Shown here: positions 1 to 64,000 of the stretch, piece by piece
How the letters are laid out: each line of letters opens with the position of its first letter
Position numbering within the stretch: the first letter of the stretch is position 1
From: Pseudomonadaceae bacterium
Lineage (GTDB): Bacteria; Pseudomonadota; Alphaproteobacteria; UBA2136; UBA6156
Direction of reading: 5' to 3'
DNA length: 64,000 bases
Assembly: GCA_024236095.1 (NCBI GenBank)
Contig: JACKLD010000013.1
Span: 142,368-206,367, forward strand
Translations under genes and position numbers: made by a program
Notes under the pieces: model-generated
What the model was told of the DNA's origin: nothing
Databases searched by the model: none
What the model saw: the letters and a program-made list of their open reading frames with translations, nothing else

Positions 1-2034
1 CACCGCCGCTTCGTGCTCGACCATTTCGGCCACCGTGGCGATGTTTTTCTGTTTGGCCAAATCGGCCATCGCCTTCACGAATCCTTGGTCTTCTTCGCTG
101 TTGTGCAGGTTGCGCACAAAACTTCCGTCAATCTTGATGTAATCCACCTCCAGCTGGCGGATGTAGGTCAGGCTGGAATAGCCCACCCCGCAGTCGTCCA
201 GCGCGAAACCGGCGCCAACCTGCTTCAGCTTGCCCATCACCTGCTTCACCAGTTGCAGGTCGCGCAGCAGGGCGGTTTCGGTGAGTTCCAGCACCAGCGT
301 GCCGCGTGGCAGCTTGGCGCCTTCCAGCAGGTAGGCAATCTCTTCGAACAGGCTTTCGTCCTCGAAGCTCTTGGCCGAAAGGTTGACGCTCAGTTTGATG
401 GGCCGTCCGACAGCATGATAGTGCTGCAAGGCCTTGACTGCCCGCGTCACCACCGCACGGTCCAGCTTGGTGATGAGGCCGAATTCCTCGGCCACGCTGA
501 TGAAGCGGATCGCCGGAATCAACGCGCCGGACTCATCCACCATGCGCACCAGCGCCTCGTAGTACTCGCCTTGCAGACGGCCGGAAATCGGCACGATGGG
601 CTGATAATGCAGTTGCAGGTAGTGCTCGGGGTCGTCCAGCGCCTTGCCCACCAGCGCCGCCCATTCCAGCTGGCCGCTCACGGCGCCGCTTGGGCGGGCT
701 TCCGGATTGTAGCGCTCCATGCGGTTGGGGCCGCGCTCCTTGGCCAGCATCAGTGCATCGCTGGCGCGGGCCAGAAGTTCGTCGGCGTCGTCGGCATCGG
801 TGGGGTACATCGCCGCGCCGCCGGAAACGGTGACCATCAACGGCCCGTTGCTGTGCTGGAACGGCCGCGCCGCCAGCGTGCCCTGAATGCGCTCCAGCCG
901 CGCCGCCAAATCGTCGGCGCGCAGGTCGCGCAGCAGCAGGGCGAACTGGTCGCCGTCCAGCCGCGCCACCGCATCGCCGGTGCGGATGCTGTCTTTCAAT
1001 ACCTGCGCCACATGGGCCAGCAGCTTGTCGCCCACCCCGTGGCCGTGGGTCTGGTTGGTGTAGGCGAAGTGGTCGAGGTCAAGCACTACCAGCGCGCCGC
1101 CGCGTTTCTCGCGCTTGGCACTGCGCAGCGTGCGCGCCAATTCGTCCATGAAGCGCGCGCGGTTGGTAATGCCGGTCAATGGGTCGTTGTTGGCCAAATA
1201 ATACAGCTGGTCGGTGCTGGCTTTTTGTGCCGAGATATCCCGTGCAATGCCCCTGAAACCCACCAGTCGCCCGGCGCCGTCGACCACCGGTACGCCCGAG
1301 ACGCTCCAGCAATAGCGGGTGCCGTGGCTGTCGCTGCTCCAGTAGTCGCGGTCATGAAAGGGGCTGGGCTGGGCCACCAGCGCGGCGAAATCATCCTCGA
1401 TCCGCAGCTTTTCCTCCGGCATGAAGCAGTCCACAAAACGGCTGCCTTTGCCTGCGCCCGCCAAGGGGCGCTTGCGGCTGCTGGAGAAGGTGAGGGTCAG
1501 GCTGCTGTCCACCTCCCACAGCCAGTCGGCAAATTGGTTGGCCATGTCGGTAAAGCGCTGCTGCGCCATGTCGTACATGCCTTGCAGGCGCATCATGCCG
1601 TGGCGCAGGGTTTGCGCGGCTTGCGCGGCATGGATCAGATCGTCCAGCAGGGCAGGGGTCAAGTCCGTATCGGGCCCGATGGCCAGCAGTCCTGCGTTGC
1701 GCGCCGCCTCGCGCACCTCGCGATTGTCGGAAAGCACCACCACCGCGCTGGCGTGGGCTTGCAAACTGCCCAGCCAGATCTCAACGTCATCGTTCATGTA
1801 GGGCAGGTGGGCCAGCACCAGTTCTGCCGCCAAACCGGGCTGTGGGTTGGTAAACAGTTGCGGCTGGCAGGTGGAATACGCCCCGCCGCCCACCTTGAGA
1901 AGTTGGTGCAACCGCGCCGCCCCCTCGTCGGAAGGAGAAAAAAGCACGCAAGAGGAGCCGTCCCCACCCATCCCTTGCTTATGGGGGGGCGTACTGTCGC
2001 TTCCTGACGCGGTGTTGTTGTTTTTGGGCGTCAT
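1..2034 (-). CDS. PAS-GGDEF-EAL c-di-GMP signalling protein, 3' end beyond window start; GGDEF motif degenerate (LDGDQF), EAL motif present (YEALVR)
   Basis: Minus-strand frame antisense to listed ORF 13..2007 translates as ...RYCWSVSGVPVVDGAGRLVGFRGIARDISAQK (PAS-like)...LANNDPLTGITNRARFMDEL...VARLDGDQFALLLRDL (GGDEF fold)...HYQPIVPISGRLQGEYYEALVRM...LVLELTETALLRD (EAL fold). The first in-frame ATG after the upstream stop (plus 2077-2079) is at 2034, with 1971 as an alternative. The ORF was not listed because it runs off the window edge. Confidence 0.8.
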   Translation of the reverse strand, partial: MTPKNNNTASGSDSTPPHKQGMGGDGSSCVLFSPSDEGAARLHQLLKVGGGAYSTCQPQLFTNPQPGLAAELVLAHLPYMNDDVEIWLGSLQAHASAVVVLSDNREVREAARNAGLLAIGPDTDLTPALLDDLIHAAQAAQTLRHGMMRLQGMYDMAQQRFTDMANQFADWLWEVDSSLTLTFSSSRKRPLAGAGKGSRFVDCFMPEEKLRIEDDFAALVAQPSPFHDRDYWSSDSHGTRYCWSVSGVPVVDGAGRLVGFRGIARDISAQKASTDQLYYLANNDPLTGITNRARFMDELARTLRSAKREKRGGALVVLDLDHFAYTNQTHGHGVGDKLLAHVAQVLKDSIRTGDAVARLDGDQFALLLRDLRADDLAARLERIQGTLAARPFQHSNGPLMVTVSGGAAMYPTDADDADELLARASDALMLAKERGPNRMERYNPEARPSGAVSGQLEWAALVGKALDDPEHYLQLHYQPIVPISGRLQGEYYEALVRMVDESGALIPAIRFISVAEEFGLITKLDRAVVTRAVKALQHYHAVGRPIKLSVNLSAKSFEDESLFEEIAYLLEGAKLPRGTLVLELTETALLRDLQLVKQVMGKLKQVGAGFALDDCGVGYSSLTYIRQLEVDYIKIDGSFVRNLHNSEEDQGFVKAMADLAKQKNIATVAEMVEHEAAV

Positions 2035-2147
2035 AATGCCGCCAGTGTGGAAGCAATGCCCTGCAAACGCAAGCTACACGGGCCAGCACATCCTATCCCC
2101 TGTGACAAACTTTCCTGTTTGGAATGGAGGGATGAGCGCCGCTGGCC

Positions 2148-2180
2148 AAAACAAAGCCCTCATTCCGAGGGCTTTGTTTT
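2148..2180. terminator. Bidirectional hairpin (13-bp perfect stem aaaacaaagccctc/gagggctttgtttt, loop attcc) with flanking T-run on the minus-strand reading
   Basis: Perfect inverted repeat read directly; lies 10 bp downstream of the minus-strand CDS ending at 2191. Confidence 0.6.
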
Positions 2181-2190
2181 GGAGCCGTGC

Positions 2191-2919
2191 TCACTTCACC
2201 ACCACGTTCGGCCCCTTGGCGCGCGCGTCCGCCAGCTTTTGGTCAATCTGGTACAACATGCCGGCCATGTCGGCGGCGGCGGGGTCGCCGCTTTGCACCA
2301 GCGCGCCCAGCATGGTCATCTTCACCTCGCCGAAGCTGAGCTTGTAGCTTTTATCAATGCCCTTGCGGATACGCTCGCCCAGTACCAGCGCGCCCTTGAT
2401 GTCGGTTTCGGGCAGCACTGCCATGATGGTGCGCTCGCCGGTGCGGCCCGCGCTGTCGGAATCACGGATGGCGCGCTTCACCACGCGGGCGGCTTCGGCC
2501 ACCAGCAGGTCCATGTCTTCCTGCGCGAAATGTTTGATGTCCGGGTTGCTGGTAAAGGGGTCAAGCTCGATGGCCAGCACGGTAAACGGGTTATCGTAGC
2601 GTCCGGCGCGTTGCAGCTCTTTCTCCAGCAGGTGGAACAGGTAACGGCGGCTGAACAGCTGGCTCACCTCGTCGTACGCCATCATGTCGCGCAGGTATTT
2701 TACGGCACTTTCCAGCGCCTTGCCGCTGCGCTCCAGCGTGATGACCAGGTCGGTGATCTTGGCCATCTCCTCGCGGCTGATGGAGATGTTGCCGTTGGAA
2801 AGCGTGAGTCGTACCTTGTTGGTTTTCACCCGGTTGATAAAGGTTTCCGCTTCCTCCAGCGAGGCTTCGATGTCGCGGATGGTGCGGATGTCGTGCAAAA
2901 TGCCGGGGGCGTCTTTCAT
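2191..2919 (-). CDS. Degenerate GGDEF-domain protein (GGEEF replaced by TGERT), likely a c-di-GMP receptor/regulator rather than a cyclase
   Basis: ORF 2191..3120; the GGDEF fold is recognisable (YDEVSQLFSRRYLFHLLEKELQRAGRYDNPFTVLAIELDPF...AGRTGERTIMAVLPETDIKGALVLGERIRKGID) but the catalytic motif is not conserved. Start chosen at ATG 2919 (MKDAPGILHD); in-frame ATGs at 3000 and 3120 are alternatives. Confidence 0.7.
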   Translation of the reverse strand: MKDAPGILHDIRTIRDIEASLEEAETFINRVKTNKVRLTLSNGNISISREEMAKITDLVITLERSGKALESAVKYLRDMMAYDEVSQLFSRRYLFHLLEKELQRAGRYDNPFTVLAIELDPFTSNPDIKHFAQEDMDLLVAEAARVVKRAIRDSDSAGRTGERTIMAVLPETDIKGALVLGERIRKGIDKSYKLSFGEVKMTMLGALVQSGDPAAADMAGMLYQIDQKLADARAKGPNVVVK

Positions 2920-3071
2920 GGCAGCGGGCGGGCCTTTTTGGTGCGGTTTTGTTGTTGCGCGGGGCTTTTTTGTCAGTATGGCCACGCAAATTGGCCGCAT
3001 TGTGCTACCGTGCACGCGGGGTGGCAAGCCCCCTTTGCGATTTTTCACAATCTTTTCATTGTTTCGCAACT

Positions 3072-3088
3072 TGGCACAGAGCGTGCAT
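3072..3088 (+). promoter_or_regulatory. Sigma54-type -24/-12 promoter (TGGCAC-agagc-GTGCA) upstream of flgFG
   Basis: GG at 3073-3074 and GC at 3085-3086 are 12 nt apart, matching the TGGCAC-N5-TTGCW consensus; it lies about 65 nt upstream of the flgF GTG. Confidence 0.5.
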
Positions 3089-3153
3089 TGCCTGTGCCAC
3101 AAGGGCGGTGCCGTGGGCACAGGCGCCTACGGCAACAACTAAGGAGACACCCC

Positions 3154-3882
3154 GTGCAAGAGCTCGCCATCCTCGCGTCCCGTGCGATGACCACGATGCG
3201 CAAGTTCAACGCGGTGAGCGACAACATTGCCAACATCAACACCGACGGCTACCGCCGCAAGGATTACGAGTTCAAGGAGCTGGTCAGCCGCCCCGACGGC
3301 ATCAACCCCACCGCCAGCTACGTGGGCGACCGCGCCGTGATTATCGATTACAGCGACGGCGTGCTCACCGAAACCGGCAACCCGTTCAATGCCGCCATTG
3401 GCGGCGAGGGCTTCTTTGCGGTGGACGTCAACGGCACCACCCAATACACCCGCCGCGGACATTTCCTGATGGCCACCGACGGCACGCTGGTGACGCCGGA
3501 GGGCCACCCCGTGCTGGATAACTCCGGCGGGCAGATCCAGCTGCCGCCCGACACCACGCAGGTGATTATCGGCCGCGACGGCAGCATTGCCACCGAACAG
3601 GGGCAAATCGGCCGTCTCGGCGTGTTTGGCTTCAGCGATGAGGACAAGGGCTTGCTGCAACGGGCCGGAAATACAGGGTTCATTCCCACCCAGGGTGCCA
3701 GTGCCCAGCCGTTGGAAAACCCGGTGGTCTACCAAGGCAAAATCGAGGCCAGCAACGTGAGCCCCGTCATGGAAATGGTGACCATGCAAGACGTCGCCCG
3801 TTCTTACCAAAGCGCGGTGCGTGCCTTGCGCGGGCTGGAAGACACCGAACAACGCGCCATCCGTACCTTGGCACCCCAATAA
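3154..3882 (+). CDS. flgF: Flagellar basal-body rod protein FlgF
   Basis: C-terminal 243 codons of listed ORF 2047..3882. It has rod-protein N- and C-terminal motifs (SDNIANINTDGYRR...VSPVMEMVTMQDVARSYQS). RBS aaggaga at 3141-3147 precedes GTG 3154. The 5' part of the long ORF is antisense shadow of the GGDEF gene. Confidence 0.85.
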   Translation: MQELAILASRAMTTMRKFNAVSDNIANINTDGYRRKDYEFKELVSRPDGINPTASYVGDRAVIIDYSDGVLTETGNPFNAAIGGEGFFAVDVNGTTQYTRRGHFLMATDGTLVTPEGHPVLDNSGGQIQLPPDTTQVIIGRDGSIATEQGQIGRLGVFGFSDEDKGLLQRAGNTGFIPTQGASAQPLENPVVYQGKIEASNVSPVMEMVTMQDVARSYQSAVRALRGLEDTEQRAIRTLAPQ

Positions 3883-3918
3883 CAACCATGAAGCATTGAG
3901 CGAAGGAGACCCAACCCC

Positions 3919-4701
3919 ATGATGCAAGCCCTGCGAATCGCCGCCACCGGGATGCACGCCCAGCAGCTGAACGTGGACGTGCTTTCCAACAACATCGCCA
4001 ACCTGAACACCACCGGCTTCAAACAGCAGATGACCGCGTTTGAAGACCTCATATATCTCAACAAGGTGGGGGTGGGTGCCATTACCAGCAGCGCAGGCAC
4101 GGTGTCGCCCACCGGTTTGCAAATCGGCTTGGGGGTGAATACCGGCAGCGTGTACAAGGTGATGCAACAAGGCACCCTGCTGAACACCGGCAACAACTTC
4201 GATATCGCCGTCTCCGGCCGTGGCTTCATGAAGGTGACCATGCCCGACGGCACCACCGCCTACACCCGCGACGGCTCGTTCCAGATCAACCAGGACGGCG
4301 ATCTGGTCACCAAGGAAGGCTATCTGGTGGACCCCGCCATCAACGTGCCCGCCAATGCGGTCGACTTCACCGTCACCGAAACCGGCGTGGCCTCGGCCAA
4401 CATCGATGGCACGGTGACCGAACTGGGCACCATCACGCTGGCGATGTTCACCAACGAGGCCGGGCTCCGCAACGTCGGTGATAACTTCTATGTGGAAACC
4501 GAAGCCAGCGGCACCCCCACCGACACCAACCCCACCGAGCAGGGCTCCGGCAGCATCCGCCAGGGGTTTTTGGAGCAAAGCAACGTCGACCCGATTGAAA
4601 GCATCACCCGCCTGATCACCGCCCAGCGCGCGTATGAGCTGAACAGCAAGATCATCACCACGGCCGATGAAATGCTGCGCACGCTCACGCAGGTGACCTG
4701 A
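3919..4701 (+). CDS. flgG: Flagellar basal-body rod protein FlgG
   Basis: 260 aa; MMQALRIAATGMHAQQLNVDVLSNNIANLNTTGFK...ITAQRAYELNSKIITTADEML; RBS gaaggaga upstream. Confidence 0.92.
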   Translation: MMQALRIAATGMHAQQLNVDVLSNNIANLNTTGFKQQMTAFEDLIYLNKVGVGAITSSAGTVSPTGLQIGLGVNTGSVYKVMQQGTLLNTGNNFDIAVSGRGFMKVTMPDGTTAYTRDGSFQINQDGDLVTKEGYLVDPAINVPANAVDFTVTETGVASANIDGTVTELGTITLAMFTNEAGLRNVGDNFYVETEASGTPTDTNPTEQGSGSIRQGFLEQSNVDPIESITRLITAQRAYELNSKIITTADEMLRTLTQVT

Positions 4702-4719
4702 TGAGGTAGGCTTGCCCGA

Positions 4720-4750
4720 CACAACCGCCGGCTGGCGGTTGTGTTGTTCC
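4720..4750 (+). terminator. Putative intrinsic terminator after flgG (cacaaccgcc ggct ggcggttgtg then tgttcc)
   Basis: 10-bp perfect stem with 4-nt loop 19 nt after the flgG stop; the T-tract is weak. Confidence 0.45.
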
Positions 4751-4786
4751 GGCCGTTGCTTGATGTCATCCCGTTAAACTTGTAGA

Positions 4787-5356
4787 TTGGCGGCCATGCA
4801 CCTCCTCGTCGGCCTCGGTAACCCGGGTAAAGAGTACCAAAACACCCGCCACAACATTGGCTGGATGGTGCTGGATGCCATCCACGATGCCCATGGTTTC
4901 CCACCATGGCAGGCCAAGTTCAAGGGGCAGTACAGCAAGCACACCGTGGAGGGCCACGGCGTGGTGCTTTTAAAACCCCATACCTACATGAACCTCTCCG
5001 GCCAAAGCGTGCAGCCAGCGGCTACCTTCTTCAAGATTGCCCCCGACCACATCACCGCCATCCACGATGAACTCGACCTGCCGTTCCTTGCCCTGCGCCA
5101 CAAAACCGGCGGCGGCGATGCCGGTCACAACGGCCTCAAGTCCATCACTGCGGCGCTGGGGCCCAATTACCACCGCCTGCGTATCGGCATCGGCCGCCCC
5201 GTGCATAAATCCGATGTCTCCAACTATGTCCTCCACCCCTTCACCGCCGCCGAGGCGCTGGAGGTCAGCCAAGCCACCACCCGCATTGCCGAACATTTAC
5301 CGCTATTGCTGGATGACCCCAAGGCATTGCTGGACAAATTGGCTGCAAACCAGTAA
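4787..5356 (+). CDS. pth: Peptidyl-tRNA hydrolase
   Basis: 189 aa; [25 protein letters not shown]...HNGLKSI; start may be the second ATG at 4796 ([11 protein letters not shown]). Confidence 0.92.
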
Positions 5357-5384
5357 ACCGCCTCCAGTAAACGAAAGACACTCC

Positions 5385-6464
5385 ATGGGCTTTTCTTGCG
5401 GCATCGTCGGCCTTCCCAACGTCGGCAAATCCACCCTGTTCAATGCGCTGACCCAAACCGCCAGCGCGCAGGCGGCCAACTTTCCGTTTTGCACCATCGA
5501 GCCCAACGTGGGCCGCGTGGCGGTGCCGGACGACCGTATGGACAAGCTGGCCGCCATCGTCAAGCCCAACCGCGTGGTGCCCACCAGCTTGGAATTCGTG
5601 GACATTGCGGGGCTGGTGGCGGGCGCCAGCAAGGGTGAAGGGCTGGGCAACCAGTTTTTGGCCAACATCCGCGAGACCGACGCCATTGCCCACGTTGTCC
5701 GGTGTTTTGAAGGCGAAGTCACCCACGTGGCAGGCAATGTCGACCCGCTGCGCGACATCGAAGTGATTGAAACCGAACTGATGCTCGCCGACCTTGCCAG
5801 TGTTGAAAAACGTATCCCCAATATCGAGAAAAAAGCCAAGGGCGGTGATAAATCCGCGCAGGAAGAACTGGCTGCGCTGAAAGAGGTGGAAACCCTGTTG
5901 GCCGCAGGCAAGCCCGCCCGTCTGGCGCCCGAGGCTGCCGCCAAAATCCAAGGCCTCATCACTGCCAAGCCGGTGCTTTATGTGGCCAACGTGGGGGAAG
6001 GGGACGCCGCCACCGGCAACGCCTTGTCCGCCAAAGTAGAGGACTACGCGAAGGCCAACAACGCCAGTTGCGTGGTCATCTCCGCCGAAATTGAAAGCGA
6101 AATCGCCCAACTGCCCGATGCCGACCGCGCCGAATTTTTAGAGACCCTCGGCCTCGCCGAACCCGCGCTGAACAAACTCATCCGCGCAGGCTACGGCTTG
6201 CTGGGCCTCATTACCTACTTCACTGCAGGCGTACAAGAGGTGCGGGCCTGGACGGTACGCCAAAACAGCACCGCCCCCATCGCCGCAGGCGCCATCCACA
6301 CCGACTTCACCAAGGGGTTCATCAAGGCGGAAACTATCGCCTACACCGATTTCATCGCCCACAATGGCGAAGACGGCGCCAAAGCCGCCGGCAAACTGCG
6401 CATGGAAGGCAAGGACTACATCGTGCAAGATGGCGATGTGCTGCATTTCCGGTTTAATGTGTAA
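5385..6464 (+). CDS. ychF: Ribosome-binding ATPase YchF (Obg family)
   Basis: [23 protein letters not shown]...C-terminal TGS domain; classic pth-ychF pair; ATG 5385 lies inside listed ORF 5037..6464. Confidence 0.92.
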
Positions 6465-6470
6465 GTTCCT

Positions 6471-7229
6471 TTGATGACCGACATCACCTCCCCAACCAAC
6501 CCCCGCGTAAAGTCTCTGGCCAAACTGGCCGAGAAAAAACACCGCGCCGAAAGCGGCCTGTTTCTGTTGGAAGGCGAGGAGTACGTACGTACCGCCCTGC
6601 AAACAGGTTGGCAGGTGGAGGAAGTCTGGCACACGGGGGAGGAACCCCCCTCGAACATTCGAACATCGACCATTCGGACATCGACGAGCGTCCTTTCCAA
6701 AATCACCGGCAAACCCAACCCCCAAGCCGTCCTCGGCGTGCTGAAACAACGTTGGAACCCCTTGCCGACCACGCCCCAAGGCCTGTGGCTGGCGCTCGAT
6801 AGACCCCGCGACCCCGGCAACCTCGGCACCATCATCCGCACGGCGGATGCGGTGGGCGCGGCGGGTGTCATCCTCATCGGCGAGGCCACCGACCCCTACG
6901 CGCCGGAATGCGTCCGCGCCACCGTGGGCAGTCTCCTTCATGTGCCATTGGCCGCGTGCAGCGAGGCTGATTTCATCGGCTGGGCCAAGGGCAAACGGGT
7001 CATCGGCACCCACCTCAACGCCACGAAAGACTTCCGCACCTTCAGGGCCGAAGATGCCACCATTCTCCTCATGGGCAACGAAAGCGAGGGCCTTACCGAC
7101 GCCCTTACCAACATTTGCACCTGCTTGGCCAAAATCCCCATGCGCGGCCATACCGAAAGCCTCAACCTCGCCACCGCCACCGCGCTGATGCTGTACCAAC
7201 TGCAAGCCGATAATCTTACCTCGGCCTGA
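6471..7229 (+). CDS. TrmH/SpoU-family RNA 2'-O-methyltransferase (RlmB-like)
   Basis: 252 aa; SpoU methylase motifs (GNLGTIIRTADAVGAAGVILIG...LLMGNESEGL...SLNLATATALMLYQ); contains the short octamer tandem repeat noted separately. Confidence 0.85.
   Translation: MMTDITSPTNPRVKSLAKLAEKKHRAESGLFLLEGEEYVRTALQTGWQVEEVWHTGEEPPSNIRTSTIRTSTSVLSKITGKPNPQAVLGVLKQRWNPLPTTPQGLWLALDRPRDPGNLGTIIRTADAVGAAGVILIGEATDPYAPECVRATVGSLLHVPLAACSEADFIGWAKGKRVIGTHLNATKDFRTFRAEDATILLMGNESEGLTDALTNICTCLAKIPMRGHTESLNLATATALMLYQLQADNLTSA
6651..6690 (+). repeat. Imperfect 8-bp tandem repeat (tcgaacat x2, cgaccat, tcggacat) in the linker of the TrmH-family gene, encoding TSTIRTSTIRTST
   Basis: Direct reading of the sequence. 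Confidence 0.5.
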
Positions 7230-7282
7230 ACACCTTGTCGTTTCCGATGGCATCTTGATACCACGCGCGTTAGCCTCTCTCC

Positions 7283-7840
7283 ATGAACCGCCGCCAATTC
7301 CTTGCCTCGGCCGCCGTGGGCGTGGTTGCCCTCTCCAGCCTCTCAGTCCTTCGCCCGCTGCTGGCCGAGGCTGCCTCGCCCGTTCGTCCGCTTGACCCAC
7401 ACTTGAAAGTACCTGCCATGAAGCCGCTCCGCACCGATGACAACCCCACCCCGCCCGTCACATTGACCGATGCCGAGTGGAAACAACGTCTCAGCCCCCA
7501 AGCCTACAACGTGCTGCGCGGCCATGGCACCGAGCCCGCCCGCAGCAGCCCGTTAGACAAACAGTACGGCCAAGGCACCTACCACTGCGCAGGCTGCGGC
7601 CTCTCGGTGTACGGCAGCGACGCCAAGTTCGACAGCGGCACCGGCTGGCCCAGCTTTTACCAACCGATAGACCCTACCCATATCGGCACCAGCCGCGATT
7701 GGAAACTCATTTACCCCCGTACCGAAGTGCATTGCGCCCGCTGCAAGGGCCATTTGGGGCATGTGTTTGACGACGGCCCGCCGCCCACCGGCAAACGCTA
7801 CTGCATGAACGGCGTGGCCTTGGTGTTCAAACCTGCTTGA
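7283..7840 (+). CDS. msrB: Peptide-methionine (R)-S-oxide reductase MsrB with Tat signal peptide
   Basis: MNRRQFLASAAVGVVAL twin-arginine leader; YHCAGCGLSVYGSDAKFDSGTGWPSF...HCARCKGHLGHVFDDG. Confidence 0.9.
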   Translation: MNRRQFLASAAVGVVALSSLSVLRPLLAEAASPVRPLDPHLKVPAMKPLRTDDNPTPPVTLTDAEWKQRLSPQAYNVLRGHGTEPARSSPLDKQYGQGTYHCAGCGLSVYGSDAKFDSGTGWPSFYQPIDPTHIGTSRDWKLIYPRTEVHCARCKGHLGHVFDDGPPPTGKRYCMNGVALVFKPA

Positions 7841-7923
7841 CAGGTGGCTCCAACCTCGCCATAACTTGGCCCACATGGTTGGTTGGAGGTTGTTCAATCA
7901 ACCTCACCACTGAAGCCTCAGAG

Positions 7924-7945
7924 GTGGCCGCGGGCCACTTTTTTG
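7924..7945 (+). terminator. Intrinsic terminator after msrB (gtggcc gcg ggccac tttttt)
   Basis: 6-bp GC stem plus a T6 run 84 nt after the msrB stop and just upstream of rimP. Confidence 0.6.
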
Positions 7946-7979
7946 TTAGCCGAAAGTGGGTAATGGAGAGAGAACCGAC

Positions 7980-8519
7980 ATGACCACGCTGGATACCAAA
8001 CTGACGCAGATGGCCACCCAAGCCATGGCCGCCCATGGCCTTGCGCTGGTGTGCGCCCGCACCACCGGCGGCGGCAAGTACATGACGGTCCAGGTTCTGG
8101 TCGAGAAGCCCGACGGCAAGGGTGGTTTTGCCAGTCCCACGCTGGACGAATGCACCGCCGCCAGCCGCACCTTGGCCGCGCAGCTGGATGTCGCCGACCT
8201 GATTGCCACCCGCTACACGCTGGAAGTTGGCAGCCCCGGCATGGAGCGCCCGCTGATGTCGGTGGCCGACTGCACCCGTTTTATCGGCAAACAGGCCAAA
8301 TTCAAGTTCAAGCACGGCACGCAAACTGTCGGTGCCGTCACCGGCACCATCGATGCGGTGGAGGGCGAGACCATCACCCTCACCCCCGCCGATGGCACGC
8401 CGCAAACCAGCTTCTCCTTTGCCGACGTGCACGCGGCGCAGCTAAGCCCCAGCGAGGCCGACTACGCCGCTTTCATGAAGCAAAAACCCCGTTCAACCGA
8501 AGATCAACCAACCGAGTAA
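7980..8519 (+). CDS. rimP: Ribosome maturation factor RimP
   Basis: ATG 7980 preceded by ggagagag; the listed ORF begins at GTG 7956; conserved rimP-nusA-infB order. Confidence 0.85.
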   Translation: MTTLDTKLTQMATQAMAAHGLALVCARTTGGGKYMTVQVLVEKPDGKGGFASPTLDECTAASRTLAAQLDVADLIATRYTLEVGSPGMERPLMSVADCTRFIGKQAKFKFKHGTQTVGAVTGTIDAVEGETITLTPADGTPQTSFSFADVHAAQLSPSEADYAAFMKQKPRSTEDQPTE

Positions 8520-8536
8520 CCCCAAGGAGAACCGCC

Positions 8537-10207
8537 ATGAGCCTCAACTACATCCAAATGGCCGAAGCCGTCTCGAAAGAGAAGGATATCGATAAATCCG
8601 TCATCATCGACGCGATGGAACAGGCCATCCAGACCGCCGCCGCCAAAAAGCTGGCCAACGAGCTGCATCTGCAACCGTATGAACTGAGCGTGCAGGCCAG
8701 CATCGACCCCATTACCGGCGATGTGACCCTGAAGCGTCTCACCAAGGTGGTGCAAATGGTGATGGAACCCCTCAGCATTGAAGAGGCCCGCGCCGCCCGT
8801 CGCGAAGGCCGCGAGCCGGAAATGCGCCCCAGCTGCGACAAGCGCGGCTACCCGCTGACCCACAACGCCAACCAGATTTTGCTGAAGGAAGCGCAAAAAA
8901 CCAACCCGAAAGCGCAAATCGGCGACGTGATCGCCGAAGACCTCGCCAGCAAGTACTTCGATGGCCGCGTGGCCGCGCAGGCCGCCAAACAGGTTATTTT
9001 CCAGAAGCTGAAGGATGTGGACCGCGAGCGCGAAATGGAACGCTACAAAGACCAGGTCGGCACCATTGTGCAAGGCATCGTCAAGCGTGCCGACCACAAC
9101 GGCGCGCTGGTGGATTTGGGCGGTGCCGAAGCGTGGCTGCCCAAGGATGAAACCATCATGCGCGAGATGTTCAAGGCGAATGACCGCGTGCGTGCCTACA
9201 TCTACAAGGTGGCGCCGCAGTTCCGTGGCCCGCAAATCTTTCTTTCCCGCACCCACCCGCAGTTCTTGGTGGAGCTGTTCCGCGAGGCCGTGCCCGAAAT
9301 CGCCAACGGCACCATTGAAGTGATGGGCGCCGCCCGCGACCCGGGCTTCCGCGCCAAAATTGCGGTGAAGAGCTACGACTCCAACCTCGACCCGGTGGGC
9401 GCCTGCGTGGGTATCCGTGGCGTGCGCGTGCAAGCCGTGACCCAAGAGCTGCAAGGCGAGCGCGTCGATATCATCGAGTGGAGCCCCAACGCTGCCGAGT
9501 TCTTGGTGAAAGCCATGAAGCCCGCCGTGGTCTCCAAGGTGGTGCTGGATGAAGACGACAACCGTATTGAAGTAGTGGTGCCGGAAGACAACCTGAGCCT
9601 CGCCATCGGCCGTCGCGGACAAAACGTGCGTCTGGCCAGCATCCTCACCGGTTGGGACATCGACGTGATGACCGAAGCCGAAGAGGCCGACCGCCGCACC
9701 AAGGAATACAACGTGCTCAGCCAAAACCTGATGCAAAACCTCGACGTGGACGATGTGCTGGCCCGCCTGCTCATCGCCGAAGGCTTCCGCAGCATGGACG
9801 ATATCCTCAAAGTGACACCGGAAGAAATCGGTGCCATCGAAGGCCTGAACATGGACGTGGCCACCGAGCTGCAAACCCGTGCCAAGGCCGCGCTGGAGGC
9901 CGCCGCCGCCCACCTTGCCAAGCTGGGCGTCACCGAAGAGCTGAAAGCCATGCCCGGCATGACCGCCGACCTGGTGCTGGCGCTGGGTGAAAAAGGCATC
10001 AAGACCAAGGACGACCTTGGCGACTTGGCCGGTGACGAACTGCTGGAAATGCTGCCTCCCGGCTTGCTGAACGAAAAGCAGGCCAACAAGCTGATCATGG
10101 CCGCCCGGGCCCACTGGTTTGCCGAAGAAGAGGAAGACGAGGAGGATGAAGCCGCCGAAGCCGCCGCGCCTGCCGAAGCCAAACCGGCCGAGCCTGCGCA
10201 AGCCTAG
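8537..10207 (+). CDS. nusA: Transcription termination/antitermination factor NusA
   Basis: 556 aa; C-terminal part of listed ORF 8051..10207; RBS aaggaga; S1/KH domains (RDPGFRAKIAVKSYDSNLDPVGACVGIRGVRVQAVTQELQGERVDII) and an acidic C-terminus. Confidence 0.93.
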   Translation: MSLNYIQMAEAVSKEKDIDKSVIIDAMEQAIQTAAAKKLANELHLQPYELSVQASIDPITGDVTLKRLTKVVQMVMEPLSIEEARAARREGREPEMRPSCDKRGYPLTHNANQILLKEAQKTNPKAQIGDVIAEDLASKYFDGRVAAQAAKQVIFQKLKDVDREREMERYKDQVGTIVQGIVKRADHNGALVDLGGAEAWLPKDETIMREMFKANDRVRAYIYKVAPQFRGPQIFLSRTHPQFLVELFREAVPEIANGTIEVMGAARDPGFRAKIAVKSYDSNLDPVGACVGIRGVRVQAVTQELQGERVDIIEWSPNAAEFLVKAMKPAVVSKVVLDEDDNRIEVVVPEDNLSLAIGRRGQNVRLASILTGWDIDVMTEAEEADRRTKEYNVLSQNLMQNLDVDDVLARLLIAEGFRSMDDILKVTPEEIGAIEGLNMDVATELQTRAKAALEAAAAHLAKLGVTEELKAMPGMTADLVLALGEKGIKTKDDLGDLAGDELLEMLPPGLLNEKQANKLIMAARAHWFAEEEEDEEDEAAEAAAPAEAKPAEPAQA

Positions 10208-10227
10208 GTGTGCACCGCCTGCGACAG

Positions 10228-10252
10228 AAAGCCCCCGTGTGGGGCTTTTGTC
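10228..10252 (+). terminator. Hairpin plus T-run between nusA and infB (agcccc gtgt ggggct tttg); possible attenuator
   Basis: Read directly; 20 nt after the nusA stop. Confidence 0.35.
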
Positions 10253-10324
10253 TTGCCCTCCCTTGACATTATGCCCCCAAACAGGCACAACGCCGCTTGA
10301 ATAGGCAAAGACAAGGATGCGCGC

Positions 10325-12763
10325 ATGACCGACACCCCCAAGAAAACCCTGACCCTCGGCGGCACCCTCAGTGTGGGCGGTGGCGCGGGTGCGGGGCGTG
10401 CCGGGGGCGGTGTGGCGGTGGAAGTGCGCAAGCGCCGCTTCGATGCGCCCAGCCCGATGGCCAAGCCCACCCCTGCCAGCAGCGAAGAAATGTCCCGCCG
10501 CAGCGAAGCGCTGGAACAAGCCCAAAGCCAGCCCGCCGCGCCGCTTTCGGCCCGCGAGGAGGCCCTGCGCAAGGCCGCCCAACTGCAAGAGGAGCGCGCC
10601 CGCGAAGTTGCCGAGAAAGCCCGTGTCGCCGCCGAAGAACGCGCCCGCGCCGAAGAGGCCCGTGCCCAAGAGCGCGCCACCACCCGTGCCGGCAGCGGGG
10701 CGGGCGGCGTGCAGTCCGGCACGCTGGCCAGCGCCGCCAATACCCGCGCGGTGGATAGCCGTGACTTTACCCGCACCGCCAAGGCGCCTGCCGCCGATGA
10801 CCGCCGTGGCGCCAAACCCGGCAGCGGCAAGCCCGGTGCCAAGGGCGACGGCAAAAAGCGCGGCCGCAACGCCTACATGAGCGAGCTGGAAGACCGTTTC
10901 CGCAGCGGCGGCGGCAAACGCCGTGGCCGCCGTGGCGATAGCGACGGCACACCCGCTGCGCCCGCCGAAAAACTTTACCGCGAGGTTTCCATCCCCGAGT
11001 TCATCACCGTGGGTGAACTGGCCACCCGCATGGGTGAAAAAGCCGCCGATGTGGTGAAGCAATTGATGATGATGGGCGAAATGGTCACGGTCAACCAGAC
11101 TATCGACCAAGCCACCGCCGAAGTGATTGTCGGCGAAATGGGCCACACCCCCAAACTGGCGCAAACGGTCAATCTGGAAGACCAGTTGCTGGAAGGCGAA
11201 GATGCTGCCGGGCAGCTGCAACCGCGCGCCCCCATCGTCACCATCATGGGCCACGTCGACCATGGGAAAACCACCTTGTTGGACAGCATCCGCAAAGCCA
11301 ATGTCGTGGCGGGCGAGGCCGGCGGCATCACCCAGCACATCGGCGCCTATCAGGTCACCGCGCCGTCGGGCCGCCCCATCACCTTCCTCGATACCCCGGG
11401 CCACGCGGCCTTTACCGCCATGCGCGCCCGTGGCGCGCAGGTCACCGACGTGGTGATTCTGGTGGTGGCCGCCGATGACGGCGTGATGCCGCAAACCATC
11501 GAGGCCATCCAGCATGCCAAGGCCGCCGAAGTGCCGGTGGTGGTGGCCATCAACAAAATGGACAAGCCGGCCGCCAATCCGCAACGGGTGAAGAACGAAC
11601 TGCTTAGCCACGACCTGATTTTGGAAGAATTCGGCGGCACCGTGCCTGCCGTGCCGGTGTCGGCCCTGAAGGGCGACGGCCTTGGCGAACTGGAAGAAAT
11701 GGTGCTGCTGCAAACCGACGTGCTGGACTTAAAAGCCAACCCCGCCCGCCGCGCCGACGGCAGCGTGGTGGAAGCCAAGCTCGACAAGGGCCGCGGGCCG
11801 GTCGCTACGGTCATCGTGCAGCGCGGGACGTTACGCGTGGGCGATATCATCGTTTGTGGTTCGGTGTGGGGCCGCGTGCGCGCCCTGCTGAACGACAAGG
11901 GTGAAAACGTACAAGAGGCTGGCCCCTCCATGCCGGTGGCCATTTTGGGCCTGCAAAGCGTGCCGCAGGCGGGCGACCACTTTGTGGTGGCTGCCGATGA
12001 AAAGATTGCCAAAGAGGTGGCCGCCCAGCGCGAGCAGCAAGACCGCGAGCGCGCCCAGGCTGCCCGCAAGATGACGCTGGAAAACCTGATGGAACGCATG
12101 GGCAGCGGCGACGCCCAAGACCTCAACGTGATTGTGAAAGCCGACGTGCAGGGTAGCGTGGAAGCCATTTCTCACGCGCTGGGCCAACTGAATGCCGACC
12201 AGCAACAGGTGCGCGTCAAGGTCATTTCCGGCGGGGTCGGGGTGATTACCGAAACCGACGTCAATCTGGCCAGCGCCAGTGGCGCGCTGGTGGTGGGCTT
12301 TAATGTGCGCGCCGATGCCACCGCGCGCGAAAAAGCCGAACAGGCCGGCACCGAACTGCGCTATTACAGCATCATCTATAACCTGATTGACGACATCAAG
12401 GCGGCGATGAGCGGGCTGTTGGCCCCCAGCACCGTGGAAGAAGTGACGGGCCGCGTGCAAATCCGCCAAGTGTTCAAGTTCGACAAGCTGAAGATTGCGG
12501 GCTGTATGGTCACCGAGGGCGAAGTGAAGCGCGGCAGCAAAATCCGCCTCATCCGCGACGGCACCGTGGTGCACACCGGCGAGGTGGCCACCCTGCGCCG
12601 TGGCAAGGACGACGCCAAGGAAGTCAAACACGGCTTTGAATGCGGTATGACCTTTGTGAACTACACCGACTTCAACGAGGGTGATGAGGTGGAAGTGTTT
12701 GTGGTTAAGGAAATCAAACGGACGATTGATGACCTTAAGCAGGCGGCAGCGAAGCAGGGCTAA
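10325..12763 (+). CDS. infB: Translation initiation factor IF-2
   Basis: 812 aa; G-domain ([14 protein letters not shown]...DTPGHAAF...NKMD) and full C-terminal domains. Confidence 0.95.
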
Positions 12764-12792
12764 AGCTATTTAAATAATTGTTTGCATAGAGG

Positions 12793-12850
12793 CGTCATTC
12801 CCGCGAAAGCGGGAATCCAGCTTGTCTGGAACAACGCTTGCGTAATCCAG
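12793..12850 (+). repeat. dRS3/NIME-like intergenic repeat, copy 1: cgtcATTCCCgcgaaagcGGGAATccag (8-bp stem, GAAA loop) followed by ccagcttgtctggaacaacgcttgcgtaatccag
   Basis: ATTCCC-N8-GGGAAT at 12797-12816. The downstream 36-bp segment recurs at 18274-18309 with one mismatch, and bases 12793-12825 recur reverse-complemented at 35608-35640. Confidence 0.8.
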
Positions 12851-12893
12851 CTTTCTTCACATAAATCCCATGCAGATGTTTTTATAAACGGTT

Positions 12894-13331
12894 TTAGAGG
12901 TCTTTCTCCAATGCCCACAATTCGTCTGGCTTGTGCGGGTGTGGCCCGACAATCCGCCAGCCCAAATGCTCATAAAAGCCGATGGCGCTGCTGCCGATTG
13001 CCGTGCCCAACGTGGCCACGGTGTGCCCATGCCTGCGCAGCAGGGTGCAGGCATAAGCTTCCATCATCCGCCCTAAACCTAGGCCACGATTATTGTCGCG
13101 CAGGTAAAGGTTGTTGATATGGCCGGTCTCGACATTGATGGCGACCATGCCGATGGCTTGTCGGGCATGATCAGGGCTCTGCCATAACAAGGCGACGCTG
13201 GCGGCATCACGGCATTGATAGAAATGAAACAGGGAACTGAAATAGTCATCAAAGCTGTAACGGATTCCGTTTCGGACGATTATGTCAGGAGGAGTTGCTC
13301 CGCCATTGTCTTGATAAGTCTGTCGCTTCAT
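12894..13331 (-). CDS. GNAT-family N-acetyltransferase
   Basis: Acetyl-CoA-binding motif HINNLYLRDNNRGLGLGRMMEAYACTLLRRHGHTVATLG; ATG 13331 chosen over the listed start at 13472. Confidence 0.7.
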   Translation of the reverse strand: MKRQTYQDNGGATPPDIIVRNGIRYSFDDYFSSLFHFYQCRDAASVALLWQSPDHARQAIGMVAINVETGHINNLYLRDNNRGLGLGRMMEAYACTLLRRHGHTVATLGTAIGSSAIGFYEHLGWRIVGPHPHKPDELWALEKDL

Positions 13332-13477
13332 TTCCAGCGCGAGGGGGTAATCAGACGTTTGCAGGGGAAGGAATTGAAATGCCACGGTCTCAACATGGGA
13401 TGTGCGTGTGTCGGTTGCAAGTACCTTGCCCCCACCCATCCCATCCCCTACACTGCCGTCAAAAGAAAGCACCCCCC

Positions 13478-14389
13478 ATGGGCCTCTCCAAAGATCTGAA
13501 CTTCGCCTACTACCCCGGCTGCGCCGCCAAGCAGATTCAGAAAGAGGCCGACTGGTCGGCCCGCGCCATTGCCAAGCAGCTTGGCATCGGCCTGCATGAT
13601 ATGCCCAAAGCCACCTGCTGCGGCGCCGGCAACCTGCAAGAGCACGACCCCGCCGCCGCGCTGGCGCTCAATGCCCGCATTTTCTCGGAGGCCGAGGAGA
13701 TGGGCATGGACATCGTCACCATCTGTAACACCTGCCTGCAAACCTTCAGCTTTGCCAACCACCGTTTGACATCCGACCCCGAGCTGCGCGACCAAATCAA
13801 CCACGTGCTCAGGAAGGCGGGCGTGCGCCCCTACAACGGCACCATTGATGTGAAACACCTCACGTGGGTGCTGGTGGATGAAGTGGGCGAAACCAAACTG
13901 AAACAGCACATCAAAAACCCGCTGAACGGCCTGAAAGTGGCACCGTTTTACGGTTGCCACGCGCTGCGCCCGAATGAGGTCTTCCAGGGGCGCGGCGGCA
14001 CGGTGAACGGCCCCAAATATCTGGAAACCATCATCGCCACGCTGGGCGGCGAGAGCGTGGACTATTACGGCAAAGACAAATGCTGCGGCTTCCACACCAT
14101 GCTGGTGAACGAGAAGGAATTCCTCCACATGTCTGGCGGCCACAGTTTGGAGGCCAAGCAAAAAGGTGCCGACGTGATGGTGAGCCCCTGCACGCTATGC
14201 GATTTGGCGTTGGGCGCCTACCAGTCCCGCAGCGAAAAGGCCATGGGCACGCCCATCAACCTGCCGGAAATGAACGTGGCGCAACTGGTGGGTGCGGCAT
14301 TCGGGCTGGATGTCAAAACCCTCGGCCTGTACCGCCTGCACCAAGACCCGACGCCGGTGTTGAAACAGCATGGTGTGGATATCCGCTAA
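13478..14389 (+). CDS. CCG-domain Fe-S protein of the HdrB/GlpC/LutA superfamily (HdrB-like N-terminus YAYYPGC)
   Basis: Two Cys-rich CCG modules (YYPGCAAK...ATCCGAGN...CNTCLQTF and FYGCHALR...DKCCGFHT...SPCTLCD); ATG 13478 inside listed ORF 13295..14389. Confidence 0.8.
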   Translation: MGLSKDLNFAYYPGCAAKQIQKEADWSARAIAKQLGIGLHDMPKATCCGAGNLQEHDPAAALALNARIFSEAEEMGMDIVTICNTCLQTFSFANHRLTSDPELRDQINHVLRKAGVRPYNGTIDVKHLTWVLVDEVGETKLKQHIKNPLNGLKVAPFYGCHALRPNEVFQGRGGTVNGPKYLETIIATLGGESVDYYGKDKCCGFHTMLVNEKEFLHMSGGHSLEAKQKGADVMVSPCTLCDLALGAYQSRSEKAMGTPINLPEMNVAQLVGAAFGLDVKTLGLYRLHQDPTPVLKQHGVDIR

Positions 14390-14497
14390 GGTTATCCTTA
14401 CATTCATCTGAACCGCCGGAATATTTACCCGCGTTTAACTTGAAGCGCCGCGCTGCCGCCATTACCATGCTGCCATTATCAACGGGAGGCTTCCAAT

Positions 14498-16051
14498 ATG
14501 TTCAAACCCACAACGCATCTGGCTTTGGCGTGTACTCTGGCTTTGGCCGCCTGCGCGCAAAACCCCGCTACCGGCGGCAGCAATTTCAACCTGATCAGCG
14601 ATTCTCAAGCCCGCGCGCTGGGCGAAGCCAGCGCCAACAGCGAATTGAAACGCTACGGCCTTTACAACCCCGCAAGCGGGGCGACCAAATATGTCACAAG
14701 CCTGTGCAACAAGCTGTATGCCAGCACCGAGGTGGCCAGCGAGCCGGTGAGCTGCATCTTGTTGGACAGCGATGTTTACAACGCGTGGGCGACACCCGGA
14801 TACATCAACGTGTACCGCGGCTTCCTGCCCTACGTCTCATCCGAGGCCGAACTGGCCGCCGTGCTGGGGCATGAGGCGGGCCATATTGCGGCTCGCCATA
14901 TCCATCAAGGCGTCAGCAACCAAACCATCGCGGGCCTGATTGTCGGATTGGCGGGTGTGTACGCGGGCTCGCGCATGAACGACGGCACCGCCGCCGCCGT
15001 CACCCAATTGGGCGGGTTGGCCGCAGGGGCCACATTGGCCAGCTTTTCCCGTGGCGACGAACTGGAGGCCGACAAACTCGGCCAACGCTACATGCAGCGC
15101 GCGGGGTATGACCCGCGTGAGTCGGCCAACATGATCGACGCCATGCTGGCGCACGAAACCTACGCCCGTGCCTACCAAACCGCCGTGACCGGCAAGCCGT
15201 CGTCCGGCGGTGGCTTGGCGCGCTTGTTCTCCAGCCACCCGCCAAGCCCCGAGCGCTACCAGCAGGCGGTGGGCAGCTACGGCGCGCCCAACGGCAGCGT
15301 CACCTTGCCACAGGGCGTGCAGCCCGCCACCACGGCCTCCGATCCGCAGGGCCGTGTACGCTATCTTACCGCCATCGATGGACTGGCCTACGGTCCCAAA
15401 GCCGCATGGGGCGTGGCCGGACGCAACCACCTCACCTTGCCCAAGGCGCGGGTGAGGGTGGCCATCCCCGATGGTTTTGCGCTGATGTACCAGGAAGGTG
15501 AGGAGAAACCGCAAGACGGCGCATGGCTGGGCCGCAACCCGTCGACCGGGATGAAAATGGAAGTGCGCAGCACCGCTTACACCCCCGGCCAAAACGTCGC
15601 CAACCTTGCCACCCAGCTGATTGAAGGCGCCAACGCCGCCACCGTGCAACGCGTGCAGCTTGCCAGCGGGGGAGAAGCCTACACCGGCACCGCCACGGTC
15701 TTTACCTCGCCCGTGGTGGGTCGTTGGCTGGCCATCGGCGTTCCCGAGGCCAAGCGCTTGGTGGTGGTGGGCTTCGGCTTCCCCGACAAAGCCGCCCAAG
15801 TCCGCTTGGAACCGGCGCTGATGCAAACCCTCACCCAAACCCGCGTGCTGACCGCCGCCCAAGCCAACGCCGTGCGTCCGCTGGAAATCGACGTGAAAAC
15901 CTACCGTGGCGAAAGCCTCGCCAGCTTGGCCGAAGCCCTCCCCTCCGGCGTGTTGCGGCAAGAGTGGTTCCGCGCCCTCAACGGCCTCACCGGCACCGAA
16001 ACGCTGGCCAAGGGGCAGCTGTATAAAACGGTGATCGATCCGAACCGTTAA
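14498..16051 (+). CDS. M48-family zinc metallopeptidase lipoprotein (BepA/YfgC-like)
   Basis: Lipobox LALAACAQ; HEAGH...E zinc motif (AAVLGHEAGHIAARH...GDELEADKLG); long C-terminal extension. Confidence 0.85.
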   Translation: MFKPTTHLALACTLALAACAQNPATGGSNFNLISDSQARALGEASANSELKRYGLYNPASGATKYVTSLCNKLYASTEVASEPVSCILLDSDVYNAWATPGYINVYRGFLPYVSSEAELAAVLGHEAGHIAARHIHQGVSNQTIAGLIVGLAGVYAGSRMNDGTAAAVTQLGGLAAGATLASFSRGDELEADKLGQRYMQRAGYDPRESANMIDAMLAHETYARAYQTAVTGKPSSGGGLARLFSSHPPSPERYQQAVGSYGAPNGSVTLPQGVQPATTASDPQGRVRYLTAIDGLAYGPKAAWGVAGRNHLTLPKARVRVAIPDGFALMYQEGEEKPQDGAWLGRNPSTGMKMEVRSTAYTPGQNVANLATQLIEGANAATVQRVQLASGGEAYTGTATVFTSPVVGRWLAIGVPEAKRLVVVGFGFPDKAAQVRLEPALMQTLTQTRVLTAAQANAVRPLEIDVKTYRGESLASLAEALPSGVLRQEWFRALNGLTGTETLAKGQLYKTVIDPNR

Positions 16052-17184
16052 CGGCCAGCCAACTTCGGCGCCGGGTTTTGGGCCCACTGGCGGTAGAAGT
16101 CGATAGCTTCGCGGGCAATCTCATCGGCACGCGCCAACCGTGCGCGTAGCGCGGCGTCCGGCGCCATGCAGGCGTCCACATCCAGCCGCTTGCGCCAGTC
16201 TCCTTGTGCATTGTCGGTTACGCGTGCAAACTCCTTCTCCGAATGTGTCACGGCGGTGCGCCACAGCGTCTCGTCAGTGGGGCTGGTTTCACCCAGCGCC
16301 AACAATTGCCGACGTGCAACATCAAGGTTCTTGAACGCCAAAGCTGTCATGACAAAGGCTTGTGTCTGGTCATAATATCCCATCTGGCCATCACGGATCA
16401 GTTCTAACACTTCACGACGCGGTGTTTCTTTCAGTCCGACAACTTCTTCATCTGGGTCTTGGCGTTTGGCCTCAAAATGCCCGTCAAACGAGGTTTTCAT
16501 CGCATCAATCTCGGCCTGGTTTGCAACATAAACCTCAAAGTCGGACGTAACCAGATAACGCCCGCGCGAATCACTCTCACGCCATTCGCGCACGCTCACC
16601 AGCTTGAACAGACGCGTTTCATCAAAGGAAAAAGTCCCAATTTCTTCCCCGCTTTCACGCAAGGCCATGCGGCGGGTGTCTCCCTTGTCGGCATCGGTGC
16701 CTTGGCCACCCAGAACACCTATTTTCCCTTTGTTGTAAGGGTCACCTTTTACGGCCAGCAGGTGGGCGTAGTCGTTGTCGGCGTTTAACACAATCAGGCC
16801 GCCGGCGGTTTGGCCCCAGCCGTCCATGCCACCTTTGAAGGTGCTGCGGAAATCCAACCCAAGCCAAACTTTCAGCACGGCATCCACTACTTTGCCACGT
16901 TGCTCGTAAGCTTGCGGCAGTGAGCCTTCAGGAAAACGCCCGCGTTGCTCAAACATGCTGGCAGGATTGGCAAAGCCGCGTAGCTCTTCGGGCATATAAG
17001 GCTTGATTTTTTCAAAGAATCCACAGAAGTCGCCATAAGGCTTGGCCGGATTGTCAAACGCCACACCAAAACGCTTCATGTTGGCAGAAAACGCGACCAC
17101 GCGCGGGTCATTGGCGGGCGTGGCAGGCAGCACTTTCATGTCGCCTTTCAATTGGATGCGTTCAGCACGAATGTTCGGGCGCAT
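16048..17184 (-). CDS. Uncharacterized protein with a central Nudix-box-like segment (ALRESGEEIG) flanked by unknown N- and C-terminal domains
   Basis: 378 aa ORF with good coding appearance; GGQGTDADKGDTRRMALRESGEEIG aligns to the MutT box GX5EX7REUXEEXGU with a 2-residue insertion. Confidence 0.65.
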   Translation of the reverse strand: MRPNIRAERIQLKGDMKVLPATPANDPRVVAFSANMKRFGVAFDNPAKPYGDFCGFFEKIKPYMPEELRGFANPASMFEQRGRFPEGSLPQAYEQRGKVVDAVLKVWLGLDFRSTFKGGMDGWGQTAGGLIVLNADNDYAHLLAVKGDPYNKGKIGVLGGQGTDADKGDTRRMALRESGEEIGTFSFDETRLFKLVSVREWRESDSRGRYLVTSDFEVYVANQAEIDAMKTSFDGHFEAKRQDPDEEVVGLKETPRREVLELIRDGQMGYYDQTQAFVMTALAFKNLDVARRQLLALGETSPTDETLWRTAVTHSEKEFARVTDNAQGDWRKRLDVDACMAPDAALRARLARADEIAREAIDFYRQWAQNPAPKLAGR

Positions 17185-17230
17185 AGGGTGAGTCCTCCAT
17201 AGGTTTGAGTGTTACTTGGCGTCATTATAG

Positions 17231-18265
<1,035 letters not shown>

Positions 18266-18271
18266 CGTGGG

Positions 18272-18309
18272 GATCCAGCTTGCCTGGAACAACGCTTGCG
18301 TAATCCAGA
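18272..18309 (+). repeat. dRS3/NIME-like repeat, copy 2 (ggatccagcttgcctggaacaacgcttgcgtaatccag), immediately after the mdh stop
   Basis: 35 of 36 identical to 12815-12850. Confidence 0.75.
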
Positions 18310-18698
18310 AACAGGAGAACGTGCCTTCAAAGTCAATCCTGCCCTGTTGAAGCAAGACGGCGGCGGCAACGCCCCGCCGCGCGTGCCGCCCGACTGGCCG
18401 CCGCGTCGTGATGACCCGCCCTTTGACGGAGCGCGGCGGTGGAGTGGGTTTTCGCCTACGCAAAAGCTTGCGCTTTCATTGTATGGATTTGCAGTATCCA
18501 CCTCGCTGATATCTGTCGAAAATGGCGTCTCGCAGAGTTTGGGGAATGATATGACATCGGCTATCGGTATCTTCGGGATGGCCGCAACGGGCCTTTTGGC
18601 GGCGGTTTCATCGGCAGAATGTGCGGCTGACATTGTGGCCAACCGCAAGTGGACGTCTATCGGAAAAAACGGAAAAGCACCAAATCAGGAGAGATGAC

Positions 18699-19319
18699 AT
18701 GCACATCACCCTCATCACCGGCTCCCACCGCCCCACCGGCAACAGCGGCCGTATCGGGCGTTTTATCGAGCAGCAGATTCAGGCCGATGGCCACACCACC
18801 AATCTGATTGACCTTGCCACCACCGACCTGCCGTTTTGGGACGAAGGGATGTGGGGTGCCGACGGCCTGAAAGACAAATGGGCCGAGGTGTGGCAACCCC
18901 ACGCCGAAGTGTTGCAGAAGTCCGACGGTGTCGTGGTGGTCTGCCCCGAGTACGCGGGCATGGCCTCCAGCAAGCTGAAGAACGTTTTGCTGCTGTGCAG
19001 TGCGCAAGAGCTTGGCCACAAGGCGGGCTTTTTGGTCACCGTCAGTTCCGGCGTGGGAGGGGCTTACCCTGTGGCCGAACTGAAGGCGCATGCCGTCAAG
19101 AACAACAAGCTGGTGTGGACGCCCGAGCATCTGATTGTGCGCAGCGCCGACCACATGTTCACCGATAACCCGCCCGCCGAACACGCCAAGTCGGATGCGT
19201 ACCTCCGCAGCCGCCTTACCTTCGCGTTAGGGGTTTTCTATCAGTACGCCGAGGCCTTGACCGCCATGCGTGCTAAGGACGGCAAGCTGCACGATGATGC
19301 CTTTCCGTTCGGCATGTAG
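18699..19319 (+). CDS. NADPH-dependent FMN reductase-family flavoprotein
   Basis: MHITLITGSHRPTGNSGRIGRFIEQ... flavodoxin-like fold; RBS caggagag; ATG 18699 inside listed ORF 18621..19319. Confidence 0.8.
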   Translation: MHITLITGSHRPTGNSGRIGRFIEQQIQADGHTTNLIDLATTDLPFWDEGMWGADGLKDKWAEVWQPHAEVLQKSDGVVVVCPEYAGMASSKLKNVLLLCSAQELGHKAGFLVTVSSGVGGAYPVAELKAHAVKNNKLVWTPEHLIVRSADHMFTDNPPAEHAKSDAYLRSRLTFALGVFYQYAEALTAMRAKDGKLHDDAFPFGM

Positions 19320-19503
19320 GCTTGCCTGTTTTGGTGAATACCCCCTAAATCAACACCATGCCGAACGAGGTTTTCTGGCAAGTATTGATGGTCGGGCTGC
19401 TGATGAAACTTGGCGTCGCGCTGTTCGATACCCCCTTCATGTACCTGTCCAAACGGATTACGCCGTTGGATTTGAAGGCTTAGTATTCTTGGGAAATTAA
19501 GCC

Positions 19504-19710
19504 CTAGCGACCTTCCGGGGCATGAACAACCTGCATCTGGTAATGGCCAGCATCATCCCGGCTGAAACCAATCGTATAGCCCCCACATTTCAGGTTTGTG
19601 CGTCGACCGCCTAAGTCAACGGCTTTGTCAGACACCATACGCCCCAAGTACAAAGCAGCTTCCGGAGAAACGTTGGCGGTAGCTTTCAAAAGACTGAGAC
19701 GCAAATCCAT
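19504..19710 (-). CDS. Hypothetical small protein (68 aa)
   Basis: ORF only; local GC is lower than surroundings; no recognisable motif. Confidence 0.3.
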   Translation of the reverse strand: MDLRLSLLKATANVSPEAALYLGRMVSDKAVDLGGRRTNLKCGGYTIGFSRDDAGHYQMQVVHAPEGR

Positions 19711-19841
19711 GGGGAGACTCCTTCATTCGGTTACCAGAGTGTTATGGGGCATCCCCAACAAAATGCAACCCTCATCATCACATTACCTTTGCAACAAGAG
19801 GCTACGGGCTTACAGTGCGGCCATAACAAGGAGCGCCCGCC

Positions 19842-21002
<1,161 letters not shown>

Positions 21003-21016
21003 GAAGGGATGTGGCA

Positions 21017-21334
21017 ATGAAAGCATTGATATTGGTAATTAGCTCACTTGTAATTATTGGGTGTACGACTACGGAAACCACTCTTTTTACGATGGGGCCG
21101 AATGAGGCTGTTCGCGTGATGGAAGGAGACGGGAGTATCACGAGAGGGGCTGACGGCAAAGATGCATTTAGTTTTTATGCGCCTGCAGAATATATGAGTG
21201 ATGAGAAAAACATCAACGTCTCAGTTGGGAATTGGTTGGGTAAAAACGACTACTGTAAAAAAGGCTTTTTGATTAGTAAAATCGATAGAACAATGAGCAA
21301 AAGTTACGTTTTGGTAATGGGGAAATGTAAGTAG
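21017..21334 (+). CDS. Small lipoprotein (105 aa), strongly AT-rich relative to the genome; likely horizontally acquired
   Basis: [16 protein letters not shown] lipobox; about 40% GC versus roughly 60-65% for the window; lies between sucC and sucD. Confidence 0.55.
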
Positions 21335-21381
21335 TTAGTCCTACTAAGAAAGCCCGCCATGAACCCGATCCCCACCCCACC

Positions 21382-21519
21382 CCCGTCATTGCGAGGAGCA
21401 CGCGCCTCCGCTGCCGCAGAAGGCTCTGCCGGTTGTCGCGCGCGGACGCGGCAATCCATGCGCGGGTGCAGAGGTGGATTGCCGCGTCGGTCGCGTTGCG
21501 CCCTCCTCGCAATGACGGG
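21382..21519. mobile_element. MITE-like palindromic element, copy A (17-bp terminal inverted repeats cccgtcattgcgaggag / ctcctcgcaatgacggg plus an inner inverted repeat gcggcaatccat / gtggattgccgc)
   Basis: TIRs and inner IR read directly; related copy at 58769-58954 shares cgtcattgcgaggagcacgcgcc and cgcgcggacg(c/t)ggcaatccatgc. Confidence 0.75.
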
Positions 21520-21549
21520 GGTATTTGCAAATTGCGGAGGCAAGGGCTA

Positions 21550-21840
21550 ATGAAACAGGCTGCGACATACATCATGACCAACAAACCCAAAGGCACGCTT
21601 TACGTCGGCATGACCGGGCACTTTCCCGCCCGCATCCAACAACACCGTGAGGGTTCCGGGAGCGCCTTTTGCAAACGCTACGGCTTGGGCAAACTGGTTT
21701 GGTATGAATTGTTTGAGTTGGTAACAGATGCCATCCGGCAGGAAAAACAAATCAAAGCGGGCTCTCGCAAAGACAAAATTGCACTGATAGAATCCGTCAA
21801 CCCGAGATGGAACGACCTCTATCTAACCCTCAACGCTTAA
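21550..21840 (+). CDS. GIY-YIG nuclease-superfamily protein (YhbQ/Slx1-like, 96 aa)
   Basis: [29 protein letters not shown] is a canonical GIY-YIG motif; RBS ggagg; inside listed ORF 21433..21840. Confidence 0.8.
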
Positions 21841-21859
21841 CCTGAAAGAAAGAAAACCC

Positions 21860-22744
21860 ATGTCCATTTTCATCACCGAAGACACCAAAGTCATCACCCA
21901 GGGCTTTACCGGCAAGCACGGGACGTTCCATAGCGAACAGGCACTGAAATACGGCAGCCGTTACGTGGGCGGCGTCACCCCTGGCAAGGGCGGAACCGAG
22001 CACCTCGGCTTGCCGGTGTTCGATACCGTGGCTGAAGCGGTGGCTGCCACCGGTGCCGAAGCCAGCGTCATTTACGTGCCGCCGCCGTTTGCCGCCGACG
22101 CCATTTTGGAGGCCGAAGCCGCCGGCATCAAAATCTGCGTGTGCATCACCGAGGGCATCCCCGTGCTGGATATGGTGAAGGTGAAGCGCAAGCTGATGGA
22201 CCCCAAATGCACCATGCGGCTGATCGGCCCCAACTGCCCCGGCATCATTACCCCCGGCGAGGGCAAAGGCTGCAAAATCGGCATCATGCCCGCTTACATC
22301 CACAAAAAGGGCAAGGTGGGTGTGGTCTCCAAGTCCGGCACGCTTACCTATGAGGCGGTCAAGCAAACCACCGATGTCGGCCTTGGCCAATCCACCTGCG
22401 TGGGTATCGGTGGCGATCCTGTCCCCGGCACCAACTTCATTCAGGTGCTGGCGGCGTTCGAGGCCGACCCGCAAACCGAAGGCATCGTGCTCATCGGCGA
22501 AATCGGCGGCATGGCGGAAATCGAAGCAGCCGAGTATATCAAAAACGCCGTTACCAAGCCGGTAGTGGCCTTTATCGCCGGAGCCAGCGCACCCAAGGGC
22601 AAACGCATGGGACACGCGGGCGCCATTATTTCCGGAGGCGACGACACCGCCGCCGCCAAAATCGATGCGCTGAAAAAGGCGGGCGCCACCGTGGTGGCCA
22701 GCCCCTCCGATCTCGGCGCCGCGATGAAGCAGTTGCTGGGGTAA
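21860..22744 (+). CDS. sucD: Succinyl-CoA synthetase alpha subunit
   Basis: 294 aa; CoA-binding and phosphohistidine loop ([10 protein letters not shown]). Confidence 0.95.
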
Positions 22745-22765
22745 GTCTTTTTACATAAGTGATGG

Positions 22766-22802
22766 GCGTGGCGTAAGGGGGTATGACCCCCTTACGCCAC
22801 GC
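22766..22802. terminator. Long perfect hairpin between convergent sucD and flgC (gcgtggcgtaagggggt atga acccccttacgccacgc)
   Basis: 17-bp perfect stem; no U-tract; likely a bidirectional terminator or REP-like element. Confidence 0.5.
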
Positions 22803-22863
22803 GCAATCCGGAGCCCATTTCTGGTGCCATATAAAGCCCTAAATCCATTTCTTCTTGAAGATG

Positions 22864-23277
22864 TTAGCGCAACATGTCCAGCGTCCGTGTCGCCATCTCC
22901 CGTGCGGTCACCAGCGCGGTCATGTTGGCTTCGTAGCTGCGCTGGGCTTCGCGCATGTTGATGTTCTCGGCCGTGCTGTCCACGTTGGGATACATCACGT
23001 AACCTTGCGCGTTGGCCAGCTTGTTGCCGGGTTGGTAAACGGGCTTCAAGGGCGATGTCATGTCTTTGCTAACGCCGCTCACCTGCACCTCGGTGGCGCC
23101 GGTGGCACGGTTGAGCACGCTTTGGAAGAATATCTGCTTGGCGCGGTAGGGCCCGCCCGCATCCTCGGCGCTTTCCACGCTGTCGGCGTTGGCGATGTTT
23201 TCGCTGGCCACGCGCATGCGCATGCTTTGCGCCGCCATACCGCCTGCCGAGATGTTCATGTTGGTGAGCAAATCCAT
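22864..23277 (-). CDS. flgC: Flagellar basal-body rod protein FlgC
   Basis: 137 aa; MDLLTNMNISAGGMAAQSMRMRVASENIANADS...YPNVDSTAENINMREAQRSYEAN. Confidence 0.92.
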   Translation of the reverse strand: MDLLTNMNISAGGMAAQSMRMRVASENIANADSVESAEDAGGPYRAKQIFFQSVLNRATGATEVQVSGVSKDMTSPLKPVYQPGNKLANAQGYVMYPNVDSTAENINMREAQRSYEANMTALVTAREMATRTLDMLR

Positions 23278-23301
23278 GGTACTTTCTCCCTGACGCTATG
23301 T

Positions 23302-23694
23302 TTATTGTTGCCGTCCGATGGCCAGGCGCTGCATGGAAGCCTGTTTGGCGTAAAGCTGGGTCATGTAGCGGTAGTCAATTTGGGTCTGGTTCATTTTCAC
23401 CAGTTCGTTGTCCAGCCGCACGGCATTGCCGTTGTGCTGGATGTAGCTGGCACTTTCCATCAAACGGTTGCTTGCGCCACTGGCGCCACCCGCCATGTGC
23501 TTGGGGTTGGTCAGACGCACGCCCATGTCGCTTTGGGCGCGTTCCAAGTAGGGAGCAAAAGCCAGCTCGCGGGGCTTGTATTCCGGCGTGTCGGCGTTGG
23601 CGATGTTGCCGGCAATCACCCCCTGCCGGTCGGTCAGGTAGTTCATGCGGGCGCTCAGCGCCGCGTGGATGGAAGGCTGGGCCGTGGTCGGCAT
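23302..23694 (-). CDS. flgB: Flagellar basal-body rod protein FlgB
   Basis: MPTTAQPSIHAALSARMNYLTDRQGVIAGNIANADTPEYKPRE...; RBS aagagga; start at 23694 inside listed ORF 23302..23922. Confidence 0.9.
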   Translation of the reverse strand: MPTTAQPSIHAALSARMNYLTDRQGVIAGNIANADTPEYKPRELAFAPYLERAQSDMGVRLTNPKHMAGGASGASNRLMESASYIQHNGNAVRLDNELVKMNQTQIDYRYMTQLYAKQASMQRLAIGRQQ

Positions 23695-23730
23695 GGCGGT
23701 TCCTCTTTCTTGTTCTCTCCGTGTTCCCAT

Positions 23731-23748
23731 ATGCAGGCAGCGTGCCAA
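23731..23748 (-). promoter_or_regulatory. Sigma54 -24/-12 promoter for flgBC (minus-strand reading TTGGCACgctgcCTGCAT)
   Basis: Reverse complement of 23731-23748 matches TGGCAC-N5-TTGCA; -12 lies about 38 nt upstream of the flgB ATG. Confidence 0.6.
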
Positions 23749-23767
23749 CTTTGAGAGGTTGGGCATC

Positions 23768-23785
23768 TTGGCACGCTCCCTGCAT
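23768..23785 (+). promoter_or_regulatory. Sigma54 -24/-12 promoter for flgI-flgJ-flgN-like (TTGGCACgctccCTGCAT)
   Basis: Matches TGGCAC-N5-TTGCA; mirror image of the minus-strand element 20 bp away; -12 about 30 nt upstream of the flgI RBS. Confidence 0.6.
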
Positions 23786-23812
23786 TTGCTTACCCGAACA
23801 AGGAAGACGCGT

Positions 23813-24937
23813 ATGAACAAACTGCTTACCACCCTGCTTGCCTGCCTGCTGGCGCTGCCGGTTTTGGCCGCCCCGACGGTAAAGATCAAAGACCTCGCCG
23901 AGGTGGAAGGCGTGCGCGACAACGTGCTGGTCGGCTACGGGCTGGTGGTCGGCTTGGCCGGCACCGGCGATAGCCCCAACGGCATCCCGTTCACCCGCCA
24001 AAGCCTCGCCAACATGCTGCAACGGTTAGGGGTCAATGCCAAAGACGTACTGTCCAACATCAAGACCAAAAACGTCGCGGCGGTGATGGTCACCGCCAAA
24101 CTACCCAGTCTGGCGCGGCAAGGCAGTAGCGTGGACGTGACGGTCAGCAGCCTTGGTGACGCCAAAAGCTTGGAAGGCGGCCTGTTGCTGGCCACGCCGC
24201 TGACCGGCGCCGACGGCCAAACCTACGCGGTGGCACAGGGTGCGATGGTCATCGGCGGTTATCAGGCCACCGGCAAGGATGGAACCAGTATTTCCAAAAA
24301 CCATACCACTGTGGCGCGCATCGCCAAGGGGGCTACGGTGGAGCGTGAAACCGGCTTCGAGCTTGCCAGTCTGGGGGATAGCCTGAAGTTCATGCTGCGT
24401 GAGCCCGATTTCACCACCGCCGTGCGCATGCGCGATGCCATCAATGCCGCCTTCAAGGAAAAACTTGCCATCGCCCGCGACAACAGCACCGTGGACGTAA
24501 CCGTGCCGACCCGCTATCAGCAACAGCTGGCGGCGATTATCGACAAGATTGAAAACCTGCGGGTGGAGCCAACCACCGACGCCCGCGTGGTGATCGATGA
24601 AAAGACCGGCACCATCGTGATGGGCGAAAACGTGACACTGGCGCCGGTGGCCATCTCGCACGCCAACCTCACCATCAAGGTGGTGGAAGAGCAGTTGGTC
24701 AGCCAACCGTTCAGCTTCAACGTGGCGGGTGAGACGGTGAAAATCGACCGCACCACCGAAATCAGCGTGGATGACGATCCCGACCACGGCAAGTTCAAGA
24801 TGCTGAAGGGCTCGGCCAGCCTGGCCGATCTGGTCAGCGGCCTGAATGCACTGGGAGTGAAACCGCGCGACGTCATCTCCATCTTGCAGAACATCAAGGC
24901 GGCCGGCGCGTTGAATGCCGAGCTGGTGGTGCTGTAA
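23813..24937 (+). CDS. flgI: Flagellar P-ring protein FlgI
   Basis: Signal peptide MNKLLTTLLACLLALPVLAAP; VRDNVLVGYGLVVGLAGTGDS...; RBS aggaag; inside listed ORF 23645..24937. Confidence 0.93.
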   Translation: MNKLLTTLLACLLALPVLAAPTVKIKDLAEVEGVRDNVLVGYGLVVGLAGTGDSPNGIPFTRQSLANMLQRLGVNAKDVLSNIKTKNVAAVMVTAKLPSLARQGSSVDVTVSSLGDAKSLEGGLLLATPLTGADGQTYAVAQGAMVIGGYQATGKDGTSISKNHTTVARIAKGATVERETGFELASLGDSLKFMLREPDFTTAVRMRDAINAAFKEKLAIARDNSTVDVTVPTRYQQQLAAIIDKIENLRVEPTTDARVVIDEKTGTIVMGENVTLAPVAISHANLTIKVVEEQLVSQPFSFNVAGETVKIDRTTEISVDDDPDHGKFKMLKGSASLADLVSGLNALGVKPRDVISILQNIKAAGALNAELVVL

Positions 24938-25296
24938 TGGCCGCCATATCCGCCCCCGTCATCAACCCCGCGCTGGCCGCCGCCGTGCCGCAGGCCACCA
25001 AGGACAAGCTGCAAGGCAAGGCCCGCGAGTTCGAGGCGTATTTCATTCAGCAGTTCATCAGCCTCACCCGTCCCGATATGTCGGATAACGAGGTGTTCGG
25101 CGGCGGTTTTTCCGAGCAGGTGTACGGCACCATGATGGACGAGCAGATGGCCACCGGCATCGCCAACCGTGGCGGCTTTGGCATCGCCAACCGCGTCTAT
25201 GCCGAGATGCTGCAGGCGCAGGCGGCCACGCTGCCTCCTGCTGCCGCCGTGGCACAAAATTATACCCCGCAACCCCAACAAGGAGCCCGCCCATGA
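24937..25296 (+). CDS. flgJ: Flagellar rod-binding protein FlgJ (N-terminal rod-binding domain only, no muramidase)
   Basis: 119 aa; EFEAYFIQQFISLTRPD...GGGFSEQVYGTMMDEQMATGIANRGGFGIANRVYAEML; start overlaps the flgI stop (TAATG). Confidence 0.8.
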   Translation: MAAISAPVINPALAAAVPQATKDKLQGKAREFEAYFIQQFISLTRPDMSDNEVFGGGFSEQVYGTMMDEQMATGIANRGGFGIANRVYAEMLQAQAATLPPAAAVAQNYTPQPQQGARP

Positions 25297-25742
25297 GCCA
25301 TACCCCCCAACCCGGCATCATTATCCAAATGATGGAAGCGCGCCAAGCCTGCCGCGACTTGATGGGCCTGATGGTCGAAGAAAACAACGGCCTTACCCGC
25401 AACAGCACCCACGAGGTGGAAACCCGCCTGCAACTGAAAAAGCGCCTGGCCCTGCGGTTGGAAAAACTGCTGGCCGATATCAAGAGCCAACGGGCCGACT
25501 TCCGTGGCAACCGGGAGGTGGAAAACCTTGCCGTGCGGCTGGCTGAAGAGATTGCGGTGTTTCAGGATATCGCCGCCAAAAACGAGCTGATGCTGCGCGC
25601 CGCCCACCGTTTGCGTGCCGACGTGGTGGCGGTGATCCGCGATACCATCGAGGCCAGCCAACCCCGCGTGCAAACCTACAACGCCCACGGCGCCAGCACG
25701 GTGGGAACCGCCGGCACCACGGTGGTGGCGACAACGGTGTGA
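25293..25742 (+). CDS. Flagellar-cluster protein, FlgN-like helical chaperone candidate
   Basis: 149 aa; start overlaps the flgJ stop (ATGA); coiled-coil-rich helical sequence; assignment by context only. Confidence 0.5.
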   Translation: MSHTPQPGIIIQMMEARQACRDLMGLMVEENNGLTRNSTHEVETRLQLKKRLALRLEKLLADIKSQRADFRGNREVENLAVRLAEEIAVFQDIAAKNELMLRAAHRLRADVVAVIRDTIEASQPRVQTYNAHGASTVGTAGTTVVATTV

Positions 25743-25760
25743 AAGGAAACTCTTGGCATG

Positions 25761-25788
25761 AAGAAGGGGGCACTGCCCCCTTTCTTCG
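25761..25788. terminator. Bidirectional hairpin between convergent flgN-like and fliW (gaagaaggggg cactg ccccctttcttc)
   Basis: 11-bp perfect stem. Confidence 0.55.
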
Positions 25789-25851
25789 TGCTTTCCCACA
25801 AAGACAAAAACAAAGGGAGTCAAGCCCCCTTTGCGCACAACCATACCGCCA

Positions 25852-26316
25852 TCAAATCTTATGCTGGGTCGTATAATCCTTGTTGGAGAGAATATACTGT
25901 ACGCCGGTGCGCTTGGAGCTGTCGATGAGGATCGGCGCCTTCAGGTTGGCGGTCAGGTAGTAGCTGTCGCCGTTGTCGTACAGGGTGAGGATGCTCAACA
26001 GCTGGGTGTCATCCTTGGGGAAGTTGGTTTCGATCATCGCCTCGCTGCTGTCGGCTTCGGCAATCTTCAGGCCCAGAATGTTCGGGTCGGCCACCAAAAA
26101 GGCCACTTCCGGCGCATTGACGCATTGCATCAGCAAAATCGGGCTTTCATCCACGTTGGGCAGGCGGGTCAGGCCAAACTGCGTGCACTCACGGAAGCCG
26201 AACAGCCCTTGCGGGAAGTCGATCAGGCGATCCTTGCGCAACGAAACCTCGCCGAAGCGGGTTTGGAAGGTCAGCTCTTCGCCCGCATCGCTGGTCATCA
26301 CTTGGGGGTTATTCAT
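25852..26316 (-). CDS. fliW: Flagellar assembly factor FliW
   Basis: ELTFQTRFGEVSLRKDRLIDFPQGLFGFRECTQFGL...FLVADPN is the FliW family pattern; start chosen at ATG 26316, overlapping the csrA stop by 8 bp. Confidence 0.8.
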   Translation of the reverse strand: MNNPQVMTSDAGEELTFQTRFGEVSLRKDRLIDFPQGLFGFRECTQFGLTRLPNVDESPILLMQCVNAPEVAFLVADPNILGLKIAEADSSEAMIETNFPKDDTQLLSILTLYDNGDSYYLTANLKAPILIDSSKRTGVQYILSNKDYTTQHKI

Positions 26317-26617
26317 CGTCGTCGCTCCCGTGGTTATGGTGGTTGTTGTGCTCATCGCGCCCGTCTCCGTTGGTTGTTGTTAAGGTGGAAGAGGTTGGCA
26401 AACGCCGCAAAACATCGCCCAAGGGGGCGCCGCTGCCAAGGGCGGCGGCTTTGTTCTCGGCCTGGATTTTGGTAAACAGCTCTTCGCGGTAGACGGTGTT
26501 TCCTTGCGGAAACTCGAAGCCCAGCTTCACCCGTCCGCCACGGATATCCACCACCTTCACGGTGATATCGCCATTGATGACAATGGCTTCGCCGGGGCGT
26601 CGGGTTATCAGCAGCAT
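26309..26617 (-). CDS. csrA: Carbon storage regulator CsrA with His/Asp-rich C-terminal tail
   Basis: MLLITRRPGEAIVINGDITVKVVDIRGGRVKLGFEFPQGNTVYREEL is the CsrA fold; the extra about 45 aa ends ...GRDEHNNHHNHGSDDDE. Confidence 0.85.
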   Translation of the reverse strand: MLLITRRPGEAIVINGDITVKVVDIRGGRVKLGFEFPQGNTVYREELFTKIQAENKAAALGSGAPLGDVLRRLPTSSTLTTTNGDGRDEHNNHHNHGSDDDE

Positions 26618-26675
26618 AAACGGGTCTCTTGGCTTCGGTAGGGTTGATGATAAGGGTCTGGCTCATGTTATACGC

Positions 26676-27587
26676 TTACCTCAAATAATCAAGCAGGCTG
26701 AGTTGGTTGACGCGGGTGATAATCAACATGCTTGCCTCCATGGTGGCCTGTTGCTGGCTGAAGCGGGTCAACGCTTCGGCCACGTCGACCTTTTCCAGTC
26801 CGTCAAGCTGTTCGCCCAGAAATTGCTTTTGCGCATCGTGGCGGGTGTTGATCTGCTCCAGCGTGTTGATCTGCCCGCCGATGCGTCCTTGCACCACCGC
26901 AAGGTTCTGGCGGGCGCTGTCGAGCGCCGCCACCGCGCTGTCGATATCGGACAGCGAGTTGTTCTGCATGCCGTACCACAAGGCTTCCAATCCGGCTTTC
27001 AGCTCCATGAAGGCTTGCTCGTTGCCCGCCACCCCGTACTGCAGGCTGCTGCCCGGGCCGGTAGAGACGGTGGGGGGCGTCGCATCACCGTTGTACCACG
27101 TGCTGGCCAGCGGCAGGCCGGGGAAGGCGGTGGCGGTGGGCGCGCCGCTCACCGGCTCGTCATCGCCATCTTGGCCGGAGAAGATGTAACTGCCTTCAAA
27201 CTTGGTCTTGAACAGGTTGTAAAAGGTATCGGCAATGGCCTGCACCTTGGGGGCGAGGCTTTGGCGGGTGCTGGCGCTGTTTTCGTTGCGGCCCAAGGTG
27301 GCCACGCTGGCGGCTTCCGAAAGCAGGTCGACCATGCCCGCCAAGGCGTTCTCGGCCGAGTTGAGGCGGTTGGTGGCGGTGGTGATGTTGCTTTGGTACA
27401 CGTCGGTGCGGGCCAGCACGTCGCGCAACGACACAATCTGGTTGCTGCTCTCTGCGGTATCGGCCAAGCGGCGGCCGGTGTTGCCGGAGGTGACCTGATA
27501 GCTGGTCAGGGCCAAGCCCTCGTTGGCGGTTTGCAGGTTCCGCAGGTTGGTTTGGTTTTGGAAATAGGTGGCGATACGTGTAACCAT
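26676..27587 (-). CDS. flgL: Flagellar hook-associated protein 3 FlgL
   Basis: 303 aa; flagellin-like N- and C-terminal helices (...QQATMEASMLIITRVNQLSLLDYLR). Confidence 0.88.
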   Translation of the reverse strand: MVTRIATYFQNQTNLRNLQTANEGLALTSYQVTSGNTGRRLADTAESSNQIVSLRDVLARTDVYQSNITTATNRLNSAENALAGMVDLLSEAASVATLGRNENSASTRQSLAPKVQAIADTFYNLFKTKFEGSYIFSGQDGDDEPVSGAPTATAFPGLPLASTWYNGDATPPTVSTGPGSSLQYGVAGNEQAFMELKAGLEALWYGMQNNSLSDIDSAVAALDSARQNLAVVQGRIGGQINTLEQINTRHDAQKQFLGEQLDGLEKVDVAEALTRFSQQQATMEASMLIITRVNQLSLLDYLR

Positions 27588-27592
27588 GGTGC

Positions 27593-29410
27593 TTACCTCA
27601 CAATGCCTAACAGGGTGTCGAACAGGTCGTTGACGACGGTGACGATGCGTGCGCTGGCCTGAAAGCTGTTTTGGTACACTAGCATGGTGGCCAGTTCTTC
27701 ATTCACGTTGACGCCGGACAGGCTGCTTTGCAGCTCGGCAATCTGGGTATCGATGGTTTCGGCGAAGGCTTCGCGGCTGTTGGCGTCTTTGATGGTCACC
27801 GCCAGTGTGGAGACGATGCGCCCCACATAGCCCGCGCTGTTGACGTTCTGCGCGCTCAAATCACCGGCGGCACCGAAGCTGAGAACCGTATCGGCCAACT
27901 GGCTGAGCGCCAGCATGTTGGCGTTGCTGCGCGAGGAAAGTCCGCCGTCTTCGGCGCGCATCCGACCCACGGCCACCAAATCGGGGTTGGTGGCGATGTC
28001 GCTGCGCACGGCGATGTCGTTGCTGTCGGCGCCGGTGAAGAAGTTGTTCATCCCCAACAGCCCCAGTGCGTTGCCGCTGACGTTGGACAGCACCACGTAC
28101 TGTCCGGCCGTTTGGGTTTGCAGGCGTATGATCGGGTCGCCGTTGCTGTCGGTGGTGGCGGTGGCGGTAATACCCAGCGTGCCGCCCAGCGTGGTGTTGC
28201 CCACGTCGGCGTTGCCGTTGATGAGGGTGGCCAAATCGTCCAGCGAGAACGGCCCCACGCCGGGGATGGCAATGGCGCCGCCGTTGCCCAGCGTGGTGGC
28301 GATGACATCACCCTGGCTGTTGACCACGCTGGCATGGAAGGTGGCGCCCGCAAGGCTGGCGGAAAGCTCGGTGAACAGGTCGGTGGCGGTGGTGGTGACG
28401 CCGCTGGTGCTGCCGCTTTGCAGCGTGGCCACTGGCGGGATGGCGCTGCCTTGGCTGTGCAGGCTGTTGAAGGCGGTCATGAAGGTGGAGGTAAACTCGT
28501 TCAGCTCGGCCAACAGGTTGGGGATGGTCGTGTCGCGCACGTCGATCAGGGCCTTGATGCGGCCGGTGCTCATGCTGTTGGTGTAAAGCGGCGTGGTGTT
28601 GGGGTCGAGACTGCCGTCTACCTTCACGTTTTGCACGACAATGTCGCCAAAAGGCCCGCTGCCGCCCACCCGCTTCAGCTGCACGTAGGTGCCTTCGTCC
28701 ACCAGCTTGCGGCCGTTTTCGGTGAGGATGCGCAGGCTGCCGTTCTGCGAGGTGGAGACCTGCAAGCCGAAACGCTTGGCCAGCTCGTCCACCTGGATGG
28801 CGCGGGCGTCCTTCAAATCGTTGGTATTGGCACCGTTGGCGGTATTGGCGTCTTGCGTGGCAATCTCCACGTTCAGGTCGTAAACCCGCTTCAGGATGGT
28901 ATTGATGCTGGTCAGCTCGGCGGTAATTTGGTCGTCGATGCGCTGCTGCACGTCATCCATGTCTTGGCTGATGCCGCGGATGGTGTCGCTCAGCAGCACC
29001 GCGCTTTGCACCGCGTTGCGGCGCAGGGCGCCGTCGGCGGGGCTGTTGGCCAGCTGGCTGGTGGCGGCGAAAAAGCCGTTGACCAGGTCTTCAAGGTTGC
29101 CGTCGGCGCTGGCGTTGCTGAAACTCCCCTCGATGTTATCAAGGAAGCTGCGGGTGGTGGTGGCGTAATCGAGGTCGGAGGCCGAGGTAAGCCCGCGCGC
29201 GGTGATGAAATTGTCGGTAATGCGCTGGATGGTGCCCAACTGTACCCCCGCGCCGAAGCCGTTGTAGGCCACCGCACTGTTTTGCGCCACTTGGCGCGTA
29301 AAGCCCTGCGTGTTGGCGTTTACGATGTTGTGGCTGATGGTGCCGATGCCGACCTGACTGTTCTGCAACCCGCCGGTGGCAATGCGAAGGGCGTTGGAAA
29401 GCGTGCTCAT
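27593..29410 (-). CDS. flgK: Flagellar hook-associated protein 1 FlgK
   Basis: MSTLSNALRIATGGLQNSQVGIGTISHNIVNANTQGF...; start at ATG 29410 inside listed ORF 27593..29470; no obvious Shine-Dalgarno sequence. Confidence 0.9.
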   Translation of the reverse strand: MSTLSNALRIATGGLQNSQVGIGTISHNIVNANTQGFTRQVAQNSAVAYNGFGAGVQLGTIQRITDNFITARGLTSASDLDYATTTRSFLDNIEGSFSNASADGNLEDLVNGFFAATSQLANSPADGALRRNAVQSAVLLSDTIRGISQDMDDVQQRIDDQITAELTSINTILKRVYDLNVEIATQDANTANGANTNDLKDARAIQVDELAKRFGLQVSTSQNGSLRILTENGRKLVDEGTYVQLKRVGGSGPFGDIVVQNVKVDGSLDPNTTPLYTNSMSTGRIKALIDVRDTTIPNLLAELNEFTSTFMTAFNSLHSQGSAIPPVATLQSGSTSGVTTTATDLFTELSASLAGATFHASVVNSQGDVIATTLGNGGAIAIPGVGPFSLDDLATLINGNADVGNTTLGGTLGITATATTDSNGDPIIRLQTQTAGQYVVLSNVSGNALGLLGMNNFFTGADSNDIAVRSDIATNPDLVAVGRMRAEDGGLSSRSNANMLALSQLADTVLSFGAAGDLSAQNVNSAGYVGRIVSTLAVTIKDANSREAFAETIDTQIAELQSSLSGVNVNEELATMLVYQNSFQASARIVTVVNDLFDTLLGIVR

Positions 29411-29420
29411 GGCCGGTGGT

Positions 29421-29437
29421 ATGCATAAGACGTGCCA
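29421..29437 (-). promoter_or_regulatory. Candidate sigma54 -24/-12 element for flgKL-csrA-fliW (minus reading TGGCACgtcttATGCAT)
   Basis: GG/GC spacing is 12 nt; the -12 sits only about 12 nt from the chosen flgK ATG, implying a leaderless transcript if real. Confidence 0.35.
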
Positions 29438-29470
29438 AGTAAGGCGGGAGAGTCTGTTAGCCCCTTCCAC

Positions 29471-29627
29471 CCAAACCCGCCCGAAGCCCCCTGAGGAGGG
29501 GGGTGCAAGGGGGAGGAGGTTTCCTCCTCCCCCTTGCCATCAAGAGTGAGGTTGGCCCGCAGGGCCAAGTTGCCGAGCCCGTAGGGCTTTAGGCAACGGG
29601 GAAAGCGCCTGCCCAACCCCCACCGCC
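29471..29627. repeat. About 157-bp intergenic repeat, copy 1, containing a 15-bp-stem GC hairpin (gcaagggggaggagg ttt cctcctcccccttgc) and a second hairpin (ttggccc gca gggccaa)
   Basis: Near-identical copy at 61960-62116 and a 5' fragment at 63410-63452; listed ORFs 29540..29878(-) and 62029..62409(-) share an identical C-terminus because of it. Confidence 0.85.
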
Positions 29628-29720
29628 TGCCTCAAGAGGCACCCAACCAACCGACCCCTTTGACAAAAGGCGCTAAACTGTATACTTTGCGCCTTGCATT
29701 CAACCAAGGAGTCCCCTGCC

Positions 29721-30347
29721 ATGCCCCACGAAACCCTCCGCCAAATGGCCGCCCGTGTTGACAACACTGAAGGTGATGCTGTCCGTCGTCGTCTTGGCTG
29801 CGAAGCTGCTGCCCGACTTGCCGTTGTTGCTGGTGGCAACCGCCGGCCGGTGGACGTGGCTACGGCTATAGCCGACACGCAATACCCCCAAGTTCAGCCG
29901 TTTGTCGATTGGGTGCAGGCGCAGGGGCGGAGACATATAGCTCTCAACAAGAGATGGGCGATGTACCTTGTACGGGAATACTCAGAAATTAGCGGTTCAT
30001 TGACAGGGATTTTGTCATACCATGATGACCAGCTTGTCACCAAACTGGCGTCTGGCCAGAGTAACTTGAACTTAAATCGTGTGAGAGACGCACACGAAAT
30101 GGTGAGGCTGGTTGAAGATAGCCTCATGGCGGTAAGTCATTTCAAACAATATCCGGGGGACGAACTCGACACCCGCTTGGCCGACCGTATCGCAGGCATT
30201 CGGGAACGCTTTGTTAACAGGACTGAAAGTTATAGTGCTTTGACAGCATTGCTTGTTCAAGATATCAAACGGCGCATGGAGCCGAACCGTGGCGTGCTTA
30301 ACAAGAACGATGCATTAGCCCAGCAGTTATGGGGAACGCGCGGTTAA
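29721..30347 (+). CDS. Hypothetical protein (208 aa); high-GC 5' third, about 48%-GC 3' two-thirds
   Basis: RBS aaggag 9 nt before ATG 29721; no recognisable domain; divergent from flgK. Confidence 0.5.
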   Translation: MPHETLRQMAARVDNTEGDAVRRRLGCEAAARLAVVAGGNRRPVDVATAIADTQYPQVQPFVDWVQAQGRRHIALNKRWAMYLVREYSEISGSLTGILSYHDDQLVTKLASGQSNLNLNRVRDAHEMVRLVEDSLMAVSHFKQYPGDELDTRLADRIAGIRERFVNRTESYSALTALLVQDIKRRMEPNRGVLNKNDALAQQLWGTRG

Positions 30348-30453
30348 CGTCAGGCAACGCATAAATCGCCCAATCCGCTACCAAGGGCCTTGTTGGCCCT
30401 TGTTTGTTTTGCTAGGTTGCGGCCATAGCACCTTGCCAAGAAAGAACAATGCC

Positions 30454-30993
30454 ATGGCCAAACCGTCTTCCAAGCCAACCGCCAGTGCCTCCGACGTGGA
30501 CGCCGACCGCCGCAAGTTTCTGGTGGGTACCACGGCTGCGGTAGGCGCGGTAGGTGCCGCCTGTTGCGCGGTGCCGTTTGTCGGCAGCATGGCGCCCAGC
30601 CGCGATGTCGCGGCGCAGGCCACGGTAGACATCAATCTAAGTGAGATCCCCGAAGGCGAAGCCAAAACCTATTTGTGGCAGGGCAAGCCGGTGTTCGTCT
30701 GGCACCGCAATGCCGCACAGATTGCCGCCGCAAAGGCGGGCGACACCACCAGCACCATGGACCCCGAGCCCGACGCCAAGCGTGTGCAAAAGCCGGAATG
30801 GCTTGTGGTTCTGGGCATTTGCACCCACTTGGGCTGCGTGCCTATCCGCAATGACGAAGTGGGCGGCTGGCGTTGCCCCTGCCACGGCAGCCAGTTCGAT
30901 GTCAGCGGCCGCGTCATTCATGGGCCTGCAGGCACCAACCTGCACATTCCGCCCTACACGTTTGTTGACGATAACACCCTCCGTATCGGCTAA
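30454..30993 (+). CDS. petA: Ubiquinol-cytochrome c reductase Rieske iron-sulfur subunit
   Basis: Tat-like [18 protein letters not shown]; CTHLGCVP...CPCHGSQF Rieske boxes; inside listed ORF 30400..30993. Confidence 0.92.
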
Positions 30994-31007
30994 GGAAAGC
31001 AACCCCC

Positions 31008-32228
31008 ATGGCATCCCTCAAACCCAAGGCCGTCGAGCAGAACATCACCCGCAACCCGCTGAAATGGTTTGATGACCGCCTGCCGCTGGTTTCGCTCATC
31101 AACAACTCGGTGGGCCGCAACTTCCCCGCGCCGAAGAATCTCAACTACATGTGGAATTTCGGCAGTCTGGCGGGCATCGCGCTGGTTATCCAAATCCTCA
31201 CCGGCCTGTTTCTGGCCATGCATTACAAGGCCGACGTGGCGCTGGCGTTTGATAGTGTCCAGCACATCATGCGCAACGTGCAGTGGGGTTGGCTGATCCG
31301 CAACCTGCACATGGTGGGGGCCAGTTTCTTCTTCATCGTGGTGTACGTGCATATGGCGCGGGGGCTGTATTACGGCAGCTACAAAAGCCCGCGTGAAGTG
31401 CTTTGGGGTATCGGTGTCATCATCTTCCTCATCATGATGGCCACCGCCTTCATGGGCTACGTGCTGCCGTGGGGGCAAATGAGCTATTGGGGCGCCACCG
31501 TCATCACCAACCTGCTGTCGGTCATCCCGTTTGTGGGCGACGAGGTGGTGGTGTGGATATGGGGCGGTTACAGCGTGGGCGACCCAACCCTGACCCGCTT
31601 TTACGCGCTACACTTTTTGCTGCCGTTCGTGATTGTCGGCATTGTCATTCTGCACATCTGGGCGCTGCACGAGCACAAGAGCAACAACCCCACGGGGCTG
31701 GATTTGCAAGATGAAAAAGACTTCATCCCCTTCCATCCGTATTACACGGTCAAGGACATCTTCGGCCTCGGCGTGTACCTCATCGCCTTTGCCCTCATGG
31801 TGTTTTACGCGCCGGATTATCTGGGCCACACCGACAACTATATCCCCGCCAATCCGCTGGTGACGCCTGCGCACATCGTGCCGGAATGGTATTTCTTGCC
31901 GTTCTACGCCATTTTGCGCGCCATCCCCATCAAGGAGCTTGGCGTGGTGGCGATGTTCGGCAGCATCCTCATCCTGTTCGTGCTGCCATGGCTGGATAGT
32001 AGCCGCGTGCGCAGCGCCCGTTACCGCCCGCTATACCGTTCCTTGTACTGGGTGTTTTTGCTGAACTTTCTTGTTCTCGGCTGGGTGGGCAGCAAACCGC
32101 CGGAAGGCATTTACGTGCTCATCGCCCGCTTTGCCACCGCGTACTACTTCCTGTTCTTCGCCCTGCTGCCGGTGGTCGCACGGGTGGAAAAGACCAGAAA
32201 ACTTCCCAAAACCATTGATGAGGCTTAA
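31008..32228 (+). CDS. petB: Cytochrome b
   Basis: 406 aa; conserved haem-ligand histidines and the PEWY motif ([16 protein letters not shown]). Confidence 0.95.
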
Positions 32229-32232
32229 CCCC

Positions 32233-32952
32233 ATGCGCATGTTTGTTCTCCTCCTTGGCCTGTTGTTCCCGCTGGCCGTGGCGGCCGGTGAAGGCCCCGC
32301 CATCGCCAAACAGGACTGGGGCTTTGACGGCCTGCACGGGCAATATGACAAAGCCACCGTTTATCGCGGCTATCAGGTATTTACGCAGGTGTGCATGGCT
32401 TGCCACAGCGCCAAGTATGTCAGCCATGCCGACCTCGACCGCGCAGGCTTTACGCCGGAAGAAATCGCCGCCTTGGCCAAAAGCATGAACCTTACCACCA
32501 CCGACAAGCTGGTAAGCGGCCTCGCCCCCGCCGATGCGCAAGAGGTGTACGGCAAAGTGCCGCCCGACCTCTCGGTCATCACCAAGGCCCGCGCCGGTTT
32601 GGCCGACTACACCTACGCCGTGCTGACCGGTTACAGCGACGATGTGGAAGCCCTCGCCCACGCCTTCCCCAACAGCGAGGTGCCTGCCGGTGCCTACTTC
32701 AACACCGCCTTTGCAGGGTACGCCATCGCCATGCCCAATCCGCTGCCCAACGCCGACATGGTCACCTACACCGACGGAACCCCTGCCACCGTGCCGCAAA
32801 TGGCCCATGACGTCACCGTCTTCCTGCAATGGGCCGCCGAGCCGGAGCTGATTGAGCGCAAGCATTTGGGCGTGTATGTGCTGCTGTTCCTTGCCATCTT
32901 CACCTTGCTGGCTTACCTGACCAAGAAGGCGATTTGGAGGGATGTGCATTGA
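32233..32952 (+). CDS. petC: Cytochrome c1
   Basis: Signal peptide MRMFVLLLGLLFPLAVAA; CMACHS haem site; C-terminal membrane anchor; inside listed ORF 32071..32952. Confidence 0.9.
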   Translation: MRMFVLLLGLLFPLAVAAGEGPAIAKQDWGFDGLHGQYDKATVYRGYQVFTQVCMACHSAKYVSHADLDRAGFTPEEIAALAKSMNLTTTDKLVSGLAPADAQEVYGKVPPDLSVITKARAGLADYTYAVLTGYSDDVEALAHAFPNSEVPAGAYFNTAFAGYAIAMPNPLPNADMVTYTDGTPATVPQMAHDVTVFLQWAAEPELIERKHLGVYVLLFLAIFTLLAYLTKKAIWRDVH

Positions 32953-33407
32953 TGCAGGTTGTGGATGACCGCCCCATCAACTTCATTGAGCATATCTGGT
33001 GTTACCTGTCGCCGTTTTCGGCCCACCAGATTGATATCTGGGGCGAGTCTTTTCCCACGGTCGAGCATGCCTATCACTGGAAGCGTTATCTTCCTGGTCA
33101 GGCACGCACCAAGATCATGCAAACCAAAAGCCCGCTTGAATGCTTGCACGTTTCGCATCAGCTGAAAAAAGACCCGGCCTTGCTTGACCCTGCTTTTGAC
33201 AAAGACGCCGTGATGGAGGAGCTGTTTCGCGCCAAGTTGGACCAGCACCCCCACATTGCCGACGTTCTCAAATTGACGGGCGAGCGCGTATTGCTGAAAG
33301 AAATTTCCACCGACCCGTATTGGGGCACCGGCGCAGACGGCAAAGGGCTGAACAAAATGGGCGATTTGTGGATGAAATTGCGGAAAGAACTTACGGTTGC
33401 CTCATGA
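32952..33407 (+). CDS. NADAR-family protein (YbiA-like)
   Basis: FSAHQIDIWGESFPTVEHAYHWKRY...DPYWGTGADGKGLNKMGDLWMKLR; ATG overlaps the petC stop (TGATG). Confidence 0.8.
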   Translation: MQVVDDRPINFIEHIWCYLSPFSAHQIDIWGESFPTVEHAYHWKRYLPGQARTKIMQTKSPLECLHVSHQLKKDPALLDPAFDKDAVMEELFRAKLDQHPHIADVLKLTGERVLLKEISTDPYWGTGADGKGLNKMGDLWMKLRKELTVAS

Positions 33408-33964
33408 ACCCCCGCATCTACCTTGAAACCGAGCATTTTACCTTGCGGTTGCCGCATCCGGAGGATATTCGGGCGATGCAACTAGCGATTTCCATGAGCC
33501 TGCCGGAACTGGCGCGCTGGATGCCCCGCGCGCTGAAAGGCCAAACCCAGAAGCAAACACGGGATTACATCTACACGCAAATGGCGTTGTTCGTGCAGGA
33601 TGAGAATTACCTCTTCGGCATGTTCGGCAAGGAAAGCGGGGCCTTTTTGGGCAGTGTGGAGCTGGGCGTGCGGATTCCAAAAATTCCCAGTTACGAAGTC
33701 GGGTTTTGGGTGCGCAGCGATGTGACCGGCAAAGGCTATGCCCGCGAGGCGGTGGCCGCCGTCACCGACTATGCGTTTGACAAACTGAAGGCCAAGCGGG
33801 TGTTTTTGCGTTGCGAGGCCGACAACATCGGCAGCCAAAAAGTGGCCGAAGCCTGTGGCTTTACCAAAGAAGCCCACCTGCGCAACGATGCCTTGGCGGT
33901 CGACAACCGCACCCCAGTCGATACGCTGGTGTACGGCATGGTACCGGAGATGCACGGTGCGTAA
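33404..33964 (+). CDS. GNAT-family N-acetyltransferase (RimJ/RimL-like)
   Basis: VGFWVRSDVTGKGYAREAVAAVTDYAFDKLKAKRVFLRCEADNIGSQKVAEACGF; ATG overlaps the NADAR stop (ATGA). Confidence 0.8.
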   Translation: MNPRIYLETEHFTLRLPHPEDIRAMQLAISMSLPELARWMPRALKGQTQKQTRDYIYTQMALFVQDENYLFGMFGKESGAFLGSVELGVRIPKIPSYEVGFWVRSDVTGKGYAREAVAAVTDYAFDKLKAKRVFLRCEADNIGSQKVAEACGFTKEAHLRNDALAVDNRTPVDTLVYGMVPEMHGA

Positions 33965-33986
33965 ACGGATTGAGCCCGGCTGGCGG

Positions 33987-34547
33987 ATGACGGTGGCGCA
34001 ACTGGTCTTGCGTCTCATGTTCGGTCGCACATGGCATTACATTTCCCCATGGAAAAAGGCGGGTGCGGCATCCATTCTGTTGGCGCTACATCGCGGAAAG
34101 GTGCTTTTAGGGCAACGGAAGGGCAACATAGAGTTCACCGGGTGTTGGAGCGGGTTAGGGGGTTTTGTCGAACTGGCCCAACGGGAGGGCTTTTCCGATG
34201 GGTTATGCCGCGAACTGCACGAGGAAACCGGACGCGAAATTCCGCCAGAAGCCTTCCCGCCCCACCCGACGCGAGTATACCTCAAGTACGGGCAAGAAAA
34301 ACTGGAAGAAGCCGACTGTGCGGTGATTGTAGCGCACTACGTGGTGCAGGTTGGGGAAGACTTTGCCGAGACCTTGGCCCCGCAAGAGGAGACGGGGGGC
34401 TTTCGCTGGTTTGACGAAGCGGAATGCATGGCGATGATTGCCGATGGGCGCATCCCGCCGGATTTTTACGACTTGCACGACTCGCTGCGCGAAACCTTTG
34501 CCGCCTTGCGGAAGGGGAAAGAGTTTCCTTTGTTGAAAGTAGCCTAG
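33987..34547 (+). CDS. Nudix hydrolase
   Basis: Canonical Nudix box GGFVELAQREGFSDGLCRELHEETG; ATG 33987 inside listed ORF 33855..34547. Confidence 0.75.
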   Translation: MTVAQLVLRLMFGRTWHYISPWKKAGAASILLALHRGKVLLGQRKGNIEFTGCWSGLGGFVELAQREGFSDGLCRELHEETGREIPPEAFPPHPTRVYLKYGQEKLEEADCAVIVAHYVVQVGEDFAETLAPQEETGGFRWFDEAECMAMIADGRIPPDFYDLHDSLRETFAALRKGKEFPLLKVA

Positions 34548-34828
34548 CGCGCCAGGGCTGCTAAAACCCTGTCGGCAGACGGCGTACCACCGTTTTCCAC
34601 CGCAATTGTCATGCCGGGAAACTCTTCTTCCACCCGCGCCTTCAGCACATGACCGTCGCTGCTATCCGTTTGCATGGTTGGGCGGGCAGTAAAGCGCGTA
34701 CCGTTGATGGTGGCGGTGAGGGGCTGCCCCAGTGCGTTGGCCACTTCGGTGAGGCGTGGCATCACCTCACGGGGCGAGGGCGTACTTGTCATTGCAGTAT
34801 CACTCTTCACACGTGCATGGATATTCAT
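34544..34828 (-). CDS. Hypothetical protein (94 aa) downstream of rsmD
   Basis: ORF only. Confidence 0.3.
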   Translation of the reverse strand: MNIHARVKSDTAMTSTPSPREVMPRLTEVANALGQPLTATINGTRFTARPTMQTDSSDGHVLKARVEEEFPGMTIAVENGGTPSADRVLAALAR

Positions 34829-34934
34829 GGCAAGGCCCTCCTCAAACTTGGTGATGGTGGAACGACACAGGGAACATCCCCGCCTCTGCTACCTCATATA
34901 GGCCCCCTTGGCCGCGCCATCAACCCCGGCGGGG

Positions 34935-35477
34935 TCAAAAAGTCTGCCCGATGACGATTTTGCTGACGCCGTAACGCTTCTCGGCCACGTTGTGCAGCAG
35001 GGTTACATCCAGTTCTTCGGCGGTGCCGACTTCCAGCGCCCACCACGCGCCCTTGGCGGCCAGCGTGCCCGCCCGCGCCAGCAACCCTTGCACAAGGCCG
35101 CTGCCATAGGGCGGGTCGGCCAGCACCACGTCCAGCGGGGCAGGGGGCCGCCACGTGACGGCATCGGTCGCTATCACCTGTACCCGTGCATCACCGTCCA
35201 GCCCCAGTGCCGTTACGTTGCGGCGCACCGCCCTCACATCCTTGTCAACCAACCACACCTGTGCGGCCCCGCGAGACAGCGCCTCCAGGCCCCAAGCTCC
35301 GCTGCCGCAGCAAATGTCGGCCACCGCCAACCCGTGCCAATCCAAGCGGCTGCCCAATGTATTGAACACCGCCTGGCGCACCCGCTCCCGCGTAGGGCGC
35401 ACCGCCGCGTCATCGGGCAGCAGCAGCTTCTTGCCTTTCAGGCTGCCGGTGATGACGCGGGTTTCAGGCTTGTGCAT
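34935..35477 (-). CDS. rsmD: 16S rRNA (guanine966-N2)-methyltransferase RsmD
   Basis: RVITGSLKGKKL...PTRERVRQAVFN...DICCGSGAWGLEALSRGA...LADPPY. Confidence 0.88.
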   Translation of the reverse strand: MHKPETRVITGSLKGKKLLLPDDAAVRPTRERVRQAVFNTLGSRLDWHGLAVADICCGSGAWGLEALSRGAAQVWLVDKDVRAVRRNVTALGLDGDARVQVIATDAVTWRPPAPLDVVLADPPYGSGLVQGLLARAGTLAAKGAWWALEVGTAEELDVTLLHNVAEKRYGVSKIVIGQTF

Positions 35478-35607
35478 GATGCCCCTGCCTGCATAAGTGG
35501 AAACGGGGGTGCAGGGAGCGGAAGACCCCTGCCGCCGCAGGCGTCATCCCCGCCCCGTGTTTATGCCACACCACCCAAAGACGGACAGCGGGGATCCATT
35601 GCGGTGT

Positions 35608-35640
35608 CAAGCTGGATTCCCGCTTTCGCGGGAATGACGC
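35608..35640 (-). repeat. dRS3/NIME-like repeat, copy 3 (reverse complement of 12793-12825: caagctggATTCCCgctttcgcGGGAATgacgc)
   Basis: Exact 33-bp reverse-complement match. Confidence 0.8.
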
Positions 35641-35686
35641 GGGTGGGTAAGAAGTTATAAAATCAGCCATATCGTCATGAAATGCC

Positions 35687-36433
35687 TCAAACGTCTTTGG
35701 TCTGCACAGTGGCTGCCTCAAACAACCCCATCAATTGCTTCACCTCAAACGGCTTGAGTTCACTCACCATGCCCGGTTGCAGGTTGCCGAGGCTGAACGG
35801 GCCGTAATCGGTGCGCAGCAAACGGCTGACCATGATGCCAAATGCCCCGAACAGCTTACGGATTTCACGGTTTTTGCCTTCGGAGAGAGTCACGTTGTAC
35901 CAGACATTGCGGCCTTTGCCGCCGGTGTGGGTTATCTTGGCGCCAGCGTATTTGACACCATCCACCGTCATGCCGCGCCGGATTTTGGCCAGTTGCCACT
36001 CTTCCAGCGCGCCGTACACCCGCACCTTGTAGTGACGCTCGTAGCCCGCGCCGCTGGGGCGCATCAGCCATTGGGCGAGGTCGCCGTTGGTGGTCAGTAG
36101 CAGCAGCCCTTCGCTGTTGATGTCCAGCCGCCCTACCGGCACCACGCGGGGCATGCCGTCGGGCAGCGCCTTGTTGAGGGTTTTGCGGCCCTTTTCATCC
36201 TTGCTGGAAACAATCACCCCGGTAGGCTTATAGTACACGAACACCCGCGTGCGCTTGGGCTTTTCTGCCAACATGCCGTCCACCGTCACCAGATCGTTGT
36301 CACCTACCAGATGCGCGGGGGTGGTGAGCACCTCGTTGTTGACCGCCACGCGGCCTTCTTCGATCATGCGTTCGGCCTCGCGGCGGCTGGCGACACCACA
36401 GGCGGAGAGATATTTGGCAATACGTTCTTGCAT
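35687..36433 (-). CDS. Pseudouridine synthase, RsuA/RluB family, with S4 domain
   Basis: MQERIAKYLSACGVASRREAERMIEEGRV (S4)...VVPVGRLDINSEGLLLLTNDG catalytic motif; start at 36433 inside listed ORF 35687..36487. Confidence 0.85.
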   Translation of the reverse strand: MQERIAKYLSACGVASRREAERMIEEGRVAVNNEVLTTPAHLVGDNDLVTVDGMLAEKPKRTRVFVYYKPTGVIVSSKDEKGRKTLNKALPDGMPRVVPVGRLDINSEGLLLLTTNGDLAQWLMRPSGAGYERHYKVRVYGALEEWQLAKIRRGMTVDGVKYAGAKITHTGGKGRNVWYNVTLSEGKNREIRKLFGAFGIMVSRLLRTDYGPFSLGNLQPGMVSELKPFEVKQLMGLFEAATVQTKDV

Positions 36434-36464
36434 GCCGCTTATATAGGCATATACGCGGCAAAAG

Positions 36465-37169
36465 TCACGCGCTCTTTGCGGCGGCAATTAACCCCTCAAA
36501 CAACGCGCGGTCAGGGCTGCCTTCGTGCATGAAGAACTCCGGGTGCCATTGTACGCCCAAGGCAAAGGGGTGGTTAACCAGTTCAATCGCTTCAATCACC
36601 CCGTCCGGCGCGGTGGCCACCACGCGGGCGGCGGGGCCCACGTGCGCCACCGCTTCGTTATGGTGGCTGTTTACCTGCATCTCGCGCTGGCCGGTCAGTT
36701 TGTGTAACAGGCTGCCTTCCGTCACCGTCACGCTGTGGGCGTAGTTTGTGGGCTCGGTGCCGCGATGCTCGGTGCAACCGGGGTGTTCGTCTTTCACCCG
36801 CAAATACAGCTTGCCGCCGCTGGCCACGCCCAGCGTTTGCATGCCCGCGCAAATACCCAACAGCGGGGTTTTGCGCGCCATCATCTTGCCAATGAACGCA
36901 ATGTCGACATCCGGCCGCGGGTGGTGCGGATGCTCGTTGGGCTTGACGTACCATGCCGCAGGCGTGGGGTAATCGCCGCCGGGGACAATCATGCCGCCGA
37001 CCATATCAAGGTAGGCATCCTGGCTTTCCAACTGGTAGGGGATGGCGATGGGCAGACCGCCCGCCGCATATACCGCGTGGAAATAACTGTCGCGCAGCGC
37101 ATAATGCGGACGCTTGGAAAAACTTCCATGTTCTTGCCAATCCAAGGTAATGCCGATGACGGGGCGCAT
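36465..37169 (-). CDS. Class I glutamine amidotransferase-like hydrolase (gamma-glutamyl-GABA hydrolase PuuD family)
   Basis: PLLGICAGMQTLGVA...QWHPE catalytic triad context. Confidence 0.85.
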   Translation of the reverse strand: MRPVIGITLDWQEHGSFSKRPHYALRDSYFHAVYAAGGLPIAIPYQLESQDAYLDMVGGMIVPGGDYPTPAAWYVKPNEHPHHPRPDVDIAFIGKMMARKTPLLGICAGMQTLGVASGGKLYLRVKDEHPGCTEHRGTEPTNYAHSVTVTEGSLLHKLTGQREMQVNSHHNEAVAHVGPAARVVATAPDGVIEAIELVNHPFALGVQWHPEFFMHEGSPDRALFEGLIAAAKSA

Positions 37170-37226
37170 ACCTTATGGCTACGCCAACCTTGGCGTTGGC
37201 GCAAGGCCGTGCTAATGCCTTGGGCA

Positions 37227-37682
37227 ATGAGTGATCTCCATACCCGCATGATGCAGCTGGCGCTGTCCGAAGCGCGCAATGCGGCGACGGTGGGCGAAGT
37301 ACCCATCGGCGCAGTGGTTTATACCGCCGACGGCACGGTGTTGGCCAAAGCCCACAATCAACCGCAAGCCATGGCCGATGCCACCGCCCATGCCGAGCTG
37401 TTGGCCGCCCGTGGGGCGTTGGCGATGCGTATGCCCGCCACGCCGTACCTCGATGATTGCTATATTGCCGTGACGTTGGAGCCTTGTGCGATGTGCGCCC
37501 AAGCCCTCAGCTGGTTGCGGGTGAAAGCGATTTATTTCGGGGCGTATGACGTCAAATCCGGCGGGGTGGAAAACGGCGCACAGGTGCTGAAACACGCCCA
37601 CCACAAGCCCGAGGTTATCGGCGGCCTGTGCGAAGTAGAATGCGCGGAATTGATGAAAGACTTCTTCGCCAAGCGGCGCTGA
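37227..37682 (+). CDS. tadA: tRNA-specific adenosine deaminase TadA
   Basis: HAELLA...PCAMCAQAL zinc-binding deaminase motifs; ATG 37227 (alternative 37215) inside listed ORF 36735..37682. Confidence 0.85.
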   Translation: MSDLHTRMMQLALSEARNAATVGEVPIGAVVYTADGTVLAKAHNQPQAMADATAHAELLAARGALAMRMPATPYLDDCYIAVTLEPCAMCAQALSWLRVKAIYFGAYDVKSGGVENGAQVLKHAHHKPEVIGGLCEVECAELMKDFFAKRR

Positions 37683-37689
37683 TACTCGC

Positions 37690-37800
37690 TTACCAAGCCT
37701 TGATGTCCGGCGTTTCAATCGGCGGCAAACGCTCCAACTGCGGACCACTCGCGCAACCGGCCAGCACACAAGCAATAAGGGCAAACCACAGGCGTGTCAT
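37690..37800 (-). CDS. Unlisted 36-aa putative lipoprotein MTRLWFALIACVLAGCASGPQLERLPPIETPDIKAW
   Basis: Found by manual minus-strand translation; lipobox LAGC; lies 10 nt downstream of the 122-aa ORF after rpoD; weak RBS. Confidence 0.3.
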   Translation of the reverse strand: MTRLWFALIACVLAGCASGPQLERLPPIETPDIKAW

Positions 37801-37809
37801 GCCTGCTGT

Positions 37810-38178
37810 TTACCCGTGGCCATGGGGTCTGTCCAGCGGGGGGAGGGAAAATATCCGCGCAGGTGGCACCGTTGCAGCAAGGTAGAAGGGGATGCCGGCT
37901 GGCATGTCGGTCAGCGGCCCCGCCATTACCAGTCCGTTCACTTCATGCACCCAGTGCCGCACGCCATCTACGTTGGCGATAACCGGACGGCGGCCATAGC
38001 GGGCCAATAAACTTTCCAGCGTACCGTTGAAATTGAGCGTCTCCCCCAAATGGGCGGAAGCCATGCTTTCCAGCAGTGGGGGGAGATGACGCATGGAAAG
38101 CTGGTGCGAAAGACGCACCAGCTCCAAAGCCGTGGCCGACACATGCCGTTTCAGGTCACGGACATGCGTCTGCAACAT
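37810..38178 (-). CDS. Hypothetical protein (122 aa) translationally coupled to the rpoD stop
   Basis: ORF starts 6 nt before the rpoD stop; no recognisable motif. Confidence 0.5.
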   Translation of the reverse strand: MLQTHVRDLKRHVSATALELVRLSHQLSMRHLPPLLESMASAHLGETLNFNGTLESLLARYGRRPVIANVDGVRHWVHEVNGLVMAGPLTDMPAGIPFYLAATVPPARIFSLPPLDRPHGHG

Positions 38179-38183
38179 GGCTG

Positions 38184-40148
38184 CTAGTTCTCCGAATAGC
38201 TCTTGATGCCGCGTGCACGGGACGGGTGGCGCAGCTTCTTCAGTGCCTTGGCCTCGATTTGCCGGATACGCTCACGGGTCACGTTAAATTGTTGGCCCAC
38301 TTCCTCCAGCGTGTGGTCGGTGCTCATGCCGATGCCGAAGCGCATCCGCAGCACGCGTTCTTCACGGGGGGTCAGGCTGGCCAGCACTTGCGTGACGCTG
38401 TCGCGCAAGTTGCTGTTGACCGCCGCATCCAGCGGCATCACCGCGTTGGTGTCCTCGATGAAATCGCCGAGGTTGGAATCTTCCTCGTCACCCACCGGGG
38501 TTTCCAGCGAAATCGGCTCTTTGGCGATTTTCTGCACCTTGCGCACCTTATCGACCGGCATGTTGAGCTTTTTGGCCAACTCTTCCGGCGTGGGTTCGCG
38601 GCCCAGTTCGTTCATCATCTGGCGCTGGGTGCGGTTCATCTTGTTGATGGTCTCGATCATGTGCACCGGAATACGGATGGTACGGGCCTGGTCGGCGATG
38701 CTGCGGGTGATGGCCTGACGGATCCACCACGTGGCGTAGGTAGAGAACTTGTAACCACGGCGGTACTCGAACTTGTCCACCGCCTTCATCAACCCGATGT
38801 TGCCTTCCTGAATCAGGTCGAGGAACTGCAGGCCACGGTTGACGTACTTCTTGGCGATGGAGATCACCAAGCGCAGGTTGGCTTCCACCATTTCCTTCTT
38901 GGCGATGGCGGCTTCACGCTCGCCCTTGCGCACCTGTCCGTTTACTTTCTTGAACTCTTCCACACTGAGGCCGAAGGGCGCGGTCAACGCCAGCAGGCTG
39001 GCGCGCTTGGCCTCGAACTCCTTGGTGATTTTCTTCACGTTGGCGGCCTTGAAGCCCTTGTCCTTCTTGGCAATCTTGCCCAGCAGGTCGGCATCGTTCT
39101 CATGGCCCAGATACATTTCCAGGAAGGTCATGCGGTTGGCGCCTTCGGCTACCGCCATGCGCAACAGCTCGCCTTCGTCGCGGGTGAGCTGCTTGGACAC
39201 GTCGTACAGGCCGTGCATCAGCTCTTCCACGCGGGCAGGCGTCAGCGGAATCTCGCGCATCAGCGGCTTCATCTTTTCAATAAGCGTGGCGTGCTTCTTG
39301 TCCAGTTTGGCATCGGCCTTGTCCAGACGCTGCGCGTCGACCTTTTGCAGCTCCTTGTAGTGCTTGGCAAGCTGGCCGAAGGTGTCGGTCAGGCGCGGCA
39401 TCAGTTCGGCTTCCATGGCGGCCAGCGAAATTACCTCCGCCTCCTCCTCACTGTCTCCGCTTTCTTCGTTTTCGTCTTCGTTTTCGTCCTTGGCGTCGGT
39501 CTTTTCGGCGGGTTCGTCGGCGGTGGCGATGGCCGAGGGCTTGTCGTCGGTTTCATCCTCTTCCTTGGCGTTCAGCGCGGCTTCCTGTTCGGCCAGTTCA
39601 TCCGGCGTGGGCCCCAGCGCGGCGGCCAGATCCACCACATCCCGCAAGAAGCGTTCCTTGGCCTCCACTTGGGTAAACCAGCCCAGCACCAGCCCGTAGC
39701 TCCAGCCGGTGGAAAACAACCCGTCCGAGAGTTTCAGCTTGCCAGCCTCGATGCGCTTGGCCAATTCCACTTCGCCCTCGCGGGTCAGCAGTTCCACGCT
39801 GCCCATTTCCCGCAGGTACATGCGCACGGGGTCATCGGTGCGGCCGTATTCATCGGCTACGGCATTGGCAGGCTGTGGGCCGACAGGCGCCGTCTCGCGG
39901 CGGCTGACGTTGCCAAAAAAGCTGGGGTGGCTTGCCATGGTGCCGGTTTCACCTTCTTCGGCTAAACCGCTGGGCTTGCTGCTTCCCACCACGGCGGTCA
40001 TGTCGTCGTCGCCGTCCTCGTCGTCGTCGCGGGCAACCGGCTCGTTATCCGCCGGCTCGTCGTCTTGCAGCTGGTTGGCCAACATGCCGTCTTCTTCAAG
40101 GTTCTCCTCGCGGATGTCTTTGCCGGCTTGCTGTTTGGGCTGCACCAT
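38184..40148 (-). CDS. rpoD: RNA polymerase sigma factor RpoD (sigma70)
   Basis: 654 aa; acidic N-terminus; regions 2-4 ([27 protein letters not shown]...; [15 protein letters not shown]). Confidence 0.95.
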
Positions 40149-40230
40149 GACGTTTTTCTCCCTCGTAATTCCTTAATGTTGTGCAAGATGCGGGCCTTGC
40201 GGCACACCTCCCCCACGTTATCCACAGGCC

Positions 40231-42048
40231 CTACATGGGCTGGTCGCGGCCCGATGTCAAGTCGGGCTCGGCACCCGAATTGTCATCGTGACCGTATTTT
40301 TTCCAAGTAGGCATGGCTTTCAGCTGTTCCCACTTTTCCGCCGTCCAGTCACCTTCGCGCAAGGTTTCGCGCAAATGCTGGCGTTGTTGGCTGGCATGGA
40401 ACCATTCGGCATAGGTTTTGTCGAACTCGGCTTGCGGGCTGGTCAGGCTTTCATCCAGCGTGGCCACGCCGGTGCTGCGCAGCAGCGCCGCCACGGTGGT
40501 GGCGTGGGGCCCGCTTTTCAGGTCTTCGCGCAGTTCTTCGGCAGAAAGCCGTTGCACCGTATAGGCGCGGAATACATGTTGCGCCAATTCGTTGGCAGGG
40601 CCGGGGGGGAAGGTCAGGCGGGCCAGATTTTCGTCAATCTGCGGCAATAGCTCCGGCCAGCGGCACACAATCGCGAGCAGGCGGGCGGCGCTGGCATGGC
40701 CTTGCACGGCGGGGCGGTAGTCGGCGGGGGCCTTTTTGTCAGACGGCCGCAGGCGCTGCTGCGGGGCGGCCTGTCCGCCATGCTGTTTGTTGGCCCGGGT
40801 GGCTTTGAACAGTTTGTCTTTCAGTGCCTGCTGGTAGCTTTTGCGCACCACCGCATTGCGGATGCGTGCCAGCAGCCCGCCCATTTCGCCCTCCACCTGT
40901 GCGCGGCCGTCGGCGGTGGAGATATCTCCCTTGCCCAGCAAAAACTCCCACAGCACCTGCTCCAGCGGCTTGGGCTCGGCCAACAGGCTTTTGAAGCCGC
41001 CGATACCATCTTTTTGCACCAGCGTGTCGGGGTCTTCGCCTTCCGGAAGGGTTACGAATTGCAGGGTTTTTCCAGGTTCCAGAATGGGCAGAACTTTTTC
41101 CGCCGCGCGCAGGGCGGCGGCCTGCCCCGCCTTGTCGCCGTCCAGACAGATAACGGGCGATGGATGATAGCGCCACAGCAGTGCAATCTGGTCTTCGGTA
41201 ATGGCGGTGCCCAGCGGTGCCACGGCAGTGGGAAAGCCCGATTGGTAGAGGCTGACCACGTCCATGTAGCCCTCCACCACCACCAGTTGCTGGCCCTGCT
41301 TAAGGTGTGGTTTGGCGCGGTGCAGGTTGTACAGCAGGTAGCCTTTGTTGAAGTAGGGGTTTTCAGGGCTGTTGAGGTACTTCGGCTCGGTGCCGTCCAG
41401 AACTCTTCCGCCAAAGCCCACCGCACGGCCTTGGCCGTCGTGGATGGGGAACATCACACGGTGGCGGAAACGGTCGTAATCGCCGCGCGATTGTTTGCCT
41501 TCTTGGGTGAGGCCGGCCTCGCGCAGGGTGGCGGGGGCAAAACCCTCGTTGACCAGCGCGTCGTGCAGGTTGGTCCAGCCTTCCGGCGCATAGCCCAACT
41601 GGAACTCCACCACCGTGGCGGGGGTGAGCCCGCGCTTGTGCAGGTAATCGGCGGCGGCCGAGTTGGGCAGGCTGCGCTGGTAATACAGCACCGCGCGCTC
41701 CAGCGCCGCCATGCCGTCGGCGCGCTTCTTTTCCGCCTGCGGGTCGCTATACTCCGGCTTGGGCAGCGGCAAGCCCGCCTGCTTGGCCAGTTTTTCCACC
41801 ACCTCGTTGAAGCTTCCGCCTTGGGTTTCCTGCACGAAGGTGAACACATCGCCCGCCGCACCACAGCCGAAGCAGTAGTAGTTGCCTTCTTCGCGCACAT
41901 GGAAGCTGGCCGATTTTTCGTTGTGAAACGGGCAGTTGGCCCACCAGTATTTGCCCTTTTTCTTTAGCGAGGGCACGGTCTTGCGTACTTCCTCTACCAG
42001 CGGGATGCGGGTCTTGATCTGGCTGATGAGGGAGGTGGGATACTTCAT
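40231..42048 (-). CDS. dnaG: DNA primase DnaG
   Basis: 605 aa; zinc-binding CPFHNEKSASFHV...CFGCGAAGDV; Toprim (VVVVEGYMDVV). Confidence 0.95.
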   Translation of the reverse strand: MKYPTSLISQIKTRIPLVEEVRKTVPSLKKKGKYWWANCPFHNEKSASFHVREEGNYYCFGCGAAGDVFTFVQETQGGSFNEVVEKLAKQAGLPLPKPEYSDPQAEKKRADGMAALERAVLYYQRSLPNSAAADYLHKRGLTPATVVEFQLGYAPEGWTNLHDALVNEGFAPATLREAGLTQEGKQSRGDYDRFRHRVMFPIHDGQGRAVGFGGRVLDGTEPKYLNSPENPYFNKGYLLYNLHRAKPHLKQGQQLVVVEGYMDVVSLYQSGFPTAVAPLGTAITEDQIALLWRYHPSPVICLDGDKAGQAAALRAAEKVLPILEPGKTLQFVTLPEGEDPDTLVQKDGIGGFKSLLAEPKPLEQVLWEFLLGKGDISTADGRAQVEGEMGGLLARIRNAVVRKSYQQALKDKLFKATRANKQHGGQAAPQQRLRPSDKKAPADYRPAVQGHASAARLLAIVCRWPELLPQIDENLARLTFPPGPANELAQHVFRAYTVQRLSAEELREDLKSGPHATTVAALLRSTGVATLDESLTSPQAEFDKTYAEWFHASQQRQHLRETLREGDWTAEKWEQLKAMPTWKKYGHDDNSGAEPDLTSGRDQPM

Positions 42049-42211
42049 ATGAAGGAATTATACAGCCTTATACGGCAAAACGGCTTCCCATACAATGAAA
42101 AGTTGCATGGAAAGGACAAGTTGGTGTAGAATGCGCCCAAGCCTGAGTGGGGGCTTTTTTGTTGGCCCGCACCAAACCCGTCCGGAGACATTGCAAACGA
42201 AAGGAAACGCC

Positions 42212-42697
42212 ATGGAACGCGTCCCGATGACCATTTACGGCCATGAGAAACTCAGTGCCGAACTGAAACACCTGCAACAGGTCGAGCGCCCGAACATCAT
42301 CGCGCAGATTGATGAAGCCCGTGGCCACGGCGACCTGAAGGAGAATGCCGAATACCACGCCGCCAAAGAGCGTCAGGGGTTTATCGAGGGCCGGATTGCC
42401 GAGCTGGAAAGCAAGCTCTCCCGCGCTGAAATTATTGACCCCACCAAGAACACCGGCAGCCGCATCACGCTGGGTGCCACGGTGACACTGGTGGATTGCG
42501 ACACCGACAAACAGGTGGTGTACGCGCTGGTGGGGCCCGATGAAGCGGATTTGGAAAAAGGGCTTATTTCCACCACCAGCCCCATCGGCCGCGCGCTGTT
42601 GGGCAAGGAGGAGGGCGACGAAGCCGTGGTGGCCGCCCCCGGCGGCAAACGCACCTATGAGGTGGAAAAGGTGGAGTTCAAACCGATTGCGGTGTGA
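42212..42697 (+). CDS. greA: Transcription elongation factor GreA
   Basis: [55 protein letters not shown]; RBS aaggaaa; inside listed ORF 42095..42697. Confidence 0.9.
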
Positions 42698-42712
42698 GGC
42701 GGTGGTCAAAAC

Positions 42713-42742
42713 AAGAAAGGCCCCCGCAGGGGCCTTTCTTGT
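42713..42742. terminator. Bidirectional hairpin between greA and the convergent lipoprotein gene (aagaaaggcccc cgca ggggcctttctt)
   Basis: 12-bp perfect stem. Confidence 0.55.
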
Positions 42743-42751
42743 GCGTGCCGC

Positions 42752-43027
42752 TTAGTAGCAGGCGCGGTGGAAGGTCACACCGTTGTGGGTGTGGGCCTTG
42801 GTGCCACCGTTGGGGCAACCGGCGTAGTGCACCATGCCGTGGATCATGTGCATGGTGGGGGCGGCCACGGCAGGCGCGCCAGCCTTGATGTTGTGGATGT
42901 TTTCAATCGCGCGGCATTCGCCATCGGCGAGGTTGATGCCGGCGTAGGGGCAGGTTTCATACTGCGGGGTGGTGCTGCAGGCGGCCAGGGTGGCAGCGGC
43001 GGCAGCGGCAAGAACGAGATGTTTCAT
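42752..43027 (-). CDS. Small Cys/His-rich lipoprotein, paralog A of an uncharacterized family
   Basis: Signal peptide plus lipobox LAAC; mature part TCPYAGINLADGECRAIENIHNI...HYAGCPNGGTKAHTHNGVTFHRACY aligns with the product of 55101..55418. Confidence 0.6.
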   Translation of the reverse strand: MKHLVLAAAAAATLAACSTTPQYETCPYAGINLADGECRAIENIHNIKAGAPAVAAPTMHMIHGMVHYAGCPNGGTKAHTHNGVTFHRACY

Positions 43028-43063
43028 GGGGGTATCCTATTCACTGTGCTGTTGGTTTGCGGA

Positions 43064-43078
43064 GCGCAACGGTTGCGC
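43064..43078. promoter_or_regulatory. Perfect palindrome GCGCAAC-g-GTTGCGC upstream of lipoprotein A; candidate operator
   Basis: Read directly; about 40-50 bp upstream of the start codon at 43027. Confidence 0.3.
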
Positions 43079-43138
43079 CCAACGGCTCGGAATACACCAT
43101 AGTTTCAAAAAGCGCGCAAGGGTAACGCTTGGAAAAAG

Positions 43139-43411
43139 CTAGCGCGGGTTTGAAGGAATGGAAGAGATGTCAAGCCGGGAAACGTCAATTCGCTTTGCCT
43201 GCCCGACATGGGTGAAAAGAAACCCCGCTTCCGCCAACTGCGCGCGGTGGGCGTGGCCCAACGACCCCTCGTGTGCGGCGCGTTCCACCATCTCCATGGC
43301 GGGGGCGTAAAGGGGGCTGCCGGCCAGCGCTGTGCGGCTGTTGCGTTGCATGGCGCCGCAAATCTGCGCTACGGCCATGTTCATATTGAGGGTTGGAATA
43401 TCGTTGCTCAT
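43139..43411 (-). CDS. Hypothetical protein (90 aa) between tsaC and lipoprotein A
   Basis: ORF only. Confidence 0.3.
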   Translation of the reverse strand: MSNDIPTLNMNMAVAQICGAMQRNSRTALAGSPLYAPAMEMVERAAHEGSLGHAHRAQLAEAGFLFTHVGQAKRIDVSRLDISSIPSNPR

Positions 43412-43443
43412 ACGTCGTTATGTATACATAAAAAGGGTGGGTG

Positions 43444-44001
43444 TCAACGCAACCATTGGCCGTTTTGCGGGTTGAAAATCCGGCTTGGCATTCCGGACAG
43501 GGGTTGTGGCAGGGACAATGCGGGAGTCTCGGCAGGCAATTGGCAGGCTTGCGTGGCGGGAGGTTCGCCGGAAAGGTTGCAGCTGGTCGAAACCAATGGC
43601 CCGCCGGCAGCGCGCAGGTATTCTTGCATGTAGGGGCATGCAGGCAAGCGGATGGCCAGCGTCTCGCGCCCGCCGGTCAGCAGGATAGGCAAGGTGGGCA
43701 GGGCGGGCAAAATCAGGGTGACGGGCGGGGTTTGCGGGCCCCAGTGGGTGTGGATGGCCTCGACGCATGCCTTGGGCAACGGGTGGGGGCACAGATATGC
43801 CAGCTGGTCGGTGTGACCGATGAGCGTGATAAGCCCTTTGCGTTCGTCGCGCCGTTTCAGCCTGGTTATTGCTTTCAGTGCCGCCGGGTTGAACGGGTCG
43901 GCGCAGTAGCCGTACATGCCTTCGGCCGGAGCGATGGCCACCTTGCCTGCGCTGATGGTGCGGACAAAATCATGCAATTGCGGGTCGGGCCATGTGGACA
44001 T
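43444..44001 (-). CDS. tsaC: L-threonylcarbamoyladenylate synthase TsaC/YrdC
   Basis: KVAIAPAEGMYGYCADPFNPAALKAITRLKRRDERKGLITLIGH; start at 44001 inside listed ORF 43444..44142. Confidence 0.85.
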   Translation of the reverse strand: MSTWPDPQLHDFVRTISAGKVAIAPAEGMYGYCADPFNPAALKAITRLKRRDERKGLITLIGHTDQLAYLCPHPLPKACVEAIHTHWGPQTPPVTLILPALPTLPILLTGGRETLAIRLPACPYMQEYLRAAGGPLVSTSCNLSGEPPATQACQLPAETPALSLPQPLSGMPSRIFNPQNGQWLR

Positions 44002-44683
44002 GCCTCGTTGTAATATGTATACATATGGCCATGCAAGCGCGAAATGTCCCGTTGTTGAAAACCATGTCACGTTTGATGGCCGTGGCCGAATGCCGCGCCC
44101 CTCTTGCCGACCGTGTTGGGTCCATGACCGCTTTGGCGTCACGTTGCCCTGCGACGCTGTCGGTGTGGGCCTGTAACATGCCGTACGATACTAACGACCG
44201 GTTCAATCCCGAACTGCAACAATGGCAATTCCATTTGCTGCTGCGTGATGAACGGGGCTATGTGATAGAACTTTAACGCTTGCTTTTTGGAGGGGGCGCA
44301 GAAGCCTCGCGGGCTTTGCGTTCATCCGCCAAGGTTTCCTCTACCAAGCTGTGCAGGCATTGCAGATGTTGGGCACCGTCCCCCGAAACCCACGGCGCCA
44401 ATGCCAGAAGATGCAGGCGCATCTCCACCAGTTTGGCTGCAACGTTTTGTTTATCTCCCACGCTTTAATGCTACATCCATGATATATTGCTTGGCAACCT
44501 TTATCTCCTTGATGCTGTTTCCAACACCTTGATTTCATGTGGTTGCATGCCAGCGAAAGCTGACATGCCGCCGCGATGCCCCAACAAGCGCTTGACACCG
44601 CCCGCAAAGCCATGTACCACCCGCACAAACCCGTGCCGTGCGCCCCGTGCGGCCAACCGCGTACCCAAAGGAAAGCAACCACC

Positions 44684-44878
44684 ATGGCCAGCAAAGCCAA
44701 AGGCAACATCTACATCAAACTGGTCAGCCAGGCTATCAATCCTGCCACCGGCCGCAAGACCGGGTACTTCTACGTGACCAAGAAGAACCCCAAAAACAGC
44801 ACGGAAAAATTCGAGTTCCGCAAGTACGACCCGGTGGTGCGTCAACACGCCATCTTCAAGGAAGAGAAGATGAAGTAA
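44684..44878 (+). CDS. rpmG: 50S ribosomal protein L33
   Basis: [64 protein letters not shown]; RBS aaaggaaag; candidate -35/-10 TTGACA...TACCAC upstream. Confidence 0.88.
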
Positions 44879-44900
44879 CCTTGGGGTTTCTTCAGGTTCA

Positions 44901-44925
44901 ACGGCCCTGCGGGGCCGTTTTTTTC
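44901..44925 (+). terminator. Intrinsic terminator after rpmG (acggccc tgc ggggccgt ttttttt)
   Basis: GC stem plus a T7 run; core CGGCCCTGCGGGGCCG also occurs at 55441-55458. Confidence 0.7.
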
Positions 44926-45706
44926 AAAGTGCCAGTTCCACTTCAATCGGAATATGGTCGGACGGCTGCTCCTTGCCGCGTTCGTCACGGTAATGCGTCA
45001 CGTTTGCCACCTTGGCTTTCAGCGCATCGCTCACAAAGAGGTAGTCGATCCGCATGCCGCGATTGTTCACAAAGGCGTAGCTGCGGTAATCCCACCAGCT
45101 GAACAGCCCGGCTTCGTCGGTGGTCAGTCGCAGGGCATCATGCAAGTGGTCTCCCGCAAAGGTTTGCAGCCAACCGCGCTCGGCGGAGGTGAACATGCAC
45201 TCCTTGCTGCGCTTGGCGGGGTTGTCCACATCGCGTTCATCGGCCGAGATGTTGAAATCACCGCCGACCACCAGCTGCGGAAACGCCGCCACTTCCCGTG
45301 CCGCCCAAGCGGTGAGGTGGGCGTAGAATTCCTCTTTGAACACGAATTTGGGGCTTTGCGTGCTCTCGCCGTTGGGGACATAGGCGCTGGCCACGCGGAG
45401 GTTGCCCTTGGGGTGTGCCACAGTGGCGGCGATCAGCCGCGCATGGTCGGCAAACACGTCGCCGTGAAAGCCTTGCTCTACATCGCCTAACGGGTGGCGG
45501 CTGACAATGGCGACGCCGTTGTAGCTCTTTTGGCCATGGATGGCCACGTGCAACCCGCGTTCCTCAAATGGTGCGCGCGGGAACATCTCGTCGGCCACCT
45601 TGGTTTCCTGCAACAGCAGCACGTCGGGCTGGTGGGCATCCCACCACGCCAGCACATGCCCCATGCGGGTGCGCAACGAGTTGACGTTCCAGCTGGCAAT
45701 CTTCAT
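44924..45706 (-). CDS. xthA: Exodeoxyribonuclease III
   Basis: MKIASWNVNSLRTR...LQETK...DFN...SDHIPIEVEL; start at 45706 inside listed ORF 44924..45766. Confidence 0.9.
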   Translation of the reverse strand: MKIASWNVNSLRTRMGHVLAWWDAHQPDVLLLQETKVADEMFPRAPFEERGLHVAIHGQKSYNGVAIVSRHPLGDVEQGFHGDVFADHARLIAATVAHPKGNLRVASAYVPNGESTQSPKFVFKEEFYAHLTAWAAREVAAFPQLVVGGDFNISADERDVDNPAKRSKECMFTSAERGWLQTFAGDHLHDALRLTTDEAGLFSWWDYRSYAFVNNRGMRIDYLFVSDALKAKVANVTHYRDERGKEQPSDHIPIEVELAL

Positions 45707-45823
45707 GGCACCAATGTACGACAACCGCCGCGCTTTTGCCACGCTGCCTGCCTGCCAGCTGGCCAATGGGCTGGCGGTGGCGGCGTCTTTCGGCTAACGT
45801 GCGGCAAAACAAGGAAAACCCTG

Positions 45824-47959
45824 GTGGCAAAACCCGTTGCCAAGCTGATGCAAACCTACACCGCGTGGTTGCGCAACATGGCGCAGTACGGCGCTGCCGT
45901 GGCGCGGGGGCTTATTTTGCTGGGTATCTGGGGTTTGGCGCTGTTCGGTTGGAGCACCCTGGGCGAAGATGCCCTGCGCCGCCGTTTGCCGCCGGTGCAT
46001 GCCGCCGCCCAATCCTATGCCGAGGCTGTTGGCACATACTTGCAAGGGTTGGCAGCCACCCTGCAACCTTTGGCCGAAGATCCGCGCTTGGTACAGGGCG
46101 TGGCCTCCGATGACGGCATCACCTCGCTGGAAGTACGCCGGGCCATGTACGAGTTCGGATATCTCAATCGCCTCAACCAGCTTTATATCTGGGAGGAGCA
46201 AAGCGGCACGGTCGGCCAATTGGCCGGCAGCCGTGAATTGCCGTCCGAGGTGGCGGTTTGGTTGGGTAAACTGGATGAGCAGCCGGTGGCCCTTGCCGTC
46301 TTTGATATTTCCACCCGCCCCCAACTGTATTTGGCGATGCATGCCGCCGATTCTGCCACGCATGTCTATGTGGTGATGCCTGCCAGTTGGCAGGGCTTGC
46401 TGCTGGGCCAGCCTCGTGCGCCGGTGCTTGGTGGCTTTGGCAAGGCGGAAACCTTCATGCTGGTATCGCAAAACGGCAGGCTCTGGCAGGCACCGAGGCT
46501 TAGTCGCGAGCGCCCGCGCCTGATGACCGAGTTGGATGCGGTTGCCGCGTCCACGGTTGCCAAGGCGCCAAACGGCGACATTATCGTTGCCGCGCCGGTG
46601 CCGGGCGTGGCGGGCTGGGGGGTGGCCTATCGGCTGCCGCCTTCGGTCGCCTTGGGCGCCAGCCGCATGGCGCAATGGGGGGTTATCCTTGCCGCGTTGT
46701 TGGCCAGTATCGCCGTCTTGTGGAAACCCACCCGCCCCGCCCGCCGCAAGGTGGCGGCCAAACTGGCGCCGCTGGCGGGAGTCATTACCCCGCTGACCAC
46801 CCCGCTCATCAGCAGTGTGGCGGCGGTGATGAAGGGCGAGCGCCAGCCGCCCGCGCAGGCGCAAGCCATCATCCAACCCGGCCAGTTCAAGCAGGAAGAG
46901 CTGGCGGGCGGCCAGCCCCAACGGCGCGGCAAGGCCATGCAGTTCGGCAGCAATCCGCCTCGCCCGGCGGCCAAGGTGATGACCGCCCCCAGCAACTACA
47001 TGCCCACTGAGGCCGCCGCAGCATCGTCATCCGCCGCCGGTCGCCCCAAAAAAGCCCCGGTGCTCACCGATGCCATGGCCCGCTTGGTGGATGAATGTCT
47101 CACCCAAGGGCGCTCGCAGTTGCTGTATCAACCCATTTATCAGGTCAGCACCGGCAAACCGGCGTTCCATGAGGTGTTGCTGCGTCTTATCGACCGCGAC
47201 GGTAATCCGGTCAGTCCCGGCGCGTTTTTGCCGGTATGCGAGCAGCACGGCTGGCTCGACAGGCTCGATAGCCATGTGCTTGACCGCGTGCTGGAGCTAA
47301 ACTTTGCCGGTGGTTTGCATCCGGCCACGCCGCTGACCCTCAATCTGGCCGGTGCCAGCATGGACAGCCTCGACTACCTGCAAAAATTGCTGACGCTGGA
47401 TGATGCCGAGGTCATCAAGCATCTGGTGCTGGAAGTCAGCTCGCAGGAATTGCTGAAAGACCCCACGGCCATCGACTTCCTGCGCGAGGTGCACGAGGCC
47501 GGTGCCAAACTCAGCGTGGATTATTTCGGCGGCGGCCCCACCATGTTGCAGGCCAGCCAGAAGATGGGCTTCGACATGCTCAAAATGGACTGTGCCCGGA
47601 TGGGCGGCGATACCGCCGCCAAGCGCGAGGTGCTGATGTTGGCGCAAGCCGCCAAACGCACCGATGTGGCACTGGTGCTGGAAAAAGTGGAAACGGTGGA
47701 GATGGAGGTCTTCGCCCGCCGCGCCGGGGTGAAGTTCCTGCAAGGCTACCTGCTGGGCAAGCCCAAGCCGGATTTGGTCTCGGCCACGCTTCCCGGCTGG
47801 AGCGAAATGGCGCGCATGGAAAAAGAGCAGGTGTCTTCTGAAGATGAAGCTGCCCAAGAGCCGGAAGCCGCGCCGGAGGGGGTGGCCGACGACGCCGCTA
47901 CTGAAGCTGGCGATACAAATGCACCGCCACCTGCTCTCCCAGACTCATCTTCAAAATAA
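45824..47959 (+). CDS. Membrane sensor EAL-domain c-di-GMP phosphodiesterase (two TM segments flanking a periplasmic domain; EVL variant of EAL)
   Basis: TM1 GLILLGIWGLALFGW, TM2 GVILAALLASIAVLW; EAL fold LLYQPIYQVSTGKPAFHEVLLRL...VDYFGGGPT...; GTG 45824 after aaggaaaa (alternative ATG 45848). Confidence 0.85.
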   Translation: MAKPVAKLMQTYTAWLRNMAQYGAAVARGLILLGIWGLALFGWSTLGEDALRRRLPPVHAAAQSYAEAVGTYLQGLAATLQPLAEDPRLVQGVASDDGITSLEVRRAMYEFGYLNRLNQLYIWEEQSGTVGQLAGSRELPSEVAVWLGKLDEQPVALAVFDISTRPQLYLAMHAADSATHVYVVMPASWQGLLLGQPRAPVLGGFGKAETFMLVSQNGRLWQAPRLSRERPRLMTELDAVAASTVAKAPNGDIIVAAPVPGVAGWGVAYRLPPSVALGASRMAQWGVILAALLASIAVLWKPTRPARRKVAAKLAPLAGVITPLTTPLISSVAAVMKGERQPPAQAQAIIQPGQFKQEELAGGQPQRRGKAMQFGSNPPRPAAKVMTAPSNYMPTEAAAASSSAAGRPKKAPVLTDAMARLVDECLTQGRSQLLYQPIYQVSTGKPAFHEVLLRLIDRDGNPVSPGAFLPVCEQHGWLDRLDSHVLDRVLELNFAGGLHPATPLTLNLAGASMDSLDYLQKLLTLDDAEVIKHLVLEVSSQELLKDPTAIDFLREVHEAGAKLSVDYFGGGPTMLQASQKMGFDMLKMDCARMGGDTAAKREVLMLAQAAKRTDVALVLEKVETVEMEVFARRAGVKFLQGYLLGKPKPDLVSATLPGWSEMARMEKEQVSSEDEAAQEPEAAPEGVADDAATEAGDTNAPPPALPDSSSK

Positions 47960-48335
47960 CCGAGTCGAATTCGTCTTTTAAAAGCTCGCGGGCCACATGG
48001 CCGAAAAGGGCGGTAAATTCACGTTGTACCGCCCGCAGGTTGCGTTGGCGGCCGGCCGGCGAGGTGTTGGCTTGCGGCGGCTGTGCCAGTGCCAGCACCA
48101 CCCGGGGCGGGGAGGCAAACAGGGAAGGGGCGGTGGCTTCAAGCGGCAGGGACACGGCCTCTGGTGGGGAAGAAGCGTTGGCCAACAACGGTTGCCATGC
48201 CCACAATGTCAGCGCCCACAGGCCCGCCGTCAGCGCCAGCGTCAGCGGAGCAGGCACCTGCGCGGGCTTTACGCGCCCATGCAGCAGCGTCTCGCGGCTG
48301 GGCAATTCCACGGCGGTAACTGATGCAGGCGTCAT
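47898..48335 (-). CDS. Hypothetical membrane protein (about 145 aa) overlapping the 3' end of the EAL gene antisense
   Basis: ORF with one hydrophobic segment (LTLALTAGLWALTLWAW); a 62-bp convergent overlap makes it doubtful. Confidence 0.3.
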   Translation of the reverse strand: MTPASVTAVELPSRETLLHGRVKPAQVPAPLTLALTAGLWALTLWAWQPLLANASSPPEAVSLPLEATAPSLFASPPRVVLALAQPPQANTSPAGRQRNLRAVQREFTALFGHVARELLKDEFDSVILKMSLGEQVAVHLYRQLQ

Positions 48336-48403
48336 CGCCGATTTATGGCACAAGGGCCAAAACCCTGCTGACATTCGGTCCGCAAACGTATACCCTAAAG
48401 CCC

Positions 48404-49273
48404 ATGACCCGTAGCGCCATGCCCGCCGAGACAACCCCCGACATGCAAGAACTGGCACAGCGCAGCACGGTGGATTTGCGCTTGGTCAACGCCATGGCGG
48501 GGGAGCGCGAAATGAACGCCCGCGAGCAGCAGATGGTCGATAAACTCAAGTCCGAGCGCGGCGAAGGGCTGTTCTCCGACATGCTCTACACGCTGACCCG
48601 CCGCAATTTCCCCAGCCGTCAGGCCAAAACCCTGTGGGCGGATATCACCGGCCACCGTGTCAACCTGAAAAAGCTGCTGGGCCGCGACCCCGGCCTGTCG
48701 TTGGCGGCGCACGACTACCTCACCAATGTGTCGGGCCTGATGCGCAACGTCGGCATGATCGAGGAAGGCAAATTCAACCTGCTGGCCACCGTGGCGGTGC
48801 ACGACGGCCTGACCGGCCTGTACGATAAAACCACCTTCGCCCAAATGTTGAAAGACGAGCTGGAACGCGCCCTGCGTTATGGCCGTCCGCTGACGCTCAT
48901 CATGGCCGACATCGACCACTTCAAGCACCTCAACGACACTTACGGCCATGCCGATGGCGACGTGGTGCTGGCGCAGGTGGCCGACATCATCCGCAAACAT
49001 TGCCGCAGCACCGATGTGGCGGGCCGCTTCGGCGGTGAGGAGTTCGCCGTGTTGCTGCCGGAATCCACGCCGGAAACCGGCCGCATTTTTGCCGAGCGCG
49101 TGCGCGTCTCGGTGGAAAGCCACTTCGCCGATACCCCCTACAAAACCACCCTTAGCCTCGGCGTGGCGGGGGCGCAAACCGGCGACGATGCCACCACCCT
49201 CACCAAACGCGCCGACGCTGCGCTGTATGAGGCAAAAAATGGTGGGCGCAACCGTGTTTGTGGCGGTGCGTGA
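48404..49273 (+). CDS. Diguanylate cyclase (intact GGEEF)
   Basis: LTGLYDKTTFAQMLKDELERA...DIDHFKHLNDTYGHADGDVVL...RFGGEEFAVLLPES; ATG 48404 inside listed ORF 48323..49273. Confidence 0.88.
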   Translation: MTRSAMPAETTPDMQELAQRSTVDLRLVNAMAGEREMNAREQQMVDKLKSERGEGLFSDMLYTLTRRNFPSRQAKTLWADITGHRVNLKKLLGRDPGLSLAAHDYLTNVSGLMRNVGMIEEGKFNLLATVAVHDGLTGLYDKTTFAQMLKDELERALRYGRPLTLIMADIDHFKHLNDTYGHADGDVVLAQVADIIRKHCRSTDVAGRFGGEEFAVLLPESTPETGRIFAERVRVSVESHFADTPYKTTLSLGVAGAQTGDDATTLTKRADAALYEAKNGGRNRVCGGA

Positions 49274-49276
49274 CGT

Positions 49277-51058
49277 TTACCCAACTCTCCCATCCACCAC
49301 CTGAAAGTCTACCCGCTCGTTCCCCATGAAGGTGTTGATGCGCAAGTGACCGGCCAGTGTGAGGGCGTTGGCCTGTTTGGAAGTTAACGCCGGCCCCAGC
49401 GGCGTGTTCATCGCGCCAAAGGCGATGGCATCCAGCTGGCTGCCATCGGCGCCCGCCAGCCGCAGCTTCAGGTGCTCTTGTGTCTTCCCCACCGGTTTGG
49501 CATAGGCCACCTGCACTTTGGAAAGCGCCAGCAACGGTTCCGGATTGCCATTGCCGAACGGCTCCAGCCGGGTGAACAGCCGTGCCAGCTCCACCGTGCA
49601 ACTGGCAGGAATCACTTCGGATTCCAGCGTCAAGGTGGGGGCCAGATGGGTGGCCAGCGGCACTGCCGCATCATAATCGGGCCGTGCCGTGACCTGCCCC
49701 AACACATGGGCGTTCAGCGCCGCACGCAGGGCATCCAGCTTGGCTGCGTCCAGCGTCAACCCCGCTGCCATGGCGTGGCCGCCGCCGCTGACCAGCAGCG
49801 CTTGCGCCGCACCCACCGCCGCGCCCAAATCAATCCCCTCCACGCTACGCCCGCTGCCTTTCAGCGTGCCGCCCTCGCCACCGCCCAGAATGAAAGTGGG
49901 CCGCCCCGTGCGTTCCTTCACCCGGCTGGCCGCCAACCCCACCACGCCCGGGTGCCATGCTGGGTTGGCCAGCACCAGCAGCGCGGTGGTGTCGTCCACC
50001 ATTGCTTCCGCCATTGCCATCGCCTCCGCCACCGTGGCTTGCTCCAGTTCACGGCGCTCGTGGTTCAGCGCATCCAGCTGCCGTGCCAGCGGCAACGCCG
50101 TGCTGTCGTCATCGGCCAGCAGCAGCTCCACCGCCGCCAGCGCGCTTTCCAGCCGCCCTGCCGCGTTCAGTCGTGGCCCAAGCGCAAAGCCAAACGTGCT
50201 GGCGGAAAGGTTGTCTTTCACGCCGGCCACCTCGGCCAACGTCGCCAACCCCCGATGCCGCCATGTGCCCAACTGTTGCAAGCCTTTGGCCACCAGAATG
50301 CGGTTGGCGGCGGTCAGCGGCATCACGTCGCACACCGTGGCCAGCGCCACCAAATCCAGCCATTGGCCCAGCTTGGGCTCGGGCCGTGTGGCACTGAAGA
50401 ACCCCCGTTCCCGCAGGTACCTGTTCAGCGCCATCAGCAGGTAAAACGCCACACCGGTGCCGCACAAACCTTGCAGATCGGAAGTGTCATCTGCCCGGTT
50501 GGGATCGACCAACGCCACGGCAGGCGGCAACGGCCCGTGGGGCGGGTGATGGTCGGTCACCACCACGTCCATGCCCAGCCGTTGCGCTTCTTCCAGCGCG
50601 GTTTGGGCGGCGATACCGGTATCCACCGTCATCACCAGCTGCACCCCTTTGCCGTGCAACACTTGCATTGCGGCGGGCGAGGGGCCGTAGCCTTCGGTTA
50701 ACCTGTCGGGCACATAGCGCAGCGGCTCCACCCCCAGCGCACGGAAATACCGTGTCATCAACGCCGTGGCGGCGGTACCGTCCACGTCATAGTCACCGAA
50801 CACCGCGATGCGTTCGCTGTTCTCCAGCGCCGCCGCCACCCGTGCCACGGCAACATCGATGTCTTTCAGGGTCGCGGGGTCGGGCAGGGCACCCAGGTTG
50901 GGAGATAAAAACGCCTCGGCCTGTTCAATCGCGTCATACCCACGTCCGGCCAGAATGTTGGCAACCACCGGGTGCAGCCCGCTGACCTGCGCCAGCGCCG
51001 CGCCCGCCCGCTGGTGGCCGTTTGCCATACGCCATTTTTTGCCGGTCAAACTCAACAT
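49277..51058 (-). CDS. recJ: Single-stranded-DNA-specific exonuclease RecJ
   Basis: DHH motifs (IAVFGDYDVDGTAATAL...VVTDHHPP) and DHHA1. Confidence 0.92.
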   Translation of the reverse strand: MLSLTGKKWRMANGHQRAGAALAQVSGLHPVVANILAGRGYDAIEQAEAFLSPNLGALPDPATLKDIDVAVARVAAALENSERIAVFGDYDVDGTAATALMTRYFRALGVEPLRYVPDRLTEGYGPSPAAMQVLHGKGVQLVMTVDTGIAAQTALEEAQRLGMDVVVTDHHPPHGPLPPAVALVDPNRADDTSDLQGLCGTGVAFYLLMALNRYLRERGFFSATRPEPKLGQWLDLVALATVCDVMPLTAANRILVAKGLQQLGTWRHRGLATLAEVAGVKDNLSASTFGFALGPRLNAAGRLESALAAVELLLADDDSTALPLARQLDALNHERRELEQATVAEAMAMAEAMVDDTTALLVLANPAWHPGVVGLAASRVKERTGRPTFILGGGEGGTLKGSGRSVEGIDLGAAVGAAQALLVSGGGHAMAAGLTLDAAKLDALRAALNAHVLGQVTARPDYDAAVPLATHLAPTLTLESEVIPASCTVELARLFTRLEPFGNGNPEPLLALSKVQVAYAKPVGKTQEHLKLRLAGADGSQLDAIAFGAMNTPLGPALTSKQANALTLAGHLRINTFMGNERVDFQVVDGRVG

Positions 51059-51113
51059 GAGCGCCACTCTAACAAAAAACCGCCCCGGTGGGGCGGTTTT
51101 TGCCAAAGGAAAA

Positions 51114-51521
51114 TCACTTGGTTGAAGTCGAGGAGGTTTTGAGGTTCTCGGCCACGACCTTGCCGATGATCTCGGTAGCCTTCACCTGGCATTGCTGCAA
51201 GGTCTTGGCCAGTTGCTGGGCGTTGCTGGAGGCGTTTTCGCTGGCCTTTTTGCTCCAGCTGGCCTGCTTGCTCATCAATTCTTCCAGACCTTGTGCCTTG
51301 CTCATGTCTTGCATGCAGGCCGCGCTGCTTTCCATCATTTGCTTGGCCATGTCCATTTGCTGTTGGTAGCAGTCGCTGCAGGCTTGGGTGTAAAGGGTTG
51401 CCAGCTTTTGGTACACCTCGGCGTTTTGGCTCCATTGCTGCTGGCTCCAGAACGATTGCATCATCTGCATGGTGGCTTGCGGGTTGAACATGTCTTGCAT
51501 GTTTTGGAACATGGCGGGCAT
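51114..51521 (-). CDS. Phasin-family (PHA granule-associated) protein candidate
   Basis: Q/M/A-rich helical 135 aa (MPAMFQNMQDMFNPQATMQMMQSFWSQQQ...); RBS agaagg; family call by composition only. Confidence 0.5.
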   Translation of the reverse strand: MPAMFQNMQDMFNPQATMQMMQSFWSQQQWSQNAEVYQKLATLYTQACSDCYQQQMDMAKQMMESSAACMQDMSKAQGLEELMSKQASWSKKASENASSNAQQLAKTLQQCQVKATEIIGKVVAENLKTSSTSTK

Positions 51522-51603
51522 CCTTCTGTTATTGGCTGTTGCAACACATCGTTGCGCAGGGGGCAAAGGTTGTCAAATCAAATTGTGCGCCGCACAAAAT
51601 TTT

Positions 51604-52998
51604 TCAATCCCCCTGTTTTATGCTGGCCGCCTTCACCCGGCTGTTGCCGAAGACGTTGTTGTTCACCGGCGGCGCGGCAGGTTTGGAGCTGCCCGCCTGG
51701 ATGATTTTTTTCTCGATTTGCTGCACGTTGCTGGCGTATTTGGCCTCGGGCTTTTCAATCAGGTTGACGTTGTCGGCATAGCTGGCCTCGGGCTGTTCCA
51801 CCAGTTGGGTGGCGCTGGAGAGCAGGGGCTCCTTCCAGGCCAAACTTGGCGGGTGGCCCACCTTGTGCCAGTTACCGGTGGCAAAGCGGTCGGGACGGAA
51901 GGGCTGCATGTTGACCGCCGGTTGCTTGCCTTGCACCAAATCAGCCAGTACCCGTGCCGCACCGGCGGCAAAAGCGTAGCTGCGGGCACCAAAGCCGGTG
52001 GCGATGTACAAACCTTTCATCCCCTCCCAAGTGCCCAGTGCCGGGCGGAAATCCGGTGTTACCGCCGCCGTGCTGACACTGACCTGCTGCACCGTGGCAT
52101 TGGCCAGATGGGGCAGCAGCTCTCCCACATGTTGGGCCAACGCCTTTACGATCCGCTCGTCGGCATGGCCGCTGAAAGTGGCCTGCGTGGGGTCCATGAT
52201 GCCATCATACGCCAGCATCACCGGTCCTTCGCGGGTGCGCTTCAGCCACAAATGGCCGCGCCGCAGGCGGTGCATCAGCATCGGGAAGCCGATGCCCTCG
52301 GCGCTTTCCAAGGTAACCAGGTGGGTGCGCGCCGGACGGATGGGCAGGCGCGGCCCCACCGTTTTCAACATGCTGCCTGCCAAGGTGCCTACCGTAATCA
52401 GCGTGTGGGCGGCAAGGCAGGTCTCGCCGCTGGCCACCCGTACGCCGGTGAAGGTGTCGCCTTCGCTCAACAGTTCCACCACGGAATCCTGTCCCCAAAT
52501 CCGCACGCCCTTGGTGGTGAGTTCGCGGCGCAGGGTTTCCAGTGCGGTGTGGGTGGAAAGCACCGGTGCGTCGGCCCACCATTTGCCGCCGCGCACGCTT
52601 TCGGCCAGCGGGGTGTCGGCATGGGTGGCGGCTCCGGCAGCGTCTACCCATTGCGAGATGATCTTGCGGGGGCTCTCGCCCTGCACTTCGGCGGCCAGCA
52701 TGGTGGCGCGTCCGGCGCTGCTGGCGATATCAAGCAGACCGCGTTCGGCCAGCCCCACATCCACCCCGTAGCGTTTGCCGACATCTTGCCAGCAGCGCAG
52801 GGAATAATCGTACAGGCTGTCCAGCAGCGCGTCGCCGCCGATTGGCGCCATCTCGCCCACATGGGTGCGGATGGGCCCCGAAAAATCCTTGTCCACCAGC
52901 CGTACGGTCAGCCCGGCCTCCACCAGCTCGCGGGCGGCCAGCAGGCCCACGATGCCGCCACCCAGCACCAACGCGTCGACGGTATCGGCCTGAGTCAT
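51604..52998 (-). CDS. FAD-dependent oxidoreductase (DAO/glycine-oxidase-like) with repetitive C-terminal extension
   Basis: N-terminal Rossmann DALVLGGGIVGLLAARELVEAGLTVRLVDK. Confidence 0.85.
   Translation of the reverse strand: MTQADTVDALVLGGGIVGLLAARELVEAGLTVRLVDKDFSGPIRTHVGEMAPIGGDALLDSLYDYSLRCWQDVGKRYGVDVGLAERGLLDIASSAGRATMLAAEVQGESPRKIISQWVDAAGAATHADTPLAESVRGGKWWADAPVLSTHTALETLRRELTTKGVRIWGQDSVVELLSEGDTFTGVRVASGETCLAAHTLITVGTLAGSMLKTVGPRLPIRPARTHLVTLESAEGIGFPMLMHRLRRGHLWLKRTREGPVMLAYDGIMDPTQATFSGHADERIVKALAQHVGELLPHLANATVQQVSVSTAAVTPDFRPALGTWEGMKGLYIATGFGARSYAFAAGAARVLADLVQGKQPAVNMQPFRPDRFATGNWHKVGHPPSLAWKEPLLSSATQLVEQPEASYADNVNLIEKPEAKYASNVQQIEKKIIQAGSSKPAAPPVNNNVFGNSRVKAASIKQGD
51729..51812. 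repeat. Imperfect 42-bp tandem duplication within the 3' end of the oxidoreductase gene (encodes EQPEASYADNVNLI / EKPEAKYASNVQQI)
   Basis: Read directly on the plus strand. Confidence 0.6.
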
Positions 52999-53070
52999 GG
53001 GGCAGGTTGCTTTCTTTTGCCGCCAGAATAGCTTGACACGGCCGCGCCATCAAGGTGACTGTGCGGCACA

Positions 53071-53997
53071 ATGCACCAAGCTGCGCCATCTTGTCACGTT
53101 GCCACCCGCCGCCTGCCGGGGGCGCCGTTGCGGGCGGCACTGGCTGCGCAGGTGCCCGCCGCCGTGGCGGCACTTCCGGCGCCGCCCAAGCTGGTGGTGG
53201 TGCGGGTGGGCGACGATCCCGCCAGCAAAGCCTTTGTCGGACATAAGCTGAAGTTGTGTGCCGGTGTGGGGCTTCCCGCCGAAGAGCTTCACCTGCGCGC
53301 CGACGAGGCCGAAGCCACCCTGCATGCCACCCTGCGCGCCTTGGCCGATGATGACGCGGTGCAGGCCGTTATCCTGCAGTTGCCGTTGCCGGCGGGATGG
53401 CAGGTGGACGCGGCGCTCAACCTGATTCCGCCCCACAAGGATTGCGATGGCCTTACCGCCGCCAATATCGCCGCACGGCAGGCGGGGCACCCGCATATCG
53501 CTCCGGCCACCCCATTGGGGGTGATGCGTTTGCTGGCGTCCATCCCCTACGATGTACGTGGCAAGCACGTAGCGGTTATTGGCAAGGGACGCGTCGCGGG
53601 CCAGCCCATGCGCGAGATGCTGGAGGCCGCAGGCGCCACGGTTACTGCCATTGACCGCGATACGCCGACACCTGCCACGTTGACATCGGTGTGCGATGTG
53701 GTCATCGCCGCTGCCGGAGTGCCGCATCTGGTGAACGAGAACTGGCTGAAACCCGGTGCCCTCGTGGTGGATATCGGTCTCACCCGCGTGGAAGGCAATG
53801 GCCAGACCCGTCTGCTGGGCGATGTGGACGCCATGAAGGTCGAGGGGGTGGCCGCGTACCTGACTCCGGTGCCGGGCGGCGTGGGGCCGCTGACCGTGGC
53901 CAGCTTGCTGACCAACGTGGTGGACTGTGCCCGCCTGCAAGCCGGATTGCCGCCATTTGCATGGCAGGTTCCGTTGCTTGACAGCTCTGCCGTGTAG
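53071..53997 (+). CDS. folD: Bifunctional methylenetetrahydrofolate dehydrogenase/cyclohydrolase FolD
   Basis: LVVVRVGDDPASKAFV...DGLTAANIA...VIGKGRVAGQPM...TPVPGGVGPLTVA. Confidence 0.92.
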   Translation: MHQAAPSCHVATRRLPGAPLRAALAAQVPAAVAALPAPPKLVVVRVGDDPASKAFVGHKLKLCAGVGLPAEELHLRADEAEATLHATLRALADDDAVQAVILQLPLPAGWQVDAALNLIPPHKDCDGLTAANIAARQAGHPHIAPATPLGVMRLLASIPYDVRGKHVAVIGKGRVAGQPMREMLEAAGATVTAIDRDTPTPATLTSVCDVVIAAAGVPHLVNENWLKPGALVVDIGLTRVEGNGQTRLLGDVDAMKVEGVAAYLTPVPGGVGPLTVASLLTNVVDCARLQAGLPPFAWQVPLLDSSAV

Positions 53998-54013
53998 GCG
54001 CACCTTCTTGCCC

Positions 54014-54370
54014 ATGCGTATGCTGTTGTTGGTTCTATTACTGCTGTTGCCGCCGTTGGCGCAGGCGGTACCGTGCGTGATGACCCAACCCGCCGCCTAT
54101 CATGTTTCCGTGGCCAAACCTTGCGCCATGGCCATGCCTGCCGCGTCTGTCGCCAAACAGGCGATGAGCGTGGCCGAGTGCTTCAAGGCTCCGGCCACCG
54201 TGCCGCCGGCCCGTGCATTGCCGGTGTCGGCACCGTACGGTGTTGGGGCCATACCCATGCCGCCCGTTGTCGGCGCTGCATATCGCCTAACCCATGCCCA
54301 GCCACTGCGTCCGCCGCCGCTGGTATCGCCGCGACGCATGCTGGCCGACCAGCAGCGCTGGCTGATTTAG
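54014..54370 (+). CDS. Hypothetical secreted Met/Cys/Pro-rich protein (118 aa)
   Basis: Signal peptide MRMLLLVLLLLLPPLAQA; low-complexity mature part; ATG 54014 inside listed ORF 53927..54370. Confidence 0.35.
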   Translation: MRMLLLVLLLLLPPLAQAVPCVMTQPAAYHVSVAKPCAMAMPAASVAKQAMSVAECFKAPATVPPARALPVSAPYGVGAIPMPPVVGAAYRLTHAQPLRPPPLVSPRRMLADQQRWLI

Positions 54371-54449
54371 AGTTTCCCCGCCCCTGTTTTTTGCCTGCAC
54401 GGATAGGCCGTGCGGGTGTCATGATGATGACCAATGAAGGATAACCAAA

Positions 54450-54953
54450 ATGAATACTGCTAAACTCGCAACCTTGACCATTGCCACCTTGATGATGGCA
54501 GGCGTGGCTCATGCCGACCATATGGGCGACAAACCCTGCGACAAAATGCACGCAGGAAAACCCTGCCCGATGATGTTGCATCAGCAAGGCCATGGTGCCC
54601 ACGCGGGCCATGCCAAAGCCGGTGCGCTGAAGGGAGACAACGGCCCGTCCAGCCAAGCGTATGACCATGCCAACATGGTGATGCACCAGGGCATGGACAT
54701 CGTCTTTACCGGTGATGCCGATATCGACTTCCTGCGCGGCATGATCGCCCACCACCAAGGTGCGGTGGACATGGCCAAGGTACAGCTGCAATACGGCAAA
54801 AACGCACAGGTGAAGAAGCTCAGCCGTGAAATCATCCGCGCGCAAGAGCTGGAAATCAGCTGGATGAAGGGCTGGCTGGCCCAGCTGGAAGGCCGCCCGC
54901 ACACTGCCGACACCAAAACGTGGATTGGTGAAGACAGCATGCTTTACAAGTAG
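54450..54953 (+). CDS. DUF305-family periplasmic protein with His/Met-rich N-terminal stretch
   Basis: Signal peptide; HMGDKPCDKMHAGKPCPMMLHQQGHGAHAGHAKAG; DUF305 core DIDFLRGMIAHHQGAVDMAKVQL. Confidence 0.85.
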   Translation: MNTAKLATLTIATLMMAGVAHADHMGDKPCDKMHAGKPCPMMLHQQGHGAHAGHAKAGALKGDNGPSSQAYDHANMVMHQGMDIVFTGDADIDFLRGMIAHHQGAVDMAKVQLQYGKNAQVKKLSREIIRAQELEISWMKGWLAQLEGRPHTADTKTWIGEDSMLYK

Positions 54954-54966
54954 ATGCATGCTGCTC

Positions 54967-54999
54967 AAATAGCCCCCCGCAGGGGCTATTTTATTGTTT
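54967..54999 (+). terminator. Intrinsic terminator after the DUF305 gene (aaatagcccc ccgca ggggctattt tattgttt)
   Basis: 9-bp stem plus a T-rich tail. Confidence 0.6.
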
Positions 55000-55100
55000 G
55001 TTCGGTTTACTTATTGTTTCTTGATGCTTCGGGTGTTAAGTAAGGATGTACGCATGTAGGATACCCTGTATGCTGCGAATATAAATAAGGAGCAAAACCC

Positions 55101-55418
55101 ATGAAATCCGTTATTACCTTGGCGCTGCTCGGCGTGGTGGTTGCCACTGCCGCCTGTACCGCCCACAAGCCTTACCCTGACGTGCGCTACAAGACATGTC
55201 CGTTCGCCGGTGTGGAAATCATCGACCAGCGCGAGTGCTTGGCGATTGACAGCATCCACAACATCAGCCCGGACATCGGCCAGAAAGTGGACATGAACAA
55301 GGTCGACAACCGCAAGACCTACATCCACCGCAAGGCGCACTACCAGTGCAAGTTCGGCGGTACCAACCCGCACCACCACAACGGCATCGTCTACCACTCT
55401 TCTTGCTACGCCAAGTAA
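55101..55418 (+). CDS. Small Cys/His-rich lipoprotein, paralog B
   Basis: Signal peptide plus VATAAC; KTCPFAGVEIIDQRECLAIDSIHNI...HYQCKFGGTNPHHHNGIVYHSSCY; RBS aaggag. Confidence 0.65.
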   Translation: MKSVITLALLGVVVATAACTAHKPYPDVRYKTCPFAGVEIIDQRECLAIDSIHNISPDIGQKVDMNKVDNRKTYIHRKAHYQCKFGGTNPHHHNGIVYHSSCYAK

Positions 55419-55434
55419 GGGTGATGCCTACTGA

Positions 55435-55460
55435 CACAACGGCCCTGCGGGGCCGTTGTG
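55435..55460. terminator. Hairpin between the convergent lipoprotein B and P-loop genes (cacaacggccc tgcg gggccgttgtg)
   Basis: 11-bp stem; same core as the rpmG terminator. Confidence 0.5.
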
Positions 55461-57407
55461 TTATTCCTTCTTGCCAAGGCCGATCATCGCCACCCCGGCA
55501 AACCCTGCCAGTGCCAGCGTAAGCCCGATGGCCTGCCCCATGTTTTGGCTCATGGTGATGATCGCCCCGATGCCGCCAATCAGCCCCAACGGCAGCAAGA
55601 CGGCGAAGATCTGTTGGAGGCCGAAGCCTTCATCAAGCATCTGCAAGCCGCCGAACTTTGCAGGGTCTTGCTTCTTGGCCTGTTGCAGGGCGCGCTTTTG
55701 CATGGCGGCGATGCCGTGGGCCGGGTCGTCCATCAGCCTGTAGCTTCCCTCAAAGGCCGCCAAGATCTCCTGCACGGTGCTGAAGCCGCCGTTGCTGGCG
55801 GTCTGGGCAATCAGCGGGCTGTACAGAACGTTGGTCTGTCCGCCACGCCCCCATGCCTGGTACAGGCTGCCCAACACGTTGCTGCGCGGCATGAACTTCA
55901 GGCGCGGCTGGTTGCTGCCGGTGCCCGCAGCCAACAGGTGTTCAAGGCTCCAGCGTACAAACCACGGTTGCAGTTTGTCCCACAGGTCGGGGCGGATGCG
56001 CGCCTGCTCTTCTTCTTGTAAAACGGTCAGAAGACTATCGCACAGCGGCAAAAGCTGGGCATCGGCCACCACCTCGTCGGCAGGGAATGCCTGTGGTTGT
56101 CGCCGCTCGCGCAGCGGCGTCAACGTCACCGCCCACAGCCGCCAATAACTCATGCCGCTGTTGCCGAACAGGTGGCTGAGTTCCGGGTCGGGGTAACTTC
56201 CGGCACGCCAATACTGGGCATTCAGCGAGATGTTTAGCAAAATCTGGTCGAATGACGGTTTTGGTGCCCCTTCCGCCAATGTGTTCATATAGCGGCTGCG
56301 CACCAGCCATGGCATCTGGCTGGTTTTGACCGGCAATTGCGCCAGCTTGGGCGAAATCTCTTCGTATGTGGCATAGGCCCCGGCCAGCAAGCTCTCCATC
56401 TCGCTGACATGGGGCAGGGGTTCCTTGCGGTGCAGGCTGTCTTCCAGAATGCGCGGCCGCAGCAATCCCGCATAAATCGCGGCACCGCCCACAACGTCCA
56501 TCATCATGGTTTTCAGTTGCAACAGGTCGTCTTCTTGCCAGTGCTTGGGGTCGATCGCCGCCATTTGGGCCCAGGCCTTCAGGGGCATGCCGTGGTAGGC
56601 GGTCAGTCCTTCTTCGTTTTGCAGCAGGTTGACATGCAGCAACCCTGCATCGCGTATCCACATCATGGCGCGACCGCCGTCATGCTGGGCCTCGGTGGCC
56701 ACGCCATGGTAGCGGAAGTAAATCATGGTCGCCAAATCGTGCTTGTCGTTGGCGATCATCGCCTTTTGCGCATAATCACGGGCGTCGGGCAACACCTCGT
56801 TGTGGCCAAGACTCACCATGAAGTATTGGAACTGGCTCAATAAAAACAGCAGTGCATTGTTGTTGGGCTCGTTGCGCAGGGTGTTTTTCAGAATGGTATG
56901 AACATCGGTGTAGCGCTGCTCCAAGAAGGCCTTGTAGGCGTTTTTCAGTTTCAGCAGGGTGGTTTTTCCGGGGCCGGCCATCATCACGGCCTCGTCGCCG
57001 ATACGGCTGATTTCATGCTCGACCAACCCTGCAAAGTGCTGGCTCGGAGGTGCCAGCGCGGCGGCCTCGGCCGATGGGGCCGGTTGTATCAAAACGCGGG
57101 CAATGGCTTGTCCCAGCGCGGCGGCATAGCCGTTGCCCACTTGCGGGGCGGCAGGTGCCACGGTTGCAGCCTCGTCCGGCAGGCCGAACTCGGCAATGCG
57201 GCGGTAGGCGGTACGGTCGGCCTCGGCAGCCTGCTTGAGCAAAACCATGATCGCCTGTACATCGGCGGCCAGTTGCAGGCTGCGCAGGGTTCCCTGCGGG
57301 GCGTCGTCATCGCGCCTGCGCCGGATGTTGGACGTACGTGCATGCTTGGCTTGCTCGTCCAGTTTTCCGCGCAACTCCAGAATACCCTGCACCAGCCGAC
57401 GGCTCAT
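55461..57407 (-). CDS. Uncharacterized 648-aa protein with a Walker-A-like motif (AGPGKTTLL) and a C-terminal double transmembrane anchor
   Basis: Long ORF; start overlaps the stop of the upstream DsbA-like gene (ATGA); C-terminal IFAVLLPLGLIGGIGAIITM...IGLTLALAGFAGVAMIGL; no Walker B recognised. Confidence 0.7.
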   Translation of the reverse strand: MSRRLVQGILELRGKLDEQAKHARTSNIRRRRDDDAPQGTLRSLQLAADVQAIMVLLKQAAEADRTAYRRIAEFGLPDEAATVAPAAPQVGNGYAAALGQAIARVLIQPAPSAEAAALAPPSQHFAGLVEHEISRIGDEAVMMAGPGKTTLLKLKNAYKAFLEQRYTDVHTILKNTLRNEPNNNALLFLLSQFQYFMVSLGHNEVLPDARDYAQKAMIANDKHDLATMIYFRYHGVATEAQHDGGRAMMWIRDAGLLHVNLLQNEEGLTAYHGMPLKAWAQMAAIDPKHWQEDDLLQLKTMMMDVVGGAAIYAGLLRPRILEDSLHRKEPLPHVSEMESLLAGAYATYEEISPKLAQLPVKTSQMPWLVRSRYMNTLAEGAPKPSFDQILLNISLNAQYWRAGSYPDPELSHLFGNSGMSYWRLWAVTLTPLRERRQPQAFPADEVVADAQLLPLCDSLLTVLQEEEQARIRPDLWDKLQPWFVRWSLEHLLAAGTGSNQPRLKFMPRSNVLGSLYQAWGRGGQTNVLYSPLIAQTASNGGFSTVQEILAAFEGSYRLMDDPAHGIAAMQKRALQQAKKQDPAKFGGLQMLDEGFGLQQIFAVLLPLGLIGGIGAIITMSQNMGQAIGLTLALAGFAGVAMIGLGKKE

Positions 57408-58273
57408 GGTATCAGCTCCCGTTGGCGCGGGCGGTTCAGCTCGTACGTCACCACGTCATCCAGCGTTTCCAGCGGCAGGCCGTTCATCCCCACATGGATG
57501 CCGTTGACCAGAACATGGGGCGGGTTGCCCACGTTCAACTGTCCGGCCAGCCGCGCATCGGCATCCAGCTCGCGGTAAAAGCGGCGGGCTTCGGTTTGCA
57601 TCAGCCGCCGGGCCTCCAGCCGGTCCATACCGATGGCGATAAGCGTATCGAAATAGCTTTCCGGGGTGGGGTTTGCCAGCGTCTCCAGTGCGTTGCGGTA
57701 TTCCCAGAACACGCCGCCGCGCTGCGCAACCTTGCCGTAAAAGGCTGCCATGTTCACGTCGTTGAATTGCTTGACCGGCGTATGGATGTTCACCACCCTC
57801 AGTTTGCTGGGATGCGCCGCCAGCAGGGCATCCACTTTTTTCAGGGTGTCCATGCATTGCACGCAGGAAAGGTCTGTCATTTCAATCAGGGTCACCAAGG
57901 CGTCATCCGGCCCTTTGGCCGGGTTGTGGGAAAACGGGTTGAAGCGCAGGCGCGTCTGCAAAAAGTGCTTGCTGGCATCGGTTTGCAACTGTTCGGGGGT
58001 GGCGGCCAGCAGCTCCTGCTCGAACAGCATGTCGCTGGTAATCACCTGCTGGGCGCCGGTACTGACGTGGGGCAGGGTGGGAGTGCTGGTGAGAATCTTG
58101 CCGGTGTGCGAGCGCACCACGCCGCTTTCAGCCTTGCCGCCGCCATGGCCGCTCGCTTCTTTGGCTGGCCCGGCAGCAGGCTCGATGGCGGCCGCATCAT
58201 GGGTTTGCCACCACACCGCAGCAGGAGCCGCCAGCAGGGCCAACAACAGAAACGGCGTCAATCGGTGCAGCAT
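57404..58273 (-). CDS. DsbA-like thioredoxin-fold protein with signal peptide and unusual CVQC active site
   Basis: MLHRLTPFLLLALLAAPAAV; DLSCVQC...NPPHVLVNGIHVG is the DsbA-family pattern; start at 58273 inside listed ORF 57404..58435. Confidence 0.8.
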   Translation of the reverse strand: MLHRLTPFLLLALLAAPAAVWWQTHDAAAIEPAAGPAKEASGHGGGKAESGVVRSHTGKILTSTPTLPHVSTGAQQVITSDMLFEQELLAATPEQLQTDASKHFLQTRLRFNPFSHNPAKGPDDALVTLIEMTDLSCVQCMDTLKKVDALLAAHPSKLRVVNIHTPVKQFNDVNMAAFYGKVAQRGGVFWEYRNALETLANPTPESYFDTLIAIGMDRLEARRLMQTEARRFYRELDADARLAGQLNVGNPPHVLVNGIHVGMNGLPLETLDDVVTYELNRPRQRELIP

Positions 58274-58403
58274 GGGTATGGTTTTTTCAAAAAAATAGCG
58301 GGAATTGCCGCGCACAGCCATGGCACAATGCAAAGGCGGCCCATACCCTGTTGCCTGCCGCCCACGATGCCCGTATAACGGAGGCACAAGGGAGGAAGAA
58401 GCC

Positions 58404-58751
58404 ATGCCGTTCGTTGTCACCGGAAAATGCATCAAATGCCGCTATTCCGACTGTGTGGAAGTATGCCCGGTGGACTGCTTCTACGAAGGCGAAAACATGC
58501 TGGTCATCAACCCCGATGAATGTATCGACTGCGGCGTGTGCGAGCCGGAGTGCCCCATTGAGGCCATCAAGAGCGACGACGAGCTTTCCAACGACGAACT
58601 GCACTGGGCCGATGTGAACGCCAAATACAGCGCCACCTGGCCGAACATCAAGGAAACCCGTGGCCCGATGCCCGAGGCCGAGAAATACGCTGAAATGGGC
58701 GCGGAAGAGAAAAAGCCGATGTTCAGCGAGAAGCCGGGTGACGGGAAGTAG
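58404..58751 (+). CDS. fdxA: 7Fe ferredoxin (FdxA type)
   Basis: [18 protein letters not shown]...[12 protein letters not shown]; RBS ggagg. Confidence 0.9.
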
Positions 58752-58768
58752 GCAAGATAGCTTTTGCC

Positions 58769-58954
58769 CACGTCATTGCGAGGAGCACGCGCCCCTGCAG
58801 ATGCAGAAGCCCCCGCCATATTCCGCGCGCGGACGTGGCAATCCATGCAAGTGTTCCCAAAAACTAGATATCCCTATGTAAGATAGTCATGGATTGCTTC
58901 GTCGGTCGACAGGAAACCATGGCGCCTCCGGGGCGCTCGTCCTCGTAATGACGG
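58769..58954. mobile_element. MITE-like palindromic element, copy B (same termini as copy A; inner loop carries an about 45-bp AT-rich insertion)
   Basis: Termini cgtcattgcgaggagcacgcgcc ... gctcgtcctcgtaatgacgg; inner ggcaatccatg ... catggattgc. Confidence 0.7.
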
Positions 58955-59006
58955 AGACTGTTTGCATTTTGGCGATAAATGCAATGTGTTGAGGTGAGTC
59001 CGGCTA

Positions 59007-60578
59007 CTAGCCCGCCACCACCTTCGCCCGCAACCAGTTGGCCAGCCCGGGGGCGAGACGTCCGAGGGTTTTGGCCATGTGCATCAGCAGCACGCGGGGG
59101 CTGGGGTTGTATTGGTTGTTGGCCACCGCGCCCACCAGCGGAGCACCTGCGGCGTTGAAGGCGTCGGCGGCCTGCTTGACCATCTCGGGCGGGGTGCGGC
59201 GCATCAGTACGGTCATCACCGCCCGTGCGCCGGCGGCGGCCAGCAGAACCGGATCGGCGTTGTTGCGGTTGTGGGCGGCAAGGGGCGAGGTATCCACGAT
59301 GATATGTTCGTAAGATGACGACAATACATCGAACAACACTTGCGCGCCGCCGCCCTGGTTCAGGAAGTCCAGCGTCGGTTTGTCCATCGGCGGCGGCAGC
59401 ACGTCCAACCCGCCCACGCCCGCACCTTGGGCGATGGCTTCGCGGTTGAAGCCGCCCTTGTTGCGTCCGACAGAGGGTTTCAAATCCCACAGGCGCGGCA
59501 CAAGGCCGAAAGCGCGGGCCAGCCCGGTGTTTTTCAGGTTCAGGTCGACAAGCAGGGTCTTTTTGCCAGCGGCAGCACTCTTCAAAGCCAGCAGGGTGGC
59601 CAGCAGGGTGGTGCCCTCGGCGCCGTGAGGGCTGACCACCACCAACGCCCCGTGCAAATTGCGGGTAAGGGCGCGGTGCAGGCGGCTTACCTCGGTAAAA
59701 CCGGTGGGATCCAGAAGGTTGTGCCCAAAGGCCACCTCCGCCTTGCCATCGTGGATGACCACATCGCCCAGATCCGGCAAGCTACCCACCACTTGAAGCT
59801 GGGTGAGACGGCGCAGTGCCGTTTCATCCACCACGCCACGCGGGCGTTTGAGGCCGATCCACAGCAAGCCAAGGCCCAAGCCTACCACCGTACCGAGGGC
59901 GACGGCGAACATGACCTGCCCCAACATGGAGGGGGTTGGCAACAATGTGGCCGGTTGGGCAAACCACATCAGCCCTCCCATGCTGCCGTGGCCGAACGCG
60001 GCGTTGACGGCGGCGGCGTCATCGGCCAGTGCGGCGTAATCGTCGGCAAGACGGGTTTCCTCCAGCCGCAGGCGGGTACGGGCGGCGGTGTCGGCAGTGG
60101 CCAGAGCACTGCGCACTTTTGCCAATTGGGCGGCGGTGTCGCTCAGGCGCTGCTCCAGCCGCAGGCGTTCCGGCGCCAGCAGTTCGTAAATGAAGTTGGT
60201 AGCCAGCGCGTCCAGCGTGACTTCCAGCCCTTCCGGCTGGGCGGCGGCGAGGCGCAGTTCCATCAAATGCGGGTTGACCACCCGCAGCTCGATTTGTTTG
60301 GGGCCAATCGCCATGCCGGTGTCGCGGGCGGTGTCGGCCAGCAGTTCAGTGCCGCGTAAAATGCTTTGCAGGGCTTGGGCGTGGCCGTCGTCCTCCAGAT
60401 TGGCCAGCAAGGGGCTGCGGGCCTTGGCGGTATCGATTTGCAACAGCGTATGCGCGGTGAAGCGCGGCGGCTGGCCCAACGCCAAGGCCACCAACAACAA
60501 CGGCACCAACACCAGCGGCAGCAACCATTGCTTGCGGTAACGCCAGATTTCACTGAGTACGATGAGGCCGGACGACAT
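59007..60578 (-). CDS. Polysaccharide co-polymerase / BY-kinase-like protein (Wzc/GumC-like) with Lys-less Walker A (AEGTT) and no C-terminal Tyr cluster
   Basis: Wzz-like N-terminal TM (LLPLVLVPLLLVALAL), coiled coil, second TM, then SPHGAEGTTLLATLLALKSAAAGKKTLLVDLNLKN. Confidence 0.75.
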   Translation of the reverse strand: MSSGLIVLSEIWRYRKQWLLPLVLVPLLLVALALGQPPRFTAHTLLQIDTAKARSPLLANLEDDGHAQALQSILRGTELLADTARDTGMAIGPKQIELRVVNPHLMELRLAAAQPEGLEVTLDALATNFIYELLAPERLRLEQRLSDTAAQLAKVRSALATADTAARTRLRLEETRLADDYAALADDAAAVNAAFGHGSMGGLMWFAQPATLLPTPSMLGQVMFAVALGTVVGLGLGLLWIGLKRPRGVVDETALRRLTQLQVVGSLPDLGDVVIHDGKAEVAFGHNLLDPTGFTEVSRLHRALTRNLHGALVVVSPHGAEGTTLLATLLALKSAAAGKKTLLVDLNLKNTGLARAFGLVPRLWDLKPSVGRNKGGFNREAIAQGAGVGGLDVLPPPMDKPTLDFLNQGGGAQVLFDVLSSSYEHIIVDTSPLAAHNRNNADPVLLAAAGARAVMTVLMRRTPPEMVKQAADAFNAAGAPLVGAVANNQYNPSPRVLLMHMAKTLGRLAPGLANWLRAKVVAG

Positions 60579-60614
60579 GGGAACAAATCCTTCTTTTGTC
60601 GCCACTATAATGGC

Positions 60615-60643
60615 TTGACCGCGCCTTGGCCAGCGGCTATAAG
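60615..60643 (+). promoter_or_regulatory. Sigma70-like promoter for rplKA (TTGACC-N17-TATAAG)
   Basis: Good spacing and hexamers about 100 nt upstream of rplK. Confidence 0.45.
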
Positions 60644-60743
60644 CCCGCTACCACGTCAACCACCCTGTGGCATGTGGGAGTTATACCACCGGACGGCCCG
60701 CAACAAGGCCTTCCACACTGGAAACGAATGAAAGGATGCCGTT

Positions 60744-61172
60744 ATGGCAAAGGAAATCGTCGGCTACGTCAAGCTGCAAGTTCCCGCAGGCCAAGCCAAC
60801 CCCGCCCCGCCGGTGGGCCCCGCGCTTGGTCAGAAGGGTCTCAACATTATGGAATTCTGCAAGGCCTTCAACGCGGCCACGCAAAAGAACTACGAACCCG
60901 GCACCCCGGTTCCGGTGGTGATTACGGCGTACAAAGACCGTACCTTCACCTTCGTCACCAAGACGCCGCCGGCCACCTGGTACATCCTGAAGGCCGCCAA
61001 ACTGAAGAAGGGCAGCGGCAAGCCGCAAGACGTGGTGGGGCAAATCACCCACGCCCAAGCGCTTGAAATCGCCCAGGCCAAGATGGTCGACCTGAACGCC
61101 AGCGACGTGAACGAAGCCGTCAAGATGATTGAAGGCTCGGCACGCAGCATGGGCATCAAGGTTGTGAAGTAA
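60744..61172 (+). CDS. rplK: 50S ribosomal protein L11
   Basis: 142 aa, highly conserved. Confidence 0.95.
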
Positions 61173-61188
61173 GGGGAGGGGACAGATC

Positions 61189-61899
61189 ATGGCAAAAGCG
61201 AAACAAGCCAACAAAGCCGCCACTCCCAAAAAGGAATGGCCCGTGTTCGATATCGACAAGGCGTACGACCTTGCCGAAGCGGTGAAATTGCTGAAAAGCA
61301 TGCCGTCTGCCAAGTTTGACGAAACGGTGGACGTGGCGCTGAACCTCGGCGTCGACCCGAAATATAACGACCAGAACGTTCGTGGCGTGGTGGCCTTGCC
61401 CCATGGTACCGGCAAGACCGTCCGCGTGGCGGTGGTGGCCAAGGGCAATGCGGCCGACGAAGCCAAAAAGGCAGGCGCCGACATTGTGGGCGACGACGAT
61501 CTCATTAAGCAAATCGAAGGCGGCACCATCAATTTCGACCGCCTGATCGCCACGCCTGACTGCATGGCGATGCTGGGTAAGGTGGCCAAAATCCTCGGCC
61601 CCAAAGGCCTGATGCCCAACCCCAAGCTGGGCACGGTGACCCCCACCCCCGCCAAGGCGGTGAAGGACGTGAAGGCAGGTCAGGTGGAGTTCCGCCTGGA
61701 AAAAGCCGGGATCATCCATGCCGGTGTGGGCAAGAAGAGCTTTACCGAACAGCAGCTGGTGGAAAACATCGCCACGCTGGTGAAAGCGGTGAAAGACGCC
61801 AAGCCCTCCGGCGCTAAGGTGGCTTACATGCTGAAAATGAGCATCAGCAGCACCATGGGCAAAGGCATCAAGGTGGACTTGAAAACCGCCGGTGCATAA
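61189..61899 (+). CDS. rplA: 50S ribosomal protein L1
   Basis: 236 aa, highly conserved. Confidence 0.95.
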
Positions 61900-61907
61900 C
61901 ACGGAAA

Positions 61908-61948
61908 GACCAACAAGAAGGCCCTCAAAAAGGGTCTTTTTGTTGGTC
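61908..61948 (+). terminator. Nested hairpin plus T-run after rplA (gaccaacaa gaaggccct caaaa agggtct tttt gttggtc)
   Basis: Read directly; consistent with the known attenuator/terminator between rplA and rplJ. Confidence 0.5.
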
Positions 61949-61959
61949 GAATTTATATA

Positions 61960-62116
61960 CCAAACCCGCCCGAAGCCCCCGGAGGAGGGGGATGCAAGGG
62001 GGAGGAGGTTCCCTCCTCCCCCTTGCCATCAAGAGTGAGGTTGGCCCGCAGGGCCAAGTTGCCGAGCCCGTAGGGCTTTAGGCAACGGGGAAAGCGCCAG
62101 CCCAGCCCCCACCGCC
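61960..62116. repeat. About 157-bp intergenic repeat, copy 2
   Basis: About 95% identical to 29471-29627. Confidence 0.85.
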
Positions 62117-62149
62117 CCCATCAAGAATACGGAAAGCGGCATTATATCC

Positions 62150-62178
62150 TTGACATAGGGGGCCTTTGCCCATAAACA
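62150..62178 (+). promoter_or_regulatory. Sigma70-like promoter for rplJL (TTGACA-N17-TAAACA)
   Basis: Near-consensus -35 and 17-bp spacer. Confidence 0.5.
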
Positions 62179-62353
62179 GCCATCAACCTGCTGAAGACAG
62201 TTGGTGCCCGCCATGGGGCGGCGCTTAAGGGGGAGCACCCCGCCAACCGAGGTGGAATGTGTGGAGACATCTCTCCAAGCTTTCCGTTTTAGCCGGTGCG
62301 CACGCCCACATGGGGTGGATGTGTGATGTGTACCAATGTGTAAGGAACAACCG
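62179..62353 (+). promoter_or_regulatory. Long 5' leader of rplJ, candidate L10(L12)4 autoregulatory leader
   Basis: About 175-nt untranslated leader between the promoter and rplJ; assignment by position and established operon biology. Confidence 0.35.
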
Positions 62354-62968
62354 ATGGACAAATCGCAAAAAGCGTCCTTCGTTGCCGACCTCAACACGCG
62401 CGTGGCCAAGGCCCAGACGATGGTGGTGTCCCACTACCGCGGTCTGACGGTCAAACAGCTGCAAACCCTGCGCGGCAAACTCCGCGAACAGGGTGGCGAA
62501 GCGCAGGTGGCCAAAAACCGCCTCGCCAAGCTGGCACTGAAGGACACGCCGTTTGAAGGCATCAGCGACCTGCTGACCGGCCCCACCATCCTCACCTTCA
62601 GTGAAGATGTGGTGGCTGCTGCCAAGGTGACCCATACCTTTGCCAAGGAGAACGAGGCTCTCGTGATTCTGGGCGGGGTGATGGAAGGCAAGGTGATGGA
62701 CAAAGCCGCCGTACTCCAGCTGGCAGCCCTGCCGTCGCTGGACGAACTGCGCGGCAAACTGGTCGGCCTGTTGCAGGCACCTGCGGCGCAAATCGCCCGC
62801 GTGCTCAAGGCCCATGCCGACAAGAACGGTGCCGAAGCCCCGGCCAAGCAGGACGAAGCGCCTGCCGCCGAAGCCGCTGCACCTGCCGAAGCGCCTGTTG
62901 TCGAAGCAGCCCAAGCCGAAGCGGCTCCTGCTGCCGAGGCACCTGCCACCGAGCAACAATCCAACTAA
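62354..62968 (+). CDS. rplJ: 50S ribosomal protein L10 with Ala/Pro/Glu-rich C-terminal extension
   Basis: MDKSQKASFVADLNTRVAKAQTMVVSHYRGLTVKQ...; the tail APAAEAAAPAEAPVVEAAQAEAAPAAEAPATEQQSN adds about 40 aa. Confidence 0.93.
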   Translation: MDKSQKASFVADLNTRVAKAQTMVVSHYRGLTVKQLQTLRGKLREQGGEAQVAKNRLAKLALKDTPFEGISDLLTGPTILTFSEDVVAAAKVTHTFAKENEALVILGGVMEGKVMDKAAVLQLAALPSLDELRGKLVGLLQAPAAQIARVLKAHADKNGAEAPAKQDEAPAAEAAAPAEAPVVEAAQAEAAPAAEAPATEQQSN

Positions 62969-62993
62969 CGAATCAAACTGAAAGGACAAAACG

Positions 62994-63359
62994 ATGTCTG
63001 CCAATCTGCAACAAATCGTTGACCAACTGTCGGCCCTCTCCGTGATGGAAGCCGCCGAACTCAGCAAAATGCTGGAAGAAAAATGGGGCGTTTCCGCCGC
63101 CGCTCCGGTGGCCGTGGCCGCCGCTGCCGCCGGTCCGGCTGAAGAAGCCAAGGACAGCTTCACCCTGAAACTGGTGAGCGCCGGCGACAAGAAGATCGAC
63201 GTCATCAAGCTGGTGCGTGAAATCACCGGCCTGGGCCTGAAAGAAGCCAAAGACCTCTCCGAGGCCGGTGGCGTGCTGAAGGAAGACGTGCCCGCCAAGG
63301 ATGCCGAAGAGTTCAAAAAGAAACTCGAAGCCATCGGCGCGAAAGTGGAACTGGCCTAA
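62994..63359 (+). CDS. rplL: 50S ribosomal protein L7/L12
   Basis: 121 aa, conserved. Confidence 0.95.
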
Positions 63360-63375
63360 GGCTGTCCCACTTCCA

Positions 63376-63403
63376 AAAAGGCTCCAAACGGGGCCTTTTT
63401 GTT
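63376..63403 (+). terminator. Intrinsic terminator after rplL (aaaggctcc aaac ggggccttttt)
   Basis: Stem plus a T5 run. Confidence 0.6.
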
Positions 63404-63409
63404 GGCCGG

Positions 63410-63452
63410 GTTTACCCCCACCGGCACGAAGTCCCCGGAGGGAGGGGGAGTA
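63410..63452. repeat. Partial (5' fragment) copy of the 157-bp repeat (acccccaccggcacgaagtccccggagggagggggag)
   Basis: Resembles positions 1-45 of the full copies. Confidence 0.45.
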
Positions 63453-63524
63453 AAGCCACTCCCACAAATGCGCATGAAGAAGCCCCGCAAAGCGGGGCCT
63501 TCGGGAAATGAAACAACGTCGCCG

Positions 63525-64000
63525 TTATTTCTTCTTCCCTTCCTTCATGTTGATGTACTCGGCGGCGTAGCGCAGGCCTTTGCCCTTGAAGGGTTCCGGC
63601 GGGCGCTTGGCGCGGGCTTCGGCGGCGAACATGCCCACCGCGTGCTTGTCGGCGCCGCTGATGGTCAGTTCGGTTTGGTCCTTGCTCACTTCCACCGCAA
63701 TGCCTTGCGGGATGTCCATGTTGACCGGGTGGCTGTAGCCCAGCGCGAGGTTCAGCTTGCTGCCCTGCATGCTGGCGCGGTAACCCACCCCAACCAGTTT
63801 CATCTTGATGCTGTAACCGTTGGTGACGCCTTCCACCATGTTGCGCACCAGCGCGCGGGCGGTGCCCCACGCGGCGCTCAGGCGCTTGGCATCGCCTTTG
63901 GGGGTGAAGGTGACTTCGTTGCCTTCCACCTTGGCGGTGATGTCATGGGGAATGGTGTGCGTGAGCGTGCCCTTGGGGCCGGCCACCTTGACGTTGCGCC
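63525..64000 (-). CDS. rplF: 50S ribosomal protein L6, 5' end beyond the window
   Basis: ...GTARALVRNMVEGVTNGYSIKMKLVGVGYRA...RPPEPFKGKGLRYAAEYINMKEGKKK aligns with L6 from about residue 10 onward. Confidence 0.85.
   Translation of the reverse strand, partial: RNVKVAGPKGTLTHTIPHDITAKVEGNEVTFTPKGDAKRLSAAWGTARALVRNMVEGVTNGYSIKMKLVGVGYRASMQGSKLNLALGYSHPVNMDIPQGIAVEVSKDQTELTISGADKHAVGMFAAEARAKRPPEPFKGKGLRYAAEYINMKEGKKK

Follow-up and report, generated by a model that had tools for sequence, protein, structure and literature searches.

In pathogenic Escherichia coli, a stand-alone NADAR gene lies within the rpsU-dnaG-rpoD operon; its product is reported to hydrolyse guanine-ADP-ribose, with the catalytic residues conserved, and it was proposed to be a safeguard against ADP-ribosylation of nucleic acids (PMC11125620). 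No NADAR is annotated at the rpsU-dnaG-rpoD locus of E. coli O157:H7 Sakai. Members acting on ADP-ribose or NAD derivatives are found in the NADAR, GNAT, and Nudix superfamilies alike (PMC11543638, PMC9503650). Genes of these three superfamilies follow directly behind the cytochrome bc1 genes petABC in contig JACKLD010000013.1 (GCA_024236095.1), of which a stretch of 64,000 nt, here called the window, was analysed. The genome carries the label Pseudomonadaceae bacterium as an NCBI metagenome-assembled genome, whereas its closest relatives are labelled Alphaproteobacteria, and the family label is doubtful.

The features of the locus are listed in Table 1. A first-pass annotation had named the three genes as NADAR, GNAT, and Nudix, with overlapping petC/NADAR and NADAR/GNAT junctions and a tight coupling to petABC, and all of this agrees with the sequence and with the Pfam matches to PF08719, PF13302, and PF00293. 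The further proposal of a common ADP-ribose or NAD-metabolite processing unit fared worse, as described below. More probably, the three are housekeeping enzymes that act independently of each other and are carried along on the petABC transcript, in an operon tail that is changeable and not a fixed ADP-ribose pathway.

Table 1. Features of the petABC operon and its tail (positions in the window).
Feature	Position	Strand	Remarks
Terminator-like hairpin closing the preceding gene	30382..30402	+	Probable 5' boundary of the pet transcription unit
petA, Rieske iron-sulfur subunit of cytochrome bc1	30400..30993	+	ORF; start uncertain, TTG 30400 or internal ATG near 30451
petB, cytochrome b	31008..32228	+	ORF; 75-91% identical to Cytochrome_B genes of relatives
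petC, cytochrome c1	32218..32952	+	Pfam Cytochrom_C1, E 1.1e-62; TGA stop 32950-32952
TGATG junction	32950..32954	+	petC stop/NADAR start, one shared base (1-nt overlap)
NADAR-superfamily protein, 151 aa	32952..33407	+	ATG 32952, TGA 33405-33407; PF08719, E 6.6e-18
ATGA junction	33404..33407	+	NADAR stop/GNAT start, 4-nt overlap
GNAT acetyltransferase, 186 aa, Acetyltransf_3 (RimJ/RimL-like)	33404..33964	+	ATG 33404, TAA 33962-33964; PF13302, E 1.7e-27
GGAG Shine-Dalgarno-like motif	33946..33949	+	Precedes GTG 33957 by 7 nt
Nudix hydrolase, 196 aa from GTG 33957	33957..34547	+	PF00293, E 1.5e-10; alternative ATG 33987 gives 186 aa

The petA gene is 61-75% identical to the Rieske/UCR_Fe-S_N genes of relatives. 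The petC start at ATG 32218 overlaps the end of petB, while the gene caller on an identical Logan contig (L001) takes ATG 32233. The genes of the NADAR-GNAT-Nudix tail lie on the same strand and are joined by the stop/start overlaps TGATG, ATGA, and GTGCGTAA. On the + strand, no convincing terminator was found from petA to the Nudix stop; the one terminator-like hairpin, of 5 bp and within the Nudix ORF, is weak. No Rfam family, neither an FMN nor another riboswitch, was found in the whole window. Judged from this arrangement, the three genes are likely co-transcribed with petABC in this genome, and petA-petB-petC-NADAR-GNAT-Nudix would most likely form one transcript from the pet promoter; translation of NADAR and GNAT would follow by termination-reinitiation at their overlaps of 1 and 4 nt. 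Such overlaps are common in this genome: on a crude gene map, six of 43 same-strand neighbour pairs overlap by 1 or 4 nt, and two of the six are those at petC-NADAR-GNAT. The genes are indeed tightly packed, but such packing is usual across the genome and does not mark out the petABC tail.

The Nudix start had been placed 22 nt downstream of GNAT. An ATG (33987) does lie at this distance, but GTG 33957, with an 8-nt overlap with GNAT, is more likely the real start, because the N-terminus thereby added (M-x-x-R-I-E/Q-P-G-W-R) is conserved in two known orthologs, because GGAG lies 7 nt upstream, and because the same start was picked by the gene caller on contig L001. The Nudix gene would thus be started from its own GGAG, overlapping the GNAT stop. 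In NADAR, GNAT, and Nudix alike, codon position 2 is more conserved than position 1, and position 1 far more than position 3; therefore, all three are real genes under purifying selection.

The slot behind petC was compared across 11 lineages that belong to one uncultured clade of Alphaproteobacteria. These relatives were sampled as metagenome contigs, and a gene absent from the slot may sit elsewhere in the respective genome; with this in mind, the GNAT ortholog was present in the slot in 10 of the 11 lineages, Nudix in three, NADAR in two, an Exo_endo_phos gene in two, and an asparaginase gene and an unrelated 72-aa ORF in one each. The slot holds NADAR-GNAT in L056, the 72-aa ORF followed by GNAT and Nudix in L061, and Exo_endo_phos-Nudix in L064, whose petABC is without GNAT, while in L067, L068, L070, L072, L073, and a JGI contig GNAT stands alone or with other genes. 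L061 is close to the window (petB 91% and GNAT 89% identical), and there the 72-aa ORF replaces NADAR between unchanged TGATG and ATGA junctions. The TGATG junction is also found in L056, where GTGA is the equivalent of the NADAR/GNAT junction. The 72-aa ORF was rejected as a decayed NADAR (no similarity, BLASTP E 2.2; no Pfam match), and no Nudix remnant was found after GNAT in L056 (tblastn E>3), where the space is taken by an unrelated 199-aa ORF on the minus strand without Pfam match.

These data bear on the proposal that NADAR-GNAT-Nudix is one module, acting on metabolites or adducts that derive from ADP-ribose or NAD, whose co-expression with complex III is no accident. Such a module would fit the known activities within the three superfamilies and the tight junctions, and the Exo_endo_phos-Nudix pair in L064 hints at nucleotide-related content of the slot. 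The full trio, however, was found in the window genome only, among the 11 lineages and 52 other NADAR loci; L056 and L061 have only a pair of the genes in common with it, and close relatives lack one or another member independently. The linkage is unique to this genome, and the genes are largely distributed separately elsewhere. No relative of the window GNAT or Nudix was found within 8 kb of the NADAR relatives in any of the 52 other genome loci (phmmer E<0.01). Moreover, the NADAR is without the defining YbiA catalytic Glu used in ADP-ribose hydrolysis, the GNAT is RimJ/RimL-like, no clear ADP-ribose-specific signal was seen for the Nudix in its sequence or its low-confidence model, and no ADP-ribosyltransferase or defence gene was detected adjoining the cassette, in the two flanking ORFs (Pfam, PADLOC). 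A common module is thus very unlikely. Terminator-like hairpins lie directly 3' of petC in L064, L067, and L073, and co-expression with bc1 is therefore not conserved.

The constant member of the slot is GNAT. Its orthologs are 58-89% identical and always follow petC directly or after one inserted gene; two further true orthologs found in a metagenome scan with the GNAT profile (L072 and L073) both lie after petC, the same scan giving also two unrelated GNATs. The protein matches PF13302 over the full profile (97.2 bits, cutoff 25.4), with the acetyl-CoA segment R-S-D-V-x-G-x-G-Y conserved, and its best PDB matches are 2fck and 1nsl, both putative ribosomal-protein-serine acetyltransferases. 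The N-terminal half is very strongly conserved and carries the clade-specific motif K-G-Q-T-Q-x-Q-T-R-D-Y-I-Y-T-Q-M-A-L-F-V-Q-D, and the family appears to be confined to this clade. The score against the RimL equivalog NF007539 was 33.3 bits, far below the cutoff of 184. GNAT is most likely a protein N-acetyltransferase of a clade-specific RimJ/RimL-like type. It could be a dedicated bc1 accessory, for example by acetylating a subunit or an assembly factor at its N-terminus or at lysines, with the hydrolases as add-ons. In favour of this are its presence directly after petC in 10 of the 11 lineages, which span 75-91% petB identity, with gaps of -4 to 19 nt in five of them, its stay beside petC where both flanks are rearranged (window and L068), and the conserved N-terminal half of a seemingly clade-confined family. 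Against it, petC and GNAT are set apart in L067, L068, and L073, by terminator-like hairpins or by gaps of about 190 nt, L064 has petABC without GNAT, and no precedent for petABC plus an acetyltransferase was found in the literature. The whole region is syntenic among the relatives, unrelated flagellar genes included, and the adjacency may be inherited order only. A role as a bc1 accessory seems unlikely on balance, but the GNAT trailing petC is a cheap test candidate for acetylation of respiratory complexes in bacteria.

The NADAR protein matches PF08719 with 65.9 bits (cutoff 35.1), covering positions 13-162 of the 163 in the profile. Its AF2 model (pLDDT 92.9) has a YbiA-like alpha+beta fold, and YbiA (PDB 2b3w) is its best match both in sequence (E 3.6e-18, 31-33% identity) and in structure (Foldseek E 4e-10, TM 0.80), with 8bau also found (E 1e-4, TM 0.72). 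The ortholog in L056 is 86% identical, with a pattern of purifying selection. The ribose-contacting Glu (E43 of P. nicotianae NADAR) is invariant as E38, and seven positions later, at the place of the phosphate-binding K50 of P. nicotianae NADAR, stands Arg45 (Arg in 99 and Lys in 21 homologs). The Glu of the YbiA subfamily (E125 of P. nicotianae NADAR; LVEHT of E. coli YbiA) is replaced: in profile alignments to 2b3w and 8bau, Lys116 takes the position of the YbiA catalytic Glu, beside the last strand of the AF2 model at residues 114-115, and Lys is found there in 115 of the 117 family members. The score against the NCBIfam model TIGR02464 (riboflavin intermediates N-glycosidase) was 59.2 bits, below the cutoff of 73.7. 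The G+C content over the gene is slightly low (0.535 vs. about 0.60), and a mobile-element origin was rejected, since the relatives found in phage and plasmid collections are YbiA-like and only about 30% identical. The protein is probably of the N-glycosidase or de-ADP-ribosylase-like kind, its chemistry or substrate being altered (Lys in place of the catalytic Glu).

Since NADARs are antitoxins in the DarTG1 and YarT-YbiA systems (PMC11543638, PMC11125620), the gene might also provide the antitoxin or the immunity function in a toxin-antitoxin or anti-phage system of the DarT1-NADAR or YarT-YbiA type that landed beside petABC, and a weak similarity to the anti-phage NADAR model NF053876 (DS32_2) points the same way, but with 31.2 bits against a cutoff of 240. 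No gene for an ART-like toxin was detected next to the cassette; petC, GNAT, Nudix, and rsmD are the neighbours that could be identified, and neither orf94 nor orf217, the small flanking ORFs, matches Pfam or PADLOC. The discriminating residue is Lys and not the Asp of DarT1-linked NADARs, and the distant relatives in phage and plasmid collections likewise speak against such an origin, which is extremely unlikely. More generally, a defence or toxin-antitoxin reading of the locus was rejected, as PADLOC gave nothing for NADAR, GNAT, orf94, and orf217, and a marginal match to the Nudix box only.

Elsewhere, NADAR orthologs of 57-75% identity lie after recF (L058 and L009), after ftsA (L006), or, in Patescibacteria, within rpsP-khpA-NADAR-trmD. 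Together, they make up a coherent clade of stand-alone bacterial NADARs with a changed catalytic residue, mainly from Patescibacteria and some uncultured Alphaproteobacteria, with a practically invariant Lys where all characterised NADARs carry Glu, Asp, or His. Members of this Lys-type clade recur inside core operons (petABC, dnaN-recF, ftsQA, and rpsP-khpA-trmD). The Lys-type clade and the petC-GNAT adjacency, conserved across the alphaproteobacterial clade of the window, are of more interest than the cassette itself.

The Nudix protein matches PF00293 with 41.6 bits (cutoff 21.1). Its Nudix box, E-x7-R-E-L-H-E-E-T-G, is conserved in three orthologs and has G-x7-E in place of G-x5-E, an insertion of two residues. 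An N-terminal extension of about 35 residues is conserved in alignment with the orthologs of L061 and L064. A word-indexed search of 5.8e9 proteins gave a single non-self homolog. The best sequence matches are of the MTH1/MutT type, through the Nudix box only; NadM-Nudix models gave weak, sub-threshold scores (24 bits, cutoff 354), MutT and CTPase models were equally weak, and all equivalog models stayed far below cutoff. Structure gave no clear pointer to the substrate: the AF2 model, made with two sequences in the alignment, is of low confidence (pLDDT 63), and its Foldseek neighbours are mixed and unspecific (ADPRase, RppH, CDP-Chase, MutT2, and GDP-mannose hydrolase). The protein is probably a nucleoside-diphosphate-X pyrophosphatase.

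In the reading preferred here, that of independent enzymes, the arrangement would be an evolutionary by-product, and the stretch from petC to the next convergent gene block a variable slot. GNAT would be the resident gene of this slot, around which other small hydrolase genes come and go; in one sub-lineage, NADAR would have come in ahead of GNAT, next to petC, and the fast-evolving Nudix would have been kept in a few lineages. Each enzyme would most likely act on its own, in constitutively expressed housekeeping or house-cleaning. This is favoured also because stand-alone NADARs have a precedent in an E. coli housekeeping operon (PMC11125620). Other points stand against it. The persistence of GNAT beside petC despite rearranged flanks could mean a functional tie to bc1, and NADAR, Nudix, and Exo_endo_phos are all hydrolases able to use nucleotide- or NAD-derived substrates, so the content of the slot may not be functionally random. 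In a further reading, to which little probability is given, the petC-GNAT adjacency would mirror a true functional tie, GNAT being an acetyltransferase dedicated to a bc1 subunit or to a step of its assembly. The slot would then recruit hydrolases of nucleotides or NAD derivatives (Exo_endo_phos, the N-terminally extended Nudix, and the NADAR of the Lys type) in the service of that membrane complex or of its redox by-products. On the preferred reading, the cassette is in itself of little importance. It illustrates how small housekeeping genes can travel on a strong core operon in a compact genome, and why a shared pathway is not to be concluded from tight overlaps alone.

Compared with known enzymes, the window Nudix shares its fold and the R-E-x2-E-E-x-G core with Nudix ADP-ribose pyrophosphatases such as the NadM-Nudix domain, and with MutT/MTH1, but differs from them in the two-residue box insertion and in the conserved N-terminal extension. 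The window GNAT shares the Pfam family (Acetyltransf_3) and a size of about 186 aa with the RimJ/RimL/RimI N-acetyltransferases, and is unlike RimL in its equivalog score, its clade-specific motif, and its place after petC and not near ribosomal genes. With DarT1-NADAR (DarTG1) and YarT-YbiA, the window NADAR has the superfamily fold in common, but it has no adjacent ADP-ribosyltransferase, Lys in place of Asp/Glu, and no N-terminal DNA-binding extension. It has the same minimal fold without extensions as E. coli YbiA (2b3w), a riboflavin-intermediate N-glycosidase, and both proteins keep the T-x-E-H Glu and, seven positions on, a basic residue; the last-strand catalytic Glu of YbiA (LVEHTENDAYWG) is Lys116 in the window protein (LLKEISTDPYWG), and no link to rib genes was seen. 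The NADAR of the E. coli rpoD operon is, like the window NADAR, a single-domain protein without partner toxin, inserted in a conserved constitutive housekeeping operon. The host operon is rpsU-dnaG-rpoD there, petABC in the window, and recF, ftsA, or rpsP-trmD in the relatives, and, set against its published description only, the E. coli protein is reported to keep the catalytic residues, whereas the clade described here has Lys at the discriminating position. The Lys-type clade thus extends the question raised by the E. coli rpoD-operon NADAR, whether such proteins are constitutive guards against ADP-ribosylation of nucleic acids or act on another substrate.

Six consecutive + strand ORFs cover petABC (petA Rieske, petB cytochrome b, petC cytochrome c1) and the NADAR-GNAT-Nudix cassette behind it in an ORF map of the window, and the three cassette genes were named correctly in the first-pass annotation, with Pfam matches above cutoff. 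Both overlaps described there are present in the sequence: the A of the petC stop doubles as the first base of the NADAR ATG (TGATG), and the NADAR TGA is overlapped by the GNAT ATG (ATGA). A Nudix gene starting 22 nt past the GNAT stop was also proposed, and a candidate ATG is indeed there, but a GTG with 8-nt overlap with this stop is favoured as the predicted start, because its ten extra residues fall in the N-terminal motif R-I-E/Q-P-G-W-R kept in both known orthologs, GGAG sits 7 nt upstream, and the gene caller on the identical Logan contig picked the same start. The last 4 nt of the Nudix gene are shared with a convergent ORF, a putative gene.

Coordinates of features in the window and in loci (L numbers) from related genomes or metagenome contigs
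Feature	Location	Strand	Evidence or content
tRNA-Ala (GGC), 83 nt	window 21954-22036		ARAGORN
294-aa ORF	window 21860-22744		crude gene map
Flagellar gene flank	window 23645-29470		comparison with relatives
Terminator-like hairpin, immediately upstream of petA	window 30382-30402		consensus scan
Six consecutive ORFs	window 30400-34547	+	ORF map
petC	stop TGA 32950-32952	+	Pfam Cytochrom_C1, E 1e-62
NADAR	window 32952-33407	+	Pfam NADAR, 65.9 bits (cutoff 35.1)
Lys116 codon of NADAR	window 33297-33299	+	profile alignment
GNAT, Acetyltransf_3 type	window 33404-33964	+	Pfam, 97 bits
Nudix, last ORF	GTG 33957 (favoured) or ATG 33987, to 34547	+	Pfam NUDIX, 41.6 bits
Nudix N-terminal extension	window 33957-34060	+	~35 conserved residues
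Convergent 94-aa ORF	window 34544-34828	-	no Pfam/PADLOC match
72-aa ORF	L061 7786-8004		no Pfam match or NADAR similarity
Exo_endo_phos (EEP) gene, next to Nudix	L064 7170-8597		slot content
Merged petB-petC ORF, 643 aa	L072 3060-4991		
dnaN-recF-NADAR	L058 4908-7697; L009 5606-8441		73-75% identity
ftsQ-ftsA-NADAR, upstream of ftsZ	L006 5872-11525		NADAR 6 nt after ftsA
rpsP-khpA-NADAR-trmD	L019 6967-9100		gaps 3-60 nt

NADAR, GNAT, and Nudix are real genes, and nucleotide identities at codon positions 1/2/3 match purifying selection: 0.87/0.95/0.55 for NADAR against the L056 contig, and 0.88/0.95/0.63 for GNAT and 0.62/0.71/0.44 for Nudix against L061. Nudix identity is 48%, against 90% for petB, and the gene therefore evolves fast. 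The consensus scan revealed no convincing terminator-like site from petA to the Nudix stop, and expression of the trio at the end of the petABC transcript is very probable in the window's genome. A crude map of the window's genes has 1- or 4-nt overlaps in six of 43 same-strand neighbour pairs, two of them at the cassette; overlaps this tight are not peculiar to the locus.

When a profile of NADAR homologs was run against one genome per species, 53 loci were returned. The pet genes adjoin NADAR in one of them only (L003, which shares its contig with L056 and comes from an Alphaproteobacteria MAG; its NADAR is 86% identical), and no other locus of the 53 has a relative of the window GNAT or Nudix within 8 kb (phmmer E<0.01). 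Contigs encoding GNAT and Nudix homologs were also looked up, and all GNAT orthologs there, at 58-89% identity, are located right after petC. The syntenic block in relatives is flgK-flgL-csrA-fliW-x-petABC, then a slot, and then convergent msrB, SpoU methylase, ychF, pth, and rplY. The slot holds NADAR-GNAT-Nudix in the window, NADAR-GNAT in L056, 72-aa ORF-GNAT-Nudix in L061, Exo_endo_phos-Nudix in L064, GNAT-Exo_endo_phos in the JGI 3300056388 contig, GNAT-asparaginase in L067, GNAT and then a radical-SAM gene in L068, and GNAT alone in L070, L072, and L073. The conserved linkage to be checked according to the first-pass annotation was not found: the full trio occurs in no genome other than the window's own, with L001 and L002 as identical copies, and each gene has a different distribution among 11 lineages (GNAT 10/11, Nudix 3/11, NADAR 2/11).

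By petB (91%) and GNAT (89%), no relative is closer than L061. Its 72-aa ORF lies exactly at the NADAR position, bounded by TGATG and ATGA as NADAR is in the window, and looks like a gene replacement keeping both overlaps. A terminator-like hairpin directly follows petC in L064, L067, and L073, therefore co-transcription with bc1 is not a conserved property; the one in L064, AAAAGGCGGCTTGGCCGCCTTTTTT, is strong and lies between petC and the EEP phosphoesterase gene, which occupies the slot in two lineages, beside Nudix here and beside GNAT in the JGI contig. The merged petB-petC ORF of L072 is reminiscent of fbcH, the gene for a fused cytochrome b-c1 in Bradyrhizobium. The slot is best read as a variable operon tail with GNAT as its only stable resident.

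The best matches of GNAT are the putative ribosomal-protein serine acetyltransferases 2fck and 1nsl, and its score is far under the RimL equivalog cutoff. A word-indexed protein search returned only about 18 homologs, all of the window's clade, and the N-terminal half of the protein is strikingly conserved. A functional tie between GNAT and bc1 is a possible but less likely reading. The same search returned only one non-self Nudix homolog in addition to the L061 copy, and the gene is a fast-evolving, clade-restricted one kept in a few lineages. Nudix retains R-E-x2-E-E-x-G and has two extra residues inserted in the box, through which alone its sequence matches are of MTH1/MutT type; its structure model is poor and the structural neighbours mixed. 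The N-terminal extension (R-I-E-P-G-W-R-x3-A-Q-x-V-L-R-L-x-F-G-R-x-W-H-Y-I-S-P-W) has no known domain and AlphaFold pLDDT below 50. No ADP-ribose-specific pointer was found in the sequence matches or the poor structure model, and with the trio in the window's genome only and a variable slot, the proposed module for processing ADP-ribose is not supported. Searches beside the cassette detected neither an ADP-ribosyltransferase nor a toxin (the two flanking ORFs have no Pfam or PADLOC match). There is no Rfam element anywhere in the window, and phages and plasmids have no close NADAR relatives; the GC dip over NADAR is mild only.

In the flagellar flank, the relatives' flgI, rod-binding gene, 150-aa gene, flgK, flgL, csrA, and fliW are all on the pet strand, whereas the last four ORFs in the window are on the opposite strand, as if that block were inverted. 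Downstream of the slot, rsmD, rluB, and an amidotransferase replace msrB to rplY; of the window flank names, flgK was inspected by sequence, rsmD by Pfam/NCBIfam, and the rest follow from position or ORF translations. The tRNA-Ala call lies inside the 294-aa ORF, and one of these annotations is probably an error. The closest relatives of the pet, NADAR, and GNAT genes carry the label Alphaproteobacteria, the window MAG 'Pseudomonadaceae bacterium', and the L009 relative Pseudomonas fluorescens; the family-level labels of the latter two look doubtful.

The closest solved structure to the window NADAR is E. coli YbiA (2b3w; E 3.6e-18). Superposition of the window protein's AlphaFold model (pLDDT 92.9) gives TM 0.80 for 2b3w and TM 0.72 for 8bau, the Phytophthora NADAR with bound ADP-ribose. 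NADAR subfamilies are set by one last-strand catalytic residue: Glu in the YbiA type, Asp in the DarT1-linked type, and His in the phage type (PMC11543638, PMC11125620). In the profile alignment, Lys116 falls at this position of 2b3w and 8bau (window LLKEISTDPYWG vs LVEHTENDAYWG and LYEASRHDAIWG). K is present there in 115 of 117 homologs, followed by a variable residue; E38 and R/K at +7, the other two catalytic/binding residues, are retained in the window protein, and the Lys-type clade has an additional invariant Glu (E13) within an N-terminal I-N-F-I-E motif. An exhaustive profile search gave 17,109 NADAR representatives, and in the best 150 of these the position is E in 107 domains and K in 14, which cluster among the top-scoring single-domain matches. 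The window NADAR is below the TIGR02464 cutoff. By these comparisons it is a NADAR-superfamily member that fails the YbiA-subfamily test, because Lys occupies the defining catalytic position. Clade members are mostly Patescibacteria, plus some uncultured Alphaproteobacteria; no description of the clade was found in the literature searched, which did not cover the original 2012 classification.

NADAR orthologs are also found, in Alphaproteobacteria, after dnaN-recF and after ftsA (L006; identity to the window NADAR is 57% over the full alignment and 59% over the best-matching local stretch), and, in about eight to ten genomes of Patescibacteria, between rpsP (S16)-khpA (KH) and trmD (L019; also L020, L025, L027, L028, L029, and L032), a position usually held by rimM in other bacteria. 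L006 also has a GNAT of another kind (Acetyltransf_1), unrelated, roughly 1 kb downstream. From these settings, NADAR is therefore a recurrent rider in core housekeeping operons, and its presence in the slot is best read as a recent insertion, the gene being one that enters many of them. The cassette itself is ordinary. As leads, the Lys-type NADAR clade and the petC-GNAT adjacency seen across the window's clade are of modest interest. The nearest parallel is the NADAR of the rpsU-dnaG-rpoD operon in pathogenic E. coli, likewise stand-alone inside a core housekeeping operon (PMC11125620).

Follow-up and report, generated by a model that had tools for sequence, protein, structure and literature searches.

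Two small genes in the window, as we call the whole 64,000-nucleotide stretch of DNA analysed here, encode paralogous lipoproteins that make up a real, new and lineage-restricted protein family. In the reading that we put forward, and to which we assign a probability of roughly 45%, these lipoproteins face the periplasm, carry a four-histidine transition-metal site and serve as a buffer or hand-off partner for the products of two neighbouring genes, a secreted protein (orfX) and a CopM-type DUF305 protein. A metal-handling role of the family is plausible, and from the evidence given below we infer that its members are probably membrane-anchored periplasmic metal-binding accessories of CopM.

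Both open reading frames were found where a preliminary description of this DNA had placed them, with translations that agree with it. Paralog A (42752..43027, minus strand) is a 91-amino acid lipoprotein precursor with an LAAC lipobox ending at Cys17 and a mature length of 75 residues. Paralog B (55101..55418, plus strand) is a 105-amino acid precursor with a TAAC lipobox ending at Cys19 and a mature length of 87 residues, and its start is preceded by a strong AAGGAG Shine-Dalgarno sequence. Their proposed paralogy was borne out by BLASTP, which aligned A and B at 39% identity (E 2e-17), while orthologs of either protein are 72-73% identical. With dN/dS values of 0.37 for A, measured against its ortholog in genome L001, and 0.33 for B, the two genes are under purifying selection, and NCBI annotates both as CDS. 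Thus homology, the orthologs at 72-73% identity, the dN/dS values, the Shine-Dalgarno sequence and the possession of their own terminators identify A and B as real genes.

The designation of A and B as lipoproteins also held at the sequence level, since both carry lipobox-compatible signal peptides. A regular-expression search found a lipobox ending at Cys16-19 in nine of nine members, this cysteine is invariant in the alignment, and the members share a Lys-containing n-region and a hydrophobic h-region of 10-14 residues. The LAAC lipobox of A is canonical, and the TAAC of B has a non-canonical Thr at position -3 that the PROSITE pattern permits; the match to the Pfam model LPAM_1 fell below its cutoff (13.4 bits vs 20). 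An n-region, an h-region and a lipobox cysteine are common to signal peptidase II substrates in general, and they mark a targeting class rather than a functional family. The residue at +2 after the lipid-attachment cysteine is S, T, A or E, and this lack of Asp hints at sorting to the outer membrane, by a rule that is that of E. coli and may not transfer.

Beyond the signal peptide, the family protein consists of two modules. The N-module (Y-x-T-C-P-F/Y-A-G ... E/D-C-x-A-I-x-N-I-x-N-I) holds one Cys pair and is the most conserved region of the family, its CP(F/Y)AG and EC motifs being invariant or nearly so. The C-module (I-H-G-x-x-H-Y-x-x-C-x-x-G-T-x-x-H-x-H-x-G ... C) holds the second Cys pair together with all four invariant His. 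All eight full-length members have four invariant Cys, besides the one that takes the lipid, and four invariant His, in the order C, C, H, H, C, H, H, C; they correspond to C26, C38, H63, H67, C71, H79, H81 and C90 of paralog A and to C33, C46, H76, H80, C83, H91, H93 and C102 of paralog B. The motif proposed in the preliminary description therefore stands for the four Cys and the six His that A and B have in common, but its 'six or more' conserved His reduce to four across the eight full-length members. Histidine makes up 7-11% of the mature proteins. AlphaFold predicted the C-module as two beta-hairpins (pLDDT 80-88); the whole-protein model was weak (pLDDT 65), and with it no known metal-binding fold was matched in the PDB. 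One member, P0007, is a single variant found on two short contigs, in which the N-module is duplicated, with exactly two Cys per copy, and both the C-module and every His are missing. Since each of its N-module copies contains exactly two Cys, P0007 points to pairing of the cysteines within a module.

To place this family among known proteins, we ran a full HMMER profile search over 1.84 billion representatives, which found six clusters, and also sought members by word-index searches with single sequences and with a profile. The family totals about 10 sequences, carried by about seven related uncultured genomes of one apparently alphaproteobacterial clade. No relatives were found in the GTDB genome scan or the JGI metagenome contig scan, and no members among the PLSDB plasmids or in a six-frame hmmsearch of 79 GTDB DUF305 loci. 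In Pfam, A and B match no family, their sole hits being sub-threshold ones to the lipoprotein signal peptide, and the eight aligned members run against Pfam-A (hmmscan, E <= 1) likewise gave nothing but weak signal-peptide matches. Neither the NCBIfam nor the PHROGs scan of A, B and their homologs returned a named family, PDB sequence searches gave no match for either a single-protein or a profile query, and literature searches on the lipoprotein family found nothing. The earlier statements that the proteins belong to no named family and are uncharacterised are upheld by these searches and by the total of about 10 sequences; the profile search proposed at that time matched no characterised non-metal family, and the Cys positions and four of the His positions are invariant in the homologs. 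Clear conservation thus does not keep a protein of 75 residues from being essentially unique among >5 billion protein clusters. The practical impact is limited, as a family found in only about seven genomes, all of them uncultured and related, accounts for little of the biology outside its clade.

A possible function is suggested by the genes upstream of paralog B. The first, orfX (54014..54370, plus strand), encodes a secreted protein, rich in Cys and Met, in which three Cys are conserved; the gene lies directly upstream of the DUF305 gene in five genomes. Its presence in four other genomes, with a dN/dS of 0.41, confirms that this ORF is a real conserved gene; its four orthologs have no Pfam match, and no NCBIfam match was found. 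The second (54450..54953, plus strand) encodes, as had been proposed, a DUF305 protein, which belongs to the periplasmic DUF305/CopM family: it scores 114 bits against Pfam PF03713 (8.8e-33; cutoff 27) and 110.5 bits against NCBIfam CopM NF049983 (cutoff 90). It has a signal peptide and a Met/His/Cys-rich N-terminal extension, and its MIAHH (MxxHH) motif is invariant in four of four DUF305 orthologs. The DUF305 proteins of L009 and L010 have Cys-rich N-termini, and distant DUF305 homologs adjoin heavy-metal P-type ATPases. In CopM, which binds copper in the periplasm and outside the cell (PMC4335983, PMC11836926), the KD for Cu(I) is about 3e-16 (PMC4335983) and the MxxHH motif is a binding site for Cu(II) (PMC11836926); the protein makes cells resistant to copper (PMC4335983). 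The protein encoded here resembles Synechocystis CopM in its PF03713 and NF049983 scores, in its MxxHH motif and in being made with a signal peptide, and it may bind copper. The locus differs from a copMRS-type operon in that no two-component system or RND pump lies nearby, the DUF305 gene being paired with orfX instead. For the metal reading of the family we counted the evidence that the genes are real, the lipobox in nine of nine members, the 7-11% His, the invariant Cys and His, the paired Cys of P0007, the C-module hairpins, the DUF305 linkage, the CopM score, the MxxHH motif with the published copper binding of CopM, and the ATPases beside distant DUF305 homologs.

In the reading that we put forward, each Cys pair of a family lipoprotein would most likely close a disulfide within its own module, while the four His, presented by neighbouring strands as IH, HY and HxH, would most likely create a transition-metal site, for which copper is the best guess given the genetic context. 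The lipoprotein, possibly anchored in the outer membrane, would in that case buffer metal at a membrane or hand it over to its neighbours, the secreted orfX protein and the CopM-type DUF305 protein. Should this hold, the small extracytoplasmic proteins that bind metal would gain a new sequence family in A and B, and possibly a new fold, and orfX and the lipoprotein would be a candidate partner pair for CopM/DUF305, a widespread copper-resistance protein. A more ambitious version, which we regard as unlikely, takes the C-module for a previously unseen disulfide-stapled double beta-hairpin with a four-His copper site, operating with orfX and CopM in a three-component periplasmic copper relay or buffer in which the lipoprotein would tether the metal, or CopM itself, to a membrane; if true, it would provide the first identified dedicated partners for CopM/DUF305 proteins.

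The order orfX, DUF305, family member occurs in five genomes (the window, L001, L009, L010 and L091), and in L001 both paralogs stand in tandem downstream of DUF305. The 'typical' periplasmic copper context of the preliminary description is therefore upheld as regards the recurring DUF305/CopM adjacency; it rests solely on orfX and DUF305, as the 64-kb window contains no other copper gene (no CopA, CueO, CusF, CopC, PCuAC or similar), and is weakened to that extent. Comparison of the neighbourhoods across relatives, which had been suggested as a check, likewise gave a divided answer, with the adjacency and the tandem arrangement on one side and two findings on the other: the syntenic relative L012 keeps DAO-folD-orfX-DUF305 without any family lipoprotein, and one DUF305-adjacent slot is filled by the His-less P0007. 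Moreover, three of the 10 family loci are found beside housekeeping genes and not next to DUF305, namely paralog A of the window, P0005 and P0008. All carriers share long-range synteny (folD, DAO, phasin, recJ, rpoD), and since they form one clade, the DUF305 linkage is not independent evidence and amounts to roughly one observation. The single-clade synteny, L012, P0007 and the loci beside housekeeping genes were all counted against the metal reading.

The same observations lend themselves to a different explanation, in which the proteins are disulfide-stapled envelope lipoproteins with a non-metal role (structural, docking, inhibitor or immunity-like), the His serve structure or pH sensing, and the position beside DUF305 is functionless inherited synteny. 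Because every carrier has the same chromosomal neighbourhood, the adjacency could indeed be historical, and the loci beside housekeeping genes, the absence of the gene from L012, the His-less P0007, the terminators and promoters of the lipoprotein genes, which are distinct from those of DUF305, and the lack of any match to a metal-protein family or fold, albeit with a weak whole-protein model, all agree with such a role. However, a His content of 7-11% with four invariant residues (IHG..H and HxH, placed by the prediction on adjacent beta-strands) would be uncommon in a domain of 75 residues that has only a structural role, the DUF305 adjacency has been kept despite a DUF305 identity of only about 55-65% and local rearrangements, and L001 has retained a tandem duplicate beside DUF305. 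We consider a non-metal role possible, though on the whole rather unlikely.

P0007 also raises the question of whether the functional core could be the Cys pair of the N-module, acting through Cu(I) thiolates or thiol-disulfide exchange, with a dispensable C-module and with the lipoprotein as a thiol-based partner of orfX and the Cys-rich N-terminal extensions of DUF305. This variant, with two N-modules and neither C-module nor His, still occupies the DUF305-adjacent slot; the N-module is the family's most conserved part, and both the three conserved Cys of orfX and the Cys-rich N-termini of the L009 and L010 DUF305 proteins would suit a thiol-based partnership. Yet for a Cys pair 12 residues apart in an oxidising periplasm a structural disulfide is the simpler explanation, eight of nine members have the C-module with its four His unchanged, and P0007 is one variant from two short contigs, so that we judge a Cys-based core improbable. 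Finally, although many long spurious ORFs arise in all six frames of GC-rich DNA, the chance that A and B are accidental reading frames or pseudogenes is practically nil, being ruled out by orthologs and paralogs with invariant Cys and His positions in seven genomes, by dN/dS values of 0.33-0.37, by the presence of lipobox, Shine-Dalgarno sequence and terminators, and by the NCBI annotation.

A, B and the other members gave no match to the DUF305 model at E <= 1, and the two families have no common sequence or predicted fold, DUF305 being helical and the lipoproteins predicted all-beta. Similarly, no member matched the Pfam models of CusF, CopK, CopC, PCuAC, DUF1541/CopL, NlpE or HMA at E <= 1. 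CusF, CopK, CopC and PCuAC are soluble, beta-rich periplasmic proteins of 70-110 residues that use His/Met ligands, mainly Met/His/Trp, and are linked to copper-handling genes; to our knowledge, they have no conserved Cys pairs. The family described here is similar to them in size, predicted periplasmic location and beta structure, in its putative His ligands and in its genetic linkage to a CopM-type gene, but bears a lipobox and combines four Cys with four His. Closer in anchoring are CopL of Staphylococcus aureus, YdhK of Bacillus subtilis, DUF1541 and NlpE/CutF, membrane-anchored lipoproteins encoded near copper genes and implicated in extracytoplasmic copper binding or sensing. NlpE uses a CXXC motif, and we know of no Cys pairs in DUF1541. 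These lipoproteins differ from the family in motifs, phyla and envelope architecture.

An intrinsic terminator follows DUF305 (54967..54991, plus strand), with an equivalent hairpin in L001, and makes paralog B a separate transcription unit; another, with a 14-pair stem, follows paralog B itself (55432..55463, plus strand). Paralog A is followed by a terminator-like hairpin (42711..42742, minus strand; 14-bp stem, dG -29.9, then UUUUG) that is common to the convergent greA and lies one T below the T-run threshold of our scan. The terminators between the lipoprotein genes and DUF305 were counted against the metal reading, as were the weak model and the absence from the window of any other copper gene and of an operator. 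The palindrome GCGCAACgGTTGCGC (43064..43078), reported earlier in the promoter region of paralog A, is present there; however, palindromes of this 7+1+7 type occur in the window at chance frequency (8 observed vs 8.5 +/- 2.9 expected), and the region ahead of the L001 ortholog does not conserve it, so that we rejected it as an operator. Neither a recognisable copper-responsive operator nor a convincing regulatory motif shared across the upstream regions of all members was found, and sigma-70 consensus scans and an Rfam scan of the whole window gave no match. Upstream of paralog B lies a conserved AT-rich region (55003..55075, plus strand), whose core has diverged less between the window and L001 than the CDS has. 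It contains an inverted repeat, TTACTTA (55007-55013) and TAAGTAA (55037-55043) separated by 23 nt, which overlaps a promoter-like TTGTTT-N17-TAAGTA. The gap between orfX and DUF305 holds a conserved stem-loop (54393..54417, plus strand; dG -18.6) with compensatory changes, both sides of the stem having changed in five of its 10 pairs across five genomes.

The preliminary description had placed two homologous, lipoprotein-type ORFs in the window, and translation, alignment and inspection of the lipoboxes bore this out. Paralog A (42752-43027, minus strand) encodes 91 amino acids, 75 of them in the mature protein, and paralog B (55101-55418, plus strand) encodes 105, with 87 in the mature protein; the two are 39% identical (E 2e-17) over an alignment spanning the entire mature length, and in each of them MK leads into a hydrophobic segment that runs up to a lipobox, LAAC (Cys17) for A and TAAC (Cys19) for B. 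B has a strong ribosome-binding site, AAGGAG, a strong hairpin terminator lies 3' of each gene (for A, a 14-bp stem with a dG of -29.9), and orthologs of 72-73% identity are present in L001, a related metagenomic genome. Between the window and L001, A had a dN/dS of 0.37 and B one of 0.33, comparable with those of the neighbours folD (0.28) and DUF305 (0.21). A and B are real protein-coding genes; orthologs, dN/dS, lipoboxes and terminators led us to reject the reading of spurious ORFs. The dS of A and B (0.58-0.65) was below that of neighbouring genes (about 1.0-1.6), and within the B coding sequence a run of about 41 nucleotides (55264-55304), encoding the B-specific linker ISPDIGQKVDMNKV, was identical between the window and L001 even at synonymous sites; codon bias or an extra constraint may lie behind these features.

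The proposal that the two proteins define an uncharacterised family also held, since searches of Pfam, NCBIfam and PHROGs with all members gave only sub-threshold signal-peptide matches and no family, and the PDB sequences contained no match. When 5.8 billion protein clusters were searched by word index, each query brought up itself and one ortholog and nothing else, a full HMMER profile search of 1.84 billion representatives yielded six clusters altogether, and a profile word-index search and a cluster look-up added P0009 and P0010, respectively. No relatives were found in a scan of one genome per GTDB species, in JGI metagenome contigs or among PLSDB plasmids. Because these searches yielded so few sequences, about ten in about seven genomes, and NCBI names both proteins 'hypothetical protein' (H6922_03785 and H6922_03865), the family is unnamed and extraordinarily rare. 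It is a real, previously undescribed family that probably falls within a known functional category. In function it would most resemble the small extracytoplasmic copper binders CusF, CopK, CopC and PCuAC, and also the copper-binding lipoproteins CopL/YdhK (DUF1541) and NlpE; profile searches, however, placed the lipoproteins in none of these families, and membership of CopM/DUF305 belongs to the neighbouring gene at 54450-54953, not to the lipoproteins.

In an alignment of eight full-length members, with mature-A numbering, the invariant residues are the lipid-attachment Cys, T9, C10, A13, G14, C22, N30, I46, H47, H51, C55, G59, H63, H65, G67 and C74, which amounts to four Cys and four His besides the lipid-attachment Cys. 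Of the four Cys and six or more His originally listed as conserved, the Cys stand, but six His are shared only between A and B, the family-wide number being four; two members have Tyr in place of the His of IHNI, and the final (F/Y)H is variable. His makes up 7-11% of the mature full-length members. Two modules are joined by a linker of varying length: an N-module, Y-x-T-C-P-(F/Y)-A-G-...-(E/D)-C-x-A-I-x-N-I-H-N-I, and a C-module, I-H-G-x-x-H-Y-x-x-C-x-x-G-T-x-x-H-x-H-x-G-x-x-Y-x-x-x-C. The family sequence P0007 (L010 1288-1602) has two N-modules with one Cys pair apiece and neither a C-module nor any His, and despite this variant architecture it occupies the slot after DUF305 in L010. Judged from its sequence, P0007 shows the modules to be separable and, since each N-module copy keeps its own Cys pair, argues for intramodule Cys pairing.

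Upstream of B, a DUF305 neighbour with a Met/His-rich N-terminal segment and a secreted Met/Cys-rich ORF had been described, and both were confirmed. The protein encoded at 54450-54953 (plus strand) is a DUF305 protein that clears the curated NCBIfam CopM cutoff; besides a signal peptide it carries an N-terminal extension rich in Met, His and Cys and an invariant MIAHH motif. The ORF at 54014-54370 (plus strand), here orfX, is a real gene conserved at L001 3860-4225, L009 8733-9197, L010 109-495 and L012 4562-4912, and in every case, the window included, it lies directly upstream of DUF305; its product is secreted, has three conserved Cys and Met-rich stretches, and matched no Pfam or NCBIfam family. 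After a signal peptide with AQA or AHA at its end comes V-x-C-(V/L)-M, and a conserved (P/T/A)-M past the second Cys is followed by SVA(E/D)C. The order orfX, DUF305, family member is found in the window (B), L001 (B then A), L009 and L010, and in L091, a short contig starting inside DUF305, DUF305 is likewise followed by a member. L012, the nearest GTDB genome with shared DAO-folD-orfX-DUF305 synteny, has no family member, and at distances of up to 5 kb from 79 DUF305 loci in GTDB genomes none was found either. Since L012 has orfX without the lipoprotein, orfX is the more widely DUF305-linked of the two, and with the 79 loci this identifies orfX-DUF305 as the conserved core; the lipoprotein is therefore an accessory to it, gained in a sub-clade. 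Terminators 3' of DUF305 and of B make the lipoprotein genes separate transcription units.

In L001 (4926-5675) the B-type and A-type paralogs stand in tandem directly after DUF305, each with its own terminator; by eye, we take the end of this contig to be the 3' end (C-terminus) of rpoD, presumably giving the layout folD-orfX-DUF305-B-A-(small genes)-rpoD. Some 12 kb separate B in the window from A, which is beside greA/dnaG/rpoD, and on this reading of rpoD the tandem in L001 implies that the separation is a secondary rearrangement splitting a former pair. Two further family sequences, P0005 and P0008, neighbour ribosomal-protein operons or rpoD.

The suggested copper-handling context was upheld in part: adjacency to DUF305/CopM and orfX is recurrent, but no CopA, multicopper oxidase, CusF, CopC/D, PCuAC or metal-sensing regulator was found anywhere in the 64-kb window, whose remaining genes are for flagella, respiration (bc1) and housekeeping. 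In Paracoccus yeei and Brevundimonas, distant homologs of DUF305 adjoin heavy-metal P-type ATPases (L021 5267-7738; L026 2788-4872), the Paracoccus enzyme having HMA domains, and these neighbours support a metal link for this DUF305 branch.

The best-supported reading, to which we give a probability of roughly 45%, is that the lipoprotein would be a membrane-anchored mini-protein facing the periplasm, with one disulfide stapling each module and a four-His transition-metal site offered by the C-module. The metal would most likely be copper, because of the CopM/orfX neighbourhood and the published biochemistry of CopM, which binds Cu(I) with a KD of about 3e-16 and confers copper resistance (PMC4335983); MxxHH binds Cu(II) (PMC11836926). 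The lipoprotein might serve as a buffer for the metal or exchange metal ions with CopM and orfX; the lead bears on the partners of CopM. The copper interpretation is plausible but rests on the synteny of one lineage, the family being restricted to a handful of uncultured genomes. Confinement to a single clade, the lack of a member in L012, the location of some members elsewhere than beside DUF305 and the absence of His from P0007 would also suit a non-metal, disulfide-rich envelope lipoprotein whose adjacency to DUF305 is inherited synteny, which we regard as rather unlikely. Still more doubtful is a Cys-based function of the N-module, either as a Cu(I)-thiolate site or in redox exchange, to which the architecture of P0007, the Cys-rich orfX and the Cys-rich N-termini of DUF305 proteins would point.

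Apart from the His count, the preliminary description erred only in the weight it gave to a palindrome upstream of A. This element, GCGCAACgGTTGCGC, does exist at 43064-43078 but carries no evidential weight: the window contains 8 perfect 7+1+7 palindromes against 8.5 +/- 2.9 expected under a first-order Markov model, and the one at 43064-43078 is not conserved upstream of the L001 A ortholog. A better candidate operator/promoter is the AT-rich stretch upstream of B (55003-55075, plus strand), whose core differs less between the window and L001 than the coding sequence does and in which an inverted repeat, TTACTTA (55007-55013), N23, TAAGTAA (55037-55043), overlaps a promoter-like TTGTTT-N17-TAAGTA. 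Between orfX and DUF305 lies a conserved stem-loop (54393-54417, plus strand; dG -18.6) with compensatory changes at 5 of 10 pairs across five genomes and a conserved GGAUNG loop; as no T-run comes after the stem, it does not qualify as a classical terminator. The element may serve in processing, stabilising or regulating the mRNA, and it suggests co-transcription of orfX and DUF305. At the folD 3' end (53970-54016) a promoter-like TTGACA-N17-CA(T/C)(G/A/C)(C/T)T, conserved in five genomes, stands only about 6-12 nt ahead of the orfX start codon, a spacing which suggests that the orfX mRNA is leaderless or nearly so.

A Cys-rich lipoprotein of about 88 amino acids, with a faint to weak match to Pfam Aq_678, is encoded on the opposite strand one gene past the family member in L009 (10614-10886), L010 (1965-2228) and L091 (1273-1539), all on the minus strand. 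Mini-lipoproteins of 38-40 amino acids adjoin family members in L011 and L001, and a homolog of the former lies beside rpoD in the window (37705-37800, minus strand); by eye, both kinds of lipoprotein seem to share an LPPV(E/P)xP-like C-terminal stretch. Large ORFs with gene-like GC3 and no Pfam match occur at 55461-57407 (minus, 648 aa, immediately downstream of B), 57404-58435 (minus, 343 aa, with a C-V-Q-C motif), 8504-11713 (minus, 1069 aa) and 13-2007 (plus, 664 aa). The closest syntenic relatives and DUF305 homologs come almost all from Alphaproteobacteria MAGs or genera and Phasin_2 is present in the window, so that the NCBI MAG label 'Pseudomonadaceae bacterium' looks unreliable.

Follow-up and report, generated by a model that had tools for sequence, protein, structure and literature searches.

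The window, as we call the whole 64,000-nucleotide stretch of DNA that was analysed, carries two adjoining open reading frames on its minus strand, a DsbA-like gene encoding 289 amino acids (57404-58273) and a large gene encoding 648 amino acids (55461-57407), and each product is identical to an NCBI MAG protein. The two genes share an ATGA overlap (-4 nt), read ...CTG ATA CCA TGA GCC..., and a GGGAG Shine-Dalgarno-like element is located 8 nt 5' of the start of the large gene. Both frames, the CVQC motif, the ATGA overlap and the C-terminal double transmembrane segment given in the initial annotation of this DNA are all real in the sequence. A GC-rich hairpin with a 14-bp stem (55432..55463), which has a T-rich tail on the plus strand only, lies at the convergent junction with a lipoprotein gene; this terminator-like hairpin marks the 3' end of the operon and splits it from the unit of the CopM and lipoprotein genes. 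On the other side, the conserved divergent neighbour is fdxA (58404..58751, plus strand), which encodes a 7Fe ferredoxin with a DUF3470 tail according to Pfam, followed by a gene (59007..60605, minus strand) for a Wzz/Wzc-like membrane protein whose P-loop domain lacks the lysine; this gene is a frequent but not obligatory neighbour. CtrA, FNR/FixK, RpoN, sigma-32, Fur and OxyR boxes were sought in 21 fdxA-dsbA intergenic regions, and none was conserved.

The smaller protein is a DsbA-fold oxidoreductase of the Thioredoxin_4 class, composed of a signal sequence (residues 1 to ~27, 58193..58273, minus strand, with a hydrophobic segment at residues 2-20), an N-terminal extension of ~95 amino acids and a thioredoxin fold with a helical insert. 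The CVQC active site occupies residues 137-140 (57854..57865, minus strand); all 27 relatives share C137 and C140, and the cis-proline P252, which is preceded by an atypical Pro, is likewise invariant (27 sequences). Searched against the PDB, the family profile matched 4pwp at 3e-13 and also BdbD, 3gyk and ScsC. The AlphaFold model, with a pLDDT of 85 overall and >90 across the catalytic domain, matched 3gyk with a TM score of 0.79 in Foldseek, and many DsbA, ScsC and BdbD chains were returned with a probability of 1.00. PF13462 was matched by 19 of the 27 relatives; the window protein itself gave no Pfam match at E<=0.1. An N-terminal hydrophobic signal sequence was found in all family members, with AxA-type cleavage sites in most of them, and the protein is predicted from its sequence to be Sec-exported, soluble and periplasmic. 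The periplasmic thioredoxin/DsbA-fold identity proposed earlier is thus upheld by profile, model, Foldseek search and signal peptides. The description of CVQC as unusual loses its meaning, as the dipeptide between the cysteines is hypervariable in the subfamily, where 14 different pairs occur. Family-specific motifs are found elsewhere in the protein, namely TEARRFYRELDAD and AAFYGKVAQR, together with IEPAAG in one sub-clade only.

As judged from the model, the nearest folds of the DsbA-like protein are 3gyk, BdbD, ScsC and alpha-DsbA2. It shares with this group the thioredoxin fold with a helical insert, the CxxC at a helix N-terminus, the cis-Pro loop, the predicted periplasmic export and an extension at the N-terminus that precedes the catalytic domain. 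Those members of the group that are extended act as isomerases without recourse to DsbB, and in ScsC and alpha-DsbA2 the extension is a helical oligomerisation stalk of 50-60 amino acids (PMC6450060), whereas the ~95-residue extension of the window protein is predicted to fold in part as beta-strand and to have two short helices. In the model it consists of a disordered linker, short beta-strands (52-77) and the two helices (80-91, 99-106). The window family further departs from the group in having Pro rather than Thr or Val next to the cis-Pro, a hypervariable CxxC dipeptide and motifs of its own, and the gene adjoining the DsbA-like gene is not ScsB, DsbD or DsbB. Neither a ScsB/DsbD-type reductant partner nor a conserved copper-resistance context was found at the locus.

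The large protein belongs to a small family. Only 10 homologues were found in 5.8e9 proteins, a word-indexed search with a profile of 42 sequences returned the same 10 proteins again, and 59 representatives were found in 1.84e9 proteins, all of them from uncultured Alphaproteobacteria. No relatives were found in Pfam, NCBIfam, PADLOC, PHROGs or PDB sequences, in agreement with the earlier statement that the protein matches no described family, except for weak Pfam TPR matches in 11 of 42 relatives. The AlphaFold model (pLDDT 90.3, pTM 0.83) is all-alpha, and the layout it predicts comprises N-terminal helices, about five TPR-like repeats, a domain of ~250 amino acids and a transmembrane hairpin. 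The TPR-like helical repeat module (~residues 147-325, 56433..56969, minus strand) has at least three tandem helix-turn-helix repeats with TPR geometry. The conserved alpha-helical orphan domain that follows (~residues 334-585, 55653..56408, minus strand) carries the family's signature motifs PWLVRxRY, FDQxLLN, YWRLW, EHLLAAGTGSNQPR and DDPxHGLxAxQKRAL. It gave no Foldseek match in the PDB at E<=0.001 when searched as part of the whole model, and no Pfam match in 42 members. The novel fold once suggested for this protein therefore does not hold for ~180 residues, which are ordinary TPR, and survives for the remainder as a region without a detected structural match, again as part of the whole model. 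The invariant or near-invariant residues of the family are R210, E239, R252, W367, W422, W425, E467, S530 and E547. Several of these belong to the TPR module and may have a structural role there. An enzyme would also be compatible with the invariant Arg, Glu and Trp residues of the orphan domain, a point against regarding the protein as an adaptor.

The string AGPGKTTLL (residues 144-152, 56952..56978, minus strand) had led to the proposal that the large protein is a P-loop protein or pseudo-NTPase. Of 42 family members only one has the motif GxxxxGK[ST], and the column is variable or gapped in the others, so the string is a chance look-alike of Walker A. The large protein was examined for a Walker B motif and for an alpha/beta core built on a central beta-sheet, and neither was found. 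A P-loop NTPase is rejected because the motif is unique to the window sequence and the all-alpha model has no nucleotide-binding core. The protein contains a single, non-conserved Cys, and no Cys is conserved in the family; a redox partner of the DsbB, DsbD, ScsB or VKOR type was also rejected, as such a protein would be expected to have at least four transmembrane helices and only two are present.

These two helices form a C-terminal hairpin (597-619 and 623-646 in the AlphaFold model, 55470..55619, minus strand) in which Pro606 is nearly invariant and the periplasmic loop is short, and hydrophobicity places them at 600-618 and 626-644, so that the double transmembrane anchor noted initially is confirmed by both approaches. 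An N-terminal hydrophobic segment was found in 0 of 42 members, and the sums of Lys and Arg before the first helix, in the loop and after the second helix were 74, 2 and 39 (22 sequences); on these grounds an N-in/C-in hairpin, with the bulk of the protein predicted to be cytoplasmic, is supported. This topology analysis does not agree with the periplasmic setting previously assumed for the large protein. The start of the large gene is fixed, because the homologues have no in-frame upstream extension (upstream in-frame stops), and a hidden signal peptide, Tat motif or wrong start was rejected on this ground and on that of the non-hydrophobic N-termini. The periplasmic loop of the hairpin has 3-10 residues and is not conserved family-wide. 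Since the soluble bodies of the two proteins are predicted to lie in different compartments, contact with the oxidoreductase would be possible only via this loop. An electron conduit leading from FdxA across the membrane was considered and rejected, since neither Cys nor His is conserved in the hairpin.

The two genes were confirmed to stand side by side in 21 loci, a contig end truncates a 22nd, and there is one exception; the loci carrying the pair span 21-62 % identity. The junction measured from sequence ranges from -4 to +15 nt (15 loci), and gene calls give -4 to +4 nt in six further loci. Both the coupling and the co-occurrence across genomes expected from the window are therefore substantiated. 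In the exception, L025, an in-family DsbA-like gene is found without fdxA and without the large gene alongside; a 683-aa gene adjoining it was examined as a divergent homologue of the large protein and rejected, because it has an N-terminal anchor and a profile E value of 0.044 with a single target. The ranges of both families are narrow and closely matching, with many matches on shared contigs, and the protein database searches found no cultured organism carrying the pair. We conclude that the DsbA-like gene and the large gene are a real two-gene operon, almost confined to one uncultured alphaproteobacterial group. Our literature search on a DsbA-TPR pair found nothing relevant.

The gene order surrounding the pair is itself kept (rplKAJL-rpoB, Wzz-like, fdxA, pair, rpmG, bolA, EAL, GGDEF, recJ, phasin), and adjacency of the pair alone is weak evidence because the region in its entirety (rpoB-rplLJAK ... 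recJ) is a housekeeping block of conserved synteny. The immediate flanks are reshuffled between loci: rpmG/bolA or CopM/folD lie downstream, and upstream the Wzz-like gene is fused, split, moved or absent. fdxA is divergent and upstream of the pair in every locus but L016 (cut off) and L025. The Wzz-like gene was found by tblastn in 13 of the 17 loci L001-L017, among which L001 and L002 are one place in two samples. According to gene calls, Wzz-type or BcsQ/AAA_31-type genes lie upstream of fdxA in L021, L022 and L023, and in L018 two unannotated genes take the Wzz-like position; a glycosyltransferase gene is located beside fdxA in L022 and L024. The Walker A of the Wzz-like protein lacks its Lys in all 17 aligned sequences. 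The protein contains no Cys and was rejected as a DsbA substrate. The mirror-tree analysis gave r 0.86 for the pair and 0.85-0.86 with the Wzz-like control, and partial correlations were 0.40-0.50, all pairs alike; by this test, which is not discriminating here, no co-evolution of the pair beyond shared phylogeny was detected.

The initial annotation also assigned 53927-58273 to a redox and metal-stress island. The DUF305 gene is real and its NCBIfam match is CopM, and the lipoprotein-like and Met-rich frames are present in the window. However, the CopM gene is on the opposite strand, convergent to the pair and beyond the 14-bp-stem hairpin, and only 3 of 23 loci have it in the vicinity of the pair (the window, L004 and L017); its position is taken in other genomes by rpmG, an exo/endonuclease-phosphatase gene or bolA. 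The genes for CopM, the lipoprotein and the Met-rich product form a copper module of their own, which occurs sporadically and is not part of the operon. Could the large protein still be a membrane-anchored P-loop or pseudo-NTPase partner of a special CVQC-type DsbA, set in a metal-stress island with these three genes? The GPGKTT string is there, CopM adjoins the pair in the window and comes near it in two other loci, and ScsC-class DsbA-like proteins are tied to copper tolerance in other bacteria (PMC5524982, PMC8900818). But a motif carried by one member in 42 on an all-alpha model, a CopM gene missing from the other 20 loci, a CxxC dipeptide free to vary and a large-protein body predicted to be cytoplasmic leave this explanation highly improbable. 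The main concrete outcomes of this study are in fact negative, in that the P-loop idea and the metal-stress island have both been removed.

The reading we prefer, although we give it only an even chance, is a lineage-restricted coupled operon in which an exported DsbA-fold oxidoreductase and a hairpin-tethered cytoplasmic TPR adaptor serve one envelope pathway. Translational coupling would supply both proteins in fixed proportion. The first would act as a soluble thiol-disulfide oxidoreductase on the periplasmic face, and the second would bind proteins at the cytoplasmic face as a membrane-tethered adaptor or scaffold; with the inner membrane between them, both may serve a single pathway of envelope biogenesis. 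The functional link is suggested by the tight coupling, and the adaptor role by the TPR module. A general periplasmic oxidoreductase and an unrelated lineage-specific membrane protein might, on the other hand, be co-transcribed merely by inherited order in a syntenic block. We regard such an absence of any functional link as unlikely, though a serious contender: it agrees with the conservation of the surrounding order, with a mirror-tree signal no stronger for the pair than for controls, with the partnerless DsbA-like gene of L025 and with the different compartments predicted for the two proteins, but it does not readily account for a junction held at -4 to +15 nt at 21-35 % identity despite rearranged flanks, nor for narrow distributions that match so closely and share so many contigs.

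Two further explanations concern what the large protein does. Its orphan domain (334-585) might be catalytic, a domain of a new type that acts on an envelope precursor at the cytoplasmic membrane face, with the TPR module only positioning it. The invariant and near-invariant polar and aromatic residues and the long signature motifs are what such an enzyme would show, and the Wzz-like gene near the pair in most loci and the two glycosyltransferase genes beside fdxA point in the same direction; yet the domain resembles no enzyme family in sequence or fold, part of the conserved residues belongs to the TPR module with a possibly structural role, and some loci have no Wzz-like gene, so that we consider this rather improbable. 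A possible co-worker of such an enzyme is the neighbouring Wzz-like, pseudo-ATPase polysaccharide co-polymerase. It is still more speculative, and we think it improbable, that the two proteins form a trans-envelope complex of an undescribed kind, in which the Cys-free tail-anchored TPR protein would recruit or regulate the DsbA-fold enzyme via the hairpin and its loop and so link disulfide chemistry in the periplasm to a state or client in the cytoplasm, the 250-aa domain being a new fold or a new enzyme. If this is true, DsbA-family enzymes would have membrane partners of a new class that is not redox-active.

If the coupling of the preferred adaptor reading is functional, a DsbA-family enzyme would be partnered with a cytoplasmic, non-redox, membrane-tethered scaffold instead of DsbB, DsbD or ScsB, and work on an orphan family that nearly all of an uncultured alphaproteobacterial clade possesses, and that is diagnostic of this clade, would gain a starting point. 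The practical value is limited, as there is no cultured member, no known phenotype and no bearing on a recognised open question.

Membrane-tethered TPR proteins are known from other bacteria. E. coli LapB (YciM) has a cytoplasmic TPR array, an N-terminal inner-membrane anchor helix and a rubredoxin-like domain at its end. The large protein resembles it in its predicted cytoplasmic TPR array, its inner-membrane tether and its presumed role in organising envelope biogenesis, but differs in its C-terminal hairpin anchor, its extra orphan domain and its lack of metal-binding Cys, and the two have no detectable homology. CcmI (CycH) is a membrane TPR chaperone that works with the thioredoxin-like CcmG and CcmH and has two N-terminal transmembrane helices and a periplasmic TPR domain. 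It is likewise a membrane-anchored TPR protein genetically linked to a periplasmic thioredoxin-fold enzyme, whereas the large protein has its transmembrane helices at the C-terminus and a TPR module predicted to be cytoplasmic, and there is no sequence match between them. In gene arrangement there is a parallel in those DsbA paralogues that are dedicated to one pathway and have their gene within the operon of the machine concerned, such as Salmonella BcfH (PDB 7jve) in the bcf fimbrial operon; there, too, a DsbA-fold gene is transcribed together with genes of non-redox function and not with a redox partner. Unlike BcfH, the DsbA-like gene described here has a cytoplasmic orphan protein as its sole coupled partner, and no pilus, fimbrial or secretion genes are found at the loci. 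BcfH (7jve) was itself among the Foldseek matches of the DsbA-like model.

The DsbA-like gene (57404-58273, minus strand, an ORF of 289 aa) and the large-protein gene (55461-57407, minus strand, an ORF of 648 aa) agree exactly in coordinates and length with the initial annotation, and the ATGA overlap described there was confirmed, the junction reading CCA TGA GCC with the stop of the first gene overlapping the start of the second and a GGGAG element 8 nt upstream. Each product has an identical NCBI MAG protein, named 'thioredoxin domain-containing protein' for the DsbA-like one and 'hypothetical protein H6922_03870' for the large one. The GC content of the pair (~0.60) is that of the remainder of the window and hence does not suggest recent horizontal transfer. 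Among homologous loci collected from other assemblies, tblastn and gene calls starting from the large protein placed a DsbA-like gene directly upstream wherever upstream DNA exists (L001, L003-L015, L017 and L021-L023), including next to large-protein members with just 21-30 % identity. Starting from divergent DsbA-like proteins, a profile-confirmed large-protein homologue was found directly downstream in L018, L019 and L020, and in L024 an overlapping ORF follows the DsbA-like gene and is truncated where the contig stops. Measured from sequence in 15 loci, the two genes either overlap by ATGA or are 2-15 nt apart; gene calls in L018-L023 give distances from a 4-nt overlap to a 3-nt gap. The one exception is L025 (region 852-3805), where a DsbA-like gene of the family lies next to neither fdxA (the 7Fe ferredoxin gene) nor the large gene. 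Its product P0056 has 237 aa and misses most of the N-terminal extension, and the gene is divergent from that of a 683-aa protein, unrelated to the 648-aa family, whose helical body is presumably periplasmic and which is anchored by an N-terminal TM segment. Our results showed a real and cleanly defined bicistronic unit, conserved in uncultured hosts, which encodes an enzyme of DsbA fold, predicted to be periplasmic, and an orphan protein with a TPR module, predicted to be cytoplasmic and anchored by a hairpin.

A search of 5.8 billion sequences gave 10 homologues of the large protein, and one of 1.84 billion gave 59 family representatives, nearly all full length (635-754 aa), past which E-values drop sharply to fragments. 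The 14 species-level genomes encoding it are all uncultured Alphaproteobacteria MAGs, and cluster look-ups returned no cultured source. That it belongs to no described family was borne out, as neither the single sequence nor the profile matched anything in Pfam, NCBIfam, PADLOC, PHROGs or the PDB sequences. The AlphaFold model, built from a 42-sequence alignment, is confidently all-alpha (pLDDT 90.3, pTM 0.83, 33 helices). In our reading of its architecture, residues 1-143 hold N-terminal helices plus a variable Pro-rich linker, and residues 147-325 form about five repeats of TPR-like type; then come a conserved helical domain for which no relatives were detected (334-585), marked by the signatures PWLVRxRY, FDQxLLN, YWRLW, EHLLAAGTGSNQPR and DDPxHGLxAxQKRAL, and a TM hairpin with a near-invariant proline (597-646), whose two hydrophobic helices are the double TM noted initially. 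In this protein a known module (TPR) is joined to a domain without assignment, and its C-terminal anchoring by a hairpin is unusual. The Walker-A-like string GPGKTT is present, but only in the window's own sequence (1 of 42 members), the other 41 having unrelated residues or a gap at this position; since the modelled fold also has no beta-sheet, the proposed P-loop or pseudo-NTPase is refuted. A role as a DsbB-, DsbD-, ScsB- or VKOR-type partner was ruled out because the only cysteine is non-conserved.

The topology is predicted from three features: an N-terminal hydrophobic segment is absent from all 42 members; over the 22 sequences that segment cleanly, lysines and arginines total 74 in the 20 residues preceding TM1 and 39 following TM2, against 2 in the loop between the helices; and in-frame stops immediately ahead of the start codon in homologues exclude an earlier start. 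The body of about 590 residues would therefore lie in the cytoplasm, anchored by its tail, and only a short loop would reach the periplasm.

The DsbA-like protein as a single sequence fell under Pfam and NCBIfam detection and matched 3gyk weakly in the PDB (E 0.045). It has 57 relatives, many with PF13462, and 19 of 27 aligned members matched Thioredoxin_4; the family profile hit Corynebacterium diphtheriae DsbA (4pwp, 3e-13) and also BdbD, 3gyk, ScsC proteins and alpha-DsbA2. Its AlphaFold model (pLDDT 85 overall, >90 in the catalytic part) superposed on 3gyk at TM 0.79 and on CdDsbA, BdbD, CcScsC and alpha-DsbA2, with probability 1.00, which points to a true DsbA-fold oxidoreductase. Both CxxC cysteines and the cis-proline are invariant. 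The CVQC motif is present as reported, and its supposed singularity disappears in the family, where the inter-cysteine dipeptide is hypervariable (AQ, GQ, LQ, SK, LP, SL, RT, VQ, IQ, GL, LS, IS, AP, VA). Every member carries a signal sequence, mostly with an AxA-type cleavage site, so the enzyme is taken to be soluble and periplasmic. Specific to the family are an extension of ~95 residues ahead of the catalytic domain, a proline preceding the cis-Pro and the strongly conserved motifs AAFYGKVAQR and TEARRFYRELDAD. Unlike in the ScsC group, no long helical stalk is predicted in the extension, and the protein was therefore filed with the DsbA-fold Thioredoxin_4 class rather than with ScsC, of which class it is a divergent new subfamily. 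An IEPAAG-type motif, [ILV]EPA[AS]G (residues 29-35; window ~58169-58189, minus strand), lies in a disordered linker, right behind the signal peptide and ahead of Gly/His-rich spacers; the motif is kept in the window's sub-clade only, is missing in the most divergent members, and could be a candidate docking or metal-binding site.

The picture of a periplasmic metal-stress island did not hold, as the predicted topology puts the two products on opposite sides of the inner membrane and the metal genes are outside the conserved unit. The DUF305 gene encodes a CopM-type metallochaperone, which occurs near the pair in the window, L004 and L017 only, and a weak homologue of the Met-rich ORF adjoins CopM in L004. 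In other loci rpmG, an exo/endonuclease-phosphatase gene, bolA and EAL/GGDEF genes stand at the position of CopM. In the window, CopM (54450-54953, plus strand) and a lipoprotein-like ORF (55101-55418, plus strand; lipobox Cys, several His/Cys) are convergent to the large gene, behind a hairpin with a 14-bp stem (55432-55463). Together with the secreted Met/Cys-rich ORF, they form a small, sporadic copper-type module of their own (54014-55418, plus strand); the true start of that ORF is likely the ATG at 54014 (MRMLLLV...), the alternative GTG at 53927 overlapping folD. The clade order, from window 49277-64000 and L001, L003 and L021-L023, is rpoB-rplLJAK, a Wzz-like gene, fdxA, the pair, rpmG, exo/endonuclease-phosphatase, bolA, EAL, GGDEF, recJ and phasin; the sub-lineage of the window has, between the pair and recJ, the lipoprotein, CopM, the Met-rich ORF, folD and a DAO-type oxidoreductase instead. 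Divergent fdxA lies upstream of the pair in all loci except L016, where it is cut off, and L025.

Since the tight translational coupling outlasted deep divergence and the rearrangement of both flanks, the two products may act in the same pathway in fixed proportion. TPR arrays are devices for binding proteins, so the simplest reading of the large protein would be a membrane-tethered adaptor at the cytoplasmic face, the DsbA-like protein being a dedicated oxidoreductase at the periplasmic face for the same envelope process. We give this overall reading an even chance; the structural statements are much firmer. By analogy, the way in which the large protein works would be closest to that of LapB and similar cytoplasmic TPR adaptors anchored in the inner membrane, or, in reverse topology, to that of CcmI; it belongs to neither family. 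The literature search turned up no paper on such a pair.

The main rival, that adjacency is inherited synteny in a housekeeping block, draws on a mirror-tree test that could not tell the pair from control neighbours and on the solitary DsbA-like gene of L025; the same persistence of coupling amid rearranged flanks speaks against it, and we regard it as rather unlikely. Invariant Arg, Glu and Trp residues and polysaccharide-type neighbour genes would suit a new enzyme in the orphan domain (334-585), a still less probable explanation. A P-loop partner within a metal-stress island is highly improbable, both of its claims having fallen away.

Some minor observations concern other parts of the window. 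An 83-nt tRNA-Ala(GGC) called by ARAGORN (21954-22036, plus strand, anticodon at position 30) is doubtful because an Rfam gathering-threshold scan of the whole window gave no RNA family, tRNA included. The fdxA-dsbA intergenic region carries on its fdxA side (window ~58344-58357) the motif TTGGCAACAGGG, common to 11 of 21 such regions; it includes TTGCCA when read toward fdxA, which makes it a probable -35 element for the fdxA promoter, and no CtrA, FNR, RpoN, sigma-32, Fur or OxyR box was conserved in the 21 regions. The Wzz/Wzc-like gene (59007-60605, minus strand), usually past fdxA and split, moved or absent in some loci, encodes two TM helices and a C-terminal BY-kinase/MinD-like domain, and in some genomes the protein is split over two genes. 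It has no C-terminal tyrosine cluster, and its Walker A (G-E-G-[TS]-[ST]) is lysine-less in all 17 loci compared (the window, L001, L003-L007, L009-L011, L014, L015, L017, L018 and L021-L023). These residues mark it as a putative conserved pseudo-ATPase or pseudokinase, and the actual pseudo-NTPase of the neighbourhood would be this protein, not the 648-aa one.
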